In this document: one piece after another, positions 1 to 64,000 of the stretch | Position numbering within the stretch: the first letter of the stretch is position 1 | How the letters are laid out: the number at the start of each line of letters is the position of its first letter | Source: a virus | Length of the DNA stretch: 64,000 nt | Reading direction: 5' to 3' (one strand) | Virus record (IMG/VR): IMGVR_UViG_3300044837_000097 | Span: 18,716 to 82,715 of that record | Notes under the pieces: model-generated | The model's input: the letters and a program-made list of their open reading frames with translations, nothing else | Databases searched by the model: none | What the model was told of the DNA's origin: nothing | Translations under genes and position numbers: made by a program

Positions 1-777
1 CAAGAAGCGTTTGCCTTCATCCAGCAATCACAGAGCGCGGGCGCTGCCACATCAGGCGCGAACGAGCAGGTTATGCAGGGCGCAGGGCACGCGGGCATTT
101 CGACGACAGGCATGAGAAGTGGTACTGGCGCGGCGGCTGTTATCAGCGCGAACGCCAGCCGTCTCGACGGCCCAACGGGCCGTTTCGTCCGCCAAGTGTT
201 CGAGCCGTGGTTGCATCAGATGGACGATTTGAACAACGACCTTCTACCGACTCAAGTCATGAAGGATATTCTTGGCGAAGAGTTGGGCGGGTCGATTAAG
301 CTGGACCACATCGAGTACAGAAACTCGTCGGTCAAGTATGAAGTTCTGGCGGGAGCCAACCTCGGTGCCAAGAAGGAAATGGCACAGGCTCTACCGTTCA
401 TCATTCAGTTGATGACCAACCCAGTCTTCGTGAAGAACGCGAACGACGCCGGATACCAGTTCGACGCAATCGCAATCTTCCAAGCGTTCGTGGACGCAGC
501 AGGCTGGAAGTTCTCTCAGGCTTTTCTACGCAAGATGTCGGACAAAGAAGCCCAGCAGTTTCAGGCGAACAGTCCAGCAGCACTCGCGCAACAGCAGGCC
601 AAGAACGCACAAGCCGCCGCAGACCAGAAGTTCAAGCAGGAACAGACTCTCGAAAACCAGAAGCAACTCGGCAAAGCCGGAAACGAGGCGGTACGCGCTT
701 CTATCGAGAAGGCTACACTGCCAGCACTTATGGGTACACCACAAGTCGCTGGTTTTGGCCAAGTCACGGCTTTATAA
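1..777 (+). CDS. Portal protein, C-terminal part (runs off the left edge)
   Basis: Frame is open from base 1. SGANEQVMQG...RSGTGAA and the Q-rich tail resemble P22-like portal C-termini. Lies upstream of scaffold and capsid genes. Confidence 0.7.
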   Translation, partial: QEAFAFIQQSQSAGAATSGANEQVMQGAGHAGISTTGMRSGTGAAAVISANASRLDGPTGRFVRQVFEPWLHQMDDLNNDLLPTQVMKDILGEELGGSIKLDHIEYRNSSVKYEVLAGANLGAKKEMAQALPFIIQLMTNPVFVKNANDAGYQFDAIAIFQAFVDAAGWKFSQAFLRKMSDKEAQQFQANSPAALAQQQAKNAQAAADQKFKQEQTLENQKQLGKAGNEAVRASIEKATLPALMGTPQVAGFGQVTAL

Positions 778-789
778 ACTAATCAGGGT

Positions 790-803
790 GGGGCTTCGGC
801 CCC
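790..803 (+). terminator. GC hairpin with cUUCGg tetraloop after the portal
   Basis: GGGGC-TTCG-GCCCC followed by a weak TCTTAT tail. Confidence 0.4.
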
Positions 804-822
804 TCTTATAAGGAAGTACCCA

Positions 823-1197
823 ATGGCAGAACGTGAACTACTCGGCGCAACCCTTTCATATGAGGAGCGCATCGCTGTCGCACAGCTATCGCAGCAACCG
901 GGCTGGCAGATTTTGGTTCGAATGATTGCCGAAGCGTGCCGCAACGCGACAGAAGCAGTCATCAGGTTGGACCCTCAGACAGAGCGTTATCAGGACAAGG
1001 TCGTGGCGCTGCAAACAACCGCACGAGCCATGAACAAGTTTAGTGCGGCGGTCCTTGATTCAGTCAAGGTTCATCAGCGCACCGCAGTAAGAGAAGCACA
1101 GCGTAAGGAAAACCCAGTGGTGGAAGGCGAAGTGCCGAACCGCTTTAAGGGATTCCGTATGCCAACGACACAATCTCCCTCCGAGGGAGCGAAGTAA
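823..1197 (+). CDS. Small head-associated protein
   Basis: 124 aa, SD AGGA, between portal and scaffold. Confidence 0.6.
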   Translation: MAERELLGATLSYEERIAVAQLSQQPGWQILVRMIAEACRNATEAVIRLDPQTERYQDKVVALQTTARAMNKFSAAVLDSVKVHQRTAVREAQRKENPVVEGEVPNRFKGFRMPTTQSPSEGAK

Positions 1198-1220
1198 GAA
1201 TCAAATTCTAGGTGGACAAA

Positions 1221-2513
1221 ATGAGTTCAATCACTCGCGAGCAGGTCTTGGCTATCAAGACATTTGCCGAAGTTGCAAAGCTGTTGAAGGAAAGTCCGGA
1301 CGAGATGCGCCCGATTATGAAGGGTGAAGTTCTAGTCCACATCCAGTCGCTCATCAATGCGCGCAACGTGCAGCTTGCTGGGCAGGAGACCGAGGTTGAC
1401 CGCCAACTGGCGTTGAACAACCCTCCTTCGACGGAAGAGTTGGCCGAGCAAGCCGCAGCCGTGGCAGCAGAGTCTGCCGCTGTTGTGCCGCCTGTCGTCG
1501 AGGCGACGCCGCCAGCCACAGTTGACCACACCGAGGAAGACGCGTCGTGGAAGACCGAAGGCGTGACCGTGCAGCGTGATGCGCAAGGCAAGATTGTTCG
1601 CATGGTCCAAGAGTATCAGGTTCGTGATGATGACGACTCTCCGATTGGTCGTCCGACGCACCTTGAGGCCCGTACGCCGTACGAGTTGCTCTCGAAGCAG
1701 CGCGTGGCTCACGAGAACGCGACCCGTGCGTTCCACCGCTTGAAGAAGCAGAAGTTGACCTTTAAGCAGACCGAAGAAAATCGTTTGCTGACTCCCGCCG
1801 AGATTAGTGCGGCAGCAACCAAGGCACTCGAAGGCAAAGACGCCGCCGAGGCCGAGAAGATTGTACGCAGCGTGCTTGAGAACGACTTCAAGCAGAAGGA
1901 AACCGCGCTGCTAAATGAACGCGAATACGCGGAAGGACAGAAGATTGGAAACACCTTCATCCGCCGCCACTTGCACGACTTCAATGCGAACGAAGCAAAC
2001 TTGAAGGCGCTTGGTGAGTATCTTCGCGAGCATAACATGGAATTTACGTTGGACAACTTGGAGGCCGCATTCATCGACCTCCGAGACCAAGGTAATAAAC
2101 TCGCCGCCGTTAACGCGGCGGTAACAAGACCAGCGGAGTCGGCTAATACCCCGGCAACCGCGACTCCCGCAGCAGCGCCAACGTCGGAACTCCCGGCGAC
2201 GGCACCGGCAGCGGCAGTGACACCACCAGTAGTAGCCCAACCAGCGGCTGCCGTAAGCCAGCCAGTAGTTGAAGCAACGGTATCTACGCCTGTCGCGCCG
2301 AATCCGGCACCAGCGACCCGTAGACCGGGAGTGAACGGGAGCATTACTCCGGGAACGATGAGCGCACATCGTCCGGGAGCAGTGGACCCGGCGCTCGCGC
2401 GCAAAGAGTTTATGAAGGAACTCAAGGCCATGACATCGGACCAAATTCGCAAGAAGCTAAACGACTCTCAGTTCGTGAAGCAGCTTGAGACGTACGGCGT
2501 CAAGGTTCGCTAA
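1221..2513 (+). CDS. Capsid scaffolding protein (putative)
   Basis: Coiled-coil plus Ala/Pro-rich linkers, immediately upstream of the capsid gene. ATG 1221 follows AGGTGG; GTG 1212 is an alternative start. Confidence 0.6.
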   Translation: MSSITREQVLAIKTFAEVAKLLKESPDEMRPIMKGEVLVHIQSLINARNVQLAGQETEVDRQLALNNPPSTEELAEQAAAVAAESAAVVPPVVEATPPATVDHTEEDASWKTEGVTVQRDAQGKIVRMVQEYQVRDDDDSPIGRPTHLEARTPYELLSKQRVAHENATRAFHRLKKQKLTFKQTEENRLLTPAEISAAATKALEGKDAAEAEKIVRSVLENDFKQKETALLNEREYAEGQKIGNTFIRRHLHDFNANEANLKALGEYLREHNMEFTLDNLEAAFIDLRDQGNKLAAVNAAVTRPAESANTPATATPAAAPTSELPATAPAAAVTPPVVAQPAAAVSQPVVEATVSTPVAPNPAPATRRPGVNGSITPGTMSAHRPGAVDPALARKEFMKELKAMTSDQIRKKLNDSQFVKQLETYGVKVR

Positions 2514-2556
2514 AACCCTCTCCCGCAAACGCGGAGATTAGCTTGCAGAGTGAACT

Positions 2557-5500
2557 ATGTCTGGACCAAATCCAGCAGCATCAAACGTAGCAAACGTCCT
2601 AACGGCGCAAGCCATCATCAAAAAGGTGACACTCTAAAACAACTTGACTGAAAGAGTCAAATGTGCTAGAATAGACAATCTCTTCTTATTGACTTGAAAC
2701 CTGAAACGGCAACAAGGCGGAAGCCGAAAGGCACCGTGAGAGACTAAGCGAAGAGACGCCGAAAGGCGATGCGATAGTCCGTTCTTCCGAGAAAACAATC
2801 GGAAGAAGCAAGCAGAAATGACTTGCTCTCTGGAATACACCAGAGTAACAAAACAGCTTCGACAAGGAACTTATCCCTATCGCGTAAGCGAGCAAGTTCC
2901 GAAGGAATGACATGAAGGTACGAAACATCGTTGGACAGACTTTTGGGAGACTGGCCGCCCAGAGTGCCGCAGGCAGTAACAGCAGGGGGCGAGCACTGTG
3001 GTTGTGTCGTTGTTCTTGTGGCAAAGAGAAAATAGTTCTCGGAGACCACTTAACACGAAAGGATGCCAAAGGCGTAAGGTCTTGCGGATGTTTACAGCAA
3101 GAGAATCGTACAAAGCATGGAGCATTTTCTTCAAATTCAGATATAAAATACCACGTTCGTTATTCTCTTCTGGCAGGCTTGAAGGACAGAAGCCGCAGAA
3201 GGGGCTACGAATCAGACTTAGAAATCTCCGACATACCCGAGATTCCTGAGCTTTGTCCCGTTCTTGGGACTCGTTTGAGTTTGCACCGAAACAGCCACGG
3301 CAAAGGAAAAGGCAGAGGCAGAAATAGACAAGACGCCTCTCCATCAATAGACAGATTTAATTCAAATCTTCCGTACCTTAAAAAGTACAAAGATAATCTG
3401 TGTATTATTTCGTGGCGAGCAAACAAGCTAAAGTCAGACGCGTCTCTTGTCGAGATGAAGAAAGTGGTGGAATATCTTGAAAATTGGGGCACTCAGCAGA
3501 GTGAAAAATCTTCTCTAATTGACTCGAAACCCAACCAAATCGGGGGCAACGAGGCGGAAGCGAATAGCGCCGTGAGAGACTAATCGAGAAGACGCCGAGA
3601 GGCGATGTAATAGTCCGGTCTAACAAATGAAAATTGTTAGAGGCAGGCGGAAACGACCAGTCCCGTGATGGGCGTCACGGTAACATATACGAACCTAAAG
3701 GGTAATACAAACGCCTTCGTTGGAGCAGCAGAGCGTCGTGTTCAGGGCCTTCACATGGGCATCAACCGTACGTTCTTCCAGTACAACACGCTATCGGGTG
3801 ACATCACCCAGAAGGCGGACGGTACTGTAGGCTCGCCGGAAACCATCACCCAGTTGAGCGCACCCGCTCAAATCGGTGAGTGGAAAAACTAAGTTATTCC
3901 ACTATAAACTCAGCTATATCAAATTAGGTCTTGACAAACCGCAAAGGCTCTTGTTAAGATGAGTTTGAGGAAACTCTAAATGGAAAAGAAAGCGTGGCCG
4001 TATGTGGCCGGATTGCTAGATGCAGAAGGGACAATCCAGATTGGCGTCGATAGAAGGCCAGACGGCGTAATCGGGATGTCGCTTCAAATTATCATCACTA
4101 ATACCGACACTCGACTGATGAAGTGGCTTAGTTCAAACTTCGGGGGGAAGTTCTACCGAAGGAAGAACACTCGCGGCTTTTCATCGAGCGAGTCTCCCGA
4201 TATTTACTTTTGGTGGCTTTTCGGTAAAGAAAAACAAGAAGCATTTCTTCTCGGTATCCTTCCTTTTCTCAAAACAAAGAAACAAGAGGCCCTTCTGGGT
4301 CTTGAGTTTGTTCGTTTGGTCGGGTGGAATAAAGAAAGAAAACTTCAAATAGCGGAAGAAATGAAAGCCGCTAAGGTTAGTGATGTAGAGAAAGATAGGC
4401 AAGTTAATCTGACAAGGCTTACCCCCGCAGAAGACTCGGCATACGCCGCAGGGCTTTTTGATGGGGATGGTTCAATCGGCTCAAGCGTAGAGATTACTCA
4501 AAAGAGGATTCTTCTGATGAGGTGGCTCTTGATGTGCTTTGGCGGAAGGTTTAACCAACGCAGCATGAACGGCGGTAAAACTTTTTTCAGGTGGCGTCTC
4601 TCAGGAAAGAAAAACAAAGAGTTGTTTCTTCTTGATTTGATTCCTCATCTTGTTATTAAACGGGACAGTGCAAGAGCATTGCTCGCTTCTCTTAGAGCAT
4701 CAAAGAGTTCCGCAACGACTGACATGTTGAGTACTTCGCAAGAAGTGAAGACACAGTCTGAACTTACTGGTGACAGTAAGAGCGACCCTGTGAAGACACA
4801 GGACTCCATAAACAAAAAGTAACTTCGCGAACTTTTCGTCGTTCGCAATTGCAGCAGCAATTGACGAACTCGTTGGCAACAGCGCCGTGGAACTTGGCTA
4901 CCAAGCTGGGCAGTCCATCAGCGAGTTGTACAGCGCAGTAGCAGACAGCGCCAACTCGGTTGACTCACAGGTTAACCAGTCATCGTTGCTTGCATCTCCG
5001 TACACGCTTGACCTTGGCACCATCCGTGAGTTGAAGCAGCAGCTTGTTTCAAAGAACGTGTTGCCGTGCAAGCGCGGTATGTTCTTGGGCGCAATTAGCC
5101 CGAACGTGTTGGGCGACATTTACAATGCAACGACTGTGAACAACAGCATCGTTGACTTGTGGAAGTACGAGAACATGGAGAAGTACGACCAGATGGCAGG
5201 TTCGGACCAGAACAAGGTCATCGTGTTGCCGGGTACCAACATCGGCTTCATGCAGACCCCGTTCGTGACCACGACTGCTAACTACCAGTCAACAGGCAAA
5301 ATTGGCTACCGCACATACGTGTTCGGTAACTACGCCATGATTGGTGTGTGGTTGCAGGTACCGGGCGACACCGACCTTGACGACGGTGACTGGAAGACGA
5401 TTGACTGCCGCGTCGTAACCGACGCGCCGATGTCATCGTTTGACCCAGTTTCGACGATTGGCGGATGGTGTTCGTACAAATTTCATCAAACCGTTACGTT

Positions 5501-5567
5501 GCCACCGGCAACGGGAACAAACACGCAGCGTATCCGCTACGTAGATTCGGTTCCGGCCATTCAGTAA
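2557..5567 (+). CDS. Major capsid protein (N4-gp56-like), spliced: join(2557..2618,2857..2878,3692..3885,4820..5567), 341 aa
   Basis: 62+22+194+748=1026 nt forms one open frame: MSGPNPAASNVANVLTAQAII-FDKELIP-NLKGNTNAF...QIGEWN-NFANFSSFAIAAAID...DPVSTIGGWCSYKF...IQ. Follows the scaffold gene. Confidence 0.88.
2619..2856 (+). ncRNA. Group I intron 1 of the capsid gene (ORF-less, 238 nt)
   Basis: P1 UCAUC/GGUGA with U2618.G2626; P3 2679-85/2750-56; P7 GACUA 2742-46/UAGUC 2775-79; P8 CGCC-GAAA-GGCG; terminal G2856. Confidence 0.9.
2644..2672 (+). promoter_or_regulatory. Sigma70-type promoter inside intron 1
   Basis: TTGACT, 17-nt spacer, TAGAAT, with extended -10 TG. Confidence 0.6.
2879..3691 (+). 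ncRNA. Group I intron 2 of the capsid gene (813 nt, endonuclease ORF in the P1 loop)
   Basis: Exon end CCCU pairs with distal IGS GGGG 3486-89 (U2878.G3486); P3 3509-15/3586-92; P7 GACUA 3578-82/UAGUC 3611-15; terminal G3691. Core is very similar to intron 1. Confidence 0.88.
2912..3583 (+). CDS. Intron-encoded HNH-type homing endonuclease
   Basis: N-terminal GQTFGRL...WLCRCSCG...SCGC module; C-terminal CPVLG...SIDR...NLCIISWRANKLK. Its stop codon lies in P7. Confidence 0.8.
   Translation: MKVRNIVGQTFGRLAAQSAAGSNSRGRALWLCRCSCGKEKIVLGDHLTRKDAKGVRSCGCLQQENRTKHGAFSSNSDIKYHVRYSLLAGLKDRSRRRGYESDLEISDIPEIPELCPVLGTRLSLHRNSHGKGKGRGRNRQDASPSIDRFNSNLPYLKKYKDNLCIISWRANKLKSDASLVEMKKVVEYLENWGTQQSEKSSLIDSKPNQIGGNEAEANSAVRD
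3886..4819 (+). ncRNA. Group I intron 3 of the capsid gene (934 nt, ORF starts in the P6 loop)
   Basis: IGS AAGUUAUUCCACU 3891-3903 is complementary to the ligated exons; P3 3908-14/4726-32; P7 GACUG 4717-21/CAGUC 4754-58; P8 ACUUC-GCAA-GAAGU; terminal G4819. Confidence 0.85.
3931..3960 (+). promoter_or_regulatory. Sigma70-type promoter in P5 of intron 3, upstream of the LAGLIDADG ORF
   Basis: TTGACA, 18-nt spacer, TAAGAT with extended TG; SD GAGG 3967-70; ATG 3980. Confidence 0.6.
3980..4822 (+). CDS. Intron-encoded double-motif LAGLIDADG homing endonuclease
   Basis: Motifs YVAGLLDAEG and YAAGLFDGDG; AT-rich. Reads through the ribozyme core and its TAA is the first three bases of exon 4. 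Confidence 0.9.
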   Translation: MEKKAWPYVAGLLDAEGTIQIGVDRRPDGVIGMSLQIIITNTDTRLMKWLSSNFGGKFYRRKNTRGFSSSESPDIYFWWLFGKEKQEAFLLGILPFLKTKKQEALLGLEFVRLVGWNKERKLQIAEEMKAAKVSDVEKDRQVNLTRLTPAEDSAYAAGLFDGDGSIGSSVEITQKRILLMRWLLMCFGGRFNQRSMNGGKTFFRWRLSGKKNKELFLLDLIPHLVIKRDSARALLASLRASKSSATTDMLSTSQEVKTQSELTGDSKSDPVKTQDSINKK

Positions 5568-5666
5568 CTAAATAGTTACTATGACGAACTTCCCACGGGC
5601 TTATAATCCGTGGCTTACTAATCAGGGGGAGCCTCGAACTCCCCCAGATTATCTTTCGAGGAGATT

Positions 5667-6095
5667 ATGTCAGAAGCAACAAGAGCAGCAAGTCGTCGTT
5701 ATTATCAAAAGAATAAGGAAGCAGAAAAGATTCGTTCGAAGAAATGGCGTCAAGACAACCCAGAAAAATATAAAGAATGGGCAGAGAAGAATAAAGAAAA
5801 ACGACGTGCTGCCAGTCGTCGATATGAATACAATATCACACCAGAAGAGTATGAACGAAAGAAAGCAGAACAAGGAAACAAATGTGCTATTTGCCGACAG
5901 GAAACTAATTTGCTTGTAGTAGACCATAATCATCTGTGTTGTCCATCGAGAAAAAGCCGAGCAGGATATAAAACTTGTGGCAGATGTAATCGTGGCCTCT
6001 TATGTCGTTCATGTAATACAGCAATCGGATTGTTCAAAGAATCGGAGCAAGTCCTCAGCAGCGCAATCCAATATCTCAAAGGATACCAACAATGA
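5667..6095 (+). CDS. Free-standing endonuclease VII-family homing endonuclease
   Basis: CAIC...VDHNH...RGLLCRSCNTAIG; basic N-terminus; AT-rich. Confidence 0.85.
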   Translation: MSEATRAASRRYYQKNKEAEKIRSKKWRQDNPEKYKEWAEKNKEKRRAASRRYEYNITPEEYERKKAEQGNKCAICRQETNLLVVDHNHLCCPSRKSRAGYKTCGRCNRGLLCRSCNTAIGLFKESEQVLSSAIQYLKGYQQ

Positions 6096-6835
6096 GCATC
6101 ATTTTACCGGGACAAGACGAAACGAGCAAGTACGGCGGCCAGATTCTGAACCCGGAGGGTCCGAAGCAGGACTTCTTCGTGCCGGGGTCCGACGTTGAGA
6201 ATCCTTTCAACGAGCGCCACGACATCAACGCTACACACGAAGCCATCGGAGAACTGTTGAAGGATGGCACACCGAATTGGGTAAAGTGGCCGAACGAATA
6301 CAAGTCGATGGCGAAGGAATCTTTCGCATCGCACCGAGAGGACTCGGAACGCATGGCGGCGCAGTACAAGTGGGCCGACCAAGCAGTCTTGACGGACAAA
6401 GCGTCTCGTCGAGTCAACGGGATTATGACCCGCGATTTTATGACGCGCAAATTGCGCGCCAACGACATCGTTTCCACTCTTTTGCAGAGTGACTACATCA
6501 ACCACGGAGGAGGCCCGACAGCCGCCCTCTGGTGTGTTGTGCCGAACAGTTCTAAACTACGCTTTGTCTGCTATGTGGACATCCCGATGATGTTCGAATG
6601 GAGTGTGTTGAAGCTAGACCAGTACGGCATCCCGGCAGGCGAGGAGTCTCGTGGCTGGCGCACTGTCGCAGTTCAACTGGTTCAGAAAGACATCATTACC
6701 GAGGCGCAGTGCCATAAGATATTCGGCGCGCCCCCGGCAAACAGAATTTCCGACAGATACTATCGCACTCTTTGGGAGAAGAGGCACGGGAAACCGTATC
6801 TCGACGAAGAAGACCGCGAAGGCTTCGGAAGTTAA
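6092..6835 (+). CDS. Hypothetical phage protein
   Basis: 247 aa, ATGA overlap, phage-typical codon use. Confidence 0.7.
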   Translation: MSIILPGQDETSKYGGQILNPEGPKQDFFVPGSDVENPFNERHDINATHEAIGELLKDGTPNWVKWPNEYKSMAKESFASHREDSERMAAQYKWADQAVLTDKASRRVNGIMTRDFMTRKLRANDIVSTLLQSDYINHGGGPTAALWCVVPNSSKLRFVCYVDIPMMFEWSVLKLDQYGIPAGEESRGWRTVAVQLVQKDIITEAQCHKIFGAPPANRISDRYYRTLWEKRHGKPYLDEEDREGFGS

Positions 6836-6915
6836 CGGACGTTGTTTGTCCGACTCGCCTGACCCCGGGCGTCTAACAAGTTCAGGGCAACCGGAAATTC
6901 CGGCTCAAGGAAGTT

Positions 6916-7503
6916 ATGACAAATCAGAAGGGCAGCGGTACTCCGGGCGAGACCCCGGCAACAGAAGTAGACGTACAGTCGGTGCTCGCAGAAGCATCGA
7001 AGACAGGCAATCTATCGGAAGCGAAGTTTATGGCTTTGCTCTCGATTATGATGGCGAAGGAAGCCCGCCTCGCTGAGAAAGAAGCCGCACTTGAAGTTCA
7101 AATCAAGGCGCGTGACCAGCAGCGCAAGCACGAGTCGGAGCAGTACACCATAGCGAAGATTGAGACGCAGAAGGCATGTCGCCACTTGAAGGGTGGTAAA
7201 GGCCGCACGCGCGGTCAACAGCGCGACCCGTCCGTTTACCTTCACACGTACACCAACGGTGACCGCGTAATCAAGTGCACTTTGTGCAGCGCGAAATGGA
7301 TGCCGAAAGACACCGCCGACTATCTGGACCGTAACGGAAACAAAATTCCGAACTGGACAGGCATCGGTTGGGTACAGGCGTTTGAAATGGTGGAAGACAG
7401 CAGCAACAAGCCGTCGTCATCAGAACGCTTTGGAAACACCGCACCGACCTCGATGGTTCCGACCAACGAGCGCGGCGCACAAGTTGCCAACCTACAGATT
7501 TAA
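6916..7503 (+). CDS. Hypothetical protein, coiled coil plus possible Zn site
   Basis: SD AAGGAA; CRH...CTLC. Confidence 0.7.
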   Translation: MTNQKGSGTPGETPATEVDVQSVLAEASKTGNLSEAKFMALLSIMMAKEARLAEKEAALEVQIKARDQQRKHESEQYTIAKIETQKACRHLKGGKGRTRGQQRDPSVYLHTYTNGDRVIKCTLCSAKWMPKDTADYLDRNGNKIPNWTGIGWVQAFEMVEDSSNKPSSSERFGNTAPTSMVPTNERGAQVANLQI

Positions 7504-7515
7504 TCTCTAAACCGA

Positions 7516-7540
7516 GGGGCGGCGGTTCCGCCCCCTTTTT
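7516..7540 (+). terminator. Rho-independent terminator
   Basis: GGGGCGG-CGGTT-CCGCCCC followed by CTTTTT. Confidence 0.75.
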
Positions 7541-7654
7541 CTCAGGGGAAAAATGGCCTCAGTCGCAACCAGCCAAACAACTCAAGCCTCGCAATACGGA
7601 TTCTGCACCCCATCACATTTTAACGCGCCCTCATCTGCGCGAGGATTTTAATTT

Positions 7655-9622
7655 ATGACAGCAAAAGGCGTAAACTCTCCCGCACCTACGACAGCAGAAG
7701 TTGTCGGCGGCGTATATAATGTAGCCCCACCAGTGCTGGTCGATGGACAAGCAACTGCGTTACAAGTTGATGTCAATGGGAAACTCATCACTTCCGGTGG
7801 CAGCGGAGGCGGTGGTAACGTAAACATCACCGGAGTTAACAGCAACCCTCCTGCATTGAACAATCCGCTTCCTGTAGAGTTATCAGATGGCTCACAAGCG
7901 GTAGGAACTGCCAGCAACCCATTGAGCGTCAACGTAATCACGGGCGGCGGCTCAAACGCGTCTGTGGGCGTGACCGGCGCGTCAGCACCGGCTTCTGCGA
8001 CAGAGATTGGTATTGTTGATGGCACAGGAAAGCTACAGAACGTTTCTCCGACAAGCCCTCTCCCAATTAGCGCGGCATCTCTTCCTCTTCCGACGCTAGC
8101 TGCGACAAGCACTAAACAGTCGGATGGTAGTCAGAAGAGTCAAGTTGTGGACGGCTCTGGTAACGTAGTTGGTACCACGGGAAACGCTCTCGATGTAAAC
8201 ATTAAGACAGGTATTTCAAATCCTCTCCCCGTCTCTGCCGCTTCCTTGCCGCTCCCGGCTCTTGCTGCTACGTCCACTAAGCAGTCAGATGGTACTCAGA
8301 AAACGCAAGTTGTAGACGGTTCTGGTAACGTAATCAGTTCTACCGGAAACGCTCTCGATGTAAACATTAAGACGGGTATTTCAAATCCGCTTCCCATCAG
8401 TGGCACCGTCGTAACGAACGCCGATACGACAATCGGTGGAACAGTTGCACCAAGCAAAGAAATCTTAGTGGCGGGAAAAACCAACGACGGCACGCCACAG
8501 TATCAGCCTATCCCAGAGGGCGCGGGTGGCCGCTCTGTTATCGTAGAAGGTGTTGCTGGCGGAACAGCCGTTCCGGTTTCAGGAGCGGTGACCTCAAACC
8601 AAGGGACGGCAAACGCAACGCCTTGGAATGAGAATCTCTCCCAATGGGGCGGAACGGCAGTATCTGCGCCTCCTGCAACAGCCGTGCAGCCAACCGGAGC
8701 CGAAGTCGGACCAGTAATTAAGGCTCTCTTGAGAAAGAATCAAGACCTACTGAGCACTGCGACTATTGGCTCTGGCGCAACTTTCACCTCTGCGGTTTTC
8801 GATACCCAGCAAACAGGGGGAGGAGTTCAAGGTGTTATCGGTTTCCTGATTCCGAGTTCTGGTTTCGGTAGCAATGCTTTGAAGTTTGATACTACCGATG
8901 ACTCCACATTCACGGTATTCACAACGCAGCAATTTACCCCGTCAGCCAACGTGTTTGGACAAGTTTATGTTAACTTGTCGGGGCGATATTGGAGACTTCG
9001 CTTTATAAACGGAGCTTCGGCGCAAACGAATCCGATTCTCTCTGTTACGACCCTATCTACGAACAAGACTCTGTCTCCGTCAATGGGCACTAACTTAAAC
9101 GACGGCCTTCTTCAAACTTTACTAAGCTCGTCTATTAGCGACACCACAACCGCTGCTCTTTGGGCTTCCGCAAACGCGGGCACAGGAGCGGCTGCTCTTA
9201 GTGCTCAATATGTAATCACTAGCGGTCCTGCGGCTGGTTCGAACTGGGCAGCACTTAGAACTCCTACGACTTTTAAAACGGCAACTGCAACCGCTTCCGG
9301 CAACACGGCGGTGTGGACCCCCACTTCTGGAAAGAAATTCCGTTTGATGCGCTTCATGGTTCAGATTACCGGAAACGCCATAACAGCAAGTGGTGTAGTT
9401 GTAACAGTCAGTTTTCAAGACTCTGCGTCAGCGATGAATATTGCTATGGACGCGTTCGTCCCCTCGGCTTCTTTGGGGACCGGTGACGATTTTATCAGCC
9501 CTTGGGTTGACCTCGGAAACGGCTTCTTGAGCGCGGCGGCGAACAACGTTTTGAACATAAACCTGTCGTCTGCGTTGACCGGCGGAAACGTCAGAGTAAC
9601 AGTCTGCGGGACGGAGGAATAA
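7655..9622 (+). CDS. Ser/Thr/Gly-rich virion fibre or decoration protein
   Basis: 655 aa, beta-rich, NPLPV repeats, located in the structural operon. Confidence 0.65.
   Translation: MTAKGVNSPAPTTAEVVGGVYNVAPPVLVDGQATALQVDVNGKLITSGGSGGGGNVNITGVNSNPPALNNPLPVELSDGSQAVGTASNPLSVNVITGGGSNASVGVTGASAPASATEIGIVDGTGKLQNVSPTSPLPISAASLPLPTLAATSTKQSDGSQKSQVVDGSGNVVGTTGNALDVNIKTGISNPLPVSAASLPLPALAATSTKQSDGTQKTQVVDGSGNVISSTGNALDVNIKTGISNPLPISGTVVTNADTTIGGTVAPSKEILVAGKTNDGTPQYQPIPEGAGGRSVIVEGVAGGTAVPVSGAVTSNQGTANATPWNENLSQWGGTAVSAPPATAVQPTGAEVGPVIKALLRKNQDLLSTATIGSGATFTSAVFDTQQTGGGVQGVIGFLIPSSGFGSNALKFDTTDDSTFTVFTTQQFTPSANVFGQVYVNLSGRYWRLRFINGASAQTNPILSVTTLSTNKTLSPSMGTNLNDGLLQTLLSSSISDTTTAALWASANAGTGAAALSAQYVITSGPAAGSNWAALRTPTTFKTATATASGNTAVWTPTSGKKFRLMRFMVQITGNAITASGVVVTVSFQDSASAMNIAMDAFVPSASLGTGDDFISPWVDLGNGFLSAAANNVLNINLSSALTGGNVRVTVCGTEE
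8057..8398 (+). repeat. Tandem 165-nt (55-aa) intragenic duplication
   Basis: PLPISAASLPLPTLAATSTKQSDG...ALDVNIKTGISN occurs twice, starting at 8057 and 8222. Confidence 0.9.
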
Positions 9623-10114
9623 ATGTACTCATCTCCAACATCAACAAGAGGCGTACAAGCGGCATCTGCGAATCCGACCCAAGATTTAAAAGATTCTGGT
9701 CGCGTAATAAAAATCTTCTCGGCCTCTTTCTCGGCAGCGACAACAGAAGCGATTGTTACTCTGACTCCCGTCTCGGATGGCACGGCAGGCTCCACTGGGA
9801 CTAGCTTCACCGTTACAGCGGGAAAGAGGTTGCGTCTTCAATCCTTCTCAGTTACCACAAAGAACGCAGGGGCTGCTATTCAGGGCGTTGTTTGTAATCT
9901 TAGAATAGCAGCAAGTGGCGCTGTTACTGCCACTTCGTCTCTGGTTGCCACCGTTGGCGCTGGCACTTTATCAGCGACAGCAAACAACGCCGCAGGCGCG
10001 GCTATGGATTTTCCAGATGGCTTGGAATTGAGTGGCACCATGCAGCTTGGTATCTCTCAAGTCGGTACGGCAACAGCCGGAAATGTTGTTACTTTAATCG
10101 GATACGAGTACTAA
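9623..10114 (+). CDS. Virion structural protein
   Basis: 163 aa, Thr/Ala-rich, similar in style to the C-terminus of the preceding protein. Confidence 0.6.
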   Translation: MYSSPTSTRGVQAASANPTQDLKDSGRVIKIFSASFSAATTEAIVTLTPVSDGTAGSTGTSFTVTAGKRLRLQSFSVTTKNAGAAIQGVVCNLRIAASGAVTATSSLVATVGAGTLSATANNAAGAAMDFPDGLELSGTMQLGISQVGTATAGNVVTLIGYEY

Positions 10115-10378
10115 ATGGCGCACACATACGTAGTAACTTCAAACAGTTATACTCCCGGTGTTCCCGGCCCTGACCCCCTCGTAACAATCATTGGAACAGT
10201 AGACGGCATTGCCGTAACCGTCCAAGTTTGGAAGAGTGCTTACGACGCCGCTCGCTTAATAAGTCTTGCTGCGTTAGAGGCATTGGTAGCACCTATAATG
10301 CTGGCGCAAGCGCAAATTAATCAACCCCCGGCTCCTTCGGTTCCGGTCAACCAAATAACCGGGACATTTATTCAGTAA
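10115..10378 (+). CDS. Small hypothetical protein (possible fibre chaperone)
   Basis: 87 aa, TAAATG junction. Confidence 0.55.
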   Translation: MAHTYVVTSNSYTPGVPGPDPLVTIIGTVDGIAVTVQVWKSAYDAARLISLAALEALVAPIMLAQAQINQPPAPSVPVNQITGTFIQ

Positions 10379-10391
10379 AAGGAAACAACAA

Positions 10392-11069
10392 ATGACAACA
10401 GCCGACATTCAACAGCAAGTGGATTTGATTTTTCAACAATTAGCAGAATTGCGCGAATCTGTGGGGGCTTTCAAGCACTGGGATAACTGTCGCAGAGGGC
10501 AACAAGGACTCAAAGGTGAGAAAGGCGACCCCGGTTCCGATGGCGTTAGCAACATTCCGGGCATCAACGGTAAAGATGGCCGCGACGGGAAGGACGGAGT
10601 ATCCTGCGTGTGCAAAGCCGGACTTGATGGTCGCGACGGCATCGACGGTAAGGACGGAGTAAACGGCGCAGATGGTAAGGACGGTCTCGATGGTGTAAAT
10701 GGCCGCGATGGTGTGGACGGCATAGACGGTAAGGATGGCTTAAGCGGTGTGGACGGCAAAGACGGTAAGGATGGCCTAAGCGGTGTGGATGGTAAAAACG
10801 GCCTAGATGCAAAGGGTGAGAAAGGCGACAGAGGAGATAAGGGTGAACCGGGCGTATCCGGGCGCAACGGCGCAGACGGAGAAAAAGGCGCGGATGGTAA
10901 AGACGGCACCAACGGCATAGACGGCACCAACGGCATAGACGGCAAGGATGGTCGAGATGGCGTGGATGGAACTCCCGGCCCCCGAGGACCCGCAGGAGAC
11001 ATCAATGCCGCTGTTACTCAATCACTGGCGGCTGTTACCAACTTTTTGAAAGAGAAGAACCTAATTTAA
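10392..11069 (+). CDS. Collagen-like (Gly-X-Y) fibre protein
   Basis: Long GKDG/GIDG/GEKG triplet run; SD AAGGA. Confidence 0.9.
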   Translation: MTTADIQQQVDLIFQQLAELRESVGAFKHWDNCRRGQQGLKGEKGDPGSDGVSNIPGINGKDGRDGKDGVSCVCKAGLDGRDGIDGKDGVNGADGKDGLDGVNGRDGVDGIDGKDGLSGVDGKDGKDGLSGVDGKNGLDAKGEKGDRGDKGEPGVSGRNGADGEKGADGKDGTNGIDGTNGIDGKDGRDGVDGTPGPRGPAGDINAAVTQSLAAVTNFLKEKNLI

Positions 11070-11076
11070 GGATTTT

Positions 11077-12417
11077 ATGGCATACGGATACCTCTCAAGT
11101 GACTCGCTAATCACATTGCAACAGTTGGTTGATGTTGCGCAAACGTTTGGTGATTTGGAACCGATTTTGAACGTGGGCGGACAAGCGCAGACTACCGCGC
11201 TATCCTGTGCCAACACTGTTATGAACGCCATCACGGGCGTGAATTTCCCGTGGAAGTGGAATGAGTTCAATATCCCGCCGTTCTACACCAACAGTTTTCA
11301 GCAGGATTATGCAGCGACCCTTCCGGCAGGGTTGTACTCAGGCATTACGCTGACTGATGTGGTCTCGGTTTCTCTGTCCCAAGGCACCGCAGTTTACGCG
11401 GGCACTGTGTTGAACGGTGAGTTCGGGTTTTTCGTCGGCATAGCTTTCGTGGTGACTGGATTCGGTAACTCGGCCAACAACGGTACGTTCATGTGCGTGG
11501 CGTCTTCTTCGACTTCGATTGTGTTGCAGAACAAAAACGCAGTCGTGCAGTCCGGTCAGACCGCTTCGGCGGTTTCAGCGGCCAGCGGTATCCGCGACCT
11601 CGCGTGGTTGGAGCGCGGCGTAGCTTTCGACATCAACAACTCGGCTCAACCGAAGCCGTATGTGCGCGTCGAAGTAGGACGCCAGTTGCCTCAAATCACC
11701 GCGAGCTATACAGGCGGCGCTGGATTGGGTGACCCGGGCTTCTTCTGTAATTGGTTTCCGAACCGCGCACTCTACTACGGTGTTTGGGGTCAGCAACAGA
11801 CGGGTGGCGCAACGCTTGGTAATAACCCGGTTGCGGGCAGCGTGTACACTCAGCCGCTCGGCAACAATTCGCAGCCTGCAAACCCTTACACTCAAATCAT
11901 CGACGCTAACGGCAATTTCTTGCTCTTGACCACGTACGGCACCGAGGGCGTGTCCGCGCCGTTGGCAGCGAAGAACGCGTGCCCGGGCACCACGGTATCC
12001 GGTTCCGGCGCAACGACAGTCTGGACCGTTCTGGACCCGAATGGTTGGGGCTTCCGTGTTTCGCCTGTGCCGTCATCAACCGGAACCGAGTGGCAGTTCA
12101 ACTTGACCGCTCAAATGAAGCCTGTGCGCTTCGTTTCTCTTGACCAGACCCTAGCACCGCTGCCGGACGAGTTTGAGCCAATCTTCCGCGAGGGCTTCAT
12201 CTGCCAGTTGTATCGTCGCTCCCCGGAGAAGGCCGTGTACGCGAAGTTTGCAGGCGAGTGGCAGCTATGGCTTCGCACATTGAACGAACTTCGTTTGCGC
12301 GAAGACCGCGAACAAGAAGAGAATAAGTTTATTCCATCCCGCACTATTTTTGGTGCAGCCCGCAGCCGCAACAACTTCCAAGGCGGCGCGTGGCCCTTCA
12401 ATTACCCGAGACCATAA
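11077..12417 (+). CDS. Head-tail adaptor-like protein 1
   Basis: N-terminal FPWKWN...QQDY, C-terminal PLPDEFEPIF helical region, inserted NNGTF beta module. Confidence 0.55.
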   Translation: MAYGYLSSDSLITLQQLVDVAQTFGDLEPILNVGGQAQTTALSCANTVMNAITGVNFPWKWNEFNIPPFYTNSFQQDYAATLPAGLYSGITLTDVVSVSLSQGTAVYAGTVLNGEFGFFVGIAFVVTGFGNSANNGTFMCVASSSTSIVLQNKNAVVQSGQTASAVSAASGIRDLAWLERGVAFDINNSAQPKPYVRVEVGRQLPQITASYTGGAGLGDPGFFCNWFPNRALYYGVWGQQQTGGATLGNNPVAGSVYTQPLGNNSQPANPYTQIIDANGNFLLLTTYGTEGVSAPLAAKNACPGTTVSGSGATTVWTVLDPNGWGFRVSPVPSSTGTEWQFNLTAQMKPVRFVSLDQTLAPLPDEFEPIFREGFICQLYRRSPEKAVYAKFAGEWQLWLRTLNELRLREDREQEENKFIPSRTIFGAARSRNNFQGGAWPFNYPRP

Positions 12418-13374
12418 ATGTTCACATTCACAATACAGAACTCTGCCTACTTCGCACAGCCGTTCGTTCAGTACGCGCCGCTCACCGCTGGATTCGGCTT
12501 CGAGCCTTCAACCACGATTTGCTCGATGATTCGCAATTCTCTTCTGTCTGCGCCGATGTCTTGGTTCTTCAACCGCAACGAGATAACTTTTCCAACGGTT
12601 GTAGGCCAGCAGGACTACTTGCAATCAATCAGTGCGAACGGAAATGATTTTGGCTTCATCGAGAAGGCAACGCTGACGGACGACCAAGGCAACATCATCG
12701 AAATTAAGGATGTGTACAACACGGCTCCTTTGGCTGTGTCGGCATTCAAGCAGCAACCGAGCGCGATAGCTGCACAGCAAATCACCTACAGCGGCGTAAC
12801 GCAATCGGTAAAGTTCCGCTTCCTCGGCGTGCCGAATCAGATTTACACCGTGACGGTTACTTATCAGAAGCTGGCTCCTCAGTTCGGACCTTTTTCGATT
12901 AGCGCGTCTTCGGCGGCATCAGGTGGAAACACTACGTACACCGGAACGTTTGACCCTTACTCTTTGCCAACAGGCGCGATAGCTACAATCGCCGGATTCG
13001 TTTCTCCCAACACGGCCAACAATGGGTCCTTCACGATTGTGAGTTGCAATGCGACAACCTTGGTGGTAGCAAACACCGCAGGCACGGCGGTCAGTGGCAT
13101 CACCGCGTTCGCCTTGAATTTGTCGTGGTCTCCAATCCCCAACCAGTTCAGCGACATCTACAACAATCTTTATCTGTCTGAGGTTTTATCGGTCCACGAC
13201 GATGCTCGTGCGCAATTGTATCGCCAGCGCGGCGTGGCTGCGTTCCTAGCGAAGTCGTCTGGTCTCACAGAGACGCAGAAGAACGCGTTCGTTCAACAGT
13301 GGATTGCTCGCGGTTCAGAGCGCGCATCCGCAGCACAAGCAATTCAAAGAGGCGACTTGGGGCGTAGTGTATAA
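12418..13374 (+). CDS. Head-tail adaptor-like protein 2 (paralogue)
   Basis: MSWFFNR...GQQDY...VPNQIYTVTVTYQK...PIPNQF. Confidence 0.55.
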   Translation: MFTFTIQNSAYFAQPFVQYAPLTAGFGFEPSTTICSMIRNSLLSAPMSWFFNRNEITFPTVVGQQDYLQSISANGNDFGFIEKATLTDDQGNIIEIKDVYNTAPLAVSAFKQQPSAIAAQQITYSGVTQSVKFRFLGVPNQIYTVTVTYQKLAPQFGPFSISASSAASGGNTTYTGTFDPYSLPTGAIATIAGFVSPNTANNGSFTIVSCNATTLVVANTAGTAVSGITAFALNLSWSPIPNQFSDIYNNLYLSEVLSVHDDARAQLYRQRGVAAFLAKSSGLTETQKNAFVQQWIARGSERASAAQAIQRGDLGRSV

Positions 13375-16300
13375 TGACTAGCACATTTGAACAGAACGGC
13401 GGTCAACCTCAAAAGCAGCCGAAGTATACGGCTATTTTCGTGGACCGCGCATTCACCGGACTTTACACACAGCGCCCCGCCCTGCACGACCCGTCCGACG
13501 TGGTCACCTCTCACTATTACGGCGGGCGTCCCGACGCTTTACTTACTGGGCGTAACGTCGAGTTGACGAATCGCAATACGTTGCAGCGTCGTCCGGGTAT
13601 GGTACCTTTCCGCACCACACCGGGAGAGGGCGCATCGTACGCTACTGCGCCTGACCGCGCATTCTCTTTTCAGCTAGCTAATGGCACAATCCGCGTTATT
13701 ATAGACACGGGAGATAGCGGATTGCTTGCTATTACCGCCGCGGCAAACGCATCAGCGGGAACTACCGTTTATACCGGGACCTTCCCGGGCGGCGCATCGA
13801 ACGGCTATGCGGGACTGACCTTCGTTGTTGCTGGATTCTCCACGAACCTGATTAATAATGGAACATTCACCTGCACCGCTTCTTCGACTACAACTCTCAC
13901 GCTAAACAACCCCAACGGTATCGCTGAAACGATAGCCGCAACCGCAGATACTGCGGGCGGTGTGTATTGGGATAAGATGGATGGTACCGCGACTTTGCTG
14001 GTTGCCAAGTCTCCGGGCGCAGGACAGATGTACTTCATTTCAGTCGCTGGCGTGTTGTATATGGGCGACGGCATCGACACGAGAAAATACACCCCGTTAA
14101 ATGTCAATGGAATTATTTGGAATTGGGGTATTGTTGCGCCAACCGCCCAGCCAACAATCGGCTTGACTCCATCCGGCGCTGCGGCCACTCGTTGGCAGAT
14201 TAACACAAACTTCACGACGATGGGCTTAACGAAGGACACGAACGCTACGCCTCTCATCTGGCAACTTATCAGCGTCAACGCTGACGGCTCACAAGCTGCG
14301 ACTGCTCAGTTTGGAACGGCGGGCAACGGTGAACCAAACTGGCCGACAGCGGAAGGCGCAACGCTTGTTGATAACAGCGTAACGTGGCTGAATATGGGTC
14401 CGGTCAGTGCGATTCTGCCGAACACTTTTTATACCGACCTCGGTATCGGCGGCGGTTACGCGGGGGAAAACTTTTCTCAACCGGGGGCTGGCACCGCGAT
14501 TAACTCCATTTACGGGAACTTTAAGAACTCTGGACATCTCGGCAACACGGGTGGAACACTTCCCGCGTTCTCTGGAGCATATCCGGGTCCGGCTGGCGGG
14601 TACTTCAACAACAACACTCACTGGTTCGCAATCGGAAGTTTTAACACGCCGACACAATTATTGGCGCTGCGCTGGAAGCCATCTAAGGTTTACGCTAACT
14701 GGGCACCCACAGGCGCAAACGCATCAATTGCGGGAACACCAGATTTCATTTTGACTGGCAACCTTCCGGCAGCAGCAGGCACCGTGGTTAATCTGTTCAT
14801 CCCCAAGGTTGGCGGAACATCAGGTAGCGGATACAATCCTTTCCCCTCAACGTCGGTCTTCGGAAACACGGTCACTGATAATCAGCTTTCGTGGTTGTGC
14901 TTGGGACCCGCCGCGTGGCAGTCAACTTTCGCGTACACTCCTTGGGTCGCTCAAGGTACCGCATTTGGCTGTGTCTTCGATGGCGCAAACTTTCAAGTCT
15001 GCGTAAAGTCAGCCGGTACCGGATTGAGCGGCTCTCATATTCCGGGCACCGCGATTGTAACAGCAGCTAGTGTGGTCGTCACAAACTCGGGCACAACAAC
15101 AATTTTCACTAAGAGCGCAGGCTCTTGGCTGGCGACTCCGTCAGCAGGCGACCAGATTTTGACTTCTGGTTTTGCGAATGCGGCGAACAATGGTACCTTC
15201 TTGGTTGTGTCTGCAACATCGAATACAATCGTTGTTAACGTAAACACCGGGTCACCGGAAACAGCGACAGCAACAATCACGCTGAGTCCGTGGGGCACCG
15301 GTTATGGTGCTGCAACTCAAGACGGTGGTATTACGTGGACCTGCGTCGGGCAGAATGTGCCTTGGGTCGCGGGTTCTGGTACGACAGGAATTTGGCACCT
15401 GCCAACGGCTGGCTTTCAACCACCGGGACCGAGTGAGCAATTTGGTGGTTCCGAAGTTGCGGAGAGCGGCTTCGTCCAAGCCGTTGTGAATTCTGGAAAA
15501 TCTGGACCATCTACGCCGCCTGTTTGGCCGACAACCATCGGCTCTACAGTTACTGATGCCGGTTCTCCCACAATTACGTGGCAGACAGCAGCGGCGATTT
15601 CCTCTCAGTCGTTGGCTTGGTCATTTGGACTGGCATACGCATACAGCTTCAAGGCTCGCCCAATCGATGATATTTACTCGCCGTTGCCGCTTGGCGGCGG
15701 ACTGGTTCCTCCGGGTAGCGTTCCTCTAGGCATCCCGTTTGGTTCCGAGACCAACGCCATATCTTCTGCGTCACCAGTAAACCAAATCGTTGGCGCAAAT
15801 ACCGGTTCCGTCAATACTATCTCGGGTAATTATAGCCCCGACCCGCAAGTTGACACCATCGTAATTTGGCGTTCAGCCGATACTGCGTCTGGCTCAAACA
15901 CCATGTTTGAGTTGACGGAGATTCCGAACGTGCCCGCGTTGGCGGGTGTGGTAATGTGGAAGTTCCAAGACTTCCTGCCCAGCGTTGCAGCGGGGTCATT
16001 TCCGGGATTGAATGTTCTTCTACCTGCGCCGGTTGACGGCGTGAACAATCCGCCACTACCGACCTTCTTGCCGCAAGTTTTTAACTTTCAGCGCATTTGG
16101 GGGTCGAATGGTCAGCAAGTAAATTTCTCGGGCGGACCAGACACCAATGTTGGCAACCCGAACGAGGCATTCAACGAATCGGACGAGTTGCCGTTCCTCG
16201 CTCCTGTTACGCGCTTGGTCAAAACTCCTCAAGGCATCGTGACCTTCTTAACAGACAGTATCGAAATTATCGGCGGTGGTCCAGCGACAGCGACATTCGC

Positions 16301-17156
16301 TTCTGTTACGATGGCACCCGGCGTCGGTTTGCTATCTTTCAACGCCTGCGATGTTTTTGCGGGTGAAATTTATTTCTTCTCCAGCGATAATCAGTTTCGA
16401 GTAATTACACCGTCTTTGAACATGTCGTTGTTTGGATTCCCGTTAGGCGACCAGTTCGCGAACAACCCGTCGTTTGGGAGCTTAGATACGACGTGGGACC
16501 CCTCGAAAGTTTACGTTGCTGTTCACCAGAATGGTACCGATAACTGCGTCTTCGTTGCGGACGGCTCAACTGGCTGGTATCGGTTGAATCCTCATCAAGT
16601 TCCGGGCGCGTCACAAGGGCCGGAACCGATTTGGTCGCCGTACGCAGTAATCACGGGCGGCGTAAAGATGGTGCAGAGCGTTGAGACTGCGCCGGGAATC
16701 AAGCAACTGCTTGGCGGCGGTGTCTCGCCGGGAGATAACATTCTCTCGCGCAGCTTGACCAACTTCCAAGACGACGGCGCATCATACGACGCGTTCGTCA
16801 CGATGGGCAGCATCACTCTCGCAAAGCCGGGAACTTTGGCGCTATTGAAGTTCTTAGAGTTCGATTTCTCCGGTGTTGCGTATCAGCCGGTAATAAGTTA
16901 TCTGTTGAACGAAATTAGCGGAACTTTTACCCCCTTCGTGAACGGGACATTCGGCGTACCGCAATTCGACCCGCCATCGCTGTACGGCGATACGATTGCT
17001 CCCACAAGTTATAGCCCGAACCGCTATTACTTTAGTGCGAACGCGTCCTTGGCTCGTTGCCGTCACATGCAGATTAAAATAGATTTCGGAACCACATCGA
17101 ACGGTGACGAAATGTATAGTTTGGCGGTTTATGGTCGTTCGATTGTAGAGAACTAA
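13374..17156 (+). CDS. Tail nozzle/stabilisation protein with inserted carbohydrate-binding-like repeats
   Basis: 1260 aa; NVEL...LQRRPG N-terminus, propeller-like C-terminus, repeated D-x-x-x-T-W-x-C-x-G motifs. Confidence 0.6.
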   Translation: MTSTFEQNGGQPQKQPKYTAIFVDRAFTGLYTQRPALHDPSDVVTSHYYGGRPDALLTGRNVELTNRNTLQRRPGMVPFRTTPGEGASYATAPDRAFSFQLANGTIRVIIDTGDSGLLAITAAANASAGTTVYTGTFPGGASNGYAGLTFVVAGFSTNLINNGTFTCTASSTTTLTLNNPNGIAETIAATADTAGGVYWDKMDGTATLLVAKSPGAGQMYFISVAGVLYMGDGIDTRKYTPLNVNGIIWNWGIVAPTAQPTIGLTPSGAAATRWQINTNFTTMGLTKDTNATPLIWQLISVNADGSQAATAQFGTAGNGEPNWPTAEGATLVDNSVTWLNMGPVSAILPNTFYTDLGIGGGYAGENFSQPGAGTAINSIYGNFKNSGHLGNTGGTLPAFSGAYPGPAGGYFNNNTHWFAIGSFNTPTQLLALRWKPSKVYANWAPTGANASIAGTPDFILTGNLPAAAGTVVNLFIPKVGGTSGSGYNPFPSTSVFGNTVTDNQLSWLCLGPAAWQSTFAYTPWVAQGTAFGCVFDGANFQVCVKSAGTGLSGSHIPGTAIVTAASVVVTNSGTTTIFTKSAGSWLATPSAGDQILTSGFANAANNGTFLVVSATSNTIVVNVNTGSPETATATITLSPWGTGYGAATQDGGITWTCVGQNVPWVAGSGTTGIWHLPTAGFQPPGPSEQFGGSEVAESGFVQAVVNSGKSGPSTPPVWPTTIGSTVTDAGSPTITWQTAAAISSQSLAWSFGLAYAYSFKARPIDDIYSPLPLGGGLVPPGSVPLGIPFGSETNAISSASPVNQIVGANTGSVNTISGNYSPDPQVDTIVIWRSADTASGSNTMFELTEIPNVPALAGVVMWKFQDFLPSVAAGSFPGLNVLLPAPVDGVNNPPLPTFLPQVFNFQRIWGSNGQQVNFSGGPDTNVGNPNEAFNESDELPFLAPVTRLVKTPQGIVTFLTDSIEIIGGGPATATFASVTMAPGVGLLSFNACDVFAGEIYFFSSDNQFRVITPSLNMSLFGFPLGDQFANNPSFGSLDTTWDPSKVYVAVHQNGTDNCVFVADGSTGWYRLNPHQVPGASQGPEPIWSPYAVITGGVKMVQSVETAPGIKQLLGGGVSPGDNILSRSLTNFQDDGASYDAFVTMGSITLAKPGTLALLKFLEFDFSGVAYQPVISYLLNEISGTFTPFVNGTFGVPQFDPPSLYGDTIAPTSYSPNRYYFSANASLARCRHMQIKIDFGTTSNGDEMYSLAVYGRSIVEN

Positions 17157-18925
17157 TGCCTGATAACCCGTACTTGACAAGCGAAGAAGAAGTTCCGAGT
17201 AATTGGTCTCCGGTTGAAACCGAGACGATGGGGCCGGGAAAATCTCCTGCGCCCCCTATTCCGCACGCGATGCCCCAGTATTTCTCCGGCTCGATGCCGC
17301 CTGCGCTGCAACACGATACATCATTTGTGAGCACGGAGGTGGGGAGTCCCCGCATCCCGAAGACATCGCTTATGCCACTGGGCTTGCAGCTTAGTTCTAT
17401 CACCAGCGCGGCGATTCAAAGCACTGCTACGAACATTGCACAGATAACGCCGGGTCCGAGCGGCGGTGGCGGTGGTGGAATCTCTAGCATCACTTTGAAT
17501 ATTCCAAATATTTTTACCCCTACTACTCAAACGAAAACGACAGACCCCGTAGTGTTGGCATTTACTCTGGCAACGGAACTTCCGGGAACTTATCTCGGCG
17601 TTCCAAGCGGCGCGGGATTAGGCGCACTGGAAGCATTTAACGTCGTAAGCAATCTAACGGGCGCTGGCGGGTCGGCCACGGTAACGGTAACGAGCACGCC
17701 AAGCACGGCGACATCGTGGGCGCTTCTACCCGTCGTTACAAAAAATGGATACGCCGGGGCGGGATTAGGCGCGTGGACCGGGATAACTGGAAACGACGGG
17801 CTTAAAGGCACGTTCATCAAAAATATAACCGGAACTTCCCCGGTTTCTGTTTCAGAGCCGCTCATCGCCAACGATACAGCGACCTTGGCTTTAGCTATTT
17901 TTTCCGGGCCTCTGCCTACTATAGTTCAGCAGAATACGGCGTCGTCGTGGACCGGGCAAACCATGTCCAAGGCTTACGGAAGTAGCAACACTGCGGGAAA
18001 CACATTATTCATTATTTTTCAATACACGCTTTCTTCCACCGCCTTTGGTGTGTCCGCTTCCGACACAGCCGGAAACTCCTACGTAACCTTGGCTTCTACC
18101 TTTGGAGGAAGCACGGCAATCGGAGCCACAGCCCAATTGATTATGATTGCTCCTGCCTGCTTGGGCGGTGCTAACACCGTCAACGTAAAAGTAACGGGAG
18201 GCAGCGGAGCAACCCCGGCAGGTCTGCTTCAAATTTTTGAAATTGCTCCGATAGCCGCAGGCGCGGGTGTCCCTTTTTTCCACCCTCTTTTCCCGGGAGA
18301 TATTCCACCCATCAATTTGAGTTCAGTTGGTAACGGCGGAATACAAAACATCCTTGGTTTAGCAAACGGGGGCACTAAATCCGATTTGTCCGGTACCGGA
18401 GGGCCAAGCCAATTCATATCTCAACTGAGTGCGGGGGCGGCTCTCAGCCCGACACAGCCGGATTTTGGTGACTTGGCCGGATTAAACAAAGCAATTAAGT
18501 ACAACAACATCGCGCTTGTAGGCGTGGGTTTGCCGTCCCTGATTGCTCTAGTAGACCGTACCGCACAAACGGCGGCTATTACCACAACCAATCTGCTAGC
18601 TTCGGTACCAACTACAGGGCAATACAGGCTGTCATGGAACGCGAAGGTTACAACGCCGGACGGGGCTAGTTCGACGTTAGGTGCTTTGACAATCACGTAT
18701 ACAGATGCCGACAACACGGTTCAAACCATCACAGCGGCAGCACAGAGCAAGAACGGAGTAATTGAAACTTCCGACACGGGAAACTCGACTACGGCGGTTT
18801 TACTCGGCGTCCCTATGATGTTAAACGCGCGTTCCGCTACAGCTATCCAATACGCTATGGCGTACGCCTCGGGCACGCCAGCGACGATGGCCTACAACCT
18901 TCATATAAAATTGGAGTCTTTGTAA
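17156..18925 (+). CDS. Tail fibre/spike protein
   Basis: 589 aa, Thr/Ser/Gly-rich, L-x-x-A-NGGT motif. Confidence 0.6.
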   Translation: MPDNPYLTSEEEVPSNWSPVETETMGPGKSPAPPIPHAMPQYFSGSMPPALQHDTSFVSTEVGSPRIPKTSLMPLGLQLSSITSAAIQSTATNIAQITPGPSGGGGGGISSITLNIPNIFTPTTQTKTTDPVVLAFTLATELPGTYLGVPSGAGLGALEAFNVVSNLTGAGGSATVTVTSTPSTATSWALLPVVTKNGYAGAGLGAWTGITGNDGLKGTFIKNITGTSPVSVSEPLIANDTATLALAIFSGPLPTIVQQNTASSWTGQTMSKAYGSSNTAGNTLFIIFQYTLSSTAFGVSASDTAGNSYVTLASTFGGSTAIGATAQLIMIAPACLGGANTVNVKVTGGSGATPAGLLQIFEIAPIAAGAGVPFFHPLFPGDIPPINLSSVGNGGIQNILGLANGGTKSDLSGTGGPSQFISQLSAGAALSPTQPDFGDLAGLNKAIKYNNIALVGVGLPSLIALVDRTAQTAAITTTNLLASVPTTGQYRLSWNAKVTTPDGASSTLGALTITYTDADNTVQTITAAAQSKNGVIETSDTGNSTTAVLLGVPMMLNARSATAIQYAMAYASGTPATMAYNLHIKLESL

Positions 18926-19344
18926 TGATAAAATTCACAGCATCGACAATTAGCGATATTCCTCAAATCGCGGAGTGGATTGCTGCCGACCCGTATCACA
19001 AGCACCAAGGTCAGCCAGAATGGTGGCTCACTGGAAGTGGGCTACTCACCTTCTGTTTACAAGACGATAAAGGCCCCCTGACCTTTGTCAGACTGGACGA
19101 AGAAGGTGAGCACGTTCGTATCCATACGCAGTTCGCGCCAAAAGAGATTGTTTCACAACGCCGACTTCTCCTTGGTATGATTGATTGTTTGACAGAACTA
19201 GTTAAAATTTATCGAACTCAATCGAGGGCGGGTCTGATATTTAATTCAGTCAGCCCGACTTTGGTGGCTTTCATGGAAAAGTGTTTCGATTTTAAGAGTG
19301 TCGGTGGCGATGACTACCGATTGGACTTCGAGGTGCAGAAATAA
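18925..19344 (+). CDS. GNAT-like virion-associated protein
   Basis: 139 aa at the position podoviruses usually place an acetyltransferase-like gene, before the ejection genes. Confidence 0.5.
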   Translation: MIKFTASTISDIPQIAEWIAADPYHKHQGQPEWWLTGSGLLTFCLQDDKGPLTFVRLDEEGEHVRIHTQFAPKEIVSQRRLLLGMIDCLTELVKIYRTQSRAGLIFNSVSPTLVAFMEKCFDFKSVGGDDYRLDFEVQK

Positions 19345-19964
19345 TGTGTGGACCCAGCAGCGCAGAAACTTCTTTGCAGGCGCAAACGCAGGCGTTCTCA
19401 AACGTCTTGCAACAAAACTACGGCACGTTGTTCGGTAAGCAGCAAGGCGTGCTTGACAGCATCAACAAGTCCTTGTCCCCGATTGTGGCGGCAGGACCGA
19501 GTCAGCGTGGCTTCTCTGGTGCTGAAACTTCTGCGCTACAAACGCAGGCCATTGAGAACGCAGGCGCGGCCAACACGGCAGCCCAACAAGCGGCGCGCAC
19601 GTATGGCGCAGGACAAGGCGGCGGTGGAACCAGCGGCTTGACCTCTGGCATCACGAAACAGATTCAATCAGCTATCGCTAGCCAGAGCGCCGGGGCTGAG
19701 AGTGCGCAATTGAACAAGATTAACTTGGAAGATTTCAACCAAGGCAACCAGAACTACTGGCGCGCTCAAGGCGGCATGAATGCGCTGGCGGCTGGCTACA
19801 GCCCGAACGCTTCGGCATCAGAAGCCGGGTCGGAAGCCGGACAGTCGTTCCAAGAGGCAGCGAAGATTAATCAAGAGAACAACGCGCTCGGTCAGGACAT
19901 CGCAGGCTTCGCAACCGCAGCAATCGGTTCGGCTGGCGACATCTTCAAGGCGTACAAGGGATAA
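19344..19964 (+). CDS. DNA ejection (pilot) protein
   Basis: MCG start, Ala/Gln/Gly-rich. Confidence 0.65.
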   Translation: MCGPSSAETSLQAQTQAFSNVLQQNYGTLFGKQQGVLDSINKSLSPIVAAGPSQRGFSGAETSALQTQAIENAGAANTAAQQAARTYGAGQGGGGTSGLTSGITKQIQSAIASQSAGAESAQLNKINLEDFNQGNQNYWRAQGGMNALAAGYSPNASASEAGSEAGQSFQEAAKINQENNALGQDIAGFATAAIGSAGDIFKAYKG

Positions 19965-19967
19965 GCT

Positions 19968-20222
19968 ATGAGCATCGGAGAGGGATTCCAAGAACTCGCC
20001 AAAGTAGCGAGCGACTACACCAACAACGGGATGGGCCAAGGCGGCGCATACGCGGCGGTCAGAGCGGCGCGCTCTCGCGAAGCCATCCATGACAGGGATA
20101 AAGCTGCGCAGTCGAAGGCTAAGACGACGACTGCCCCAGCCAATCTTGAGAGCGACACCAATCCACCAGCGGGCGACGTAGGCGATGCAACTCCCAAATC
20201 GGGCGACTCGGAAGTAGCTTGA
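19968..20222 (+). CDS. Small hypothetical protein
   Basis: 84 aa, SD AAGGGA. Confidence 0.55.
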   Translation: MSIGEGFQELAKVASDYTNNGMGQGGAYAAVRAARSREAIHDRDKAAQSKAKTTTAPANLESDTNPPAGDVGDATPKSGDSEVA

Positions 20223-20247
20223 CATTTTTCGGCAATACTGATACACT
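20219..20247 (+). promoter_or_regulatory. Sigma70-type promoter
   Basis: TTGACA, 17-nt spacer, TACACT with extended TG. Confidence 0.75.
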
Positions 20248-20256
20248 ATTTAAAGG

Positions 20257-22377
20257 ATGAAAATGGGAAATACACCTACATCACAGATTCTTCAAGGTTT
20301 GGTAGGCACGAGCGCAGAGCCAGCAGTGCAGGTTCCGATGCGCCCAACAGAGCCTGTGCAAGTCCCGATGCGTCCCTCGGACCAGCCAGCCGACACCACG
20401 GCTGCGCCGCCCGCCCCAGTAGCTGCGGGTGTTGAGCAGACGCCTTACGAGAAAGAGGGCGGCACCCTACCGATGCACCCTGTGGACGCAATGGCAACGA
20501 TGTTTATGAAGCACGTCACCGACGAGGCCAAAGAAAATTCGCCGGGTTCCTTCGGCGCAAAGTTGGCGGGCGCACTTGACGCTGCGGGCGCTGGCTTGGG
20601 CGATGCTCGCACAGGCGGCGACCCGGGACAAGGTCACGGATGGTTGAGCGCGGTAGGCGCAACGTTGGGCGCACGCACCCAGCGTTTAGAGCATCTGAAA
20701 GAGATTGCCTTCGACCAGAAGGAGCGTTTGAAGAACGACCAGATTAACCTCGCGACTGCGAACGCGAACTTGCGCCAGCACGCGATGACAATTCAGCAGC
20801 AAGAAAAGACCATCCGTGACGCGAGTGCATCATCCGGCTCGAAGTTCATGGACACGCTGCGCGCCAATTACAAGGTATCGGACAACATCTCTCAAGATGA
20901 ACTGATGTCGAGAGCGCAAGCAGACCCGAAGTTCTTGCAGACTCACACTGCTCGCATCACAGGCTATGAGCCTGTAATGGGTTCAGACGGTAAGCCGAAG
21001 ATGGTGGATGGTGTGCCTGTCGAAATGCCGAAGTTCAGTATCGCGGACATCGCACCGGGCGACATGTCGAAGCAGTACACGGTTGACGCGACCCACGCGA
21101 AGAAGTGGGCCGATTCAGGATTGAAGCCGCTGGAAGCTGGCACAGTTATGCCTGTCAGCGTTGCAAACCAGATGGACGTGCAAGCGGAACGCTACGGCAC
21201 CACGCTTGGTTTGTTGAACTTGTCGAAGGTTCAGCCTTTGCCGGATTCGGTGAAGGACCAGATGGTATCTGCGTTGCAAGACCCGGAAGTTCAGCACGCG
21301 GTCTCCATGCAGCCGGGTAGCCCGCTAGCCGGATTGTATGAGGCATCCGAGAACGTTGGACAGCACTTGCAAGTGGCGCAACAGCAGTTGGCCGCTGCTC
21401 AAAAGAGCGGTAATGCCGATGTGGTAACGAAGGCACAACAGAATCTAGCTGATGTGCAGCAAACGCAAAAGAATTTGGACCAAACGATTAACTCTGGCTT
21501 CACGCCGCAGGAGCGTTCTGCGTACCAGAAGCAGATGGAAACAGACCGCAAGCAGACGGAAGTGGAGAAACAGAACGCGGCACGCGATGCCGAGACCGCA
21601 CGCCACAACCGCGCCGAGGAAGCAATCAAGACCTTGGAGGCAAGCGGTGGTTCCCCGGAAGCGTTGCAGGACATGGGCCAGAAGTTGGCCGATGCGGAAA
21701 TGGTTCCATCCCAGCTATCGAAGCGTTCAAAGAATTACAACGCCTCGTGGCTATCGGCGGACAAGCAGTCTTGGAGCACATACGGAAAGCCGTACGATGG
21801 CGCGCAAGCGGAGTCGGAATACAAGTACGCTTCCAACTCTACCAACCAGAACGTGCTCAAGCTGGTTAACGGCGTAACGGACAAGGGCGGGTCTCTTGAC
21901 ATCGCTTTGGATGCTGCGAAAGCACTTCCGGGCATGGACTCGCAGACCTTGAACAAGGTTTTCAACACGACCAAGACCGAGTTCGGAAACAAGGCACTCA
22001 GCGACTTCCAGACCGCTATGCTCGGTCTCTCAGACGAATACGCGAAGATTATGGGCGGCGGCAACGCCACCGTCGCGGGCCAGCAGCAGGCTCTCGATAT
22101 TTTGAAGGCCGCGTACGCGAAGAACCAAATGGCAGGTGCTGCGACAATCGTTCGCAAGGACATCGCGGCACGTCAGCGTGGTATCATCGGCAAAAACCGC
22201 TTTTTGCAGAAGCAATACTACGGAAACAACGGTATGACCGTAACGATGATTTCGCCGGACGGGAAGAACTATCAAGAAGTCCCGAAAAGCCAAGCGCAGT
22301 TTTACACCGGCAAGGGCGCACGCATCGCTAACAAGCAGGACTACGCCAACCTTAACATTACGTCCACGGACCACTAA
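20257..22377 (+). CDS. DNA ejection protein
   Basis: 706 aa, helical, contains the AETARHNRAEE motif typical of internal virion proteins. Confidence 0.65.
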   Translation: MKMGNTPTSQILQGLVGTSAEPAVQVPMRPTEPVQVPMRPSDQPADTTAAPPAPVAAGVEQTPYEKEGGTLPMHPVDAMATMFMKHVTDEAKENSPGSFGAKLAGALDAAGAGLGDARTGGDPGQGHGWLSAVGATLGARTQRLEHLKEIAFDQKERLKNDQINLATANANLRQHAMTIQQQEKTIRDASASSGSKFMDTLRANYKVSDNISQDELMSRAQADPKFLQTHTARITGYEPVMGSDGKPKMVDGVPVEMPKFSIADIAPGDMSKQYTVDATHAKKWADSGLKPLEAGTVMPVSVANQMDVQAERYGTTLGLLNLSKVQPLPDSVKDQMVSALQDPEVQHAVSMQPGSPLAGLYEASENVGQHLQVAQQQLAAAQKSGNADVVTKAQQNLADVQQTQKNLDQTINSGFTPQERSAYQKQMETDRKQTEVEKQNAARDAETARHNRAEEAIKTLEASGGSPEALQDMGQKLADAEMVPSQLSKRSKNYNASWLSADKQSWSTYGKPYDGAQAESEYKYASNSTNQNVLKLVNGVTDKGGSLDIALDAAKALPGMDSQTLNKVFNTTKTEFGNKALSDFQTAMLGLSDEYAKIMGGGNATVAGQQQALDILKAAYAKNQMAGAATIVRKDIAARQRGIIGKNRFLQKQYYGNNGMTVTMISPDGKNYQEVPKSQAQFYTGKGARIANKQDYANLNITSTDH

Positions 22378-22379
22378 AA

Positions 22380-25300
22380 ATGACCGACCAGAATTCGAAT
22401 TGGTTTGACCAGAACGCGCCGGGGGCTGCACCGCAACAAGGTCAGCCCGCCCCACAGCAAGCTGCGCCAGCACCAACGCCTGCGCCACAGCCTGCGGGTA
22501 ATTGGTTTGACCAGAATCCAGCGCCAGCAGCTACGCCAGCCGCTGCCGAAACGGAAGAGAAAGCTGCACCAGCACAGCCGCAAGGTTTGTGGGACAAAAT
22601 CAAGACCGCAGTAGCGGGGCCGACGACAGCACTGGGTACACCACTTGGCGAGGACCAATCACAAGAACTATCAGGCTTGGGCGACATCTTGCAAGGTAAC
22701 GTGAAGCAAGGCGCGGGAAAAATCTGGAATTCCGAAAAGATTGATGCGAAGAACATCGTGCCGGGTTCACCTGCGGAATGGGCTATCCGTCAGTTCGACC
22801 CGGACTTCCACGGTGGGGCAACGAAGGAAGCCATCGCTGCGATGAAGGCAAAGAACCCGAATGCGGGCGAGAAGCCGCTTCTCGACGTTGCTCAATTCAT
22901 CGACATGAAGAAGCACCCGATTGGAAAGGCTTTGACGGAAGTCGCACAAGGCTTCACCTCCCCGGAGAATATCGCCATCATGTACGGCACCGGAGGTCTC
23001 GGTTTGATTGGGCAGACGCCGAAGGCTTTGAAAGCGTTCGGCACGATGAGCCGCCTAATCTCTGCGGGCTTCGCATATCAGGCACTACAAGGTGCGTACG
23101 AACACTCGAAGGCTTTCAAGGAAGCGTTTGATGCAGGCGACGAGGAACGTGCCGAATACGAGTTGACCCACGCAGTTGCGGGCGGCGTAATCGGAACACA
23201 GGCTGCGACTCACGCGGCGGAAGGTTTGCCACTACCGGGCTACGACAAGGGCGGTAAGGGCAATGCAGTAAAGCCGCTGGTCGAATTGTCACCGACAGAG
23301 AAGAAAGTTGCGGGCGCAATTAGCACCGCAGTCGGTCACGCAGCGGATGCCACCAAGAACTTTACTGCGGAAAAACTACAAGCCGCGACAGACCGCGTTG
23401 GTGTCGTATTCGGAAGAACTGCGGACTTCGATGAGGCCGTCACCCGCGTTGCGAACATGATGGGCAAGAAGGCGGGTCCAGAATTTAAGGAGAAGGTCTC
23501 AAACGCTAGTGATGATTTGAAGCAGATTATCAACGAAGACACCACCAACAAGATTGTGGACCCGGAGACGGCGGCGCAAGCAGTTGACCGCCACATTCAG
23601 GGCAACATCGAGGCACCGTTGCTGCAAGAAGCACACGCAACGAAGGATTCAACAGAGCCTGTTGTGCCGGATTTCAAGGCCCGCTTGAATGAGCGTCTTG
23701 ACAAGTTCTTCGATGAGAACGCGGGCAAGTACGGTTCACCGGAAGAGGAAGACGTTATCAAGCAGCGTATTCTGGACCGCATGGACCGCGACCAAGACCT
23801 CGGCAATGGTGTGAAGATTGCGCGTGAGCCGAATTTATACGAAGCCGAAAATATCCGCCAAGGCTTGAACAAGGAAGCTGGTAGCGTATTTGAGCAGGGC
23901 ACTAGCAGCGGATACCGCGCTGCGGCAGCAGAGACCTCGAACTTTATGCGTGAGGTCATCGACGAATCATACAAGGCGAATGGCGTTCAAGGCGTGCCGG
24001 ACGCACGCGCAAAGGAAGCAGACCTAATTGACATTCGTGATGCGTTGAGAGACGCACAAGGCCGCTTCGAAGCACAAAAAGCGACTCCTGCTCTGTTGAA
24101 ACTGTTCTCTCTCGGTAAGTTGGCCGGGATGGTTGGTGCTGTAGGAGCGCACTTCTTCGGCAGCGATATTCTAGGCGGCGCGCTGGCGGCAGGCTCTGCG
24201 TGGAAGGCTATCCACGAGCACAATGTCTCGAATTTGGAAGGCAACTTGGAACGCGCCCGACAGTTGGCCGCGCGTGAACAGGGAGCCTCGGCCACCGTTC
24301 CTGAGTTCAACCAGACCCCGGTTCCGCCGCCAGCGGGTCCTGCGGGAGCACAGATTCCACCGAACATGCCGCCGCGTCCGACCCCGCCTCAGCCTGCGAC
24401 CCGCCCTGCGGTTAATCACACGCTGAACGGCGAACTCGCATCGTACTTCTCAGAAGACCGCGCGACTTCGCCAGAAGAGTACAACGGCCTGCTTGACCGC
24501 TTCAAGGAGAAGTTTGCGACAATGAAGCAGAGCGTTGCCGACTTGAAGGCTAAGGGACAGGAGTTGCCGGAAGCCTACAAGGATGAGTGGAAGCAGGCGA
24601 ACGAACTCCACGCCACGATTCAGAAGGAAGGCGCGAAGGAAGATGCTGCGCTGGAAAAAGAAAACAAGAAGCGCCAAGACAAGTATGTGAAGGATAGTCA
24701 AGACTGGACCAGTCAGTTGCAGACCGAAACACAGAAGCAGGCCGAATTGACGAGACAGCAGAAGGATGCGGAGTCGCAGGCCAAGATTCAGGAAGAGAAG
24801 GCCCGTGTTGACGCAATCTTGAAGGATGAGCGTGTAGCTCACAGCCCGTTGATGAAGTCCACCGATGAGGCGCAGCCGATTGAGGGTGTGGAAGGACGTT
24901 CCTCGAAGGAACTTCACCGCCATGAGCACGGCCACATTATGGCGAACGTAGCGGAAGGTTTGAATCCGTTCACGTTTGTCGCCGCAGAGCATCCAGACGC
25001 AGTGGAGAGCGGCGCTGCGGCACAAGTCCACACGGACGTATCGGGTGCGGAAGAAGGCCCGAAGGGCATCGCACAACGCGTTGTCGGCATCTTGGGCGGT
25101 CCCGCGTTTGACGAAGTGCACCAAGGCATCACGATTGGCCGTAACACCGGGGCACGCGCCGACATCAGCCGCGCTCGCGAGATTCTGCGTGAAGAAGGCG
25201 GATTGAAGGGCAACCAGTTGGAGAAAGTATTTGACGCTCTATATGACAGAGCGAAGGAACACGTTTCAAACCCGGAAGCACTTGCACTGGTTGACGCTAA

Positions 25301-28300
25301 CGCGGACCTGCGCGAGGCTGGACTTCACAAGAACTTCCACATGTCACCGGGACGTATGGAAGAGTACGTTAAGAAACTAAAGGGAGCATATCGAAATGGC
25401 GAAACACCAAGCACCGAAGGAGTTCGTGAAGGGGATTCCGATGGAGGAGTACCGCAAGGAGAATCCGCTGGAACCGGAAACGGTGGAAGCGAACAAGATG
25501 GGGCTGTTGAAAGAACACGCACCGAAGCTGCACGAAAGAGCGACGAAGGCGCAGAAGCAGCAGCAGCCAGAGAAGAACGCTCAAGCGTAAAGGCCGCGAT
25601 GCCGCCAGAGCGTTCAACTGGTGACGCGGAACTTGACAAGAAGATTAAGAGCGGCGGGGCTATCCCTGCCGGACGCTTCGGACCTCTGGCGATGTTCCAC
25701 CACCCGGAGACTGGAAGCACACTGGCGTTGAAACCGGAAGAGATTACGCCGGAAGCTGTGAAGGAGCACGTCGCCAAGAGCACGGAGAAATACACTCAGG
25801 GCGACATCCGCAACACTGCGCGTCAATACAACGAGGTACGCGGGCTGCCGGAAGTCAACCCGGCCCCAGTGACCGAGGACCCGCGCGTTCAAGAAATGGG
25901 CCGCGTGTACGATGAGTTGAAGCACAACCCGAATGACCCGAAGGTCGAGGCATCATACAAAGCATTCAAAAACGAACTGGACCATCAGTACGACGCGCTG
26001 ACGAAGGCTGGATTTAAGTTTGACACCTCGAAAGAGGACCCGTATCCGTCGTACGACGCAATGCGCCAAGACATTCTGCGCAACAAGCACTTGACGGCAT
26101 GGGAAGGTGCAGCACCGCCAGCAGACCACCCGCTGGCAGAGCGCGACCCGAAGACTGGATTTACGTATAACGAAAAGTTCCGCTTGGTGCATGACGTTCT
26201 AGGGCACGCGGCGCACGACGCCGACTTTAGCGGGAACGGAGAAGAATCTGCGTGGAACTACCACCGTCAGATGTTCTCCCCGGAAGCCCAGCCTGCGCTC
26301 GCTGCCGAAACCCGTGGGCAGGTTGCTTCGTTCACTCGTAACGGAAAATTCCCGGACACACAGAAGGCTGTCTTGATGCCGGACGCTTACAATATGCGCC
26401 CGGAAGACATTATGAAGTCAAGTCTGTCGAAGACGGGTGGCAACGCAATCAAGAAGTTGGAGAACTCGAACGAAGAGTTCGCACGCCCTATCGGCTACGA
26501 TTCAAGCAAGCCGTTCACTAATAAGACAGCACCTGCGGTGATTTTGCCGGATGGACGAATCATTCCTGCTCGTTTGTCGCATGCGGACATCGCCGGGGAA
26601 GCTGGATTCAAGGATGATTTTGACGGCGTTCAAGACCTGTTGAAACACACGGATGGAGTACGCGTCATGTACCCAGACCGTGGCCGTGGAAACATCGGCA
26701 TCCAGTCCCACGCAAATCCGAACGATGTTCAAACCGGGACTGTCGCCAGCGTATTGAAGCACGCTGCGGAAGCGGGCATCGGAGACGGAAAGAACTTCGT
26801 GTGGGATTTGGGCGCGCCGGGCAAGGACCATGTTTCAGGCTCTGGCACCATCAACGATTATCGTCGAGCAATCGAATCGAAAGGAGTAGAGAAGTCGAAT
26901 CTCAATTGGGCGAAGAAGGTAGAGGACGAGCCGTTCGGTGGCGTTAACCCGAACGACCCGGAGGCACCGAGCAAGAAGTATGCGTTCGAGTTGTCACCGG
27001 AGAATCGCCACACGCCTGAGAAGCTGACTGCGCAAGAGGCACAAGCGTTCGCAGAACGTCCAGATGTGAAGGAATTGCTAGCGACTCACCCGGACATAAA
27101 GCTGGGTTGGGACACAACGACACAAGGCCGTCCTGAGTTGAATATCGGCGTATCGACGAACGATTTGGACACCGCAAAGAAAGTTGCGGGCAAGTTGGAC
27201 CAGCGCGCAATCGTAGACACACAGACCGGGGACGAGATTTCAGCAGGCGGTACGGGAACGAAGACCGAGTTCCCTGACTACCCGCTGGCGGACAGATTGA
27301 AAGACCTCGGCATCGAGAAGTCAGACATCGCGAAGTCACCGAAGGGTTCCAGCGTCCCATTGATGGAGAATCCGCTTCCAGTTAAAGGTACGATGGAAGG
27401 GAATGAAGTCGGCACGCTCGACTTGACCAAGGCACTAAACGCTTACAGCCGCAAGCAGCTTCCGTCGTTGGAGCCGGGTTCGGAGCCGAAGGAGATGGTT
27501 GACCGCGCGAAGAAGATTGCGGAAGACGAAGCGAAGTATCAGTTGGCGCAGTCAAAGACTGGCACCGAATGGTACACCACGGAAATGAAGGACCACGATA
27601 AGGTCTTGACGGACCTGCGCCCTGAGTTGTTGACGGGACCGGAGACAACTTCGGAAGCGCCGTGGACTCACACCGCGAAGATGACTTTGTTCAAGGCGGC
27701 GGAAGCTATTTTGTCATCCGGCCAGAAGCCGTATGCGAACGTGAAGTCGGCGCTGCGCGCTTGGGATGCATACAACGAGACAGGAGAATTTCCTCGCAGT
27801 AATCCGGCAACAGGCAAGGAAGGAATGTCGTGGGGTCCGCGTGGCGTTAATGCATACGGCAGCGCCTTTGACTCGTTGAATAAATTGATTCAAGAGAAGG
27901 GCGAGAAAGGCGCAGCGGATTGGCTGCTATCTGAACACCCAGTGAAGGAACTGCGTAGCTATCAGTCGGAAGGCCAATCTCCTGTGAAGGGTAAAGCAGA
28001 CGAAAATGAAACGGGCGCAATGATTCTAGGCGCGAAGCGTGGGCCATTCATGCAGAACCTTCACGGCATCGAGTCGAAGTTCACCGCCGACATGTGGGTA
28101 TCGCGTAGCTGGAACCGCTGGATGGGCACACTGGACTTGGACCCTCGCATCGAGAACAAGGGCAAGATGACATCGGAGTCGGACGCGCCACGCAATAACA
28201 CGGAGCGCACGCTTATGAATCAATCATTCTCCGAGACTGCAAACAAATTGGGGTTGACGACTTCCAGCTTGCAAGCCGTTTTGTGGTACTATGAGCAGGC

Positions 28301-28532
28301 GTTGTATCGTGCCCACGGGCTTCCTGTAGAGTCATGGTCGTTCTCTGACGCTGCAAAGCGAGTAGGGAAGGAAGCCAGCGCACCACCGGAAGCGGAGCAG
28401 ACCGGATTTGGTTTCGGAGCCAACGAAAACACTAGTCCGAAGGAAGCCGGGTTTAGAGGCTTGACCGCACCGGAGCTTAAGAACGGCTCGGCGGTCCACG
28501 CTCTCGACCTCATTAACGCGTTGAAGAAATAG
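22380..28532 (+). CDS. Giant multidomain (polyvalent) ejected protein
   Basis: 2050 aa; NWFDQN repeats; Gly-rich hydrophobic segments; zincin HEHGH; second HDVLGH...GEESAW domain; C-terminal WY...TADMWVSR...LQAVLW domain. Confidence 0.7.
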   Translation: MTDQNSNWFDQNAPGAAPQQGQPAPQQAAPAPTPAPQPAGNWFDQNPAPAATPAAAETEEKAAPAQPQGLWDKIKTAVAGPTTALGTPLGEDQSQELSGLGDILQGNVKQGAGKIWNSEKIDAKNIVPGSPAEWAIRQFDPDFHGGATKEAIAAMKAKNPNAGEKPLLDVAQFIDMKKHPIGKALTEVAQGFTSPENIAIMYGTGGLGLIGQTPKALKAFGTMSRLISAGFAYQALQGAYEHSKAFKEAFDAGDEERAEYELTHAVAGGVIGTQAATHAAEGLPLPGYDKGGKGNAVKPLVELSPTEKKVAGAISTAVGHAADATKNFTAEKLQAATDRVGVVFGRTADFDEAVTRVANMMGKKAGPEFKEKVSNASDDLKQIINEDTTNKIVDPETAAQAVDRHIQGNIEAPLLQEAHATKDSTEPVVPDFKARLNERLDKFFDENAGKYGSPEEEDVIKQRILDRMDRDQDLGNGVKIAREPNLYEAENIRQGLNKEAGSVFEQGTSSGYRAAAAETSNFMREVIDESYKANGVQGVPDARAKEADLIDIRDALRDAQGRFEAQKATPALLKLFSLGKLAGMVGAVGAHFFGSDILGGALAAGSAWKAIHEHNVSNLEGNLERARQLAAREQGASATVPEFNQTPVPPPAGPAGAQIPPNMPPRPTPPQPATRPAVNHTLNGELASYFSEDRATSPEEYNGLLDRFKEKFATMKQSVADLKAKGQELPEAYKDEWKQANELHATIQKEGAKEDAALEKENKKRQDKYVKDSQDWTSQLQTETQKQAELTRQQKDAESQAKIQEEKARVDAILKDERVAHSPLMKSTDEAQPIEGVEGRSSKELHRHEHGHIMANVAEGLNPFTFVAAEHPDAVESGAAAQVHTDVSGAEEGPKGIAQRVVGILGGPAFDEVHQGITIGRNTGARADISRAREILREEGGLKGNQLEKVFDALYDRAKEHVSNPEALALVDANADLREAGLHKNFHMSPGRMEEYVKKLKGAYRNGETPSTEGVREGDSDGGVPQGESAGTGNGGSEQDGAVERTRTEAARKSDEGAEAAAAREERSSVKAAMPPERSTGDAELDKKIKSGGAIPAGRFGPLAMFHHPETGSTLALKPEEITPEAVKEHVAKSTEKYTQGDIRNTARQYNEVRGLPEVNPAPVTEDPRVQEMGRVYDELKHNPNDPKVEASYKAFKNELDHQYDALTKAGFKFDTSKEDPYPSYDAMRQDILRNKHLTAWEGAAPPADHPLAERDPKTGFTYNEKFRLVHDVLGHAAHDADFSGNGEESAWNYHRQMFSPEAQPALAAETRGQVASFTRNGKFPDTQKAVLMPDAYNMRPEDIMKSSLSKTGGNAIKKLENSNEEFARPIGYDSSKPFTNKTAPAVILPDGRIIPARLSHADIAGEAGFKDDFDGVQDLLKHTDGVRVMYPDRGRGNIGIQSHANPNDVQTGTVASVLKHAAEAGIGDGKNFVWDLGAPGKDHVSGSGTINDYRRAIESKGVEKSNLNWAKKVEDEPFGGVNPNDPEAPSKKYAFELSPENRHTPEKLTAQEAQAFAERPDVKELLATHPDIKLGWDTTTQGRPELNIGVSTNDLDTAKKVAGKLDQRAIVDTQTGDEISAGGTGTKTEFPDYPLADRLKDLGIEKSDIAKSPKGSSVPLMENPLPVKGTMEGNEVGTLDLTKALNAYSRKQLPSLEPGSEPKEMVDRAKKIAEDEAKYQLAQSKTGTEWYTTEMKDHDKVLTDLRPELLTGPETTSEAPWTHTAKMTLFKAAEAILSSGQKPYANVKSALRAWDAYNETGEFPRSNPATGKEGMSWGPRGVNAYGSAFDSLNKLIQEKGEKGAADWLLSEHPVKELRSYQSEGQSPVKGKADENETGAMILGAKRGPFMQNLHGIESKFTADMWVSRSWNRWMGTLDLDPRIENKGKMTSESDAPRNNTERTLMNQSFSETANKLGLTTSSLQAVLWYYEQALYRAHGLPVESWSFSDAAKRVGKEASAPPEAEQTGFGFGANENTSPKEAGFRGLTAPELKNGSAVHALDLINALKK
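25396..25590 (+). CDS. Overprinted 64-aa gene nested (+1 frame) in the giant protein gene
   Basis: SD GGAG 25383-86; 48 of 64 codons end in G/C by hand count, while the host frame here becomes a low-complexity linker with atypical codons. Confidence 0.65.
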   Translation: MAKHQAPKEFVKGIPMEEYRKENPLEPETVEANKMGLLKEHAPKLHERATKAQKQQQPEKNAQA

Positions 28533-28535
28533 CCC

Positions 28536-28564
28536 TTGACAATCAGTCGGAAGTGGGATACACT
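28536..28564 (+). promoter_or_regulatory. Sigma70-type promoter
   Basis: TTGACA, 17-nt spacer, TACACT. Confidence 0.75.
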
Positions 28565-28580
28565 CGTATTTGGAGGAATT

Positions 28581-28751
28581 ATGGAAGCGAAACTAGGACC
28601 CACGGAATTCCAAGCCGAAGTTCAAAAGCTGCAAGCTGCGGGTAAGCTGCCGCCGCTGGAAGACCTTTTGAGCGCGGTGTCCGAGGCCCGTGAAAAGTAC
28701 GCTCCACAAATTCTCGAAGCCAGAAAAAAGGGAGACGACGATGGCGCATAG
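28581..28751 (+). CDS. Small helical protein (56 aa)
   Basis: Strong SD GGAGG; MEAKLGPTEFQ...; has its own promoter. Confidence 0.7.
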   Translation: MEAKLGPTEFQAEVQKLQAAGKLPPLEDLLSAVSEAREKYAPQILEARKKGDDDGA

Positions 28752-28929
28752 CGCAGGCAGCGGAGACAAGTTGGCTCGTGGCGCAGTTCGAGCGGTTTAC
28801 ATGGTGCGTGACGAGAAGAGCGTGACGCAGGATGCTTGGGATGCCATGTTTGCAGATTTTGACCCGAAGAAGTTTCAAGAAGAGAAGCCGAAGGTGGAAG
28901 GAAAGAAAGAAATTTCGCGCAAGAGGTAA
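28741..28929 (+). CDS. Small hypothetical protein
   Basis: SD GGGAG; MAHSAGSGDK... Confidence 0.6.
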   Translation: MAHSAGSGDKLARGAVRAVYMVRDEKSVTQDAWDAMFADFDPKKFQEEKPKVEGKKEISRKR

Positions 28930-28931
28930 GC

Positions 28932-29678
28932 ATGAGAGTAGTAGCGGTCCCAGCAGCGAATAGACCGGAACTTCTGGCCTTGACGCTGGAACGCTTGTCT
29001 CAGTCAAACAACCTGCCCGAGGTCCACATTTATGCGGACTCGGTTTCAGAATCCCGCCTCCGAGAGTTCGAGGTCGTTCGCGACCTTTATCTCCCGGAGG
29101 CTTTTTTGTTTCACGCCCGCTCTCACGTTCCGGCGATTTCCGGCGCTTGGAATATCTTGAACTGTTTGAAGGACGCCGCTCGGTGGGCGAATGAGGTTTA
29201 CTTGGTGGAGGAAGACGTGCTGGTCTTTTCGAACTTCTTCGATTGGCACGCAACTCAGACCTCAGACATTTCTTGCGGACGAATTATGCCGAGATACCCA
29301 GACTTCAAGCTGTACACGAACCCGGGGAGCCGCTTCTCTCGTTGCGCGCTCGATGCTTTGGTGCCGCACGTTTGTGACGAGTATTACCGCGATACAGACG
29401 CTTACTGCGATAAAGTGAAGCCGGGGGTCCACATTTCCACGCTAGATGATGGGCTGATTCGCCGAGTGGTCGCTGCGGAGAATTTAACGGTGACGTTCCC
29501 GCCGTCTCCGGTCTGCGCTCACGTTGGATTTCGTTGGCTTGGTCGATTGGACATTTACCAAATCCCGGACGGGACGTTGGAGGAAAGAATTGAGAGGGTC
29601 CGCGAGTTGGTCGCAAACCCCCCGAATAAAGAACGTTACGCGAGAGATTGGGAGCCTTTTACGGTTGGACCCCGATGA
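28932..29678 (+). CDS. GT-A glycosyltransferase (GT13/GT2-like)
   Basis: ANRPELL...VYLVEEDV...FF; C-terminal HVG. Confidence 0.75.
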   Translation: MRVVAVPAANRPELLALTLERLSQSNNLPEVHIYADSVSESRLREFEVVRDLYLPEAFLFHARSHVPAISGAWNILNCLKDAARWANEVYLVEEDVLVFSNFFDWHATQTSDISCGRIMPRYPDFKLYTNPGSRFSRCALDALVPHVCDEYYRDTDAYCDKVKPGVHISTLDDGLIRRVVAAENLTVTFPPSPVCAHVGFRWLGRLDIYQIPDGTLEERIERVRELVANPPNKERYARDWEPFTVGPR

Positions 29679-30013
29679 TTCCCCAATCGTTGACTCTTCC
29701 CGCATCCGTTCAAAAAGAACATCCCAAGCAGCGCGAAGAATAGAAATAGTCCGAGCGCCAGTTTACCCTTAGTAGTTTCGCATTTCATACATAGCTCGCG
29801 AGATTCGTTGTACGTGGTAAACGCTCCACATTTCTTGCACTGCGGCCAATCGACTTCGACCCTCCCGTACTCCGGGCACGGCAGCACGCTCAACGCTCCC
29901 CAATTCAATACCGGACTAGAACGCCCCAATGCTTTGAGTTCCGCCGCTCGGATGCGCGGGTTATGTTCGTGATAGAACGACTGGCCCGGGTAATCTTCAA
30001 TGGTAGATTTCAT
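29636..30013 (-). CDS. Hypothetical membrane protein with Zn ribbon
   Basis: CKKC...CMKC plus a hydrophobic segment. Confidence 0.5.
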   Translation of the reverse strand: MKSTIEDYPGQSFYHEHNPRIRAAELKALGRSSPVLNWGALSVLPCPEYGRVEVDWPQCKKCGAFTTYNESRELCMKCETTKGKLALGLFLFFALLGMFFLNGCGKSQRLGNHRGPTVKGSQSLA

Positions 30014-30185
30014 GGACGATTATCACCTTGGTTGGATAATGATTGACGGACGGCCCACACCTGCACTGCAAAGACAGTTCGTGGCCCTTCATCAGGTAGC
30101 CCTCGATTGCCGGAGCGACGTGGACCGCGCTGTTCGCGTCGTGGAATGTTTTCCACTGGATGTGGGGGATGTCTTTACCCGGCAT
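29997..30185 (-). CDS. Small hypothetical protein
   Basis: 62 aa, H...CRCGP motif. Confidence 0.5.
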   Translation of the reverse strand: MPGKDIPHIQWKTFHDANSAVHVAPAIEGYLMKGHELSLQCRCGPSVNHYPTKVIIVHEIYH

Positions 30186-30363
30186 TTTTCTTCTCCACGA
30201 ATCGGCAGAACACCACGCCGTAAAAACGGTCGTTATCTTTGGTCAAGTTCACCGAGACGACCTCTTGGTTCTCGCTATCCTCAATCAGTTCCAACTCCCC
30301 TTCCATACGTCTGACGATGGAGTGGAATTCTTTATCAACATATTTGAACGAGTGGATTATCAT
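30175..30363 (-). CDS. Small hypothetical protein
   Basis: ATGA overlap with the NAMPT stop codon. Confidence 0.5.
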   Translation of the reverse strand: MIIHSFKYVDKEFHSIVRRMEGELELIEDSENQEVVSVNLTKDNDRFYGVVFCRFVEKKNAG

Positions 30364-31919
30364 GCTTGCCCTCTCACGCGCTGGCGGATTGCATCGAAGG
30401 TATCGTCCAACAGCAGCGCGCCATTGAAGACCTTCTTGAAGACAGTGTCGCACTCGAACCCGTCCAAGAGGCGCGGGTCCAGAGTTTCGACGACCTCAAT
30501 CTGGTCGTCGCGCTCCGGGTTGAAGACGGCTACCGGTATGCCACGGTGCGATTTCTTGTGCGCGTTGTCGGTGACCGGGTCTTTGAAGATTGCCTCCACG
30601 CGGGGAACGCATTCGTACCCGGTTCCGTTCTCGTCGGTAATAATCCAACGCTCAATCGCCGTTGCTTTGAAAGCGAAGTTATAAGTGTCGCGGGTCACGT
30701 ATTGATATGTGTACGAGCCGATGCCGAAGACGAAGTTGTACGGGTGAAATTCTTTCTTCGCTGCGCGAGTGAGAATTTGGTCGGCTCTATCCACGGTAAT
30801 CGAATCGCCGTAAATGAGTCCCGCTTTATTAATCATCTTCAAAAAATTCGTGGTGTAAGCCGCTCTGGTGTAACCAAGGGCAGCAGACAGTAGATGCGCC
30901 GCTCCGTGCCATTCAGGTGAATACGGAACAGCGTTGTCGTCACCCGTAAGAATCTTCACCGGGTCGCCGCTGTCAGGACGGATGACAACTTTACCATCGC
31001 GGGCAAGGATGCTGTCTTTTAAACTGGGGATGATTTCGGTTAAAACCTTCCAAAGGTCCCAAGTGTCCGAGACGATGGAGACGATGCCGTTCGGATACAC
31101 GTCCTCAATCAGACGGCGGAACGTTTCGCGCTCCGATTCCTTCGACCCGGCGCACATCACGCTGTGCTCCGTGGCCGGAACCGAGCCGCCACACGAAAGA
31201 TTGGCATGGTAGTATTTCTTCGCATCCAGAATCGCCGGGAGCGTGTCGGTGCCGTTGAACGAGAGCAAGTGCCCCATACCACTTAGCACCGCGCTGTCGA
31301 ATCCGCTGAGTCCACGGTAAGAGAAGTCGTGGCCTTGCCAGTCGATGAAGCTGAGGTCGGTCTCCCCGGCTGCCTTCGCGTGCTTTTTGAAGAGGCGACG
31401 ATAACGAAGCGCCGTGGAAGCTGAGGTGCACGCGTGCCAGAGGCTGTTGGAGCACATCGTCTCGATGTAATTCGGGAGCCAGAAGGCCCAATCTTGGTTG
31501 TTCACAATGACCATCGCGGGAACTCCGAGCGGGACATACGTGCCCTCCGGTACCGCATAAATGTCGAGCGGGAGTGAGCCGTGGTCGAACAACTGCTTGA
31601 TGTGGTCCACACGGGCATCGACACCGAGCGTGGCCTTCATCACTTTCTTGTACTCGCGCTCCACATCGACCCACTCCCGGTCAAAGAAATAGTCGTTGAA
31701 CTGTTGAATCAGCACTCGCTTGATGAAGCGTTGAAGACCGAAAAAGATAACTCCGGTCTCGCCTTCCACACGAGTACTACGAGGCGTGAAGTTCACCCAG
31801 ATTTTCTTGATGCCCTTCGGATACTGGTCAACGTGTCCGAACTTGTAAAAGTCGATGAGGAAAATCGGGTTCGTATCGTCCCACCATGCTTCGCCTTTGA
31901 AGTCTGTGTAGTCGCCCAT
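30360..31919 (-). CDS. nadV: Nicotinamide phosphoribosyltransferase-family enzyme (NAMPT/Namat-like)
   Basis: DFYKFGH, HDFSYRG, SVPATEHSVM, SIVSDTWD, VIRPDSGDP, IYGDSIT, FGIGS. Confidence 0.93.
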   Translation of the reverse strand: MGDYTDFKGEAWWDDTNPIFLIDFYKFGHVDQYPKGIKKIWVNFTPRSTRVEGETGVIFFGLQRFIKRVLIQQFNDYFFDREWVDVEREYKKVMKATLGVDARVDHIKQLFDHGSLPLDIYAVPEGTYVPLGVPAMVIVNNQDWAFWLPNYIETMCSNSLWHACTSASTALRYRRLFKKHAKAAGETDLSFIDWQGHDFSYRGLSGFDSAVLSGMGHLLSFNGTDTLPAILDAKKYYHANLSCGGSVPATEHSVMCAGSKESERETFRRLIEDVYPNGIVSIVSDTWDLWKVLTEIIPSLKDSILARDGKVVIRPDSGDPVKILTGDDNAVPYSPEWHGAAHLLSAALGYTRAAYTTNFLKMINKAGLIYGDSITVDRADQILTRAAKKEFHPYNFVFGIGSYTYQYVTRDTYNFAFKATAIERWIITDENGTGYECVPRVEAIFKDPVTDNAHKKSHRGIPVAVFNPERDDQIEVVETLDPRLLDGFECDTVFKKVFNGALLLDDTFDAIRQRVRGQA

Positions 31920-32778
31920 CTCTCACCTCGTTGAACGTGTCGTATTCCTGTCCCTTGATGCTGTAACCGGAAATGTACAACTCGGTGATTCCGCCGTCCG
32001 CCGCCAGCACTTGAGTGCCTTTGGAGAAGATACCGTGGCTGACGTACAGCGCCAGTTTTATATTCGGATTCTTTTTCTTGATGAGTTGGCCCAACCCGAC
32101 GAAGGTTCCGCCGCCATCGCAGATGTCATCAATAATCAGAGCGGACTTGTAATACTTGATGCCGGAACCAATCTTGAATCCGGTCAGTTTGCCCGTCGCC
32201 GCATCTCGAATCTTGCCAGCGACCAGTACAGGCAGTTTATACTTGCTGAGGTCGTAACGCTTCGCCGCGCCAACGTCCGGGAGCACCAGCACCAAACTCT
32301 TCTTGCCCATATCCTGAATGATTGGAAGAAGTTGGTCGGTGGGTTCATAGGTTGGCAGCACGTTCACGATACCGTACGCCCTCGCTAGTCCCGCATTGTG
32401 AGCATCGAAGGTCCATACGCTAGTGAACTCCAACGCCTCGATAAATTTCATGAAGATTCCGAAACCGTGAGAGTCGCCATCCACGAAGCGGCGGTCAGCG
32501 CGGGCGTACGGCAGATATGGAAGAAAAAGACTACGCTCTCGAAACAGTCGGCCCTTCGTTTTAAACGCGGTGTACTGAATCGCGTCGTTCAGTTGCGCGA
32601 GTTCAATCACATCCGGGATGGGATTGGCGACGATTTCGTACGCGTCCACGCCGTCCTTCAAAACCGCTGCGATGCCGTTCGCAGTCAAGCGGGTCTGGAT
32701 TTCCCCAGCCGGATACTTGATGACCTCATACAACTTGCCTCGGTCATCAGGAATGTTGAATTTCATTTTCATTCTCAT
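31828..32778 (-). CDS. prs: Ribose-phosphate pyrophosphokinase-family enzyme (Prs/Adps-like)
   Basis: YPAGE, PYLPYARADR, PDVGAAKR, IIDDICDGGGTF, YVSHGIFS. Confidence 0.9.
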   Translation of the reverse strand: MRMKMKFNIPDDRGKLYEVIKYPAGEIQTRLTANGIAAVLKDGVDAYEIVANPIPDVIELAQLNDAIQYTAFKTKGRLFRERSLFLPYLPYARADRRFVDGDSHGFGIFMKFIEALEFTSVWTFDAHNAGLARAYGIVNVLPTYEPTDQLLPIIQDMGKKSLVLVLPDVGAAKRYDLSKYKLPVLVAGKIRDAATGKLTGFKIGSGIKYYKSALIIDDICDGGGTFVGLGQLIKKKNPNIKLALYVSHGIFSKGTQVLAADGGITELYISGYSIKGQEYDTFNEVRDGRLHRLQRRSMVGRYEPDFPHRLLQVRTR

Positions 32779-32826
32779 TTTCTTTTCCTTTGATTTTCAA
32801 CCACGCGATAAATTCCAGCGCGGCCT

Positions 32827-33207
32827 TTAACCCTCGTGTTTTTCTTCCGGGTCCTTAAAACCCATCCGCTTCGCAGTCTTCCGGCACTTCGCCATCGTCT
32901 CCTCGTACGCCTTTATCGGGCAGTAATACTTATTGAAGTGAACTTCCCACCAACCCAAATCCGAATCGTGGACCACGAAGTAGCCAGCGCCGTTGCCCGT
33001 CTTGATGACCGCGACGTAAACCGCGTCTCGGCCTGCATAGCTCATATTCTCGATAATCCGCCACGCTTGCATCATCGCCGCGCCATCTTCCCAGCGATAC
33101 AATTCATTCAACTCGCCGTTGGCATAATCGTAGAGGATGCCGCCCCATTCGTACGGCGCGAGATAGTTATACAACCGCGCCCAAAGCTGGATGAGCCAGC
33201 GTTTCAC
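32827..33207 (-). CDS. Hypothetical protein
   Basis: GTG start after GAGGAAGG, overlapping the upstream stop. Confidence 0.55.
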   Translation of the reverse strand: MKRWLIQLWARLYNYLAPYEWGGILYDYANGELNELYRWEDGAAMMQAWRIIENMSYAGRDAVYVAVIKTGNGAGYFVVHDSDLGWWEVHFNKYYCPIKAYEETMAKCRKTAKRMGFKDPEEKHEG

Positions 33208-33650
33208 GATACCTTCCTCCTCGCGCGGCCAAGTTCCCAAGCGATTCGACAAAGGCGTCGAATCTCGGGACTCTTGGTCGTGTCCCACGAATTGAACCAG
33301 TCCTCGAAACGGTCAAATAGCGGCGTTGACTCCGCGCGACGTGCCTCGGATTGTAGGTCGATGATGACCTTGCCGAGCGCGCCGATGTCAACCGGATAAT
33401 ACTTGCCCTCTATCCAAACGCCGAAGCCGTGAGGCGCACCGCCGACAATCTCTAAAGGCTGCGGTGCTTGGTTCACCACCTTCAACTTGGATGCGAGAAA
33501 TGCGCCCTTCTGCCTGATGGCCTCCCCGCTCTCCATCGAGACCGACGCGAACGTGTTTTTTCTAAACGTGAACAAATCAACCACTGTGCCGACCCCGGCC
33601 CAGTAGCAGTTTAGCTCTTTTGTGACTAAAACCTTGTCTCCGATGTTCAT
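33204..33650 (-). CDS. Hypothetical protein
   Basis: 148 aa, ATGA overlap with the integrase. Confidence 0.6.
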   Translation of the reverse strand: MNIGDKVLVTKELNCYWAGVGTVVDLFTFRKNTFASVSMESGEAIRQKGAFLASKLKVVNQAPQPLEIVGGAPHGFGVWIEGKYYPVDIGALGKVIIDLQSEARRAESTPLFDRFEDWFNSWDTTKSPEIRRLCRIAWELGRARRKVS

Positions 33651-34525
33651 AGTTGAAACCCCAGTCCGGCTTTTTCAGACCAATCTTTGCGTGCAGCGAT
33701 TTCGTTGCCGACCTTCGTATATCGAGCGGTGACATCTTTTCCGGCGTGACCCGCCCAAAACTTAATAAGAGATTCCGGCACGCTGGCGAGTTCGAGGTGC
33801 GTGATACGGAAGCGGCGTAGCGCATGAAAGCCTTCGATGCCGAGCGCCTTGAACTTGCGGCGATACGTGCTCTCTGAATCGGGGAACATTGGGCCTTCCA
33901 AATTCGCGAATTGCGAACGCAGAAGGGCGTTGACTTCCGGGTGCAGGTCCACGGTGCGTTTCCCGGCCTTGGTCTTGGGTGCGGGCTGAAATGTGCCCAT
34001 AACGAGGGTCCCAGAGACCGTAATCGACCCTTGTATGGGGTCCCAGACGTTCCCTTGCCCGATAGCCAGCGTCTCTCCGATTCTAAGGCCCGTGGAGGCT
34101 AGGATGGCTACCAAGGCTTGGATAGAGCCGTTTGTCGTTTCTAGGGCATTCTGGAGCGTTTGGGAAGCCGTTATGGGGGCCTTCTGGGTGTCCGGGTCCA
34201 CCTTTGGGGCCTTGATGAAGTCCGAGTTCCAAACCACCGGGTGGAGGCAGTTGCCGCGCGAATCCACCGCGCTCTTGACAATCTGCTTTACAAGGGTGAC
34301 CGCCAAGCTTATCGTGGCGGGACTGAGTTCAGCCTCCGCGAGACGGCTGACCAGCGACTTAGCGGTCTTGTTGTCCACCTCCGCAAGGTCCAACCCACCG
34401 ATGGCGGGAAGGATGCGGCGGTCCAGAAGAGAACGATAAACGTGGAGGGTATTGGGACGTGCGGCCCCCGCGATGTCGGCAATATACGCCTCGGCTTGTT
34501 CTGCAAACGTCAATGCGCTCTCCAT
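33647..34525 (-). CDS. int: Tyrosine recombinase/integrase
   Basis: TGLRIGE, PKTKAGKR, FHALRR, AGH, TARY catalytic set. Confidence 0.9.
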   Translation of the reverse strand: MESALTFAEQAEAYIADIAGAARPNTLHVYRSLLDRRILPAIGGLDLAEVDNKTAKSLVSRLAEAELSPATISLAVTLVKQIVKSAVDSRGNCLHPVVWNSDFIKAPKVDPDTQKAPITASQTLQNALETTNGSIQALVAILASTGLRIGETLAIGQGNVWDPIQGSITVSGTLVMGTFQPAPKTKAGKRTVDLHPEVNALLRSQFANLEGPMFPDSESTYRRKFKALGIEGFHALRRFRITHLELASVPESLIKFWAGHAGKDVTARYTKVGNEIAARKDWSEKAGLGFQL

Positions 34526-34531
34526 GACGAG

Positions 34532-34560
34532 AGTGTCTCAAAGTTTCCGACTTTTGTCAA
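34532..34560 (-). promoter_or_regulatory. Promoter for a leaderless integrase mRNA
   Basis: TTGACA, 17-nt spacer, GACACT, then 6 nt, then ATG; no SD. Confidence 0.65.
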
Positions 34561-34794
34561 GAACTATTTTCGGTATTTATTATAGCTCCCGTATTTTACG
34601 GGCAAACCACGGCTTTCTAAAATTTCAATTGTCCTTTATGGGCAGTTTTTGCATCCAACTCAACAAGCTCCGCGCGTAAATTCTCGTCCATTGGTTCCGG
34701 GCATGTAAACTCCCCGGCTGGTGCGCGTTGCCACGTTACGCCGCCCCGACTGCCGCTTTTAAGCGGTAGAATGTCCGAAACATTTCACTTCTTC

Positions 34795-34974
34795 TCATCG
34801 TCTCGCTCCCGGGCACTCTTTCAATCCGCACGAGTAGTCCGTGGGCGACTTGGCGCATATGTCGCCACAGTCGCACGGCCTCGGGTCGTGCTGTCGTCGA
34901 ATCAAAGAGAAGACGACGAGGAACAACACCGCGAAGATGTACATCCCAATCCGGTAGTAGTATCCCGGCTTCAC
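34795..34974 (-). CDS. 59-aa membrane protein with Cys-rich tail (not in the ORF track)
   Basis: MKPGYYYRIGMYIFAVLFLVVFSLIRR...CDCGDIC...C...C; GTGA overlap. Confidence 0.5.
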   Translation of the reverse strand: MKPGYYYRIGMYIFAVLFLVVFSLIRRQHDPRPCDCGDICAKSPTDYSCGLKECPGARR

Positions 34975-35165
34975 TCTTTTTCAGCCGAGTGAATCAACAG
35001 AACGCCCGCGCCCAAAATAAACAGAAGGGCGTAAGCGAGCAACACATCGGGATTGTGGATTTGAGGCTCGTTAGTTCTGCCGATAGCAAGGCCAAGCGAG
35101 ACCAGTGTGCCGAAAAACCCGACCAACGCAAACACTGCACCGAAGATTGCTTTTGCTAGTTTCAT
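34971..35165 (-). CDS. Small two-TM membrane protein
   Basis: Two hydrophobic helices. Confidence 0.6.
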   Translation of the reverse strand: MKLAKAIFGAVFALVGFFGTLVSLGLAIGRTNEPQIHNPDVLLAYALLFILGAGVLLIHSAEKE

Positions 35166-35337
35166 TTTCCCCTCGCATTCTGATTCAAAATTTCGATGTC
35201 ATTCAAATGTTTTGCTTTCTCTTCCTGCTTCTTTTTCTGCTGTCTTTCTTCTGCGTCCTGAATGCTGAGTTCTAGATTGGGGTAATAAGCGCCGAACAAA
35301 ACTCTATTGATGACATCTAATTCACTAATTCTGGGCA

Positions 35338-35823
35338 TCAATGCACCGCCTCAAAATAGTTGTCAATCAGAACTTGCCGGAACGCGCCTTGCATATCGAG
35401 TTGAATCATGCACGAGCGCCAGTAGCGCCCGTGGTCGATGGGTTCCCCGTCCAAGGTGACATCCTCGCCCCACGTCTTGACGTGGCACATTTCGTGCAGC
35501 ATGGTGAGTTGTCCGGTTCGAGCGGCGACTACGGAGGTCTCATTGAAATGAATGATGAAGCTGCCGTCCGACATCTTCATCGTGCTGGCCATCCACTTCG
35601 GATTCGTCTCCAACATGTCGATGACCAGAACTTGAGGGAGTTTCTTTCCAAAGTATCCAACGTTATAGACCTCGTACAAACTTTGCATGTACGCAGCGTC
35701 CACTACTCCATTGGCGTTGGCTGTGGCCCGGACAGGAACGAGGTGTTCCTGCCCGCAGCCGAACAACCACGAACAAAGAACCGCCAGAGCTATCGTGAGC
35801 AGAACTTTTGTTCGAGTAGACAT
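35338..35823 (-). CDS. SprT-like zinc metalloprotease with lipoprotein signal
   Basis: MSTRTKVLLTIALAVLCSWLFGC lipobox; YNVGYFG...LHEMCH...HGRYW. Confidence 0.7.
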   Translation of the reverse strand: MSTRTKVLLTIALAVLCSWLFGCGQEHLVPVRATANANGVVDAAYMQSLYEVYNVGYFGKKLPQVLVIDMLETNPKWMASTMKMSDGSFIIHFNETSVVAARTGQLTMLHEMCHVKTWGEDVTLDGEPIDHGRYWRSCMIQLDMQGAFRQVLIDNYFEAVH

Positions 35824-35824
35824 G

Positions 35825-36160
35825 TTAGTAGCGGCCTCCCGAGTTAGCCCAATACAGAACCTTTGAGCCGACTGGCAGGTGGCGGTTGGAACTGGTGGAC
35901 TGGATGAAGATTTCCCAGTCACCGTGGTCCCCCGGAGACAGTTTAATCGTGCCTTGCGTCGGCAAGCCGAGCAAGTCGCGAGCACTCTGTCCGGCGTAAA
36001 CTGCGCCGTCCCTGCGGTTGCGAATCACAATCAGCTTCGAGGCTTGAACGGCCTTCTCGGTCTTCACCAACTCGTAGAATGCGGAGCCGCGCTGATACGC
36101 CGTGCGCGTCTTCTTTTCCACAAACGGCCCGATTTCAACGACACGATACCCGTTACTCAA
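35825..36160 (-). CDS. Stand-alone C-terminal domain of a phage vWA-family protein
   Basis: GSAFYELVKTE...ARDLLGLP...FIQSTSSNRHL; TTG start after GGAG. Confidence 0.55.
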   Translation of the reverse strand: MSNGYRVVEIGPFVEKKTRTAYQRGSAFYELVKTEKAVQASKLIVIRNRRDGAVYAGQSARDLLGLPTQGTIKLSPGDHGDWEIFIQSTSSNRHLPVGSKVLYWANSGGRY

Positions 36161-36313
36161 GGTTGTTTCTCCATGTGTTGAATTTTTCGTCGATACTGGC
36201 CCTCTCCGCTCGGATTTGTTCGATGCGCTCAACGATGCGCGCCGGGTCAACTTGTTGCTCCCCCGCCCGGAAGGGTATGGGAAGCAGAATTTTATTGTCC
36301 AAAGTGGACTCCG

Positions 36314-36679
36314 TTAAGGAACCAGAGGGCCAGAATCATCAGCGCCAGCAAGGACATCCCCACCGTCGTCGTTATCAGTCTCGCCATCCTCGTCCAATCG
36401 AATGATGTCTGCATGTTCATACAGGTTACCCTCGCCCGTTGTAATTGTCAAGTCCAAAACCGTGCCCAGTTGAATCTCTGGGTTCGACAAGATGTCGGAG
36501 TCGGCGGGCAGGACCGTGCCCACTGGCTTGATAAGAATCTCTTCGTACGTATCCGGGTGCTGGCGCAGAACTTCCGCCTCCACCACATTGTAGCGGTTCG
36601 GGAGCGTCTCGTCCGGCTTCAAAACCACGCGGGCGTTTTTGATGGTGTGCCCGTGACCGGGGATGTATCCGACTATCAC
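36314..36679 (-). CDS. Hypothetical acidic protein
   Basis: 121 aa. Confidence 0.55.
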   Translation of the reverse strand: MIVGYIPGHGHTIKNARVVLKPDETLPNRYNVVEAEVLRQHPDTYEEILIKPVGTVLPADSDILSNPEIQLGTVLDLTITTGEGNLYEHADIIRLDEDGETDNDDGGDVLAGADDSGPLVP

Positions 36680-36864
36680 TCGCTCACCGTCACGATGAGC
36701 TTGTCCGATAAATTGTAAGGAACCGAAACCTGTTCAAAAATCTCCGCGAGCCATCGAGTCTTCTCGCCCGTTTGCAGGATGGTGATGTCGTAGAAGCCAC
36801 CGCCCTCGGACTTGGTGGCCTCCACGACAATCCCGTTGATAAGATATTTGGCCGGGTTGTTCAT
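36676..36864 (-). CDS. Small hypothetical protein
   Basis: 62 aa, SD AAGGA. Confidence 0.55.
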   Translation of the reverse strand: MNNPAKYLINGIVVEATKSEGGGFYDITILQTGEKTRWLAEIFEQVSVPYNLSDKLIVTVSE

Positions 36865-36922
36865 TTATTCGTTGTCCTTCTTCTCGTCTTGCGCCTGTTT
36901 TTCTTTGCGTTCATGGATAGCA

Positions 36923-37195
36923 TTACGGACTTCCACGGCCTTTGCTTCGCGCCGACATCAAGTCGAGATTAGCAAGAAAACCCCCGCCTGCTCCATCGAC
37001 CATCATAGTTGGGAGTTCGCCATCCCATTTGTCGTGCATCAACTCGATGGTGCGGAGTTGTAGCAGTTCGGGCGTGATGTTCCCGACCTGTAAACGCTGC
37101 GCTTCTGCTTTCGCCTTCGCGACGATGAGGTTAGATTCCGCCTCGCCTTTCGCATTTGCAATACGCGCATTGGCTTCGCCTTCCGCCTTGGCCGC
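36923..37195 (-). pseudogene. 3' fragment of an SPFH/band-7 (prohibitin-like) gene
   Basis: Start-less frame AAKAEGEANARIANAKGEAESN...ITPELLQLRTIE...KWDGELP. Confidence 0.7.
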
Positions 37196-37528
37196 CTACT
37201 TCCCTGACTTAGCCCATTGGATAAGCGCACGACGGCTGTCACCGACGAAACGCATACACCCAATCTGAATAAACTTTTTCCTGCGCTGGGTCGTGCCGTG
37301 CGTGATGGCGCATGGAAAATCGGGGTCAGAAGAAATTTTGAGTTTGCGGCTCAAGGGGCCGTTCAACCCAACCATGATGGTTGGAAGATTAGATTTTAGC
37401 GCCGCCTTCAACGCGGAGCGATACAAAAACCAAGACATCAGGGAGTTCTCAATCATCACCTCGTCTAGGAGGGTGAAGGAGTTCGAATACTGACTAGATG
37501 GTCGGATGGTTTTCTTCATGTTAATCAC
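37196..37528 (-). CDS. Hypothetical protein with its own promoter
   Basis: 110 aa, SD AAGGA. Confidence 0.55.
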   Translation of the reverse strand: MINMKKTIRPSSQYSNSFTLLDEVMIENSLMSWFLYRSALKAALKSNLPTIMVGLNGPLSRKLKISSDPDFPCAITHGTTQRRKKFIQIGCMRFVGDSRRALIQWAKSGK

Positions 37529-37578
37529 TCAATCCTTTCACGCAGACAAGCTGCTTAATTTTCACTAACAACGAACAA

Positions 37579-37607
37579 AGTGTACTAAACCACATTCGAA
37601 ATGTCAA
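37579..37607 (-). promoter_or_regulatory. Sigma70-type promoter
   Basis: TTGACA, 17-nt spacer, TACACT. Confidence 0.75.
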
Positions 37608-37690
37608 GAACAAAATTTGCGGGTCGCCACCCAGCACGACCCAGCCAATAAGGGCCGGGATTCCGTGCTGAGGACAGAATAGTTCCCACA

Positions 37691-38059
37691 TTAACGCACG
37701 TAGCAGGACAGCTTGGCGAAGGGGTTTTCCTTCGTTTTGGTGTCAGCCAGCACGATGCTGAGGACGGTGCCGAACGCGATGGTCAATCCCGGCTGAGGCT
37801 CATACAAGCCTTTGCCGATTTTGACGTGCTCTTTGCGGACCAGCGTGCGCTCGATTTCCGCCGCCAATTGACGATGCGACATGTGCGGTACGCGGGCCTC
37901 GAAGGTGGCAACGCGCTCCGCTTCTACCTTCTTCTCGGCTTCCGCCTTTGCGATTGCTGCCGCTAAAGCCGCCTTATCTTCTGCCGACATCGTTTGCACA
38001 GGCGCTGGCTTGCGGTGACGCTTCTGATTCGGATTGTGTTTACCCTTTGATTCGGCCAT
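37691..38059 (-). CDS. Hypothetical protein
   Basis: 122 aa, SD GAGGTG. Confidence 0.7.
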   Translation of the reverse strand: MAESKGKHNPNQKRHRKPAPVQTMSAEDKAALAAAIAKAEAEKKVEAERVATFEARVPHMSHRQLAAEIERTLVRKEHVKIGKGLYEPQPGLTIAFGTVLSIVLADTKTKENPFAKLSCYVR

Positions 38060-38141
38060 CGTTAATCACCTCTCTGAATTTTCCATCCTTGTCGCTCATG
38101 CTAGTACTCCCCCGTCTAAGATAACTTCTTGAAATTTTCTT

Positions 38142-38573
38142 TTACTTCTCTTGCGCAGGCGGATTTTGTACATAATCCCAAAAAGGCTTACACTGTCTCA
38201 AAAGAGTAGGACGTTTCTCTAATGCGCCCAAGGTCACATTACACAGTGTGCACAAAATCCCGCGAACTTTCCTTCCTTTGTGGTCAACATTCGGTGTAGA
38301 CCACCGGCCATCAAACTTTTTAATTTTACAAATCGCACATCTGTTTCTCTGTTTTTGAAAAAGTCTTCTATAGCAGGCAAGCGAAAGTCCGTATTTTGAG
38401 AGAAGCCAATTCGCTCTCTTTATTTTCTTTCCCGCCCCCTTATACCATCGACGCTGCGCCGCAAGAACTTTCTTTGCAAACTTTCGACGATATGCTCGCC
38501 CTCGTTTCAATAATCTTTTCCGATTCTTTTGGTAATATTTTCTGTCATAATTCGCTCTTTTTGAGTTTCCCAT
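38142..38573 (-). CDS. Free-standing endonuclease VII-family homing endonuclease
   Basis: KYGLS...CAIC...VDH...VRGILCTLCNVTLG; AT-rich. Confidence 0.8.
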   Translation of the reverse strand: MGNSKRANYDRKYYQKNRKRLLKRGRAYRRKFAKKVLAAQRRWYKGAGKKIKRANWLLSKYGLSLACYRRLFQKQRNRCAICKIKKFDGRWSTPNVDHKGRKVRGILCTLCNVTLGALEKRPTLLRQCKPFWDYVQNPPAQEK

Positions 38574-38763
38574 CTAAAATAACCTCGGCGAACTTTCCGC
38601 TTTTGCACTTCCACATCCACTTCCCGGCGTCCTCGAAATACACCGCCTTGTGGCGGCACACGTAGCAACCGCCGCAGCGGGAGCAGATGAAAACCTTGTC
38701 TCCCACTGCATTGGTCAGTTGACAATTATGCCTCGACATCGAACTGTGCGTCACTCCTGTCAA
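38545..38763 (-). CDS. Small Cys-rich protein
   Basis: CSRCGGCYVCRH. Confidence 0.45.
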   Translation of the reverse strand: MTGVTHSSMSRHNCQLTNAVGDKVFICSRCGGCYVCRHKAVYFEDAGKWMWKCKSGKFAEVILDGKLKKSEL

Positions 38764-38769
38764 TAAGCC

Positions 38770-39093
38770 TCATACGTCCCTTCCCTCTCTCCACACAGTG
38801 AGGTGTGGCTCAACTCGGATTCCGATAGTGCCGAGTTTTTGGATGTGCTCCCCGATTGTCGGGCACGAGGAGTTGAACGCCCTTGCAATTTTCATATCGT
38901 GAGTGAAGATTGGTCGGCCTGACGGCTTGAAACCGTAAAAGTACGGCGGGGTCGCCTTTTGTTTCAACAGCACAAGGTCGGTGATTGCCAAAGCCGAGAC
39001 CTCAATTTTCTCTTCGGCGTAGTGAGGATTTCCTTTCCCCAACTGTGCGAGAAATTTCGCCGCCGCTGTGTGTACATCATCTTGATACATCAC
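38770..39093 (-). CDS. Hypothetical protein
   Basis: 107 aa, SD AAGGA. Confidence 0.6.
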   Translation of the reverse strand: MMYQDDVHTAAAKFLAQLGKGNPHYAEEKIEVSALAITDLVLLKQKATPPYFYGFKPSGRPIFTHDMKIARAFNSSCPTIGEHIQKLGTIGIRVEPHLTVWREGRDV

Positions 39094-39114
39094 GTTCCTT
39101 TCGCTTGATAAGAT

Positions 39115-39132
39115 GGGGGTCTTTCGACCCCC
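39115..39132 (-). terminator. GC hairpin with GAAA loop
   Basis: GGGGGTC-GAAA-GACCCCC. Confidence 0.5.
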
Positions 39133-39148
39133 TTGAATCGGGACCCGG

Positions 39149-39826
39149 TTACTTGCCGCTAATGCACTCTTCCAAAGTGACGCCCGACTTTGCCACTTCT
39201 GGCAGAGCTAGGATGACCTTGCAAGCTGCGACTTTGGAGCCGATGGCTGCCAGCAAACGCGCATCTTCGCGCGCTTCGCAACCCTTATCAATCTTGCCGC
39301 CGCCGAGCGAGAAGCCGAAACCCGCCGCTTGGCCTGCGCCGCTGTACGACTTGAAACATGGAACCGTGGGGAATGTTTCCGGGGCAATCGCGCTGGCGGT
39401 CTGACGCACGTCTTGGAATGAGGTGCTTTGTGCGTTCGACTGCGGGCCGTTCGATGCCGAGGAATTGGAAGTGCTGGAAGCAGAGCCACCGTTCGCCGTC
39501 TGGGACTGGGACGCGTTCGAATTGCTCTTGACGGTATTCGAGTTCGTATTCTCATTCGCGTTGGCGTTCACGTTCGTGTTGTGGACGTTGGTCTTCACGC
39601 TGTTGAGAACCGAGGTGAGATTATCGTTGGTCACATTGACCGTGCTGGAGCCGCCGTTCGCAGTTCCACCAGTGCCGCCGCTTCCACCGTTACCGCCCGG
39701 ATTGCCGCCGTTCTTCTGACAGGACGGAGTGCCCTTGCCCTTGTCCTTGCCGTTACCACAGTCATTCGCGAGCGTGAAGCTGGCGAGACCGAGGGTGAGC
39801 AAGGCTACCAAAAATGCCTTTGTCAT
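39149..39826 (-). CDS. Exported Asn/Ser/Gly-rich protein
   Basis: Signal peptide MTKAFLVALLTLGLASFTLA; low-complexity middle; Cys-containing C-terminal domain. Confidence 0.7.
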   Translation of the reverse strand: MTKAFLVALLTLGLASFTLANDCGNGKDKGKGTPSCQKNGGNPGGNGGSGGTGGTANGGSSTVNVTNDNLTSVLNSVKTNVHNTNVNANANENTNSNTVKSNSNASQSQTANGGSASSTSNSSASNGPQSNAQSTSFQDVRQTASAIAPETFPTVPCFKSYSGAGQAAGFGFSLGGGKIDKGCEAREDARLLAAIGSKVAACKVILALPEVAKSGVTLEECISGK

Positions 39827-39892
39827 AATTTCTCCCATTAATCCTGCCACACGTCGTGCTGTACGGTCAGGTGGTCGTTCTTGTTATTGTGG

Positions 39893-39921
39893 AGATTAAC
39901 AAACATCGTCGGCATTGTCAA
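39893..39921 (-). promoter_or_regulatory. Sigma70-type promoter
   Basis: TTGACA, 17-nt spacer, TAATCT. Confidence 0.65.
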
Positions 39922-40441
39922 GCACATTTTTCCAGCACCACATACAGACCTTAGGTCCTGTCGGACTATACTCGTACTCAAATAGATACTCTTTACAAAC
40001 AACACAGCGTTCCGTTGGAATAATCTTGACCTTGTCGTAAGAAGAGACTGGGGGCGCAGGTTTAGGCAAGACCCGGCAACAAACGAAGCCAAGGACCTCG
40101 TCCATGTATTCGTCCGGCTTCATCGTGTCCTGCTTGTCGAGTTTCAGTTTCTTCTTGAGTTCTTTCGTGTGGGCGGCGAGTTGCGCTTTGGTCGCGACGT
40201 TTCTGTCTTCGACCTCTTTCAGTCGAGTGTACTCGGCGCGCGCCTCCGGGGAGATAGTAAGGACAGGAGGCTTGTCCTCACGTAACTTGGTGAGCGGTGC
40301 TGCCTTAATGGAATACCAGACCCACGACGGCGGACCAGTGGTCTTAAATCCAGCGGCCTTCGTCAGCGGTTGTTCGATTCTAAAATCGGTCCCAAACTCC
40401 GCTTCAAAGCGTCGTAGGTCCGGGTTCCATCGTAGATTCAT
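39896..40441 (-). CDS. Hypothetical protein with C-terminal Zn ribbon
   Basis: CVVC...CMWC. Confidence 0.6.
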   Translation of the reverse strand: MNLRWNPDLRRFEAEFGTDFRIEQPLTKAAGFKTTGPPSWVWYSIKAAPLTKLREDKPPVLTISPEARAEYTRLKEVEDRNVATKAQLAAHTKELKKKLKLDKQDTMKPDEYMDEVLGFVCCRVLPKPAPPVSSYDKVKIIPTERCVVCKEYLFEYEYSPTGPKVCMWCWKNVLDNADDVC

Positions 40442-40710
40442 TACGTGTCGAGAATGCTTCCAATCTGTTCCAGTTTTTGTTCCACGGGCGTGCGAGTCAG
40501 CGCCTTGATAACGGCCAGCTTCTCTTCCATTTCAGTGAGTTTCAAACTGTCCTTCACAAGCGAATCAATGTCACCGTTTAGCGCCGACCACATCTCTTTC
40601 CACTGTCCGTACACGACCTGCTCTTGCTCATCCTTCGGTTCCAGTTGTTCAATCTGGTTGGTTATCCAGCCTTGTGCGAACGATACGCGTTCCAAATCAT
40701 CCATCTTCAT
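40441..40710 (-). CDS. Hypothetical coiled-coil protein
   Basis: 89 aa, coupled to its neighbours. Confidence 0.6.
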   Translation of the reverse strand: MKMDDLERVSFAQGWITNQIEQLEPKDEQEQVVYGQWKEMWSALNGDIDSLVKDSLKLTEMEEKLAVIKALTRTPVEQKLEQIGSILDT

Positions 40711-41072
40711 AATCCCATCCTGTTGCGACGGCCCTTGTCGTCGTCTTTTTCTCTGTCTTTCTCATCCAGATTGCGGAAATAATTCCGGTCTGCCAGCGAG
40801 TAGTTGATGTACAACGAGTGGAACATCACGTAACACACGTCGCAAATCGAGTGCGCTTTGAAGGTCAACGCCAGCGTGCCTTCGCAGCGGCAGAATCCGT
40901 CCTTGCAACCCAAAGCAATCTCTTTGTACTCATTATCGGAGAGCGTGATGTTGCAAATATCGCAGCGATTTTTCAGCTTGCGGCGCAAAAGGTCCCACTG
41001 CCACACATTCTTGAAAACCGTGAGAGGAGTCTCGGGATGTTTCAACCCGTGAATCCAGTTCGCAATGTTCAC
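40707..41072 (-). CDS. Hypothetical Cys-rich protein
   Basis: 121 aa, GTGA overlap. Confidence 0.5.
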   Translation of the reverse strand: MNIANWIHGLKHPETPLTVFKNVWQWDLLRRKLKNRCDICNITLSDNEYKEIALGCKDGFCRCEGTLALTFKAHSICDVCYVMFHSLYINYSLADRNYFRNLDEKDREKDDDKGRRNRMGL

Positions 41073-41575
41073 GATTGAATCCTACTTGTCCACCCATGCA
41101 GGAACTCCACGTCTTGCGGGTTGCGGTTTACCACATCCATGCAGTGATTGATGAGCACCACGCGATACGCATTGATATTGCCGTGGTCGTTCATTGCTGC
41201 CAGCGTGTTTGGTCCGAAAACTCCGTCCGAGACCACGCTGATACCTTGAGACAGAGAGACCTGCAACAGCTTTACCGCCGTCTTCACGCCGAACAGCACG
41301 CCCATGTCAAATAGTTTCTCGGCCAGCGCTTGGTCGTTAATCTGTGAGTACAGCGGCTTAACATAATGTTCACGATAGTAGGCGATAGCTTGTTCTTCTG
41401 TGAGATTTTCGATATCAGTTCCGGGCATATCAAGCGCGGTTATTCCATACTTCGTACCGATTAAATCACCCTCTCCTACCACGCCCAGAGACCAATTAGC
41501 GCGGTCATTCAGGTTCTTTTGAAAACCGCCCTCGTGTTGAAGAGTCAGTTTTATCGCTTTATTCATGTCCGCCAT
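41069..41575 (-). CDS. Endolysin, glycoside hydrolase family 108
   Basis: HEGGF...TKYGIT...LFDMGV...DGVFGPNTL...FLHGWTSR. Confidence 0.9.
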   Translation of the reverse strand: MADMNKAIKLTLQHEGGFQKNLNDRANWSLGVVGEGDLIGTKYGITALDMPGTDIENLTEEQAIAYYREHYVKPLYSQINDQALAEKLFDMGVLFGVKTAVKLLQVSLSQGISVVSDGVFGPNTLAAMNDHGNINAYRVVLINHCMDVVNRNPQDVEFLHGWTSRIQS

Positions 41576-41732
41576 GTGTTTCCTCTCCTAATTTGAACAC
41601 CCCTCTACTTTGCAAAGATAGTTACGCTTGTTCTGAGAATCTGAATACCCTCTATACCCTAAAGAAGACTCTGTCTGAATTAAATATTTCAAAGTCTTGA
41701 AAATTTTATCGGCGCGCATTTTCAAAAGCCCG

Positions 41733-42842
41733 CTAGCGCCTTTTGAATAGCGATTTTACTATCTGCCATAGTCCTTTCTCCTCGCAACTGTCATTCTCTA
41801 CCGCGTGAAAGAATCCTTCCCACACCGACAAACCCCAAGCGTCGTGCGCCTTCAACGCGCTAATTCCTAACTGGCGCGTCTCGTCTTGACGTAGCAGACT
41901 CAACCCGACGTGCGCGACTTCCTTCGCGTTGTCCGGGTCCGCCGTCCACAAAAACGGTGCCCATGAGATTGCAGGCGAGACCACCGAGGGCACACCGGCG
42001 TTGATGCCATCCGCCGTAATCATGTTGAATGACTCAGTGTATGAGACCTGTATGAGCAAATCCATGCTGCCGACGACTTCAATGAAGTCGTCCCAATAGC
42101 GCCACGGATGGCGAATGAGCGTAACGCCGGACTCTTCCAGCATCTGCTCAATGGCAAGAGACGTGAAGTTTCCGCCCTCTTCGCCCCCAACTGACATGTG
42201 AAACTCGACGGGCACTTTCAAGTGGCGTTGAATCGAAACCGCTGCCGCAGCCGCCGTCATGAAATTCTTCTGAGGACGCACGGCACCGAACGCCCCAATC
42301 TTAATTGTCTGAGTCGGCAGACCGTCCTTCGGCACTGGCGCTGGCTTCATCTTGGTGCGCGCCAACGGATACAGGTTCGGTAACAGGACCGCATCGCGAT
42401 GGAAGGTCTCGCGGAGCCACTCCACAAAACGCTCCGAATTGCCACCCACGGAAAGATTCGAGTGTTCTTGGGATAGGTGAATGTACTGGCGCAGCAAACG
42501 AACGCCTTCAAAATCGGCCTGCAAGAATCCCACATTCGAGTGAGACAAGACGACGAAGTGGATATACGGGAAATGCTCCAAGAGTGAACGCAAGTCGTGA
42601 ACGCTCAACCACGGCGCGGAGATAATGACGTGCGTCAATGGCTCCCCGTGTTCTTCTTTGTAGCCGTCGATGGCGTAAACCAAATCGATGTTATGTCGAA
42701 CCGGGAAAACCGTTACGTCGATTCCCGCTTCCTTCAAAACTTCTGCCGTCGCGAACCCGGCCACGTTCAACCCTGTGCAAGAGGAGCGCAGCCAAGCTGC
42801 GAAGTCCTTGAATGCGAGTGCTACTCGTACTTTACGCTTCAT
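41733..42842 (-). CDS. GT-B glycosyltransferase (GT4-like)
   Basis: FGAVRPQKN...DLLIQVSYTESFNMITADGINAGVPSV. Confidence 0.75.
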   Translation of the reverse strand: MKRKVRVALAFKDFAAWLRSSCTGLNVAGFATAEVLKEAGIDVTVFPVRHNIDLVYAIDGYKEEHGEPLTHVIISAPWLSVHDLRSLLEHFPYIHFVVLSHSNVGFLQADFEGVRLLRQYIHLSQEHSNLSVGGNSERFVEWLRETFHRDAVLLPNLYPLARTKMKPAPVPKDGLPTQTIKIGAFGAVRPQKNFMTAAAAAVSIQRHLKVPVEFHMSVGGEEGGNFTSLAIEQMLEESGVTLIRHPWRYWDDFIEVVGSMDLLIQVSYTESFNMITADGINAGVPSVVSPAISWAPFLWTADPDNAKEVAHVGLSLLRQDETRQLGISALKAHDAWGLSVWEGFFHAVENDSCEEKGLWQIVKSLFKRR

Positions 42843-43464
42843 TGGTTTTCTTCCTTGGGCCTGTGGCCTGATAACGCTCTGGGTGCGCTAGAAACTTTTG
42901 TAGTTCAATCGGACGATAGTCCGTGTACTCCACGGCGAACAGTCGTTGCCACTTGTGCTTCAACTGCTTCGTGAAGTCTACGCCGTGCAATTCCTTGTCA
43001 CGTTGTATACGCTCCGGGCTGTGAAAACCATCCCAGATATTATGGAAGTGTCCGTGCACGTTGACCGCAGCGCCGAGGGGCAGGCCCTCTTCCAGCGCAC
43101 CGTACGGACGGTGACCATCCGACTTTATGATGGCGTTGGCTGGCTCGTGGGTGAACAGCACGTCGCGGAAGGTGAAGCTGTCCACAGAGATGTGGAAACC
43201 GTGTTCCATCCACCACGTGTTCGAGTGAGAGCGGTCGTGGTTGCCGCGCACCAGTATCTTACGACCCGGCCACGCTTGCACCATCCACTCCCAGTCCGCG
43301 TACTTGCCGATGCCCACGTCGCCGCAGTGTATCAGCATGTCGCCTTCCTTCACTGTGTTCATCACGTTGCGGTGTATCTGTTCGGTGAAGTCACTGGGGC
43401 GCTGGCAATACGTCTCCATGCTTGCGTGTTTCAGATGGGTATCCGAAATTAAATAAACTTGCAT
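42832..43464 (-). CDS. Calcineurin-like metallophosphoesterase
   Basis: SDTH, GD, GNHD, THEP, HGHFH. Confidence 0.9.
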   Translation of the reverse strand: MQVYLISDTHLKHASMETYCQRPSDFTEQIHRNVMNTVKEGDMLIHCGDVGIGKYADWEWMVQAWPGRKILVRGNHDRSHSNTWWMEHGFHISVDSFTFRDVLFTHEPANAIIKSDGHRPYGALEEGLPLGAAVNVHGHFHNIWDGFHSPERIQRDKELHGVDFTKQLKHKWQRLFAVEYTDYRPIELQKFLAHPERYQATGPRKKTNEA

Positions 43465-43546
43465 GTTTTCGCCCTCCTGTATAAAGTCGTCGTGCCAGTC
43501 TTTCGCCGCAAACGCTTCCACTTCGGTTTTGTTTGGCAGGTAAATT

Positions 43547-43575
43547 AGGTTACTCGTCTTTCCCGAATTTGTCAA
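43547..43575 (-). promoter_or_regulatory. Sigma70-type promoter
   Basis: TTGACA, 17-nt spacer, TAACCT. Confidence 0.6.
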
Positions 43576-44321
43576 CGGTAATCTCCGCTCAAGTACGCAG
43601 CCCATTGGTCGCGCATCCAACTCGACTTCGGGTCATGTCCCTTCGAGTGGCCCTCCGGGGTAAGAAAATACTTTACCACGCGTTGCTCCAAAGGCATCGA
43701 GAGAATTTCGCCGCGTGATGCCTCCATTCCCAAAACCTGACCAACCCAATAGTCCTCGTTCGCGCCGTTCAACGTCACGCTGGCCTTCGGGAAGGTGTCC
43801 GCGATAATCGTCGCGGCCTTGCGTGAGAGGAAGTAGCCTGCTCCGCTGGCCCACGAGTACACGCGGTCCACTAACTGCATTTGACCATCTTTGTTGCGAA
43901 TCTCACGTGGCCCACACGCGCCCCACTCGCCATTGAACGTACCTGCATAGTCCGCGATTTCGTAGTTTGACTTCTCAATACGCTTCGGGTAAACGCAGCA
44001 ATCGGTGTCTACGAGCAAGACGTGGTCGAGCGCGCGGTCAGTCATCCACTGGCAGATGCCGCGCGTTTTGAAAACCAGACCCTCGTACGTATCCGGGCAT
44101 TCGAGGATAACCTCGTCCGACTTCGGGCTGTACGAGTTCTGCGGTGTCGGGTGAACCGACTTAATAACGCCGCCCAGTTCCAGCGATGGGCGACCTAGAA
44201 AGAATTTAGTCTGGATTCCACGGTCACGAAGATAAGCGCCCCACGTCCCACGAATGTTATCGTGCGCTCCCGCATCCAAATCGCGGAAGCAACTTTTAAC
44301 AGCAACGAGAAGTCGCGACAT
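43572..44321 (-). CDS. GT31-like (galactosyltransferase/Fringe) glycosyltransferase
   Basis: IRGTWG, DTYEGLVFKT, DTD, ASGAGYFLS, EDYWVG. Confidence 0.85.
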   Translation of the reverse strand: MSRLLVAVKSCFRDLDAGAHDNIRGTWGAYLRDRGIQTKFFLGRPSLELGGVIKSVHPTPQNSYSPKSDEVILECPDTYEGLVFKTRGICQWMTDRALDHVLLVDTDCCVYPKRIEKSNYEIADYAGTFNGEWGACGPREIRNKDGQMQLVDRVYSWASGAGYFLSRKAATIIADTFPKASVTLNGANEDYWVGQVLGMEASRGEILSMPLEQRVVKYFLTPEGHSKGHDPKSSWMRDQWAAYLSGDYR

Positions 44322-45231
44322 AGCTCCTCCCCAAAACCTTATCGACCAGCGCGCGGCCTTCCTTCAAACTGAGTTGAAAACCACTCGCATTCTGGTGCCC
44401 GCCGCCTCCGTACGCCTTCGCGATGGCGCTCACGTCTATGTTGCTCCCTTCTTTATTGCTGCGGAGGGAGAACTGAATGAGGCCGTCGCCGCGTTCAAAC
44501 CACAAGAGGGCGATGTCGTACCCGGCCTTGCATGCTGCGTTGCCCGCTTCGCTCACCCCGGTATACGGGATGTTGAGCACGGCGGTGCAATAATTGTGGC
44601 CCTCGAATACGAAGACGCCTTCTTGCCGGTCGGCTACAACGTTCTTCGTGTAGTATTCGATGTAACGACGAACCCCGATTCCTCCAAGTTCTGCTGTTTC
44701 GGGTGTGTCAATCATATCCCACGACTCTACAGTTCGAGGCACCGTCATAAGATACGCGTTAATCTCTTGCGATTTCGGCAGTGCCCAATTCCAGAGGTCT
44801 TGGTCCTCCGTGTAATCCACCCACCACGGGCGGTAGCTCTTATGCGGGCCCACCAATAAATGACCAGCGTTAAAATCAGGCGAGTTTTTCCCGAATAGAT
44901 AATCCCACGCGAGTCCTGCGCCGGAACGCTTCATATCGAAGGTAGCGTACGGCGCACCCTCTAACGCGGCTTGTGCCGTTTTATGGTGGTCGAGCAGACG
45001 AAAAGATTTCGCTGCGGAGTTCAGGCGGTCATTCAACTCGCGGGTGCGCAGCGAGTAGTCCACCATGATTACATCTTTGCCTGTGCAGTATGTGAAGAGT
45101 TCTTCCAGCGCCTCCGGTAGTAGGCCGTGGTTCAATCCCATCAACTCCGCTTCCGGGTATTTCTTCTTGCAAATATAAGCGGCACACCAGCCATCGGAAC
45201 AATTTGCGTGGAACAATATTAAATCCATCAA
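44296..45231 (-). CDS. DHH/DHHA1 phosphoesterase
   Basis: HANCSDG, LDHHKT, FSLRS, GGGGHQNASG. Confidence 0.9.
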   Translation of the reverse strand: MMDLILFHANCSDGWCAAYICKKKYPEAELMGLNHGLLPEALEELFTYCTGKDVIMVDYSLRTRELNDRLNSAAKSFRLLDHHKTAQAALEGAPYATFDMKRSGAGLAWDYLFGKNSPDFNAGHLLVGPHKSYRPWWVDYTEDQDLWNWALPKSQEINAYLMTVPRTVESWDMIDTPETAELGGIGVRRYIEYYTKNVVADRQEGVFVFEGHNYCTAVLNIPYTGVSEAGNAACKAGYDIALLWFERGDGLIQFSLRSNKEGSNIDVSAIAKAYGGGGHQNASGFQLSLKEGRALVDKVLGRSYVATSRCC

Positions 45232-45307
45232 ACACCTCTCTTATTAACAGGCTAAAGACGCCGCTTACCCACCGTAAACGGAGGGATTGCGCGGCTAAAT
45301 CCGTTCA

Positions 45308-46087
45308 TTACTTCACCTCTTCGTCGAACCCGTAATATTTTTTCACGCCGCGTTTCTTCAACATCATCGCGTGGCCGTCCCAAACACGGCGGCGCTTGAA
45401 TCCGTAATCCGCGTCTTCCATTTGGGGGTCCTTCTCTTGTTCTTCAATCCCCAGCCCGGGCGTCCACACGATGACCTTGCCCGCGTTCTTCATGTCGATG
45501 TACCAATCGGCGTGCTCTCCACCGATGGGTCCGATGGCCTCGTCCCACGGCACTGCCTTCATGACGTGAGTACGGGCGAGGAAGAAGTTCACCGCGATGT
45601 CAACCTTCCACAATGTGCACGCTTGCGACTTCACCAGTGGCTCATCTCTCGTCACGTCCAACGGAATTTCTTTAATGTACTGACCCGGGACGATATTCAA
45701 GTAACCTTCATACGGCCTATTATTGAAGGTGCCCGCAATCACGTCCGGCAGGCGGTATGCGTCCAATATGTCCATCATGCGAATCACGACGCGACGGATG
45801 TCGATGTCAAACTTGAAGTCGTCGCAACCAAGCAGCGTGTATTTTGTATCAACCAGTTGCACACCTGCGTTGCGCTTCTTGGTGAGCCATGTATCGCTCG
45901 GCATTTCTTTCCAAATCACTTGGGAGTAGAGCGGGTATCCGCTCGGTGTCATGGGTCTGTGCCTGTCATCGTTAACAACAATAACTTTGCACTCGGGCAG
46001 GTTTCTAGTCAGCCCGAGCAAGGCTTGACGCAAGTAGCCGGGGCGGCTACCTGCTGTTAAGATGATGGAAACGTCATTCAATGACAC
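45308..46087 (-). CDS. GT-A glycosyltransferase (GT2/GT12-like)
   Basis: RNAGVQLVDTKYTLLGCDDF; VNFFLART...WD...EH. Confidence 0.8.
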   Translation of the reverse strand: MSLNDVSIILTAGSRPGYLRQALLGLTRNLPECKVIVVNDDRHRPMTPSGYPLYSQVIWKEMPSDTWLTKKRNAGVQLVDTKYTLLGCDDFKFDIDIRRVVIRMMDILDAYRLPDVIAGTFNNRPYEGYLNIVPGQYIKEIPLDVTRDEPLVKSQACTLWKVDIAVNFFLARTHVMKAVPWDEAIGPIGGEHADWYIDMKNAGKVIVWTPGLGIEEQEKDPQMEDADYGFKRRRVWDGHAMMLKKRGVKKYYGFDEEVK

Positions 46088-46433
46088 TGTGTTTCTCGAT
46101 GTATCGAATACGGTTCGACGGAAAGGTCAGGCCAACTTCACTGGCGTACAATGCGTGGTCAGCGCGCTCCATCGTAACGTCGTAAGGAATGTAACCCATC
46201 TTCACGTAGCCGTGCTTTTTGTCATACCACCCGGTGCTGAACGCGAAGCGATAACTAAAATCTGCATGAAAGAATCCCATCGGGTACTCGGCAGTCCCCG
46301 CTTCTATCTGGTTCTCCACCAGCGGGGTAGATGCGATGAACCCCTCCAAACCGCACTCCAAGAGGTGCGAATACTCGTTGACGAGTTCTCGCAAACTCTC
46401 GGGGCGCGCAACACTATGGAAGTGCCAGTTCAT
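46074..46433 (-). CDS. Hypothetical protein
   Basis: 119 aa, coupled. Confidence 0.55.
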   Translation of the reverse strand: MNWHFHSVARPESLRELVNEYSHLLECGLEGFIASTPLVENQIEAGTAEYPMGFFHADFSYRFAFSTGWYDKKHGYVKMGYIPYDVTMERADHALYASEVGLTFPSNRIRYIEKHSVIE

Positions 46434-46636
46434 GCCTTGATGACGATGACTGCGGCTGCTGGGATGTCGGCTTTGCCGATGTTGCCGTTGTCGCTCGACC
46501 AGATAACAGTGATAAGACCCTTGAACGTGTCAGCGCCCACCACCGTCAGTCTGCGTTCCGAGCGGCCAGCATCGCTGCGAAGTTGCACGACGCTACCAAT
46601 TCCGATTGTTACCTGTGCCTCTGGTTTGTTCTTCAT
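46430..46636 (-). CDS. Small YodC/DUF2158-like protein
   Basis: IGSVVQLRS...LTV...VIW. Confidence 0.5.
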   Translation of the reverse strand: MKNKPEAQVTIGIGSVVQLRSDAGRSERRLTVVGADTFKGLITVIWSSDNGNIGKADIPAAAVIVIKA

Positions 46637-47391
46637 GCTAGGTTCCTCCCTAGTTTCAATCCGCGATTAACGCGGCGCGACTGGTCTTGACGGCGGCGTC
46701 CACCGCGCGATGACAAGCGGCGCTCTTTACGAATCTGACGTGCCGCGATAACGCGAGCGCGCTGCAAGTCTTCTTGAAAATCCTTCTGCACCAGCGCCTG
46801 CACTTCCGGTGTCAATTCTTTGAACTTGTCCGAGGTCTCGTCCAACAAGTAGAAGCCGATTGTATTGAAGACCACGCGGGTACGTTCGATAAACTGCAAC
46901 TTGATTTTCGACGGGTGCGGATGGAAACGTTTCTTGGCGAACTGCGCGGCTCCCAAAACTTGCTTCAATGTCGGCGTCGAGTCCGGGTGAATTGCTGTTC
47001 TCAAATCGGGTACAAGCGTAACCGATTCGGGTACACCCTTCTCTTCATCAACCGGGACAACTTCTTCTCGAAACTGCTCATATTTTCGCCCATCCTTGTC
47101 CTTCAACGTGTGCGTGAATTTCTGCTCACACTTCGTTGTCGGGTCGAACTCAAACTGGCGGTGGCGAAAGCCGTGAACTTGGCAGTTCACCATCTTCCCG
47201 AGTTCCGGGTGACGACCAGAGAATGACTTGCCGCGCAACTCCGCTGTTGCGGCTGCTGCTTGCTCCGTGGTCAACGTAGTCTTGAACACTGGCTCCGCTT
47301 CCGGCACAGGCTGAATCTCAGAGGACGCCAGCACTTGCTCCCTGATTTCTTCCAGCGATGGCAACTTTACGTTGTCGTTCTGTTCGCTCAT
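46633..47391 (-). CDS. Hypothetical protein with basic C-terminus
   Basis: Likely start MSEQND after GGAAGGA. Confidence 0.65.
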   Translation of the reverse strand: MSEQNDNVKLPSLEEIREQVLASSEIQPVPEAEPVFKTTLTTEQAAAATAELRGKSFSGRHPELGKMVNCQVHGFRHRQFEFDPTTKCEQKFTHTLKDKDGRKYEQFREEVVPVDEEKGVPESVTLVPDLRTAIHPDSTPTLKQVLGAAQFAKKRFHPHPSKIKLQFIERTRVVFNTIGFYLLDETSDKFKELTPEVQALVQKDFQEDLQRARVIAARQIRKERRLSSRGGRRRQDQSRRVNRGLKLGRNLA

Positions 47392-47434
47392 ATCGTGAAT
47401 CCTTCCGGGATTGTCCCTAGTTCTTGAGAGAACT

Positions 47435-47482
47435 TCATATTGCTCTCCCAAAGTCGTATCATATTGCTCTCCCAAAGTCGTA
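47435..47482. repeat. Perfect 24-bp tandem duplication
   Basis: TCATATTGCTCTCCCAAAGTCGTA occurs twice. Confidence 0.95.
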
Positions 47483-48055
47483 ATTGCGCCCTTCGCCTGT
47501 CTTCGGACTGTCCGCTGGTTCTATGCCGATTGCGTAAACCTTTGTCCCTGCCGGAACTTCACAACGGGTGCACTTGAACTCTTTGCGATGAGTGCACTTT
47601 GCAGGTCCGGGATACGCGCGTGCCTCCAACGTTAGCAACCCATACTCTTCAATTCTCGCTGCGGCCTTCGGGTCTTGGTCCACGTACGCATACTCGATGT
47701 GCTCGCTTTCAATCGTCGGGACTTTCGGGGTCGAGACATTTTTGCTTCGGTGACGGACCAGCACGATGTCGTACTTGTAGGTGTCCCAAGTTCGGGCGAC
47801 TTCAACCATCTTCGTGCCGTTGCACTTCGCGCAGTTCTTAACCTCGGTGCTGCCGTTGCACATATCGCAGCGAACCGATTCTTTACCGCGCTCTCGGGCT
47901 ACCACAACCCAAAGGGCCTCGCCGCACTTGACCAACTCGTCGGCTTCTTGATAATCAATCGTCTTGCGGCATCGGCAAAATTTCGCTGGTGGTTCCGCCT
48001 TTCCTAGTGCGACCAGTTCCTGCTGTTGGCAGGAGTGGACCTTCGATATGTTCAT
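47459..48055 (-). CDS. Zn-finger protein (DnaJ-type CxxCxG)
   Basis: CDMCNG...CAKCNG. Confidence 0.65.
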   Translation of the reverse strand: MNISKVHSCQQQELVALGKAEPPAKFCRCRKTIDYQEADELVKCGEALWVVVARERGKESVRCDMCNGSTEVKNCAKCNGTKMVEVARTWDTYKYDIVLVRHRSKNVSTPKVPTIESEHIEYAYVDQDPKAAARIEEYGLLTLEARAYPGPAKCTHRKEFKCTRCEVPAGTKVYAIGIEPADSPKTGEGRNYDFGRAI

Positions 48056-48104
48056 TCTTTTCTCCGATTCCCTCGGGGTGTCTTCACGAGGGGTTCCGGT
48101 TATG

Positions 48105-48617
48105 TCAGGCGTTCTTTATCTTACGCTCTTTGCCATCCATTCTGCGGCCCTCTCGGGCGTAGTTCAAGCTGCGCAGAATCATCAAAACAACGTTGGGGGT
48201 CAGGCCCATTTCCTTAGCCACTTGGGTGTACGTCATGCCCATGCGGTGGTACAAGTAGCAGACTCGAATCCAGCGTGCCGCCTTACGCGCTTGAACCGGG
48301 TGGGTACGCGCCTCGGGGAACGCTTTCAACACGGTATTTCGGAGTTCCGCATCGTCCATCGTCCAGTCAGGTGCTGTGCGACCCTCGGTGCGGACCTTCG
48401 TTACTTGGTACGAACTCATGAAAGCGTCGTTTGTGTCCAGTTTCTGTCTTAGTCGCGCGGTGTCTTTCTTGTTTCCCGTGACTTTGGAAATTTCGATGAT
48501 GTCCGGTTGAACGGTTTCGTCATTCGAGTTGTCGGTCATCGATTGATAAACGCCGAGTCCGTATTTCTTTAACTGACGCTCCCAGTAAGCCGGGTCTGTA
48601 TTATTGAGGTTCGCCAT
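48105..48617 (-). CDS. HTH DNA-binding protein (sigma region 4-like)
   Basis: YLYHRMGMTYTQVAKEMGLTPNVV; SD GAGGA. Confidence 0.6.
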   Translation of the reverse strand: MANLNNTDPAYWERQLKKYGLGVYQSMTDNSNDETVQPDIIEISKVTGNKKDTARLRQKLDTNDAFMSSYQVTKVRTEGRTAPDWTMDDAELRNTVLKAFPEARTHPVQARKAARWIRVCYLYHRMGMTYTQVAKEMGLTPNVVLMILRSLNYAREGRRMDGKERKIKNA

Positions 48618-49806
48618 CTGTGTCCTCTTCCGCGAACAAGTCAACGTCCTCGTCCGACTTTGTAAAGTTAGATTCTTTGAACTGCTTGTCGTTCAACACA
48701 AACGCGCGGAAGTACGGGTCCGAGCGGTCATCATGAGGATAACGAACTCCAAAGGTGTTGGGGTACGAGTTGCTTAATCGCGCATTCACAATACGCATAA
48801 TCTGCGTTTGCGCAATCTTGCCTGCGTCTTCCGCCGACTCGATGCTGACGTAGCCCGCGTTGAACTGCAAGCGTTGTTTCGTCACTGCCTCCTCGCTTGC
48901 CCACGTTCCGTTCTCTTCCAGCCAGTCGTCGCGGCGCTGCTTGGCCTCTTTCGTCTGTTCCGTCTTGCCGTTCTTCTGGCCTTGCACACGGTTCATCTCT
49001 TCCACCATGAAGTCGTTCGGAAGCAACCACAGTCCGTCGTCGTCCACGCCTGCGACTATTGCCTCTTGTCCGGCCTTCATGAACCCGGCGTCTTCCAGCA
49101 ATGTCACCGAATAGCCCTTCTGAATCGAGAGCGCCTTCTTTACAAACCAGAGAAGGGCCACGTCCCTGTACCCAGATAACCACGAGTAACGTCGTAGCTG
49201 CGTATCATGCGCTGCGATGCCATACTGCTCGGGAAAATCATTCCCTGCGGTTTTGATGTCAACGATGATGGGTCGAAAGACTCCGTATTCTGGCTTCCAA
49301 TTGAGTCTTGGGAGCAGCGGATGGGCAGGGTCAGTGAAGCTGACAATATCGAGTTTACCCACGTCTTCAATCTCGCCATAAACTGGGTCATTGGGGAAAA
49401 CCTCCTTCGCGTATTCGCGTTGAAAAACTACTTGTCCGCCAAGCGGGATGGGGAGACTCGGTTGACGCAATGCGTACAACTTCATCCAGTCGGTGCCGAT
49501 GCGCGCGCACGTCGCCCAATCCTTCTCAACTCTTGTGTATTGCAATTCCTTTACTTCTCGGAACGGCTCCCACTTCGACAAGAAGTGAGCAATAGCAGCA
49601 TCGCGGTCTCCCCAGTTCTCGTGATAGAACTGGACGGCATCTTCAAACGCCTTGCCGAACTCAAAGCGAGCGCGCAGATTCTTTTCTTTCCAGCCCATCA
49701 CCTTTTGTAGGTAGTATTTGTATGGGCACTGGTCGAAAGTATTGCCTGCCGAGTAGCTATGCTTGCGCCACGGTTTTCCTTTCGTATTTATGTATAAAAA
49801 ACCCAT
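48601..49806 (-). CDS. PD-(D/E)XK nuclease (AddB/Cas4-like)
   Basis: SYS...CPYKYY, GKLD, IVDIKT, QLRRY. Confidence 0.85.
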   Translation of the reverse strand: MGFLYINTKGKPWRKHSYSAGNTFDQCPYKYYLQKVMGWKEKNLRARFEFGKAFEDAVQFYHENWGDRDAAIAHFLSKWEPFREVKELQYTRVEKDWATCARIGTDWMKLYALRQPSLPIPLGGQVVFQREYAKEVFPNDPVYGEIEDVGKLDIVSFTDPAHPLLPRLNWKPEYGVFRPIIVDIKTAGNDFPEQYGIAAHDTQLRRYSWLSGYRDVALLWFVKKALSIQKGYSVTLLEDAGFMKAGQEAIVAGVDDDGLWLLPNDFMVEEMNRVQGQKNGKTEQTKEAKQRRDDWLEENGTWASEEAVTKQRLQFNAGYVSIESAEDAGKIAQTQIMRIVNARLSNSYPNTFGVRYPHDDRSDPYFRAFVLNDKQFKESNFTKSDEDVDLFAEEDTDGEPQ

Positions 49807-50256
49807 TATCGATTCTCCTGCTTTCTTCGTTTTTGAATCTTTTTTAAGACGGGAGAAAGAAGCATCATTTCACCGTAATTAAGATGTTTATTTTTGGTAT
49901 AATTACAGAGCTTACAACAAGGAACCACGTTTTTACTTTCGTGTTTTAGGTTGTCGTCTTTTCTATCAAGATTAAATCCAGTTGGTGACAAAGGACCAGA
50001 GCAGTAGTGGCACTCGTTCTTTTCTAATAGCTTTTTGTAAAAACCAAAACCCCAAATAACGCCTGACTTTTTTATTTTCTCTTTTTGTAAAACAGCAACG
50101 AGACGCTTGAAACGGTCTTCAATTGTGCGCGGGTGCCGTTTGTAATATTCTCTCTGCCATATCTTTGTACTCTTTCTTGTGACTTTCTCGATACGCTTTG
50201 GACGCCGCTTTTCTTTTCTCGCGATTCTTTCTATAATATTTTTGTCCGTATGTCAT
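49806..50256 (-). pseudogene. Frameshifted HNH homing endonuclease
   Basis: ATG 50256 gives MTYGQKYYRKNREK...; the nuclease half (CHYC...LDRKD...NVVPCCKLCNYTK) is in the +1 frame. Confidence 0.7.
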
Positions 50257-53200
50257 GCTTGGCTCTCGTTATCAAATTCTTCGATTTCTTCTCTAAAATC
50301 ATTTAAAAACTGACTATGATTCTCCGTAAAACTTATCTGTAATTCATCTGCCGCCCTAGAGCACCCGACGAAGAAAATTCTTCTTTCTTCGTTTAATTCT
50401 CCGTCTTTGTGAGGGAGAATCCCCTGATTACATCCGACCAAATACACGTACCGCCACTCTCTTCCTTTTGCAGCATGAATTGTCGCCAGAGTTAAAATAG
50501 GCGCGTCTTTTTTACGACGGGCGTGTGTTATTTTTCTTAGCCATTCTAAAAACTCAGGCACTGTTAATGGCTCACCTGTTGCTTTATTTTTTCTTCCTGC
50601 TAATCGCACAAAATCGTTCAAATTCTCGACTGGGTCTTTCTCCATCGGATTCGCCTTGGTGTTGTGGTAGCGGTGGACCAGATTGTGCTCTTTGATTAGC
50701 TCCTGCATCACGATGGCTGCCGGACGTGGGTCAATAATTTGTTCCTTGGTCAAATCGATGAGGTGCTTGACCTCGTTCTCCTGCCACACGTTTCGTTTGC
50801 CGAGAATCTCGGCGCGCATGTTGCGACTCATGGCGCGGCGCTGCACTAGTTGAAGCTGGCGGTTGGTGCGGGCCAGAATCGCGGTATCGTCTGTGATGCC
50901 CCGGTCCGCAATATCGTTCAAGATTTCGTTCGCCTCTTCGTCTTCGCCCCAATACTTGATAAAAGACGGCGACTCACCCGGCTGGCGGGCGGACTTCATG
51001 TGGCTGGCGAGACCGTTGTCCACTGGGAGAATCGCTTTGAAGAACTCTACAAGTGCTTGAGTGCTTCTGTAATTTGTGCCAAGATATAGTGTTTTTGCTC
51101 CGGGGAAAGTGCGAGCAAAGTTTGAGAGATTTCCGGCTTGAGCAGAACGCCACTCGTAAATACAATTCCCAACCGGAATACCGTCAGCGATGTATGTGTG
51201 GTCTTTCTCTACCTCTAATGAGTAGACTGGCCCGTGATAGTCCACTTTACTAACTTTGCTAACTACGGCACTCTTATAATTCTCTTCTGTTGGTAAATCC
51301 ATCAATCCTTCGAGTATGTTTGTCGCTGCCGTTTTGAAATACCCGTGGAACTTCGTCAAGCCTTTCTCTTTTTTATCCCAAGATACTAGCGGGTGGTCAA
51401 ATTCCAACCCTTTGTCTTGGAGAAGACGAAGACCTCCATAACTGGAAACCGAACTAAAAATTCTTTTTGCATCCGGGTCTTGAAAGACGCGTTCTGGGAT
51501 TTGATATTTTAGCGAATAAATTTCTTCTCTGGTTCTTGCCTCTTTTCCTGATTTAACAACATCAAGAATCCACATCCTGTCTGCTTGCTCCTGATAGCCT
51601 CTGTGAGATATTTGATTGGAACCGCAAGCAGTTCGTAGAGTGCTGGTACCAACCCGATACCCGAGGTCTTTTCGCCACATTAAGTATACGAAATGGGTTT
51701 TCTTTTTAAGTGCTTCGCGGTTGAACTTAACCCACAAAAAGTGGTTCGGTGTGACTCTGGTAGTGTTTCCGTTGGATTGAATCTCCAACAAGTTACCATC
51801 ATAGTGGCGCACAGCGCGGCGGAAGCGGCGACCCGCCCCCAAACGAATTCTTTTACCGTGAGGGTCCCACGACACTAGCTTATCGTTTGTCTCGCTCAAC
51901 TCTTCAATCGCTACTTTCTCTACATGCGACTCGATGCGTCCTCGTCTCGGAGATACCAACACATCCACAAGAGTTCCGGGAGGCTGGCACTGATTCTCAT
52001 CCCCAACGACAAAGATATTTCCATTGTACAGAAGTTGGAGAAGACGGAATTGCGTGGTGTCAGTATCCTGACACTCATCGACTGCGATATATTTACGTTT
52101 GGCGCGTTCTCTGACAGCCTCGTTTGTTTCCAATAGCGCGACGGCTTCCTTCACGAGCGAATCGAAGTCGAGCCAGCCTTGCTCTCTCATCTTCTTTTCG
52201 TAGTCGCGGTAAGCTAGCGCGTAAAAGTATTCCATTCCGGCGCTGTGCGTCTCCAACAGCGCGCGTTCCGGCGAAATGTTTTCAGCTTTCCACTCCCCTA
52301 TGCGGTCTGCGAGTCCGTGGTAAGACGTGATAGGCGGGTAACTCTTTAGCAGGTCCTTCATCAACATATACTGCTCCCCTCGAACGGGGATGACGGTGTC
52401 GATGGTCTTGAAAGGCAGGTACTGGCGCTCTTTCTTCAACAGGTCGAGACAGAAAGAGTGAAAAGTACGGAAGACCTTCTCAGCGTTCAACAAGCCGACG
52501 CGCTCCACCATTTCGGTAGCCGCCGCGTTCGTGAAGGTGAGGTTGAGGATGTCTCGGTCAGGAATGCCCCGCGTTCTCATGCGGAGGTAACGCTCCACGA
52601 GCACGCGGGTATTATGAGTTACGGTAAAATCCCCTAATAAGAATAATCCGTCTCCTGTTATTTCGAACCCGTAATACTTTCCTACGCCAAGAGACGAAAC
52701 CTTAAATCCTGTTTTAAGTACACTTTTGATTTGACGGCGAGGAGCAGCTATTTTTCTTTTTATCTTTGTCGGAACTTTGGATAAATCTCCTGAAATAGAA
52801 ACACGAAAATAACGCCCTGAGAAGTTTCTTTTCTTGATACCTTTTAAAGACGGAGATACATAAGCAGCTAAACCCAAAGAACGACATAAAAAAGCAACAT
52901 CTTCCGCAAGTTGAGCGCTTTTCGATATAAAATCAAATCCTCCGCGAGAATAGTGCCCATCGCCGTCCAAAAGTCCCGCCAATAACTGTAGTTGATGGTA
53001 TTTCCCTGTTATCTTGAAGTCGTTTGGAATAAATTTTGTTGAGCACTTTTCTTTCTTAAAATATCTCTTCATCTTCTCTCTGATGCGCTCATTTGATAGT
53101 TTCCAACGGGGGCAAAAATTCTCTCTTTTTTCAATATTCTCTGTAGGTCCTAATGTTTTTAAATAGTCTACTATCTCAAAATCCGCCGATGTTATATTAA

Positions 53201-53693
53201 GAGAATCTAATCTCGAATCTCCATCTGCGAGCCAAAGACCTAGAAAATATGAATCAAAGGGCGGCGCTATTTTAAAAGGCCAAATAACAGGAGAACGCCA
53301 CAATTTTGCCTTTGCTTGAAAACGTTTTCCTTTTTTAAGGTAATCGAAAATAGGTATTTCTACTTTCTCTCGGCCCTCGTACCTTTTTCCACTCATAGAA
53401 AGAGCTAGAATATGAGAGCAATTGCAGGTCCAAGACATTCCTTTAATTGGCGTGATTACATACATTTCTTCTTCGCCGGAAGTTACGCTCAATACGCGCC
53501 TTGGTTGAGAGTCAGGACCAATTAAAAGGTCCCCAACCATCACCTTTTCAACGGGTTTAATAGAGCCATCGAACATAAGTACGGGAGTGCCTATGCCCAG
53601 ACATTTGCCTGAACCGGGTCCGGCAATTATGACGAAGTCGCCTTCGAGTGCATTGACCCCGGCGAGCTGTTCGGGATTGAGAGGGAGGCTCAC
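50253..53693 (-). CDS. uvrD: UvrD/PcrA superfamily 1 helicase with two inteins (540-aa extein)
   Basis: AGPGSGK|T, LTFTNAAA, TFHS, VDECQD, VGDENQ|CIYEWR, NYRS, TIHAAKGREW, EERRIFFVGCSRA. Confidence 0.93.
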   Translation of the reverse strand: MSLPLNPEQLAGVNALEGDFVIIAGPGSGKCLGIGTPVLMFDGSIKPVEKVMVGDLLIGPDSQPRRVLSVTSGEEEMYVITPIKGMSWTCNCSHILALSMSGKRYEGREKVEIPIFDYLKKGKRFQAKAKLWRSPVIWPFKIAPPFDSYFLGLWLADGDSRLDSLNITSADFEIVDYLKTLGPTENIEKRENFCPRWKLSNERIREKMKRYFKKEKCSTKFIPNDFKITGKYHQLQLLAGLLDGDGHYSRGGFDFISKSAQLAEDVAFLCRSLGLAAYVSPSLKGIKKRNFSGRYFRVSISGDLSKVPTKIKRKIAAPRRQIKSVLKTGFKVSSLGVGKYYGFEITGDGLFLLGDFTVTHNTRVLVERYLRMRTRGIPDRDILNLTFTNAAATEMVERVGLLNAEKVFRTFHSFCLDLLKKERQYLPFKTIDTVIPVRGEQYMLMKDLLKSYPPITSYHGLADRIGEWKAENISPERALLETHSAGMEYFYALAYRDYEKKMREQGWLDFDSLVKEAVALLETNEAVRERAKRKYIAVDECQDTDTTQFRLLQLLYNGNIFVVGDENQCQPPGTLVDVLVSPRRGRIESHVEKVAIEELSETNDKLVSWDPHGKRIRLGAGRRFRRAVRHYDGNLLEIQSNGNTTRVTPNHFLWVKFNREALKKKTHFVYLMWRKDLGYRVGTSTLRTACGSNQISHRGYQEQADRMWILDVVKSGKEARTREEIYSLKYQIPERVFQDPDAKRIFSSVSSYGGLRLLQDKGLEFDHPLVSWDKKEKGLTKFHGYFKTAATNILEGLMDLPTEENYKSAVVSKVSKVDYHGPVYSLEVEKDHTYIADGIPVGNCIYEWRSAQAGNLSNFARTFPGAKTLYLGTNYRSTQALVEFFKAILPVDNGLASHMKSARQPGESPSFIKYWGEDEEANEILNDIADRGITDDTAILARTNRQLQLVQRRAMSRNMRAEILGKRNVWQENEVKHLIDLTKEQIIDPRPAAIVMQELIKEHNLVHRYHNTKANPMEKDPVENLNDFVRLAGRKNKATGEPLTVPEFLEWLRKITHARRKKDAPILTLATIHAAKGREWRYVYLVGCNQGILPHKDGELNEERRIFFVGCSRAADELQISFTENHSQFLNDFREEIEEFDNESQA
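51165..51989 (-). mobile_element. Intein 2 (275 aa) in helicase motif III
   Basis: CQPPGTLV...VTPNH...VYSLEVEKDHTYIADGIPVGN|C. Confidence 0.9.
52611..53603 (-). mobile_element. Intein 1 (331 aa, LAGLIDADG) in Walker A
   Basis: CLGIGTPVLMFDG...LGLWLADG...LLAGLLDGDG...TVTHN|T. Confidence 0.92.
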
Positions 53694-53799
53694 TTAGTGT
53701 CGGCTGGGTGAACTAGACCCGGCTCACGGTCGGTGTAATAGTCGGCGTCTTCCACCGCAAGGTCAAAAAGATTACGACGCGTTAAATACAGTTGCTGCA

Positions 53800-55065
53800 T
53801 CACTTCACCCCCAAGGTGTCATTGACGTACTTGATGAGACCCTTCACTGTGTTCTTCGCCACAAAGGCATCGAACCACGCAATTGTCTCTTCCCACTGCG
53901 CGACGGTCATGTCTTGCGGAGGATTACCGGACATGTGAGTGATGAAGGCGCGCATCTTTTGCACGCTGCCCATCCCTTCGCTTGACGGCAACTCGGCGGT
54001 GAACACGCCGACCTTCTTGCGATACTCAGCCATCTGCTCTGCCGATGGGAGGCCCACGACCGGGGCTGCCGGGGCAGGAGGAGTTGCCTTCGGTGGCTCC
54101 GGCGCGGGCGCTTGCAGAGGCGTCGCGGGAACAGCGGCGGGAATCGTTTCAGCTTTGGCAACCTTAGCCGTTGAATTGACAACCTCTGGTTCCACTTCCA
54201 GCGACACGCTTTTACGGCTCTTGCGGGCACGCTTCGGTGCCGATATTTCTGCCGCTTCTATGTCCGTCTGTTTGTCCGTGGAAGTTACTGATTCCACAGG
54301 AGTTGAGGTGACCGGGGCTGCCTTCGTGTCCGCCTTCATTTCCGCTTCTTTGTCCGCTTGTCTTGCCGCTTGCTTTGTAGCGACCTGCGCCATCGCGGCG
54401 TCAATCTGGTCCTGCTGGCCGACGAACGGCTCTCCTAAAGGCTCTGGGTGCGTTTCATTGGCATTTGTGGTGGCATCGCGCTCCACAGACTTTCCCGGGG
54501 CATTGTTGGCCGGAACGGTGGGCACGGCGTACATCGGCGGAAGCGGGTTGGCCGCGAGTTGAGCGGAGCCTGCCGGGTTCGGGGCGTGGCCGAGCAAGGA
54601 GACGACTTCCGATTCGTCTAAAATTCCGAGGGTGGTGAATTGCATCGTGAGACGGCGCAGCGCGCGGGTGCTGGCGGTCATGATGGCATCATCCAATTCC
54701 TTGCCGGATAAGTTGCCTAGAAATTTCGAGCCGATTGCGATTTCGTGTCTGCCCCTCTTGCCATGCCCGTCGTTGTCGGTGTGGCCCTTAGCTGTAAACA
54801 CGATGCTGCCATTCACCGATTCATGCGTCAGTGAATCGACCTCAATGCCTAGCTTGTTGCGTAGAATCTCGGCGGTGCCACGGCGGGCGTACACAACGAG
54901 GGAGCGGCCCGGTCCAGTCTCGTTGTTCATATAGATGGTGTCGAGGCCATTCAAATCCGGGTCCAGCCCGATGAACTCGCTTACATCTCTCAAATACTGG
55001 ACCAACTCTTCCTTGCTCAATTGGTCGAGATTGTGTTTCACTGCAAAGGGATTTTTTGTTGCCAT
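53800..55065 (-). CDS. Single-strand annealing/recombination protein (putative)
   Basis: GLDP...YARRG...MTASTRALRR N-terminal domain plus Pro/Ala linker; start MATKNP after GAGGA. Confidence 0.55.
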   Translation of the reverse strand: MATKNPFAVKHNLDQLSKEELVQYLRDVSEFIGLDPDLNGLDTIYMNNETGPGRSLVVYARRGTAEILRNKLGIEVDSLTHESVNGSIVFTAKGHTDNDGHGKRGRHEIAIGSKFLGNLSGKELDDAIMTASTRALRRLTMQFTTLGILDESEVVSLLGHAPNPAGSAQLAANPLPPMYAVPTVPANNAPGKSVERDATTNANETHPEPLGEPFVGQQDQIDAAMAQVATKQAARQADKEAEMKADTKAAPVTSTPVESVTSTDKQTDIEAAEISAPKRARKSRKSVSLEVEPEVVNSTAKVAKAETIPAAVPATPLQAPAPEPPKATPPAPAAPVVGLPSAEQMAEYRKKVGVFTAELPSSEGMGSVQKMRAFITHMSGNPPQDMTVAQWEETIAWFDAFVAKNTVKGLIKYVNDTLGVK

Positions 55066-55084
55066 GTTTTCCTCGCGATTGTCA

Positions 55085-55113
55085 ATAGTACCAAAGTACC
55101 GCTGATTTGTCAA
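55085..55113 (-). promoter_or_regulatory. Sigma70-type promoter
   Basis: TTGACA, 17-nt spacer, TACTAT. Confidence 0.7.
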
Positions 55114-55294
55114 GAACTTTATGCGGACCCGTTGGCCACGCCCTCTGCGCGGCGATTGGCCTTGTACTCGTTGCACTTCGCGCAACGCTTCGTCCCCACC
55201 ACAACGGGGCGGGTCTTGTTAAGGCATCGCATACAGCGTATCGTCCCGGACTCTCGAATCCATCGGCGGCGGTAGCTGGTCGGAAGTATCAGGG

Positions 55295-55525
55295 TCACTG
55301 CAAATCTTTCTCCGGGGTCTGACAATATATGCAGTGGCGCTCACCAACCCCAGTATAAATGACGACGTGACGCATCAGCTTACCTTTCACAGTAACGCAA
55401 GCGCGCTTCAAGTTGTGCGGGCCTCCCTTGTTAAGAGAGCAACTGGTGTAGACGGCGCACCAGTTTCCGGGCTGCCCACAGCTACCACATTTAATCAACG
55501 AATCGGACGACTTCGAGTTTGACAC
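55295..55525 (-). CDS. Small Cys-rich protein
   Basis: CGSC...CIYC. Confidence 0.45.
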   Translation of the reverse strand: MSNSKSSDSLIKCGSCGQPGNWCAVYTSCSLNKGGPHNLKRACVTVKGKLMRHVVIYTGVGERHCIYCQTPEKDLQ

Positions 55526-55892
55526 GCTCCACTCCCCACTTTTTCAAGTCGATGCGGCGCGCTACGCGCTCGCTCACATCAATTTCACGGCCTTCTTCGT
55601 ACGGTCCACGGTCCACCACTTTTGCGAACTCGCTGTGCCCGGTGCGCGTGTTGGTAATACGTAGCCACGTTCCGCAAGGCAACACGGGATGCGCGGCGTA
55701 CAATCGTTCTGCGTCGTACTTGATGCCGCACGCTGTCTTCTTTCCATTCCAGTAGCTGCCGTACCACGAAGACTGCCCGTACCACGGCTTAGAATACTTA
55801 GCCTTGATTGCCGCGTTAGTCGGTGCTTCCGCCTTCAACGTCAAGAGCGGGAGCACCGCGAGCACGGTCAAAATTGCGAGTAATTTCCTCAT
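55491..55892 (-). CDS. RlpA-like (DPBB) exported lytic transglycosylase
   Basis: Signal peptide; SWYG...TACG...AAHPVLPCGT...VVDRGPY...IDVS. Confidence 0.88.
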   Translation of the reverse strand: MRKLLAILTVLAVLPLLTLKAEAPTNAAIKAKYSKPWYGQSSWYGSYWNGKKTACGIKYDAERLYAAHPVLPCGTWLRITNTRTGHSEFAKVVDRGPYEEGREIDVSERVARRIDLKKWGVERVKLEVVRFVD

Positions 55893-55898
55893 TGAAAG

Positions 55899-55927
55899 AG
55901 AGTATCACACCCCCCGGGGTTTGTCAA
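55899..55927 (-). promoter_or_regulatory. Promoter for a leaderless RlpA-like mRNA
   Basis: TTGACA, 17-nt spacer, TACTCT, then 6 nt, then ATG. Confidence 0.65.
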
Positions 55928-56093
55928 AGGTCGGTCTCCCAGAAGCGGACATGGTTCGCCGCACCCCAGTCGATTTCCGCTTGCGGGTAGCCGTCGCGGA
56001 GCAAGGTCTGGTCCAACGCCTCGTGCGGTAATGGCTTGTACGGTTTCGGAAAGCCATAGCGCCAGCCGGACGGCGGGTCGTAAATTGTGGTCA

Positions 56094-56552
56094 TCATCCT
56101 AGCATCCTCTCTGCGGCTGCGAAGTCGTTTGACGACAACGAACCGCTCCATTTCTTTTCTCGTTCTGCGGATGCCGCGATTTCCGCCGCGATTTCGTTCT
56201 CTGTAGGCCAACCCTCGATGGGCTTGATTTCTTCACCAGTCCAACTCAGCGGCACCTCTGTTGCCTCGTTCGCTATTTGCGCCTCGGTGAGATAACCTTC
56301 TGGTCTTCCATACTTCGTCAACTTCGACAGTTTCGGCACCCAATCAATGCTGTCGCTGTATGCGGTGAACAAATCATCGCCGTAAAGGTACACAATCTGT
56401 GGAGCGTGGGGGCCGAGTACGTAATAATCTAAGCCGCTCTTGTCGCGCTTCTTGTTTTTCTCAACTATCTCTTTCAAGACAGGGCGGCGCATATCTCGCA
56501 TCAACTGTGCGATTGCCATCCCGCGTCCGTAAGTGTATGGTCTTCCGCTCAT
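56094..56552 (-). CDS. Hypothetical protein
   Basis: 152 aa, SD AAGGAG. Confidence 0.65.
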   Translation of the reverse strand: MSGRPYTYGRGMAIAQLMRDMRRPVLKEIVEKNKKRDKSGLDYYVLGPHAPQIVYLYGDDLFTAYSDSIDWVPKLSKLTKYGRPEGYLTEAQIANEATEVPLSWTGEEIKPIEGWPTENEIAAEIAASAEREKKWSGSLSSNDFAAAERMLG

Positions 56553-56564
56553 CGTTCGTACTCC

Positions 56565-57677
56565 TTATTTGTGATAGTATACGCCCTCAAAACCGTCTGC
56601 TCCTAATAGAAGACCTTTTGCCCACGGCTCCTCCACCGACATCATTTCGACCATGTCATGGACCGTAGGTGAGAGAAGGTCGTCTTCCACCAAGACGATG
56701 CCTTCGTCGTGGACGTGGCCGTGGACAGGGAGTCCACGATTTTCAAACTGGGCCAGTTTTGACGCAAGAACGTCTCTAGCGATTCCTTGAACGAGGTTTT
56801 CAAATAGCTTTCCACCATGTGTTGAGACCCAGACATCCCACTGCTTAGTTTTTTGATTTGTTCCGGCGTAAATGAGAGAGTCACGATAAACGTCAACTTC
56901 GTTTCCATCTTCGTCCTCGCCTTTCCACGGCATAAGCGTTGGCTCAAGTCGTGCGTCAATGTAGTGCAAATAGCGGCCACTCGGAAGCTGCATACGCATC
57001 ATCGAGTGACGGCCTTCAATGTTAACCTTGTCGATGCGGACGGCGTTGCCCGGGCCGACGAAACGCACAGTCTCCGGGTGGTCCGGGTGCATCACGTCCG
57101 CGACAGCGTCTTCCAGTCGTTTCCATATACCGAGCGGTCCAGCGTTCTTATCCGCGTTGCAGATTTCCGGGTACGAGTTGCGGAAGATTTCCACGACCTC
57201 CCCGGCCTGCTTCTGCGACATTTCCACGCTCATCTTATCGGCGTAGTCCCACAGTCCAGTCTTCTTCGTGTACTGAGGGTTGCATTCGGTACCGCAGTTC
57301 TTGCAGTTCGAGGTTATCGCTTGCGCGTTCCATTCAGTCTTGCGGCAGGTGCACTTGAACACATACACGAGAAAGCCACCTGAGAGACGATAAATAGCGC
57401 CGAGCACGCCCGGTTTCGCAATCTGGCGCATACGTTTTGCGTCGGCCTTAGCCTTCTTGCCGTTCCATCCTTGGTAATCCGCCCACAACTGTTCGTACGG
57501 GATGGCAAACATCTTGCTGGCGAAGGATAGATATGGGTCCTTCCCGTTGCGCCAATAGTTCCCCTTCGCATCAGTGTACGGACGGAATACTTCCATCAAA
57601 TCGTGGCACTCGGCAAGCCACGCGCCGACACGGGTCTCGATGGCGTTCAAGTCGCATACGTTGAATCGGTATCTCAT
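56565..57677 (-). CDS. Family A DNA polymerase, C-terminal subunit (motifs A, B, C)
   Basis: CDLNAIETRV, RQIAKPGVLGAIY, ENLVQGIARD, HVHDE. Confidence 0.9.
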   Translation of the reverse strand: MRYRFNVCDLNAIETRVGAWLAECHDLMEVFRPYTDAKGNYWRNGKDPYLSFASKMFAIPYEQLWADYQGWNGKKAKADAKRMRQIAKPGVLGAIYRLSGGFLVYVFKCTCRKTEWNAQAITSNCKNCGTECNPQYTKKTGLWDYADKMSVEMSQKQAGEVVEIFRNSYPEICNADKNAGPLGIWKRLEDAVADVMHPDHPETVRFVGPGNAVRIDKVNIEGRHSMMRMQLPSGRYLHYIDARLEPTLMPWKGEDEDGNEVDVYRDSLIYAGTNQKTKQWDVWVSTHGGKLFENLVQGIARDVLASKLAQFENRGLPVHGHVHDEGIVLVEDDLLSPTVHDMVEMMSVEEPWAKGLLLGADGFEGVYYHK

Positions 57678-57886
57678 TTAAAAATCCAGCCTATCCAGTC
57701 CTCTTTGTGTTCATCTTTCAATGGCTCAAAAACATGCGGCGGCTCATCTTTTGTCATTGACGAGCGAGTCCAACGCCAGTAAGTTCCACGCCAGTAATAT
57801 AGAAGTTCATTCGCTTTATAACCAATGTGTGTGTGAACTCTTCTCTCATGGTCTCCAACCACAGCGTTGGCAATTTCCGCACTCAC
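57674..57886 (-). CDS. Small ORF inside the polymerase split
   Basis: 70 aa; its TGA overlaps the ATG of the C-subunit. Confidence 0.45.
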   Translation of the reverse strand: MSAEIANAVVGDHERRVHTHIGYKANELLYYWRGTYWRWTRSSMTKDEPPHVFEPLKDEHKEDWIGWIFK

Positions 57887-58004
57887 TTATACGGTGTTCT
57901 TCAAATATCAGCCAGTGGTCCACTAATTTGAAGATTTCGCCCACACTACGCCAATAGGATTGTTGAATATCAGTGCTCATGCTTTTAACGACCCAACACT
58001 TCAT
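57846..58004 (-). CDS. 52-aa ORF inside the polymerase split (not in the ORF track)
   Basis: SD GAAGGA, ATGA overlap with the N-subunit stop; MKCWVVKS...ECGNCQRCGWRP. Confidence 0.45.
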   Translation of the reverse strand: MKCWVVKSMSTDIQQSYWRSVGEIFKLVDHWLIFEEHRISECGNCQRCGWRP

Positions 58005-59260
58005 TGTCCTTCATATCCCGGCGCAACAAACACGGTGCGGATGAGGTTCTTCACCACAAGCAGCACAGTGCCGTACTTTGCCTTGATGCCATCGTAATCT
58101 TCCGCGTGAATCATTGCGCGCGCTTCCTTCACAACCTTCTGGTCTTCAAAATCGTACACGATTTCGTTGCCGTCAATCTCGACCTTGATGGGCAGCGGGC
58201 GGGCCATATTGTGCAACTGCACTGCGTTTCCGCTCCATCTTCCACATCTGGGAGAACCGAAAAATATAAATTGACCGCGCAGAAAATTGTCCGCAGAAAT
58301 GGCGTCAAGAATCTTTCCGAGTTTCTGGTAGCTGGTAGATGCAGCTTCCCGGCGCATCTTTAGCGCAGCACGGCATACGTCGGTGAGTTGTAGGTTGGGG
58401 TCCTTTAGCGCCGATGTTACAACATCTTTGCCGATGGACGGGTAAGGGTAGCCTTGGGTGGCGGCCCACTTCTTGATTTGAGCGGGGCTGTTGGCGTTCA
58501 ATACGCCCGTCATAGCCTCGAAGCTGGTCTTAGCTTCTGCCTTAGCACGGAGGGCCAGCGAGTACATCTTGCGAACGAACTCGCGGTCCACAGGCATCCC
58601 ACGGTCATTAATTTTCTGGTCGAGCAGCCAATATTCGTGCTCTGTTGTGGGTAGCGGCATCGCGCCAAGCAAGCGTTCGCGGCGCAGCAATTCCTCTTCC
58701 GCGACCACATCGCGCTTGCCGTATTCCAAGAACTCGGCCCATTCTGCCGGGTGAGAGTTCCAATCGTTGTAGTAGCTGTACTCCGCTGTGCCGTTCGGGT
58801 TCTTCTTAGTCGGCTTCTTGGCTTTCACAACGACCTTCACCGAGAATAGCTTGATGAGTTCCTTGCCGCGCGAGTCCTTCGCTAGATGCGCAGGCACGCC
58901 CAACACTTGACACTGTACGTCTAAGCTGGCCGGGAGCGAGAGATAACGCCCGCCAACTTGCGGGTCGATGAAACGGCTAGCTGGAATTTCGTATCCTAAT
59001 TTTTGGAGCATATATCGCTCAAAACTTGAATTAAAAGCAACTAGCGATACATCGGGATTCAGTAACGCATTATGTAGCTCGTCGGTGTGTCTGATGGAGT
59101 CGCCTTCATAGAATTTGACACACTTGTACTCGCCTTTTTCAACCTTGTACCACAAAAACAAAGGCTCAGTAGCCGGGTCCCAGATGTAGCGGTGTAAACC
59201 GACATCGCCCGGGTCCAACGGAGAACGGGATTCAAAGTCGAGATGGCACTCAATCATCAT
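58001..59260 (-). CDS. Family A DNA polymerase, N-terminal subunit (3'-5' exonuclease and thumb)
   Basis: LDFESRS, AFNSSFER, YGKRDV, KINDRG, GRWSG...QLHNM, LIRTVFVAP. Confidence 0.9.
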   Translation of the reverse strand: MMIECHLDFESRSPLDPGDVGLHRYIWDPATEPLFLWYKVEKGEYKCVKFYEGDSIRHTDELHNALLNPDVSLVAFNSSFERYMLQKLGYEIPASRFIDPQVGGRYLSLPASLDVQCQVLGVPAHLAKDSRGKELIKLFSVKVVVKAKKPTKKNPNGTAEYSYYNDWNSHPAEWAEFLEYGKRDVVAEEELLRRERLLGAMPLPTTEHEYWLLDQKINDRGMPVDREFVRKMYSLALRAKAEAKTSFEAMTGVLNANSPAQIKKWAATQGYPYPSIGKDVVTSALKDPNLQLTDVCRAALKMRREAASTSYQKLGKILDAISADNFLRGQFIFFGSPRCGRWSGNAVQLHNMARPLPIKVEIDGNEIVYDFEDQKVVKEARAMIHAEDYDGIKAKYGTVLLVVKNLIRTVFVAPGYEGQ

Positions 59261-61310
59261 CTGAGAAGCGCATATCGCGTAGCAAGCGAATGATGCGCGG
59301 GTCTCCCTTCACGCCGCGCCCAGCGGCGGCGATGTATCCTGAGTTCACGAGTCCGAAGAACGCGCGGTTCCACAATGTGGTACCGTAGCGGGTCACGCTC
59401 AACTTACGTTCCAAGTCGCGCGACTCCATCTTGCCCTTGTTCTTCTTCAACAAACGGACAACACTTTGCTGAATTGCCGACTCGTCGTTCTTCGACTCGA
59501 AAGTCATCAAAAACTTTTTGACCTCAGCCTCGTAGCGCGCTAGTGCGATGCCGCGCTCCACACAGTCTTCATCAATCTCGCTCAATCCCATGTCGATAGC
59601 AAAATACAACGCCCACTTCTCCGCACGAATCTCGGCGCGAGTGCCGTACTTCTTCAACGTCTCGACGAATGGGGTCTGGTCGAAGAACTGGTAGACCTTC
59701 TGGTCCACAGCTTTATCAATCAGCTTCTTCGTTTCCAGCGCAGCCTCTTGGAAGCCGACCACTTCTTGAATCCGCGTGTCCGGCAAATTCTCCGGTTGCA
59801 GTAGGAACGTGAAGCGGTCATCCAACCCGGTGTCTTCTCCCGCGAGTTGCGACCAAAGTTCGGTGAACTTCTTGTCGGTGGTCGCAGTGATGACCGTCGT
59901 GATATAGCTGTCCGGTGCAACGCTGAATGCGTCCTTCTTCGATTTGATGCTGTTCGAGAAGTTGTTCGACTCGTACATCTTGAGCAGCGCGCTGTTCATA
60001 CCACTGCCCTCGATACGGGCCTTGGACACCAACGCGGAGAGTTCGTCGTAGAACAACACAGCGTTCTTGCAGTTAATGCGTTGCATATCGGTGCCAAGAC
60101 CTTCCGGGGAGCCTGCTTCCCACACGACGGTCTTGCCATCCGCGTTCTTGATTTCCTTGCCGTACATTTGAAGAACGCTCGCGAACTCCAAATATTTCAT
60201 GCCATCCTTGACCGACGACGATTTGTTGGCGCGGCCTTTCTCCCCAATCAGGACGATATAGAACGACGGCTTCCAGCCCTTCAACGGAACGCTGACCTTC
60301 GTGCCGAGGTAGTTCATCATCATAGCGGCAGTCGGCATCCACATGAAGTAGTCCACGCGGCTGTTGACTGCGCAATATGGCTTCACGAACTTCTCATAAA
60401 TGCTCGTGCCGTGCATCACCCACTTGGGGAACACGGGGTATTCGATGGTCTCGAAGTTAATCTCTTCCGGCTCCGGTTCGTACGGCACACTCGGTGCTTG
60501 AGTCAACGCCAGCGACGACGAGACAGGCGCGCCAACCGGGAAGTTGCAAATAGACTTCGCCATCGTCTCAACCTTACTCCAGTCGATAGGCGGTTCGCAA
60601 TTTTCCTCCACCAACTTTTTCAAAGCGATTTCGATAGTGTCGGCATCCAGCCCCATCGCGCGCAGTTTGCCTGCATTGTGGAGTAAATAACCATGAATTG
60701 AGCCGTGGGGGACGCGCCCACTCTCGTTGCGCGGTGATTCCAGCCCTTGTGCTCCCGAGGGCGCGCTGTGCTTCTGAATTTTTTGTGATAGCAACCAGTC
60801 AATCAGCCACTTCGGCGCAGTTGCAATCTCGGTGCCCCAGTTCAGTGCTGTATAAGGTTGTCCGGTGTCCGGGTGGGTGCTGCCGGGACCGACGACATAT
60901 TCACGGTTGGTGCGGACAGACCAGTCTTGGCCGACGACGTAGGTCTGTGAGATATTGCCCAGAGAAAGCGATAGCGAATCATGTCGAAAATAAAAGTGTC
61001 CACGTCCGGGTCTGCTGCGAACGCGGAAGGTATTGATTTCGTTGAGAACGTCATGTCCTGTATCCTTCAAAATGCGCGGCATCACATCCGGTGAGTCCAC
61101 TTCCCAAAACCAGACGCCGCCTTCCTCAGCACGAGCAACACACGCAGCGTTGTGGTCTGAATACAATTTGTCCCACTGTTCGAGTTGTACTTGGTCTGTG
61201 GTCGCGGTGGTGGGGAAGTCCGGCAAGAAAGCACGCTTGGTGCCCGGACGCACGGGTGTCATCGGCACGCCGAGTTTTGCTAGAGGTAGTGCTATTTCTA
61301 GGAAACTCAT
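59250..61310 (-). CDS. Bifunctional primase-polymerase fused to a helicase-like (DUF3987-type) domain
   Basis: PGTKRA...GRGHFYF...YVVGPGSTHP; primase C-terminal CEPP; GEKGRANKSS...FYDEL. Confidence 0.8.
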   Translation of the reverse strand: MSFLEIALPLAKLGVPMTPVRPGTKRAFLPDFPTTATTDQVQLEQWDKLYSDHNAACVARAEEGGVWFWEVDSPDVMPRILKDTGHDVLNEINTFRVRSRPGRGHFYFRHDSLSLSLGNISQTYVVGQDWSVRTNREYVVGPGSTHPDTGQPYTALNWGTEIATAPKWLIDWLLSQKIQKHSAPSGAQGLESPRNESGRVPHGSIHGYLLHNAGKLRAMGLDADTIEIALKKLVEENCEPPIDWSKVETMAKSICNFPVGAPVSSSLALTQAPSVPYEPEPEEINFETIEYPVFPKWVMHGTSIYEKFVKPYCAVNSRVDYFMWMPTAAMMMNYLGTKVSVPLKGWKPSFYIVLIGEKGRANKSSSVKDGMKYLEFASVLQMYGKEIKNADGKTVVWEAGSPEGLGTDMQRINCKNAVLFYDELSALVSKARIEGSGMNSALLKMYESNNFSNSIKSKKDAFSVAPDSYITTVITATTDKKFTELWSQLAGEDTGLDDRFTFLLQPENLPDTRIQEVVGFQEAALETKKLIDKAVDQKVYQFFDQTPFVETLKKYGTRAEIRAEKWALYFAIDMGLSEIDEDCVERGIALARYEAEVKKFLMTFESKNDESAIQQSVVRLLKKNKGKMESRDLERKLSVTRYGTTLWNRAFFGLVNSGYIAAAGRGVKGDPRIIRLLRDMRFSDDD

Positions 61311-61748
61311 TTATCTCGCTCCCGTAAATTTTGGAAAACCAAATTCGGCTCTCCATTTTAAAACGGTATTGTGGTCCACATCGAACTTTTTGGCGGCAAT
61401 TATTCCGCCATCTTTGCTAGCAACTTTTGCTGCTCTCTTACGAAAAGATTTACCATAAATACGGCACTCGTCGCGTAGACTTCTCATTCTATAATTACAA
61501 AGAACGCAAAGAGGAAGGTATTTGGAGGGAAAACGCTCCGCATCTTTCCATGATGCTCGCCCGTGCTTACCATCGGGGTTTATGTGTGCTATCTGTATGT
61601 CTTTAACAGACAACAAAGACAGGTCGCACGGGCATTTTGGGCCTTTTAAACGGCCAAGTCCTGCACAATAAATTTGTCCGTTGCAAAGTTGATTAACAAT
61701 ACGTTCTCGATGTTTTACGATGCAACTCAAAATTACCCCTCGATTCAC
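61311..61748 (-). CDS. HNH-like endonuclease with C-terminal HTH
   Basis: IAHINPDG...LCVLCN; AAKKFDVDHNTVLKW; AT-rich. Confidence 0.6.
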   Translation of the reverse strand: MNRGVILSCIVKHRERIVNQLCNGQIYCAGLGRLKGPKCPCDLSLLSVKDIQIAHINPDGKHGRASWKDAERFPSKYLPLCVLCNYRMRSLRDECRIYGKSFRKRAAKVASKDGGIIAAKKFDVDHNTVLKWRAEFGFPKFTGAR

Positions 61749-61822
61749 GAAAATTAGGCCGTTCTCTCCGACCTGTCACACAACTATCTTTCGCGGCAAT
61801 GTGTCGCCGTCCGAGAGAAAAT

Positions 61823-62413
61823 TTAGAATGCGTCGTTGGAAGTTCCGCCGACCTGCGGTGCTGGCGGCGCTCCCGCGTTCAAGTTGACGTTCGGCGGACG
61901 CTGTTGATACGTCTGCGAAGTCTGACCGGGGTTCGGGCCGGAAGCCTGCTTCGGCTTGTCCTTATGGCGCAGGAAGCCTGCGGGTGCTTGCGGTGGTACG
62001 ACTCCCGGTGGCAGCGGCGAGATTCCGGCAACGAAGGTGACGAACTGGTCCTTGTTCTTCGTGTCCGGTTCCTGCGTCAAGAAGACGCTGTTGGAGCGGC
62101 CAATTAGCAAACGTGCGAGTTCTTCCGTGTTATTCACAACTGGCGGTAGCGCGTTGAGAATCTGGCGGACGGCCTTCGTCAAGTTTGAGTTGTCGCTCAT
62201 GGTGGCGTTGTAGAAGCCTGCTTGCAAGAACGGCTTGCCTTCGCTGTCCATGTAAGGCGCGCCGTTGGCATAAGCGAGCACCCACATGATGCGAATCTTG
62301 TCCTTGGGGCCAAACTTCGTCATTTGCTGCGGCATGTCTACAACGTCGATGATGGTGCCGATGTAGGAACCGCCAGTCGGGCGTTCAAACACTTTATTCT
62401 GACTGATTTCCAT
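61823..62413 (-). CDS. Single-stranded DNA-binding-like protein
   Basis: OB-fold-like N-terminus, P/Q-rich tail ending NDAF. Confidence 0.6.
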   Translation of the reverse strand: MEISQNKVFERPTGGSYIGTIIDVVDMPQQMTKFGPKDKIRIMWVLAYANGAPYMDSEGKPFLQAGFYNATMSDNSNLTKAVRQILNALPPVVNNTEELARLLIGRSNSVFLTQEPDTKNKDQFVTFVAGISPLPPGVVPPQAPAGFLRHKDKPKQASGPNPGQTSQTYQQRPPNVNLNAGAPPAPQVGGTSNDAF

Positions 62414-62425
62414 TTTTGTTTCTCC

Positions 62426-63175
62426 TTATTCGCTTGTGTCCAGTTGTTCCACGGTGTAGTCTGTCTCGCTAATCGCGAACTCGTTGTTGATAGCCTTCCA
62501 CAATCCATCGAGGTCGATTTGCTTCACAGCCTTCCACCATATCTTCCTTTCACTGTTCCAGCGAAACTTGTGTTTTTTAACTTTTGCGTTTTCGTTACGA
62601 GATTGGTGGGACTGAATCACCACCACCGGCGATTGTGCTCTCTGCAATACGTGTTCAAAATTTCTTTTCGCCATCAAACGGAGCGTCGCTCCAACGTCTG
62701 CGCCCGCCTCGTGCGGGTCGTAATAAATTCCTTCCTTGGCACACATCGTGATGAGTTCTTGTGGTCGCATTCCCGGCGTAGGTCCTGCGAGCGTGGCAGG
62801 CATGTCTTCGTACGGGTCGATGATAGTCTTTTCAGGAAAGATGTGGCCAACGCGCTTACCCCACGCGTGCATCATCGGGATGTCGAAGCGGCGTCCGTTA
62901 AATGCGACGACGGCTTGCGCGCGGCCCGTGAAGAAGACGGCTTCCTCGAATGCATCCTTCGGGTCCCATCCGTACTTATCCACCATGCCTTGAGTGATGC
63001 CTGTGATTTCAGTGATTTCGTTGGTGACGGGAACGCCGTCAGACTGAATTAGAATCGCTTTGGCTTCGAGACTACGGTTAAAATTGGTGGTGTACAGCGA
63101 AAGACCGAGTTCTATTGGTCTGTCTTTCACCTTATCAAGTCCAGTGGATTCTATATCTAAGCCCAGTACTATCAC
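62426..63175 (-). CDS. DEDDh 3'-5' exonuclease (DnaQ-like)
   Basis: LDIESTGL, AFNGRRFDIP, HEAGADV. Confidence 0.9.
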   Translation of the reverse strand: MIVLGLDIESTGLDKVKDRPIELGLSLYTTNFNRSLEAKAILIQSDGVPVTNEITEITGITQGMVDKYGWDPKDAFEEAVFFTGRAQAVVAFNGRRFDIPMMHAWGKRVGHIFPEKTIIDPYEDMPATLAGPTPGMRPQELITMCAKEGIYYDPHEAGADVGATLRLMAKRNFEHVLQRAQSPVVVIQSHQSRNENAKVKKHKFRWNSERKIWWKAVKQIDLDGLWKAINNEFAISETDYTVEQLDTSE

Positions 63176-63188
63176 GGTCTTTTTATCC

Positions 63189-63383
63189 TCAAATATCGCT
63201 TGAAAGTCTCCAAATGCAGCGAGTCCCTTTCTTCCATAACAGAATCTTTTTTATTTCTTTTTCTGAAAAATTATACTCGCGCCCTCGTAAACGGTACTCT
63301 AGGTGTTTTAGAGGGTTAGCTTTGCGCCAAAGAGATTGTCGGACATTTATCTTTGCTCTATTATCTTTAGTCCATTGGCTCAT
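63189..63383 (-). pseudogene. Truncated homing endonuclease remnant
   Basis: AT-rich basic N-terminus like the EndoVII genes here (REYNFSEKE); ends before any nuclease motif. Confidence 0.5.
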
Positions 63384-63431
63384 TCTTTTATAGTCACAGA
63401 CCTTGCCAGTAGTGGTGCAGCTTATGTCAGT

Positions 63432-63800
63432 TTACTGCAATAACGGCGTGCTGCCGTCGTTAAGTCGCTCCACTCCCTCGGCATCCGGGTCTGTAACCTC
63501 CGCACCGAGTTTGTGGACGCTGGCAGAGATGTCCACAACCCACTTAAACGGCACGAGGATGCGGTCTGCTGGTGTTTGTCGAAGGTCAATCATGTCGCCT
63601 TGGTTGCGCTGCACCGCCATAGCCTGCATACGCACGAAGGCCATCACTTGGCTTTCGATAGTCTGGTCAATGAACGGCTTCTCGCCTGCGCCACCTTCAC
63701 TTTCCAGAATGATGTATGCGTAAATCTCGGGAGGCAGACCGTTCGTCTGCCCTTCCCAAGAGATGCGTCCAGTAAATTTCAGTGCGTACTGGTTCAGCAT
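63432..63800 (-). CDS. Hypothetical protein
   Basis: 122 aa. Confidence 0.6.
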   Translation of the reverse strand: MLNQYALKFTGRISWEGQTNGLPPEIYAYIILESEGGAGEKPFIDQTIESQVMAFVRMQAMAVQRNQGDMIDLRQTPADRILVPFKWVVDISASVHKLGAEVTDPDAEGVERLNDGSTPLLQ

Positions 63801-64000
63801 CAGTTATCCGTAATCTGGATGTTGGCTGGCTGTCCGGCGCGGATTGCTGCGTCCGCGTCTGCGCGGGCCTTTGCCAACGCTACGGCTGCCGAGACATCAG
63901 CAGCTGAGGCGGCGGATGCGACCTTCGGAGCCTCCGGGATATTGTGCTTGCCCGTTTTTGCGCCTTCCACCTCGCAAATATCCGAGCAGTACGCGAGGTT

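Follow-up and report, generated by a model that had tools for sequence, protein, structure and literature searches.

A predicted phage major capsid gene apparently split by three group I introns of two families, two introns flanking a 22-nt exon

As described by Yutin et al. [quoted passage not shown] In Staphylococcus phage Twort, three group I introns are found in orf142, a single late structural gene that was later recognised as the tail tube gene, and exon skipping has been reported for it (related in PMC11878797). In mycobacteriophage LittleE, the capsid gene holds an intron of group I type that contains an HNH gene, and the splicing of this intron was demonstrated both with RT-PCR and at the level of the protein sequence (Pope et al. 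2013, PMC3706429). Not all relatives have the intron, a related intron lacking the ORF occurs in tail genes, and a capsid intron of Tuc2009 is cited in the same paper. In Bastillevirinae, DNA polymerase and terminase genes carry 2-3 group I introns each, endonuclease genes in the long loops break up the Rfam hits, and exon skipping was described in one polymerase gene (PMC11878797).

The gene analysed here lies in a window of 64,000 nucleotides (IMG/VR record IMGVR_UViG_3300044837_000097, positions 18,716 to 82,715) from an uncultured phage of ~83 kb from soil or freshwater. The reading favoured, with a probability of about 0.85, is that a single capsid gene is split by three group I introns of two families, which are removed at the RNA level and are selfish mobile elements. 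The arrangement is real but of an already published kind, and the rarity implied by the first-pass annotation was overstated, since capsid-gene introns (PMC3706429) and multi-intron capsid genes (PMC7886860) are both in print. As in the crAss-like MCP genes of PMC7886860, the capsid gene of an uncultured phage lies in several pieces, with endonuclease-bearing group I introns; here, however, the lineage is a different one, from soil, peat and freshwater, and the capsid fold is predicted to be N4-like. The crAss-like introns were recognised in that account by protein domains, whereas RNA folds, guides, a micro-exon and a transfer signature are resolved here. Twort orf142 is likewise a late structural gene with three group I introns, but it is a tail gene with observed exon skipping (via PMC11878797), whereas the present gene is predicted to encode a capsid protein. 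LittleE and Tuc2009 have one intron per gene (PMC3706429), compared with three here, which represent two families and include a pair separated by a 22-nt exon. In the Bastillevirinae study, all introns found were in genes of DNA metabolism and packaging, and its authors raised the question of the cause (PMC11878797); here the target is the capsid gene.

As seen in Table 1, the capsid gene consists of four exons, which together give 1026 nt, or 341 codons and a stop. The same four blocks were recovered by nucleotide spliced alignment against the window. The intron borders given in the first-pass annotation, whose removal had been said to restore a 341-codon frame, are therefore exact on both the spliced frame and the spliced alignment. 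An alignment with intron-less homologues, proposed there as a check, showed no gap at any of the three junctions: the spliced 341-aa protein runs gap-free against 21 homologues of 340-345 aa, including the junction peptides AIIFDKELIPNLKG and GEWNNFANF. This length of 340-345 aa was found in 92 of 120 capsid homologues among the matches listed. As had also been noticed, all inserts end in G (G2856, G3691 and G4819); the base before the insert is U for introns 1 and 2 and A for intron 3. The 22-nt exon between introns 1 and 2 is real, being unchanged in the related loci L017 and L019 (22/22) and recurring in L068, where introns of other sizes flank it. Its proposed double role, as 3' exon for intron 1 and 5' exon for intron 2, agrees with the pairings, in which its first 3 nt enter P10 of intron 1 and its last 4 nt (CCCU) enter P1 of intron 2.

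The spliced product is predicted to be an HK97-fold major capsid protein, closest to that of phage N4. This prediction was made on the homologue P0001 rather than on the window's own spliced protein, to which P0001 is 92% identical over exon 4. The P0001 model (pLDDT 87.4, pTM 0.81) has a helix at 110-140, and its best PDB matches are the capsids of phages N4, Moo19, Pan3 and GP4 (E 5e-13 to 3e-12, TM 0.57-0.68). Among the Foldseek matches listed, the top 45 ranks shown were all phage or archaeal-virus capsid proteins, and rank 46 was an encapsulin, which has the same fold. A shallow alignment (33 sequences, 73-91% identical) had given a model with pLDDT 33; the final alignment comprised 70 sequences including distant representatives. 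In sequence searches, the capsid protein had no Pfam match, nothing better than E 0.49 against PDB sequences, and a weak match to PHROG 1357, 'major head protein' (E 1.7e-04); its Atlas features lean to the Phage_capsid_3/4 and N4-gp56 clusters, as a lead only. The gene follows a terminase, an HNH gene, an SU10-type portal, a 124-aa ORF and a 433-aa scaffold-like ORF.

Table 1. Features of the capsid locus, in positions of the window
Feature	Position	Strand	Evidence
Capsid exon 1, 62 nt	2557..2618	+	Frame, homologue alignment, spliced alignment
Intron 1, family A group I, 238 nt, no ORF	2619..2856	+	Covariation, nhmmer, MFE fold
Sigma-70-like site TTGACT-17-TAGAAT with upstream TG, within intron 1, upstream of HNH ORF	2644..2672	+	10/12 matches
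Capsid exon 2, 22-nt micro-exon	2857..2878	+	Frame, spliced alignment, guide pairing
Intron 2, family A group I, 813 nt	2879..3691	+	Covariation, nhmmer E 6e-32, guide pairing
Putative HNH-type homing endonuclease ORF in intron 2, 223 aa	2912..3583	+	PHROG matches
Capsid exon 3, 194 nt	3692..3885	+	Frame, homologue alignment, spliced alignment
Intron 3, family B group I, 934 nt	3886..4819	+	Guide pairing, covariation, sub-threshold RF00028
Sigma-70-like site TTGACA-18-TAAGAT with upstream TG, in the intron 3 P5 hairpin, 20 nt upstream of LAGLIDADG start	3931..3960	+	Sequence scan
Double-motif LAGLIDADG endonuclease ORF, 280 aa, in P6 loop	3980..4822	+	Pfam, PHROG search
Capsid exon 4, 748 nt with stop	4820..5567	+	Frame, homologue alignment
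Terminator-like hairpin downstream of capsid stop	5625..5645	+	Sequence scan

Introns 1 and 2 are sister members of one compact group I family, family A. In the fold obtained from 21 sequences of this family, 98.2% of 907 cells are paired, compared with 34-42% when partners are slid, and compensatory changes occur in 32 of 44 pairs; the observed values were reached by 0 of 500 shuffles. The helices P3-P9.1, among which P3 and P7 form a pseudoknot, follow each other as in group I introns, and at the bulged P7 pair A-U alternates with G-C by covariation. The core of intron 1 (2674-2828) is matched by the nhmmer family A profile with E 8e-42, and its MFE fold reproduces P1-P9.2 (z = -5.6). In this intron, P3 is formed by 2679-2685/2750-2756, P7 by 2740 and 2742-2746 with 2775-2780, leaving A2741 bulged, and P8 by 2757-2760/2765-2768. 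A match to the family A core (nhmmer E 2.4e-15; 76% identical over 104 nt) was also found in a cultured phage, Roseobacter phage CRP-118 (OR420741.1), in the spacer between two CDS both named ribonucleotide reductase. The host gene and the phage family (Autographiviridae) are different there, and the spacer is not annotated as an intron in OR420741.1.

In both family A introns of the window, P1 is only 4 bp. The guide of intron 1 (2623-2629, AAG followed by GUGA) pairs with UCAU of exon 1 and CUU of exon 2, with a U2618·G2626 wobble at the 5' splice site. The guide of intron 2 (3484-3489, UU followed by GGGG; wobble U2878·G3486; core 3504-3663) lies ~600 nt from the 5' splice site, which places the ORF inside the P1 loop. 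The putative HNH ORF runs through the guide and P2-P6, and its stop is the TAA of P7 GACUAA. It matches phrog_374 (3.9e-18), phrog_3322 (4.1e-18) and PHROG 1035, with no Pfam family at E 0.01. An ORF-less homologue at the intron 2 site, L068:5642-5805, has its guide GGUUGGGG 5-12 nt from the splice site. Across family A, the guide-exon test was weakly positive: contiguous P10 and P1 pairing was seen in 7 of 24 introns, compared with a rate of 8.1% when the exons were not the intron's own, and the 5-nt P1 pattern, also weakly positive, in 8 of 24 against 8.4%.

Intron 3 belongs to a second family, family B. Its guide at 3892-3903 (AGUUA followed by UUCCACU) pairs with UAACU of exon 4 and AGUGGAA of exon 3, giving 12 contiguous pairs, and guide and exon change together among its relatives (UAACU/AGUUA versus CAA/UUG). 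P3 (3909-3914/4726-4731), P4 (3919-3923/3964-3968), P7 (4717-4720/4755-4758) and P8 (4733-4737/4742-4746) can be placed, with P9 and P9.1 within 4763-4806; P5 and P6 were judged by eye. In 34 family B sequences P8, P9 and P9.1 covary, with 93.1% paired against 31-43% when slid. P3 is paired 6/6 in 20 of 25 candidates, in 14 distinct helices, compared with 6/6 in 15% of mismatched partners, and P4 is paired 5/5 in 19/19 with 3 helix types; the invariance of P7 was imposed by the search pattern. The LAGLIDADG ORF, with the motifs LLDAEG and LFDGDG in its translation, matches PF00961 (8.6e-07, 30.2 bits, cut-off 23.1) and PF14528 (1.4e-04, 22.5 bits, cut-off 22.5). Its C-terminal tail is encoded by P7-P9.1, and its stop, TAA, is formed by the first three bases of exon 4.

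The P3/P7/P8 core described earlier in each insert is thus backed by covariation in relatives, and the assignment of three group I introns to the major capsid gene is carried by the frame, the homologue alignment and these folds. A search with a group I covariance model, which the first-pass annotation had suggested, came out differently: the Rfam RF00028 gathering score (50 bits) was reached by none of the three introns, with 0 matches in the window. Below this threshold, RF00028 touches intron 3 only (24.2 bits, E 0.0028, 4679-4780), and on introns 1 and 2 it found nothing even at E 10. Two other classes of insert were considered. An intein is ruled out by in-frame stops after each 5' junction, and a group II intron by the group I folds and by the finding of no reverse-transcriptase ORF.

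Group I introns almost always carry U·G at the 5' splice site. In intron 3, the guide sets an A3885-U3897 pair there instead, so self-splicing may be slow or protein-dependent. The same A at -1 was found in 11 of the 13 border-placeable family B introns at the capsid site (site 278, 8 introns; site 277, 3 introns), a table from which L119, L097 and L104 were left out for poor exon alignments (scores 15, 9 and -9). All 11 end in G, and the other two, in L048 and L073, combine the normal U·G pair with a terminal A; their next exon starts GGAAU, as confirmed by P10 pairing. A literature search on natural exceptions to the U·G rule found nothing useful. It is tentatively proposed from these sequences that the intron 3 family at the capsid site never has both of the most conserved splice-site nucleotides together; if accurately spliced in an essential gene, these introns would be natural exceptions to the U·G and terminal-G rules, and the LAGLIDADG protein might help. 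The insertion points 274 and 278 are 4 nt apart, and LAGLIDADG enzymes cut with a 4-nt stagger; this hints at how such sites could arise.

A rival proposal is that intron 3 cannot self-splice efficiently without U·G, and either needs help from a protein, which might be its own LAGLIDADG product in the role of maturase, or splices poorly and lowers the capsid yield. The recurrent A at -1 and the Watson-Crick pair at the cleavage site speak for this, and LAGLIDADG maturases are established for fungal mitochondrial introns. However, the A-U arrangement and the guide-exon covariation have been retained by at least 8 diverged sequences, all from an essential gene, which argues that this type of intron works well enough, and in L092 a family B intron of 230 nt with A at -1 occupies site 277 and is too short for an ORF. 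The proposal is therefore considered rather unlikely.

The distribution among relatives bears on the reading of selfish mobile elements. In L017 and L019, intron 1 (238/238), exon 2 and intron 2 (799 and 811 of 813) are identical or nearly so to the window. Exons 1, 3 and 4 are 78-89% identical, but where they border this unit the match is complete, over the final 20 nt in exon 1 and the initial 41-53 nt in exon 3. A unit 98-100% identical in phages with such diverged exons, together with the identical exon edges, points to a probable recent lateral transfer of intron 1, exon 2 and intron 2. Intron 3 is optional, as DNA contigs of close relatives (runs X1, X2 and X4) join across its site. In a census of the best 80 of 108 related loci, the capsid gene has introns at ~13 sites in 34 of 70 complete relatives and none in 36; intron-bearing relatives differ in intron number and sites. 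All 44 insertion blocks in these 80 loci have a recognised core, of family A in 37 and of family B in 7. The 80 loci are redundant (L048 equals L049, and L063-L066 are near-identical). The census was based on tblastn chains; the spliced aligner, which allows no small indels, was used only where a locus scored >300 and had no more than 5 blocks, and its rows for 343-345-aa loci were dropped as nonsense block chains.

According to the mechanism proposed, a complete capsid mRNA would need the removal of all three introns as RNA. Each guide would form P1 with the end of the exon before it and P10 with the start of the exon after it, and the P3-P9 core with its P3/P7 pseudoknot would catalyse two transesterifications. 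Introns 1 and 2 and the micro-exon would pass together from phage to phage; the likeliest route is a double-strand break by the putative HNH enzyme, with repair that co-converts flanking exon sequence. The presence of intron 3 is independent of theirs. The introns would be tolerated because they splice. All three are presumably spliced, and the HNH and LAGLIDADG endonucleases are presumably active and expressed from the promoter-like sites of Table 1. The TTGACA of the intron 3 site is, by eye, kept in L013, L041, L095 and L116 and absent in L074 and L083. Such sites are not enriched over the region (3 found versus 3.5 ± 1.8 expected).

The first-pass annotation suggested that ordered splicing of the three introns could gate or time late capsid synthesis. 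The unspliced capsid frame meets a stop after 26 codons, so capsid output must depend on splicing, and PMC11878797 discusses the idea that phage introns could act as a regulatory 'switch'. However, more than half of the complete relatives in the census are intron-free and others have other numbers and sites, close relatives lack intron 3, and the intron 1/2 cassette bears the signature of recently transferred selfish DNA. Single skips of exon 2 or exon 3 are frameshifts, with stops at codons 23 and 29; the only in-frame skip joins exon 1 to exon 4, and its product would be 72 residues short. A role in gating or timing is thus judged very improbable, and the introns are better read as selfish mobile elements than as a device controlling capsid synthesis. 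Least credible of all is that the inserts stay unspliced in a dead capsid copy broken by homing-endonuclease insertions, or in an assembly chimera: the failure of all three to reach the Rfam gathering threshold would fit, but the exons retain a clean 341-codon frame 92% identical to intact homologues, the folds of both families covary as if under selection, the same intron-split structure stands on independent contigs (L017, L019 and those of runs X1 and X2), an uninterrupted second copy has no match elsewhere in the window, and over the 82.7-kb contig the family A core profile has no matches beyond introns 1 and 2.

Capsid genes that are split in this manner by introns will be overlooked or cut short by gene callers, and truncated capsid 'proteins' starting at NLKG or ending within the gene are already present in databases. 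Both intron families are missed by Rfam at the gathering score, and the two alignments made here could seed new models. The A-U splice site of intron 3 offers a direct test of how strict the U·G rule is in nature. Additionally, the twin-intron cassette with its 22-nt exon is a concrete case of an ORF-less intron travelling with the endonuclease of its neighbour. With about half of the sampled relatives in this clade affected, at ~13 sites (best 80 of 108 loci), the locus is a further, well-resolved case in the growing body of evidence that the targets of phage group I introns include the most highly expressed late gene and not just the genes of DNA metabolism.

The window spans positions 18716-82715 of one contig of 82,715 bases. 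The four exons of its capsid gene (see table) join into 1026 nt, giving 341 codons and a stop; without joining, the frame ends in a stop after 26 codons. A search with the exon 4 translation as query returned 296 relatives; of the 120 that were listed, 92 have a length of 340-345 aa. The four-exon, 341-codon structure of 2557-5567 proposed in the first-pass annotation is confirmed by this joined frame, by a custom nucleotide spliced alignment that returns its exon borders exactly, and by the comparison it had suggested, in which the joined protein aligns with 21 homologues without gaps across both AIIFDKELIPNLKG and GEWNNFANF. Nine database "proteins" among the homologues (P0037, P0058, P0076, P0082, P0009, P0024, P0033, P0078 and P0120) start at (N)LKG or stop abruptly in the C-terminal part, as if gene calling had truncated them at intron borders. 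Exon skipping had also been considered possible. Skipping exon 2 alone or exon 3 alone gives a frameshift and an early stop, and among skips only the join of exon 1 to exon 4 keeps the frame; its product would have 269 aa, with residues 21-93 missing.

Table. Capsid gene pieces, intron ORFs, neighbouring endonuclease genes and insertion sites of family B introns (window positions unless a related locus, L, is named).
Feature	Position	Remarks
Exon 1	2557-2618	
Intron 1	2619-2856	family A
Exon 2	2857-2878	22-nt micro-exon
Intron 2	2879-3691	family A
HNH-type ORF of intron 2	2912-3583	223 aa, in P1 loop
Exon 3	3692-3885	
Intron 3	3886-4819	family B, inserted at site 278
LAGLIDADG ORF of intron 3		280 aa, double-motif, in P6 loop
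Exon 4	4820-5567	
Free-standing HNH/Endonuclease VII-type gene	5667-6095	directly after capsid gene
Free-standing HNH/Endonuclease VII-type gene	L082:2706-3332 (genome C1:16705-17331)	between terminase and portal
Family B, site 278		8 introns; A at -1; last base G
Family B, site 277		3 introns; A at -1; last base G
Family B, site 274	L048:4966-5995, L073:3066-3701	2 introns; U at -1 (U·G pair); last base A; after GAGU/GAAU, 4 nt ahead of the insertion point in the window

No Pfam match was found for the capsid protein, and PHROG 1357, "major head protein", was matched weakly (E 1.7e-04). An AlphaFold model from a shallow alignment reached a pLDDT of 33 and was redone with alignment A3, which holds 70 sequences including distant representatives. 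The resulting model of homologue P0001, with 92% identity to the window protein over exon 4, has a pLDDT of 87.4 and a pTM of 0.81, and the PDB structures that match it best are those of the N4, Moo19, Pan3 and GP4 phage capsid proteins (E 5e-13 to 3e-12, TM 0.57-0.68). Judged by this predicted fold and by its upstream neighbours, the interrupted gene is the major capsid gene. Those neighbours are the large terminase gene, an HNH gene that stands free, the gene for an SU10-type portal and two ORFs, one of 124 aa and one, scaffold-like, of 433 aa. On either side of the head module lies a free-standing gene of the HNH/Endonuclease VII type, and the one between terminase and portal is distant kin of the intron 2 ORF (E 1e-07, with 26% identity across 90 aa).

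Related capsid-gene loci were collected by a scan of IMG/VR, and the best 80 of 108 were used. In many of these the same gene contains inserts 164-240 nt long, and the borders T|...G| and the 3' end GTAACAAnnnnG are shared by nearly all of the inserts. Alignment A1 comprises 21 family A inserts, among them 2619-2856 and the ORF-free segment 3478-3691 of intron 2; the structure was obtained with RNAalifold, and P7 was added by hand. It can be seen that P3, P4, P5, P6, P7, P8, P9 and P9.1 follow the group I order with a P3/P7 pseudoknot. Pairing holds in 98.2% of 907 cells of A1, compared to 34-42% with partners slid, compensatory change occurs in 32 of 44 pairs, and the observed values were matched by none of 500 shuffles. 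The P7 pair adjoining the bulged base alternates between A-U and G-C. In the minimum free energy fold of intron 1 alone (z = -5.6), U2618·G2626 is the wobble pair of P1, and the remaining helices form as well; the guide of this intron, AAG|GUGA (2623-2629), complements the ligated exons UCAU|CUU. Since the HNH-type ORF occupies the P1 loop of intron 2, the guide there, UU|GGGG at 3484-3489, is separated from the splice site by some 600 nt; in L068 the same site is occupied by an ORF-less homologue, with GGUUGGGG near its splice site. Introns 1 and 2 are the only two places on the whole contig found by the family A core profile, which in Roseobacter phage CRP-118 also matches the spacer that separates the two CDS for ribonucleotide reductase. 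Rfam applied to the window gave no match to either of these introns.

The family A core profile does not match intron 3, placing it outside family A. Two pattern scans yielded 6 viral and 34 metagenomic family B loci, and the pattern-scan loci together with relatives found via the capsid gene represent 34 distinct 3' cores. Strong covariation is seen in P8, P9 and P9.1, with 93.1% paired versus 31-43% slid. That P7 is invariant is a product of the search pattern itself. P3 of intron 3 joins 3909-3914 with 4726-4731, spanning the ORF; in the family, 20 of 25 candidates have 6/6 P3 pairs in 14 different helices, a score reached by mismatched partners in 15%, and P4 has 5/5 pairs in 19/19, with three helix types. 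P7-P9.1 encode the tail of the LAGLIDADG ORF (3980-4822), whose stop coincides with bases 1-3 of exon 4. The guide AGUUA|UUCCACU (3892-3903) is perfectly complementary to AGUGGAA|UAACU, the ligated exons, and becomes UUG in relatives whose exon 4 starts with CAAC. The junction of intron 3 is therefore well defined, and its 5' splice site has an A-U pair instead of U·G. The covariation of both folds and the match of guides to junctions support the earlier identification of three group I introns, and we infer that all three are spliced.

Of the family B introns inserted in this stretch of the capsid gene, 13 have borders that could be placed, and both canonical nucleotides occur together in none of these 13. 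The introns at site 274 precede an exon starting GGAAU, whose start is fixed by P10 pairing (AUUCU with GGAAU). L089 and L119 likewise have A at the aligned last intron position. In L099 and L121, family B introns of other genes, the ORF is inserted in the P5 region and not in the P6 loop, indicating that ORF position varies within the family; this ORF has its own TTGAC...TATAAT-like site. The diverged capsid gene of L104 is another mixed-family multi-intron gene, in which a family A-like core that contains an internal insertion lies at about 30-200 of the oriented strand, upstream of a family B intron.

Among the best 80 of 108 loci, which were not dereplicated, the whole gene is covered in 70. 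At least one insertion block is present in 34 of these 70 (29 with one, 3 with two and 2 with three), and some single blocks contain two introns. In each of the 44 blocks counted over the 80 loci there is an intron core, of family A in 37 and of family B in 7, and about 13 insertion points exist in the gene among relatives. Compared with L017 and L019, intron 1 (238/238) and exon 2 (22/22) of the window are identical and intron 2 nearly so (799/813 or 811/813), whereas exons 1, 3 and 4 show just 78-89% identity. The mismatches keep clear of this block: exon 1 is identical over its last 20 nt and exon 3 over its first 41-53 nt, as would be expected after co-conversion during homing. It follows that the twin introns move together with the micro-exon as one unit, and the HNH enzyme of intron 2 presumably drives their transfer. 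Intron 3 has about 73% identity to its relatives, without a co-conversion signature. DNA contigs from three public runs are joined across intron 3, and contigs of two runs retain introns 1 and 2.

Gating or timing of capsid synthesis by splicing, as suggested previously, found no support: the introns are optional and mobile, and so nothing suggests a regulatory role. Sigma-70-like sites precede both endonuclease ORFs (2644-2672 and 3931-3960, each 10/12), and across the region as a whole such sites are not in excess. Both have an upstream TG; the former lies in a P2 insertion unique to this version of intron 1, and the latter falls within the P5 hairpin of intron 3, with TTGACA retained in several relatives.

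An interrupted capsid gene as such is an already known kind of arrangement. [quoted passage not shown] A capsid gene with several introns is therefore not a first. What is new here are two intron families missed by Rfam, a twin-intron cassette that bears a signature of transfer, and the finding that splice-site nucleotides in family B are non-canonical.

Follow-up and report, generated by a model that had tools for sequence, protein, structure and literature searches.

A group I intron in a phage capsid gene appears to be spliced after A in an ordinary A-U pair

The U.G wobble pair is treated as a defining cleavage-site signal in group I introns. Annotation tools assume a U at the last exon position (-1) and a G at the end of the intron, and the design of trans-splicing and circular-RNA ribozymes does so likewise. 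Hur and Waring are said to have described in 1995 (NAR 23:4466) mitochondrial introns of Aspergillus nidulans with a C at -1, where selection acting on the protein reportedly keeps the exon base. Referring to thousands of group I introns, Tourasse et al. (2014, PMC4227781) describe the base at the exon end as 'virtually always a U (or exceptionally a C)', and a C at -1 has been described for one tRNA-intron type (Williams 2020, bioRxiv 10.1101/2020.01.27.920355). Group B IStrons such as BcISt1 of Bacillus cereus are described as splicing after G, according to RT-PCR and sequencing (PMC4227781). In the Anabaena intron, an engineered purine at -1 is described as abolishing activity, and a swap of T-G to G-T at the first guide position as giving no circular RNA; for the 5′ site, a Y is stipulated (PMC12355055). 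Is there a natural group I intron that cuts after A? Exceptions with a C or a shifted G are already known, while a search of full-text literature (mostly journals outside subscription, and main texts without their supplements) turned up no published example of an A at -1 where a U.G is lacking altogether.

The window, that is, the whole stretch of 64,000 nucleotides analyzed here, is part of an IMG/VR virus record of 82.7 kb, a metagenomic virus contig with an estimated completeness of 81%. The major capsid gene of this uncultured phage starts with the ATG at 2557, lies 3′ of the portal and scaffold genes, and is interrupted by three introns. The joined exons (2557-2618, 2857-2878, 3692-3885, and 4820-5567) give 341 codons and a stop codon, and the product is identical to that of an uninterrupted homologue, P0001, at 314 of 341 residues with no gaps. 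More than 100 uninterrupted homologues of about 341 residues each were found in metagenomes. P0001 weakly matches PHROG 1357 (major head protein). Among named proteins, the one nearest to the capsid protein, and the sole match in a protein search, belongs to Tunturiibacter phage Tunturi_3 (major head protein, 37.8% identity). Megablast of 2400-5700 against phage records gave no match. The phage's own genome contains neither a second, uninterrupted capsid gene nor a second copy of the 3′ half of the ribozyme, as far as it is covered by the record. A search of sequencing runs for the stretch gave two DNA runs with 0.05-0.08 of the sampled words and no RNA run. Introns 1 and 2 of the capsid gene have a U at -1 and a G at the end. 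Intron 3 (3886-4819) is preceded by A3885 and ends with G4819.

Intron 3 lies between the second and third bases of the invariant Asn-93 codon. Exon 3 ends in ...GEW(AA) and exon 4 begins with (T)AAC TTC; the proposed ligated exons are ...GAGTGGAA-TAACTTCG..., with A3886 as the 5′ end of the intron. TGGAA/TAAC (the slash marks the junction) is the sole junction that restores the conserved GEWNN motif with the terminal G kept. When all 5′ and 3′ sites were combined over ±15 nt, 150 combinations were in frame, of which A3885/T4820 alone gave both a full-length GEWNNF motif and a terminal G. The pattern GEWN[ND][YF] is found in 116 of 120 capsid homologues, the four others being P0020 and three that are truncated or have a different start (P0009, P0086, and P0114). 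At the nucleotide level, all 61 uninterrupted alleles have TGGAAY at the site (58 AAC and 3 AAT). Judged by protein homology and pairing, which are the basis of the junction, A3885 must be the base that is ligated to U4820. The earlier note on this DNA had argued likewise that the frame and the terminal G4819 force exon 3 to end at A3885, which agrees with the match of the joined exons to P0001, and the coordinates that it gave (AGTGGAA at 3879-3885, G at 4819, and TAACTT at 4820-4825) were all correct on direct reading.

The internal guide at 3891-3903 is AAGTTATTCCACT. Its 13 nucleotides (AAGUUAUUCCACU) are the exact reverse complement of AGTGGAA+TAACTT, the ligated junction, and form a P1 of 7 bp and a P10 of 6 bp. 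A search of the 64-kb window for the 13-mer gave a single match, also when one mismatch was tolerated, against a chance expectation of 0.08. In the minimum-energy fold of 3872-3979, P1 is formed by 3879-3885 with 3897-3903 and has no G.U pair. The guide thus forms seven Watson-Crick pairs with the last bases of the 5′ exon, and the terminal G4819 is accompanied by a 6-bp P10 with the 3′ exon, as in ordinary group I introns. At the 5′ splice site, A3885-U3897 stands in place of the U.G. Both the complementarity of the guide to the junction and the lack of a wobble in the P1 helix had been pointed out from the sequence beforehand, and direct reading confirmed them.

The core of intron 3 is listed in Table 1. 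In an alignment of nine family members, 98% of the cells of P7, P8, P9, and P9.1 are paired, while slid controls reach 42% at most. Both sides have changed in 14 of the 23 pairs of these helices, and none of 500 shuffles was as good. The assignment to group I, also made in the earlier note, is therefore upheld by covarying core helices. Compensatory changes in P3 and P6 were seen by eye in the alignment; P6, for example, reads GGAAACCUU/AAGGUUCC in L001 and others. For P3, P4, and P6, the pairs come from reading the alignment and not from a count by a tool. At the gathering threshold, Rfam gave no match over the whole window. In E-value mode, Intron_gpI (RF00028) matched 4679-4780 with 24.2 bits (gathering score, 50; E = 0.0068), an alignment that covers J8/7, the 3′ strand of P7, and P9. 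The low score can be ascribed to the 843-nt ORF, which splits the core and is unbridgeable by the model. The P7.1/P7.2 hairpins are absent, since there are only 4 nt between the 5′ strand of P7 and the 3′ strand of P3, and P2 is optional in the family.

The ORF inside the intron encodes a LAGLIDADG protein with the motifs VAGLLDAEG and AAGLFDGDG. It has Pfam matches to PF00961 (LAGLIDADG_1; 30.2 bits, cut-off 23.1) and PF14528 (22.5 bits, cut-off 22.5). The 5′ strand of P6 overlaps with the Shine-Dalgarno sequence GAGGA of this ORF, and its stop codon TAA is made of the first three bases of exon 4.

Table 1. Features of the capsid gene and of intron 3, in positions of the window
Feature	Position	Strand	Remark
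Capsid exon 2	2857-2878		22-nt micro-exon
Capsid exon 3	3692-3885	+	final codon split AA/T
P1 5′ strand	3879-3885	+	AGUGGAA, last 7 exon bases; A3885 is -1
Group I intron 3	3886-4819	+	934 nt
P10 part of internal guide	3891-3896	+	AAGUUA, pairs with 4820-4825
P1 3′ strand of guide	3897-3903	+	UUCCACU; U3897 pairs with A3885
P3 5′ strand	3908-3914	+	pairs with 4726-4732; from alignment, compensatory changes in L001 and L133
P4 5′ strand	3920-3925	+	pairs with 3962-3967; hand-derived
P5 hairpin	3928-3960	+	3928-3937 with 3951-3960; minimum-energy fold
P5a	3939-3940 with 3946-3947	+	minimum-energy fold
P6 5′ strand	3969-3977	+	pairs with 4704-4711; ORF in P6 loop
LAGLIDADG homing endonuclease ORF	3980-4822	+	280 aa
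P6 3′ strand	4704-4711	+	
P7	4717-4721 with 4754-4758	+	encloses P3 3′ strand (4726-4732) and P8
P8	4733-4737 with 4742-4746	+	GCAA loop
J8/7	4747-4753	+	
P9 hairpin	4763-4780	+	GUGA loop
P9.1 hairpin	4787-4802	+	
Terminal G (omega G)	4819	+	kept in 9/9 same-site introns reaching the 3′ end
Capsid exon 4	4820-5567	+	4820-4825 is the P10 target

Is the A-U pair found in other introns at the same site? Searches guided by protein or by sequence pattern in viral, metagenome, and genome contigs yielded nine further introns (L001, L002, L003, L004, L023, L126, L122, L125, and L235; the 3′ end of L004 is cut off). A 15-base degenerate pattern of the 5′ junction matched at least 114 stretches in viral contigs, nearly all of them by chance, and only L023, L050, L069, and L095 were relevant after BLAST filtering. 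In all ten same-site introns, the window included, position -1 is an A paired with a U, namely the first U of UUCCACU or UUUCACU. The ligated exons are translated into GEWNN[YF] in every case. At +1, a purine always faces a purine (A/A, A/G, or G/A), and a U.G is never formed there. The P10 part of the guide follows the 3′ exon: the exon/guide sequences are UAACUU/AAGUUA in the window, UAACUAC/GUAGUUA in L122, CAAUUA/UAAUUG in L235, and CAA/UUG in the others. Covariation of P1/P10 among homologous introns, proposed earlier as a check, is thus seen in P10, with the A-U kept throughout. The LAGLIDADG ORF is full-length in all ten introns where the contig allows, and its products are 71-82% identical to that of the window where reported. 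These alignments suggest that in intron 3 and its nine same-site relatives the cut follows an A that forms a standard A-U pair.

Related ribozymes with related LAGLIDADG genes are located at other positions in capsid genes. L131 lies 4 nt upstream (GAA U/GG AAU) and L133 lies at Tyr-120, and the seventh P1 pair of both is a U.G. The P1 loop is 10 nt in L131 and L133 and 11 nt in the window, and the distance from the guide end to the UAUAUCA box is 11 nt in all three. L136, L145, and L148 also have 7-bp P1 helices ending in U.G, as read from the sequence. Since the U.G of L131 and L133 is at the same seventh position with the same 11-nt spacing, the register of the window is, on this comparison, not shifted, and the A-U pair occupies the wobble's own position. 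The earlier note had placed the intron one base upstream of the canonical register, an idea that this comparison does not support. For L131 and L133, the last base of the intron is apparently an A. The wobble receptor of solved group I structures sits in the joining strands of P4/P5. No co-adaptation of the P4/P5 junction to the A-U pair was found in the alignment of A-U members with U.G members; the strands are AGGU/AUG in the window and L133, and AC/C in L001-like introns and L131.

As a control of the method, 26 capsid loci with introns at other sites, all in viral contigs, were analyzed. A U/G junction was obtained for 21 of them, which represent 15 distinct introns and about six sites. 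For technical reasons, the method gave no junction for the other five: L174 and L185 have two introns and a micro-exon, L224 and L226 have overlapping matches, and for L218 there was no equal-length solution. Junctions of L135, L136 (3′ end), and L140/L141 were not counted. Since the control loci give U/G, the A at -1 is specific to the Asn-93 site and was not created by the method.

How might such a splice site be found by the ribozyme? I consider it probable that a mobile group I intron in the capsid Asn-93 codon is spliced at a wobble-free A-U pair and that the site is found by geometry. Endonuclease-driven homing would have fixed the insertion point inside the AAY codon, so that the A at -1 would be dictated by the Asn codon. 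The ribozyme would then find its 5′ site by the geometry of the helix, not by the wobble pair: a P1 fixed at 7 bp, a constant distance from the core, and a purine-purine mismatch that ends the helix at +1. The contiguous P10 guide would help by aligning the 3′ exon. A wobble-free site is expected to be a poor one, since the Anabaena intron loses its activity with a purine at -1, and cleavage is probably intrinsically slower than in the U.G relatives. By the same comparison, the scaffold of intron 3 would be either unusually tolerant or helped by a protein, and splicing may rely on such help. A wider reading, in which the LAGLIDADG ribozyme family chooses both splice sites by geometry and guide pairing and tolerates the A-U (ten members) as well as a terminal A (L131 and L133), is tentative.

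The first alternative accepts the junction and supposes that wobble-free cleavage needs the LAGLIDADG protein as a maturase, or else a host or phage factor. I regard such a strict need as rather unlikely. The retention of a full-length LAGLIDADG ORF by all the same-site introns would be in line with it, as would the inactivity of -1 purines in the Anabaena system; however, LAGLIDADG maturases are known as stabilizers of the folded core and not as selectors of splice sites, and the two LAGLIDADG motifs of the window seem undamaged with regard to DNA cleavage, a sign of an active endonuclease. It was also considered that A3885 may not be on U3897 in the active state, because the five-A run at 3884-3888 faces U's (UU-A-UU in the guide) and slipped registers are possible, or because the mismatch at +1, which is purine opposite purine throughout, may be reorganized to mimic the wobble geometry. 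This is improbable: the A-run is not conserved, as the L122 intron starts with GGAA instead of AAAC, and no member pairs better than in the 7-bp register.

The remaining alternatives dispute the junction itself. The AACU repeat (3887-3890 and 4821-4824) would permit a product of the same length with GEWKNF, that is, Trp-Lys-Asn, if both sites were shifted (for example d5=+5, d3=+5); the 5′ site could be at any base between A3886 and U3890 and the 3′ site at any base between U4820 and U4824, since the repeat makes these choices equivalent. One version of this shift even has a U at -1. It is nevertheless very improbable that the junction is shifted, since the intron would end with U, A, or C instead of G, and a Lys would replace the Asn that is found in 116 of 116 matched homologues. 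Moreover, the U or C that follows the terminal G changes together with the guide base to which it is joined in P10, and the guide has no G able to face U3890. Cryptic canonical sites with a U at -1 and a terminal G, such as U3881/G4827, deserve even less credit. There are four such in-frame pairs within ±15 nt in the window, but their products would fall short of the homologues by 1 to 6 residues and lack residues of the invariant GEWNN block, none of them has a guide forming a U.G, and none is common to all five introns scanned. Finally, an artefact of sequencing or assembly, or a dead phage genome, has a negligible chance even for a metagenomic contig estimated to be 81% complete: the same A-U is in nine introns on other contigs with compensatory helix changes and diverged LAGLIDADG genes, and because the ten same-site introns agree, sequencing error, which the earlier note had called unlikely as a single event, is ruled out more firmly and the arrangement is shown to be under selection.

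The host of intron 3 is the phage's most highly expressed essential gene. A natural family that splices accurately after A would make the wobble dispensable in some scaffolds, and its U.G sister introns on the same scaffold would be matched pairs for measuring what the wobble is worth. The locus may also illustrate how homing into a fixed codon pushes a ribozyme off the consensus. If the site is indeed chosen by geometry, intron 3 would be a natural group I ribozyme that cuts after a purine, and the targets of trans-splicing and circular-RNA ribozymes, which are now sites after U or C, might be widened.

Intron 3 shares with canonical phage group I introns (T4 td/nrdB) the P1-P10 guide, the P3-P9 core, the terminal G, an endonuclease ORF in a peripheral loop, and a conserved essential gene as the target. 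Capsid introns of Cluster J mycobacteriophages (PMC3706429) are reportedly another example of such introns. The canonical phage introns cut after U in a U.G, whereas intron 3 would be cut after A in an A-U and is without P7.1/P7.2. Like intron 3, group B IStrons have a purine at the end of the 5′ exon and an internal loop after the paired splice-site stretch, as far as they are described in PMC4227781. According to the same article, group B IStrons keep a U-G that is shifted by one, with the U as the first intron base, and they are of the IA2 type with IS200/IS605 or IS607 genes and a G at -1 (PMC4227781); intron 3 has no U.G, a LAGLIDADG gene, and an A at -1. In the same-site introns, the purine at -1 is followed by an A or G at +1 that faces an A or G, and the sole ORF of the intron is the LAGLIDADG gene in P6. 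The 23S rRNA intron of Coxiella burnetii, which reportedly lacks the terminal G, bears on the apparent terminal A of L131 and L133, although it concerns the 3′ end and an rRNA gene host. The introns with a C at -1 resemble intron 3 in that the wobble has been naturally lost, and the logic proposed for Aspergillus, with the exon base held by the protein, matches the Asn codon here. In the C-G introns the exon has the pyrimidine and the guide has the G, whereas in intron 3 the arrangement is reversed, with the purine in the exon and the U in the guide.

The window's phage belongs to a clade whose capsid genes are a hot spot for introns. Among 80 loci in viral contigs (L155-L234), 53 are uninterrupted, while 26 carry introns near residues 21, 30, 308, 311 and 315-316, mostly of 201-240 nt and without an ORF. 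The window's own capsid gene has two introns upstream of intron 3, the LAGLIDADG intron, and their core boxes (window 2717-2781 and 3555-3620) are nearly identical. The coordinates are listed below, together with those of the sister introns L131 and L133, which carry the same ribozyme at other capsid sites.

Introns 1 and 2 of the window's capsid gene and the sister introns L131 and L133
Feature	Position	Length	Same as	Characteristics
Intron 1	2619-2856	238 nt		U at -1, terminal G
Micro-exon	2857-2878	22 nt		between introns 1 and 2
Intron 2	2879-3691	813 nt		HNH ORF at 2912-3583; U at -1, terminal G
L131	1403/2433		L119, L121, L132	apparent junction ..AAUCA^GGAAU
L133	1394/2322		L134	apparent junction ..CAUUUA^AUCAGG

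Comparison of junctions and pairings gave L131 and L133 a 5′ site with a canonical U.G pair, and their terminal base seems to be A instead of G, since these junctions are required by a contiguous P10 of 5-6 bp and by the conserved Trp-92 and Tyr-120. In the G-ending alternatives, conserved residues were lost or altered; one of them for L131 would give GEYNNY and lack the U.G pair. At L140 and L141 (about 1390-1440), a related intron follows residue ~52 and has U at -1. The best pairing with the guide seems to set this U against another U and not against a G.

Insertion points of the L131 type and of the window type are exactly 4 nt apart, with the L131 type on the upstream side (T^GGAA^Y; window 3881-3885). 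A 4-nt stagger is typical of LAGLIDADG cleavage, and the offset equals it. Thus, the same capsid sequence may be the target of both intron lineages.

In intron 3, the LAGLIDADG ORF traverses P6′, P7, P8, P9 and P9.1, and the TAA with which exon 4 begins (window 4820-4822) serves as its stop codon. Since the Shine-Dalgarno sequence GAGGA of this ORF (in window 3967-3980) lies within the 5′ strand of P6, it would be masked by folding of the core.

Outside the window, the same viral record has a weak capsid-like match (G000:C1:809-1033) to residues 75-152 of the uninterrupted homologue P0001, with 37% identity, an E value of 8.8e-8 and one internal TAG. The tenth intron at the intron 3 site (L235) was found on a 36.7-kb contig, CABMCB010000038.1, filed as 'uncultured archaeon isolate LFW-28'. 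Its capsid gene suggests that this is a phage contig binned with the archaeal genome.

What the first reader, a model, noticed from the sequence alone, without database searches (positions are those of the whole stretch)
25381..25590. Overprinted gene hidden inside the giant ejected protein, directly after its zincin domain
Seen: SD GGAG, 9 nt, ATG, then a 64-aa +1-frame ORF (MAKHQAPKEFVKGIPMEEYRKENPLEPE...) with about 75% GC3. Over the same interval the 2050-aa frame turns into a G/E/S-rich linker full of GGA/AGA/GAA codons, so codon selection seems to act on the nested frame. It begins where the HEHGH peptidase-like domain ends. Inference: an effector-partner (toxin-immunity-like) cassette was captured in-frame, and the partner gene survives as an overlap that may restrain the injected domain during late expression.
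Basis: partly seen in the sequence, partly recalled or inferred. Interest (0 to 1): 0.75.

Follow-up and report, generated by a model that had tools for sequence, protein, structure and literature searches.

The report
Partner gene nested in phage giant protein
A small, conserved gene is written in a second reading frame inside a phage's giant multi-domain protein, directly after a protease-like domain that its product is predicted to bind, so one stretch of DNA seems to encode both a flexible linker and a likely regulator of the neighbouring enzyme.

Summary
A 64-codon ATG ORF (25396-25590) with GGGAG 9 nt upstream lies in the +1 frame of the 2050-aa ORF (22380-28532), starting where a conserved HEHGH domain ends.

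On one genome this is not beyond chance: T is only 9% there, and codon-resampled sequences stay open 28-57% of the time. Comparison makes it real:
- All 5 distinct relatives with DNA keep the +1 ORF, its ATG and an SD-like motif.
- Main-frame third-position divergence is 0.55-0.73 along the aligned gene but 0.26 only here.
- Nested-frame identity is 31-35 of 52-55, against 13-15.5 simulated (0 of 20,000 reach it).
- The nested peptide belongs to an unannotated family that also occurs in frame in independent proteins.

The upstream domain folds like the FtsH (M41) protease domain. The small protein folds confidently (pLDDT 87.9). It is predicted to bind that domain at the HEHGH site (ipSAE 0.88, best control 0.00).

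Most likely this is a dual-coding partner or inhibitor gene. Translation, binding and inhibition are untested.

The parts
22380..28532 (+). Giant ORF (2050 aa, frame 0), a polyvalent-type multi-domain phage protein. It is read through the overlap into conserved downstream domains.
   Evidence: The main frame is open in all 6 genomes with DNA, and the 13 called homologues span the site. phrog_3170 matches aa 1169-1338.
24840..25394 (+). HEHGH peptidase-like domain (aa 821-1005), with an FtsH/M41-like zincin fold. HEHGH is at 24921-24935. The invariant FDEVH is at 25107-25121.
   Evidence: Alignments A4 and A7: 47-76% identity over 14 sequences. AF2 model pLDDT 92.6, pTM 0.90. Foldseek top hits are FtsH protease domains, best 7tdo_A at E 2e-4, TMq 0.53. 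Coordinates.
25378..25380 (+). TAA stop in the +1 frame, 5 codons before the nested ATG. It bounds any upstream extension or frameshift entry in this genome.
25382..25386 (+). Shine-Dalgarno-like GGGAG, 9 nt before the nested ATG. Relatives have AGGGAG, AAGGAG or AAGGGG at 4-9 nt.
   Evidence: By a loose criterion, 20 of 31 large ORFs in the window carry an SD-like motif.
25396..25590 (+). Nested +1-frame gene of 64 aa plus stop. It encodes a small domain (beta-hairpin plus three helices) of an unannotated family.
   Evidence: conservation; selection; homologues; fold; predicted binding to the upstream domain.
25395..25592 (+). Frame-0 reading of the same DNA (aa 1006-1071): a G/E/A/S-rich low-complexity linker between the peptidase-like domain and the variable downstream domains.
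   Evidence: The main frame also shows weaker constraint here. With the nested protein held fixed, main-frame identity was 24-25 of 49 against about 16 simulated (P 0.0007-0.003). The chance of it staying open in both genomes was 0.007-0.017.
25602..25622 (+). PPERSTG motif, where the conserved frame-0 sequence resumes after the overlap.

Best explanation
The 64-codon +1-frame ORF is a genuine protein-coding gene embedded in the giant polyvalent-type protein gene. This one stretch of DNA is dual-coding.

Frame 0 gives a flexible Gly/Glu-rich linker that joins an FtsH-like (M41-type, HExxH) peptidase domain to the downstream domains.

Frame +1 is read from its own SD and ATG by internal initiation on the same late mRNA. 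It gives a 7-kDa folded protein of an unannotated domain family.

That protein most likely binds the peptidase domain encoded immediately upstream. Its conserved N-terminal segment (KHQxPxEF) lies along the substrate-binding edge strand and over the HEHGH helix. Its second helix (N33, L37, L38) packs on the helical subdomain. This would hold the peptidase in check, or otherwise regulate it, while the giant protein is made and assembled.

Shown by comparison: the frame is selected, and its product is homologous to independent proteins.

Supported only in silico: the binding.

Inferred: inhibition, its timing, and delivery of the giant protein into the host.

My odds: real selected gene about 0.93; binds the peptidase domain about 0.6; acts as an inhibitor released on ejection about 0.4. 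The confidence given for this explanation (0.6) is for the composite 'real nested gene whose product is a partner of the adjacent peptidase domain'.
For: 1. Conservation. All 5 distinct relatives for which I hold DNA have a +1-frame ATG ORF of 61-67 codons at the same place, with an SD-like motif. These are L002, L003 (identical to L010), L006, L011 and L012. Their peptidase domains are 60-73% identical to the window's (A7 values). Four of these genomes turned up in searches that used only the main-frame domain. The fifth, L012, encodes P0040, which a main-frame protein search found.

2. Start codon. In 5 of 6 genomes the ATG is made from the minority Asn codon AAT plus a following G. AAT is 0.19-0.37 of Asn codons in those genes. 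In L011 it is made from TAT-G.

3. Synonymous-site constraint. Main-frame third-position divergence is 0.55-0.73 in sliding windows along about 1350 aligned codons. It falls to 0.26 only over the overlap. This is the only place where d3/mean(d1,d2) is below 1, at 0.74.

4. Resampling test. With the main-frame proteins fixed and codons resampled, nested identity is 12.7-15.5 (sd about 2.8, maximum 27). The observed values are 31-35 of 52-55. None of 20,000 simulations reached the observed value in any of 4 pairs.

5. Homologues elsewhere. A profile of nested peptides found 15 proteins at E<=1e-3 among 1.84 billion representatives. A profile built from the six nested ORFs alone scores P0003 at 101 bits. 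It scores the membrane-anchored 176-aa P0008 at 48 bits (E 7e-8 for the whole library) and P0011 at 41 bits. Profiles of the main and third frames score 4 bits or less. P0043 (379 aa) and P0042 (1107 aa) carry the domain in frame at 64-67% identity. P0043 begins M-x-x-KH..., like the nested ORF.

6. Fold. The AF2 model of the nested protein has mean pLDDT 87.9, with 45 of 64 residues at 90 or above.

7. Upstream domain. It folds like the FtsH protease domain.

8. Predicted complex. ipSAE was 0.88 in each of 3 runs, and the best of 3 controls was 0.00. The tool states that this mark was reached by 58 of 80 solved complexes and 2 of 110 mismatched pairs, and that the counts hold only roughly because my own alignments were used. 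Contact agreement between runs was at least 95% and the partner's pLDDT was at least 83. The interface includes domain residues 28-29 and 32 (H, E and H of HEHGH) and strand 57-68. On the small protein it includes residues 1-13 and 29-42. Ten of the 18 invariant positions of A3 fall in those ranges.

9. No indels occur in about 50 overlapped codons across the genomes. Large indels begin right after the nested stop.
Against: - There is no evidence of translation. No sequencing run could be listed for this stretch.
- Binding rests on one structure-prediction job that used my own shallow alignments. The tool says this supports binding but does not show it.
- Nested third positions diverge only 0.35, not about 0.6. 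So the frames constrain each other, and a clean per-frame dN/dS was not obtained.
- Some short 'stand-alone' database hits may be the same nested ORF called on fragmentary contigs. P0005 is identical to the C-terminal part of L002's nested ORF. I could not see the DNA around P0003, P0004 or P0006.
- Family members fused to membrane anchors or to an unrelated 310-aa domain show no peptidase domain of their own. The domain may therefore have a more general target.
- L012 keeps the nested gene although its motif is HEAGGH.
- The small protein has no known fold match and no Pfam, PHROG or NCBIfam family.
Confidence: 0.6

Rival explanations
1. The nested gene is real, but its product does not regulate the adjacent peptidase. 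It is a general adaptor or binding module with another target. Candidates are a host protein such as FtsH, the membrane, or an assembly or packaging partner of the giant protein. On this reading it sits in the linker only because a linker tolerates overprinting.
For: The same domain occurs on membrane-anchored proteins (P0008, P0011, P0016). It occurs before a C-terminal membrane helix (P0015). It occurs in front of an unrelated 310-aa domain (P0043). None of these has a recognisable peptidase domain. L012 keeps the gene beside an HEAGGH variant.
Against: The gene sits directly after the peptidase domain in 6 of 6 genomes, while everything downstream is reshuffled. The predicted complex scores 0.88 against 0.00 for controls, with conserved residues of both partners at the interface. 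That is a prediction, not a measurement.
Confidence: 0.27
2. The +1 frame is reached by programmed +1 ribosomal frameshifting from the giant ORF. This would give a shorter product, the N-terminal part plus peptidase domain, with the 64-aa domain as an alternative C-terminal tail, rather than a separate small protein.
For: The conserved domain in frame 0 runs straight into the conserved domain in frame +1 with only about 3 codons between them. A cis tail folding back on the active site would be a plausible autoinhibitor.
Against: A +1-frame stop lies 5 codons before the ATG in the window and 4 codons before it in L012. This leaves a window of 15 nt or less, and its sequence is not conserved between genomes. 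The ATG is kept in 6 of 6 genomes through a minority codon, and an SD-like motif is kept at 4-9 nt. Independent family members start with Met 2-6 residues before the same HQPP/KH motif (P0006, P0012, P0014, P0043).
Confidence: 0.05
3. There is no second protein. The ORF is a by-product of a purine-rich, T-poor linker, and the conservation reflects a nucleotide-level element or chance.
For: T is 9-14% of the stretch in all six genomes. Openness alone is expected 28-57% of the time. Long chance ORFs also lie on the opposite strand of the same stretch.
Against: Amino-acid conservation in the +1 frame lies far beyond the resampling null, with 0 of 20,000 simulations reaching it in 4 pairs. Independent proteins match only this frame, at up to 101 bits, against 4 bits or less for the other two frames. 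The fold prediction is confident. RNA folding of 25340-25460 is unremarkable, z -0.93.
Confidence: 0.02

Closest known systems
Lambda Rz/Rz1 embedded spanin genes
   Same: A small gene lies wholly inside a larger phage gene in the +1 frame, and the two products are partners. The +1 embedding of Rz1 in Rz is recalled. Only the search listing and abstract starts of PMC5295617 and PMC6139136 were seen.
   Different: The small protein here has no signal peptide, lipobox or Cys, so it is not an o-spanin. The host gene is a 2050-aa multi-domain protein, not a lysis gene. The overlap covers only an inter-domain linker. The predicted partner surface is a peptidase active site.
Zincin-like metallopeptidase (MPTase) domains of phage and plasmid polyvalent proteins (Iyer et al. 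2017, PMC5512222; passages read)
   Same: This is a giant phage protein with an HExxH domain between other domains. Relatives carry PF18760, PF02195 and DUF7178. HExxxH variants exist here, as that paper describes. The paper predicts autoprocessing of the polyvalent protein.
   Different: No Pfam model hits the window's protein at E<=0.1. The nearest solved fold is the FtsH M41 domain. In the text I searched, 'overlapping' occurs 0 times, so a partner gene in another frame is not described there. Its supplements were not seen.
[quoted passage not shown]
   Same: A small, helical phage protein is proposed to block an FtsH-type HExGH peptidase site.
   Different: The target here would be the phage's own AAA-less peptidase domain, not host FtsH. 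Sequence similarity to CIII was not tested. Inhibition here is only inferred.
Toxin-immunity (effector-immunity) pairs of polymorphic toxin systems
   Same: A small cognate-binding protein is encoded immediately after the enzymatic domain it is proposed to neutralise.
   Different: The partner gene is not downstream in its own space. It is overprinted on the continuing ORF. Toxicity of the domain and protection by the partner are untested.
Overprinted or overlapping genes of small viruses, phiX174-type (review PMC8227390; listing and abstract start seen)
   Same: Two frames of one DNA stretch are both under selection. Synonymous variation in the host frame is suppressed. The overprinted reading is compositionally biased and low in complexity.
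   Different: This occurs in a phage of roughly 100 kb that is under no obvious pressure for genome size. The frame that looks older is the nested one.

Membership tests
Out-of-frame overlapping (nested) protein-coding gene | The alternative frame is open, with a start codon, in all relatives | tested here: met
   6 of 6 genomes (the window plus 5 distinct relatives) have a +1 ATG ORF of 61-67 codons.
Out-of-frame overlapping (nested) protein-coding gene | Synonymous-site variation of the host frame is suppressed over the overlap | tested here: met
   d3 is 0.26 in the overlap against 0.55-0.73 elsewhere. It is the only window with d3/mean(d1,d2) below 1.
Out-of-frame overlapping (nested) protein-coding gene | Amino-acid conservation or homology in the alternative frame beyond what the host frame imposes | tested here: met
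   Observed identity was 31-35 against 13-15.5 simulated, and 0 of 20,000 simulations reached it. Independent homologues score up to 101 bits, against 4 bits or less for the other frames.
Out-of-frame overlapping (nested) protein-coding gene | The product is detected (Ribo-seq, proteomics or tagging) | not testable with these tools
   This is an uncultured phage, and no sequencing run was listed.
Zincin metallopeptidase, FtsH/M41-like | HExxH motif on a helix | tested here: met
   HEHGH is at aa 848-852, inside helix 22-38 of the model. 12 of 14 aligned homologues have HExxH, and 2 have HExGGH.
Zincin metallopeptidase, FtsH/M41-like | Fold similarity to solved M41 protease domains | tested here: met
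   The Foldseek top hits are all FtsH or relatives, at E 2e-4 to 1e-3 and TMq 0.49-0.55. 2di4_B gives TMt 0.56.
Zincin metallopeptidase, FtsH/M41-like | A third zinc ligand and catalytic activity | tested here: inconclusive
   Invariant D91 and E92 (FDEVH) are candidates.
Zincin metallopeptidase, FtsH/M41-like | Match to a curated sequence model (Pfam Peptidase_M41 or MPTase-PolyVal) | tested here: not met
   The Pfam scan of the whole 2050-aa protein gave 0 families at E<=0.1. So it is filed as 'FtsH-like fold', not as a member of M41.
Polyvalent protein (Iyer et al. 2017) | A large phage protein that combines several unrelated enzymatic domains, including an MPTase | tested here: inconclusive
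   The window's protein has the HExxH domain plus phrog_3170. Its relatives carry PF18760, PF02195 and PF23802. The other domains of the window's own protein were not identified.
Polyvalent protein (Iyer et al. 2017) | Packaged in the virion and delivered into the host | not testable with these tools
Effector-immunity pair | The cognate small protein binds the enzymatic domain | tested here: inconclusive
   The in-silico complex passed, at 0.88 against 0.00. This is a prediction, not a measurement.
Effector-immunity pair | The domain is toxic and the partner protects | not testable with these tools
   This needs expression and rescue assays.
Rz1-type o-spanin | Lipoprotein signal with a lipobox Cys | tested here: not met
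   The 64-aa product has no Cys and no hydrophobic N-terminus.

The most novel reading that the evidence does not exclude
The nested protein defines a new family of small modules that bind and inhibit FtsH/M41-type peptidases. The phage would use a free copy, encoded in the second frame of its own linker, to keep an FtsH-derived peptidase domain silent until the giant protein leaves the virion. The membrane-anchored and fused relatives (P0008, P0011, P0016, P0043) would dock on or block host FtsH-type proteases. In addition, the linker that the peptidase may cleave and the inhibitor that blocks it would be two readings of the same DNA. The fusion of formerly separate genes would have created the linker by overprinting an older partner gene.
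Probability: 0.2. Interest if true: 0.9.

Novelty: new variant of a known kind. Interest (0 to 1): 0.78.

Why it matters
Nested out-of-frame genes are well accepted in tiny viruses and in the Rz/Rz1 lysis pair. Gene callers exclude them by design in large phage genomes. This case has strong comparative support, and it sits in a class of proteins (giant polyvalent or injected proteins) whose regulation is unknown.

If the product really blocks the adjacent FtsH-like peptidase, three things follow. It would explain how such proteins avoid self-processing before delivery. It would add a new small protease-inhibitor fold. It would also give a worked example of a gene fusion that turned an older gene's alternative frame into a linker.

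The case also points to a practical screen. Low-complexity linkers in giant phage proteins with low host-frame GC3 and suppressed third-position divergence may hide more partner genes.

Tried and rejected
Family searches on the nested protein and its relatives gave nothing usable.
- Pfam: only Smoa_sbd, E 0.088, below its cut-off.
- PHROGs: 0 families for the nested protein. Across the 18 members of A5, 3 families were each matched by 1 member, at E 0.012 or weaker.
- NCBIfam: 1 of 18 members, at E 0.087.
- ESM Atlas: best scores 0.77 and 0.82, both under the 0.9 lead level.

Fold searches of the nested model found no match. Foldseek against PDB gave 0 matches at E<=10. VIA-align wide gave a best Z of 3.9, and 0 chains reached Z>=5.

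Phage GenBank records hold no DNA match. The tblastn search matched only aa 1143-1918 of the giant protein, never the overlap.

Searches for the genomic context of the independent family members failed.
- Viral contigs with A6 and A8: none.
- Genome contigs with A6 and A8: none.
- Only A9 gave a locus, L012, and that is again the nested arrangement.

None of the 13 giant homologues carries the small domain in frame 0. The non-domain parts of P0043, P0042, P0008, P0011 and P0016 match nothing in the giant proteins or the loci.

Between 24600 and 25900 there is no + strand promoter-like site. Terminator-like sites are at the shuffle level. RNA structure around the start is unremarkable, z -0.93.

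No RNA holder was listed, and no run of any kind was listed for 24800-26200.

An early idea was that P0003 and P0004 show frame 0 and frame +1 fused. I dropped it because their N-termini align equally well with the +1-frame upstream residues of L011 and L006. Without their DNA this stays undecided.

Flaws in my own runs:
- In one search the L011 row was misregistered by one codon and is ignored.
- In one search, dropping a gap column shifted the first two residues of the L006 row.
- L012 was fetched after and is not in those tests.
- One search used only alignment columns filled in at least 4 of 5 sequences.

The 38-aa +1 ORF after L006's second HELGH domain did not reach E<=10 with the family HMM.
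Full report
WHAT IS THERE. The window is part of an 82.7-kb IMG/VR viral record. Earlier notes of this scan describe it as an uncultured phage of roughly 100 kb with many tRNA genes and an intron-split capsid gene at 2557-5567 (unchecked by me). ORF 22380-28532 encodes 2050 aa. It has no Pfam family at E<=0.1 and one PHROG match, phrog_3170 at aa 1169-1338. ORF 25396-25590 lies in its +1 frame: ATG start, 64 aa, TAA stop, with GGGAG at 25382-25386 and a 9-nt spacer. Nested GC3 is 0.75. Over the same codons the main frame has GC3 0.32 (0.64 in the rest of the gene). It uses GGA for 7 of 12 Gly and GAA for 11 of 11 Glu.

IS ONE GENOME ENOUGH? No. The stretch is purine-rich, with T at 9%, so stop codons are rare in all forward frames. 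When I kept the main-frame proteins fixed and resampled codons, the +1 frame stayed open in both genomes of a pair in 28-57% of 20,000 trials. The giant gene has five other same-strand alternative-frame ORFs of 50-117 aa and six SD-like+ATG sites. A 156-aa ORF on the opposite strand (25325-25795) is of the same compositional origin.

RELATIVES. Searches with the main-frame segment or domain alone found three IMG/VR contigs and two JGI metagenome contigs. L010 is identical to L003 over the gene. A search with small family members brought in L012. L012 encodes P0040, a giant homologue found independently by a main-frame protein search. That gives five distinct relatives with DNA: L002, L003, L006, L011 and L012. 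Their peptidase domains are 60-73% identical to the window's. All five have an ATG ORF of 61-67 codons in the +1 frame at the same place, preceded by AGGGAG, AAGGAG or AAGGGG at 4-9 nt. In five of the six genomes the ATG is built from the minority Asn codon AAT followed by G (AAT is 0.19-0.37 of Asn codons there). In L011 it is built from TAT-G. The start even moves by one or two codons together with small main-frame indels, and is still kept.

SELECTION. I built a codon alignment of the five giant genes then in hand. Pairwise divergence at main-frame third positions is 0.55-0.73 in sliding 55-codon windows all along the gene. This includes the highly conserved peptidase domain, where first and second positions drop to 0.13-0.25. 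Over the overlap it falls to 0.26, while first and second positions are at 0.35-0.38. This is the only region where the third position is the least variable (ratio 0.74). Main-frame position 3 is nested position 2, so this is the expected mark of a protein read in the +1 frame.

With the main-frame protein pair fixed and codon pairs drawn from the rest of the gene, simulated +1-frame identity is 12.7-15.5 (sd about 2.8, maximum 27). The observed identity is 31-35 of 52-55. None of 20,000 simulations reached it in any of four pairs.

The reverse test holds the nested proteins fixed. It shows weaker but real constraint on frame 0. Identity is 24-25 of 49 against about 16 simulated (P 0.0007-0.003). 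The probability that frame 0 stays open in both genomes is 0.007-0.017. This covers three pairs, because the L011 row was misregistered and is discarded. So both frames are kept, and the nested one is constrained more strongly. About 50 overlapped codons have no indel in any genome. Directly after the nested stop the giant proteins differ by large insertions.

THE NESTED PEPTIDE IS A KNOWN-NOWHERE BUT REAL DOMAIN. A profile of nested peptides plus two close database proteins was scored against 1.84 billion representatives and found 15 proteins at E<=1e-3. Re-scored with a profile of the six nested ORFs only, and with the whole library size, P0003 (67 aa) gets 101 bits. P0004 gets 84, P0006 gets 66 and P0009 gets 57. 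P0008 gets 48 (E 7e-8) and P0011 gets 41 (E 1.5e-5). Profiles of the main frame and the third frame of the same DNA score 4 bits or less.

P0008, P0011 and P0016 (176-221 aa) have an N-terminal hydrophobic helix and carry the domain at their C-terminus. P0015 has it at the N-terminus, followed by a C-terminal hydrophobic helix. A search among longer proteins found P0043 (379 aa), which starts M-P-Q-K-H-...-KEF and continues into an unrelated 310-aa domain. It also found P0042 (1107 aa), at 64-67% identity to the nested peptide. Several small members start with Met 2-6 residues before the HQPP/KH motif, like the nested ORF.

A caution applies. Some short hits may be the same nested ORF called on fragments. 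P0005 is identical to part of L002's nested ORF. The family has no Pfam, PHROG or NCBIfam model. AlphaFold2 with the 18-sequence alignment gives mean pLDDT 87.9: a beta-hairpin at residues 10-15 and helices at 16-22, 27-41 and 43-55. No solved fold matches it.

THE NEIGHBOUR. The 185 residues before the overlap (aa 821-1005) are 47-76% identical among 14 homologues. The invariant residues include H28, E29 and H32 of HEHGH, and D91, E92 and H94. The model (pLDDT 92.6, pTM 0.90) matches FtsH protease domains first: 7tdo_A at E 2e-4 and TMq 0.53, then 3kds, 2ce7, 4z8x and 2di4. Two of the 14 have HExGGH instead of HExxH. Iyer et al. describe such HEXXXH variants among polyvalent-protein metallopeptidases. 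They propose that these domains autoprocess the giant proteins (PMC5512222, passages read). Because no curated sequence model matches, I call it FtsH-like by fold and do not file it as a member of M41.

DO THE TWO BIND? I ran one complex prediction with alignments A7 and A5. It gave ipSAE 0.88 in each of three runs, against 0.00 for the best of three controls. According to the tool, this mark was reached by 58 of 80 solved complexes and 2 of 110 mismatched pairs. The tool adds that the counts hold only roughly, because my own alignments were used. The runs agree in at least 95% of contacts and the partner's pLDDT is at least 83.

The interface on the domain includes residues 25, 28-29, 32 and 36 (the HEHGH helix), strand 57-68, and helices 104-134. 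On the small protein it includes residues 1-13 and 29-42. Ten of the 18 invariant positions fall in those ranges: K3, H4, Q5, P7, E9, F10, G13, N33, L37 and L38. E9 and F10 pair with residues 65-67. Lying along the edge strand next to the metal site is how zincin substrates and substrate-like inhibitors are usually bound (general knowledge of the fold, recalled). This supports binding but does not show it.

MECHANISM, WITH ODDS. Real, selected nested gene: about 0.93. Translated by internal initiation at its own SD/ATG rather than by frameshifting: about 0.85 given that the gene is real. The reasons are a +1 stop 4-5 codons upstream in two genomes, a non-conserved spacer, the conserved ATG, and family members that start at the same point. 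Binds the adjacent peptidase domain: about 0.6. Acts as an inhibitor that keeps the domain silent during late synthesis and assembly and is left behind on delivery: about 0.4. That the giant protein is packaged and injected is inferred only from its kind and position.

The distribution suggests an origin. The +1 frame holds a widespread domain. Frame 0 holds only a lineage-specific Gly/Glu linker flanked by conserved domains. This suggests that an upstream peptidase gene came to read through an older small partner gene in another frame and so fused to downstream genes. That is inference, and I found no unfused arrangement.

COMPARISON AND NOVELTY. The nearest analogue in architecture is lambda Rz/Rz1 (recalled; listing). 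The product here has no lipoprotein signal and the context is different. In logic it resembles effector-immunity pairs, and lambda CIII acting on FtsH (abstract start of PMC1838920). In my searches I found no paper that describes a partner gene overprinted on the linker of a polyvalent or ejection protein. Searches gave listings only. In PMC5512222 the word 'overlapping' occurs 0 times. Supplements were not available. I rate it a new variant of a known kind.

LIMITS. There are no expression data. There are only six genomes with DNA. Formal two-frame dN/dS was not run. Binding rests on one prediction. The context of the independent family members is unseen.

Noticed in passing
L006:4991-5107 (+1 frame of the giant gene 1084-6402): L006's giant protein has a second, diverged HELGH peptidase-like domain, 28% identical to the first. 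It too is followed in the +1 frame by a short ATG ORF (38 aa) ending ...LEKEFKPRK, which recalls the family's LLKEFxPK motif. The family HMM does not reach E<=10 on it. It may be a decayed second copy or chance.
   Followed up: partly
window 25325-25795 (-), 25369-25617 (-); also L002 3525-3983 (-), L003 3619-4059 (-), L012 5807-6376 (-): Long ORFs (82-189 aa) lie on the opposite strand of the T-poor overlap region in several genomes. They are most simply a compositional by-product. I did not test their conservation.
   Followed up: no
Proteins P0040 (= L012 3072-8645) and P0041: Two of 14 homologues have HEAGGH or HEVGGH in place of HExxH. L012 still keeps the nested gene intact.
   Followed up: partly
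window 25600 onward; alignment: Directly after the nested stop the giant proteins of different phages diverge by large insertions and different domain sets. Precomputed Pfam hits in relatives are PF23802 (DUF7178), PF18760, PF17338 and PF02195. The N-terminal 1005 aa stay collinear. The overlap marks the boundary between a constant half and a shuffled half.
   Followed up: partly
window 25885-26393 (aa 1169-1338 of the giant protein): The phrog_3170 domain is shared with many phage records. 199 of the 215 matching records are Mycobacterium phages. Two cyanophage records annotate it as 'lysin'. Its function is unknown.
   Followed up: no
window 6092-22377 and 28932-29678: Ten large same-strand ORFs around the giant gene gave 0 PHROG families at E<=1e-3. 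Seven of them also gave no Pfam family at E<=0.01. This virion-side module is very remote from described phages.
   Followed up: no
Proteins P0042 and P0025 (JGI): P0042 carries the small domain in frame and has a receiver domain. P0025 is a 206-aa membrane-anchored family member. Both are recorded on a JGI contig of 11090 bases. They may lie on one contig carrying two family members. I could not look at the DNA.
   Followed up: no
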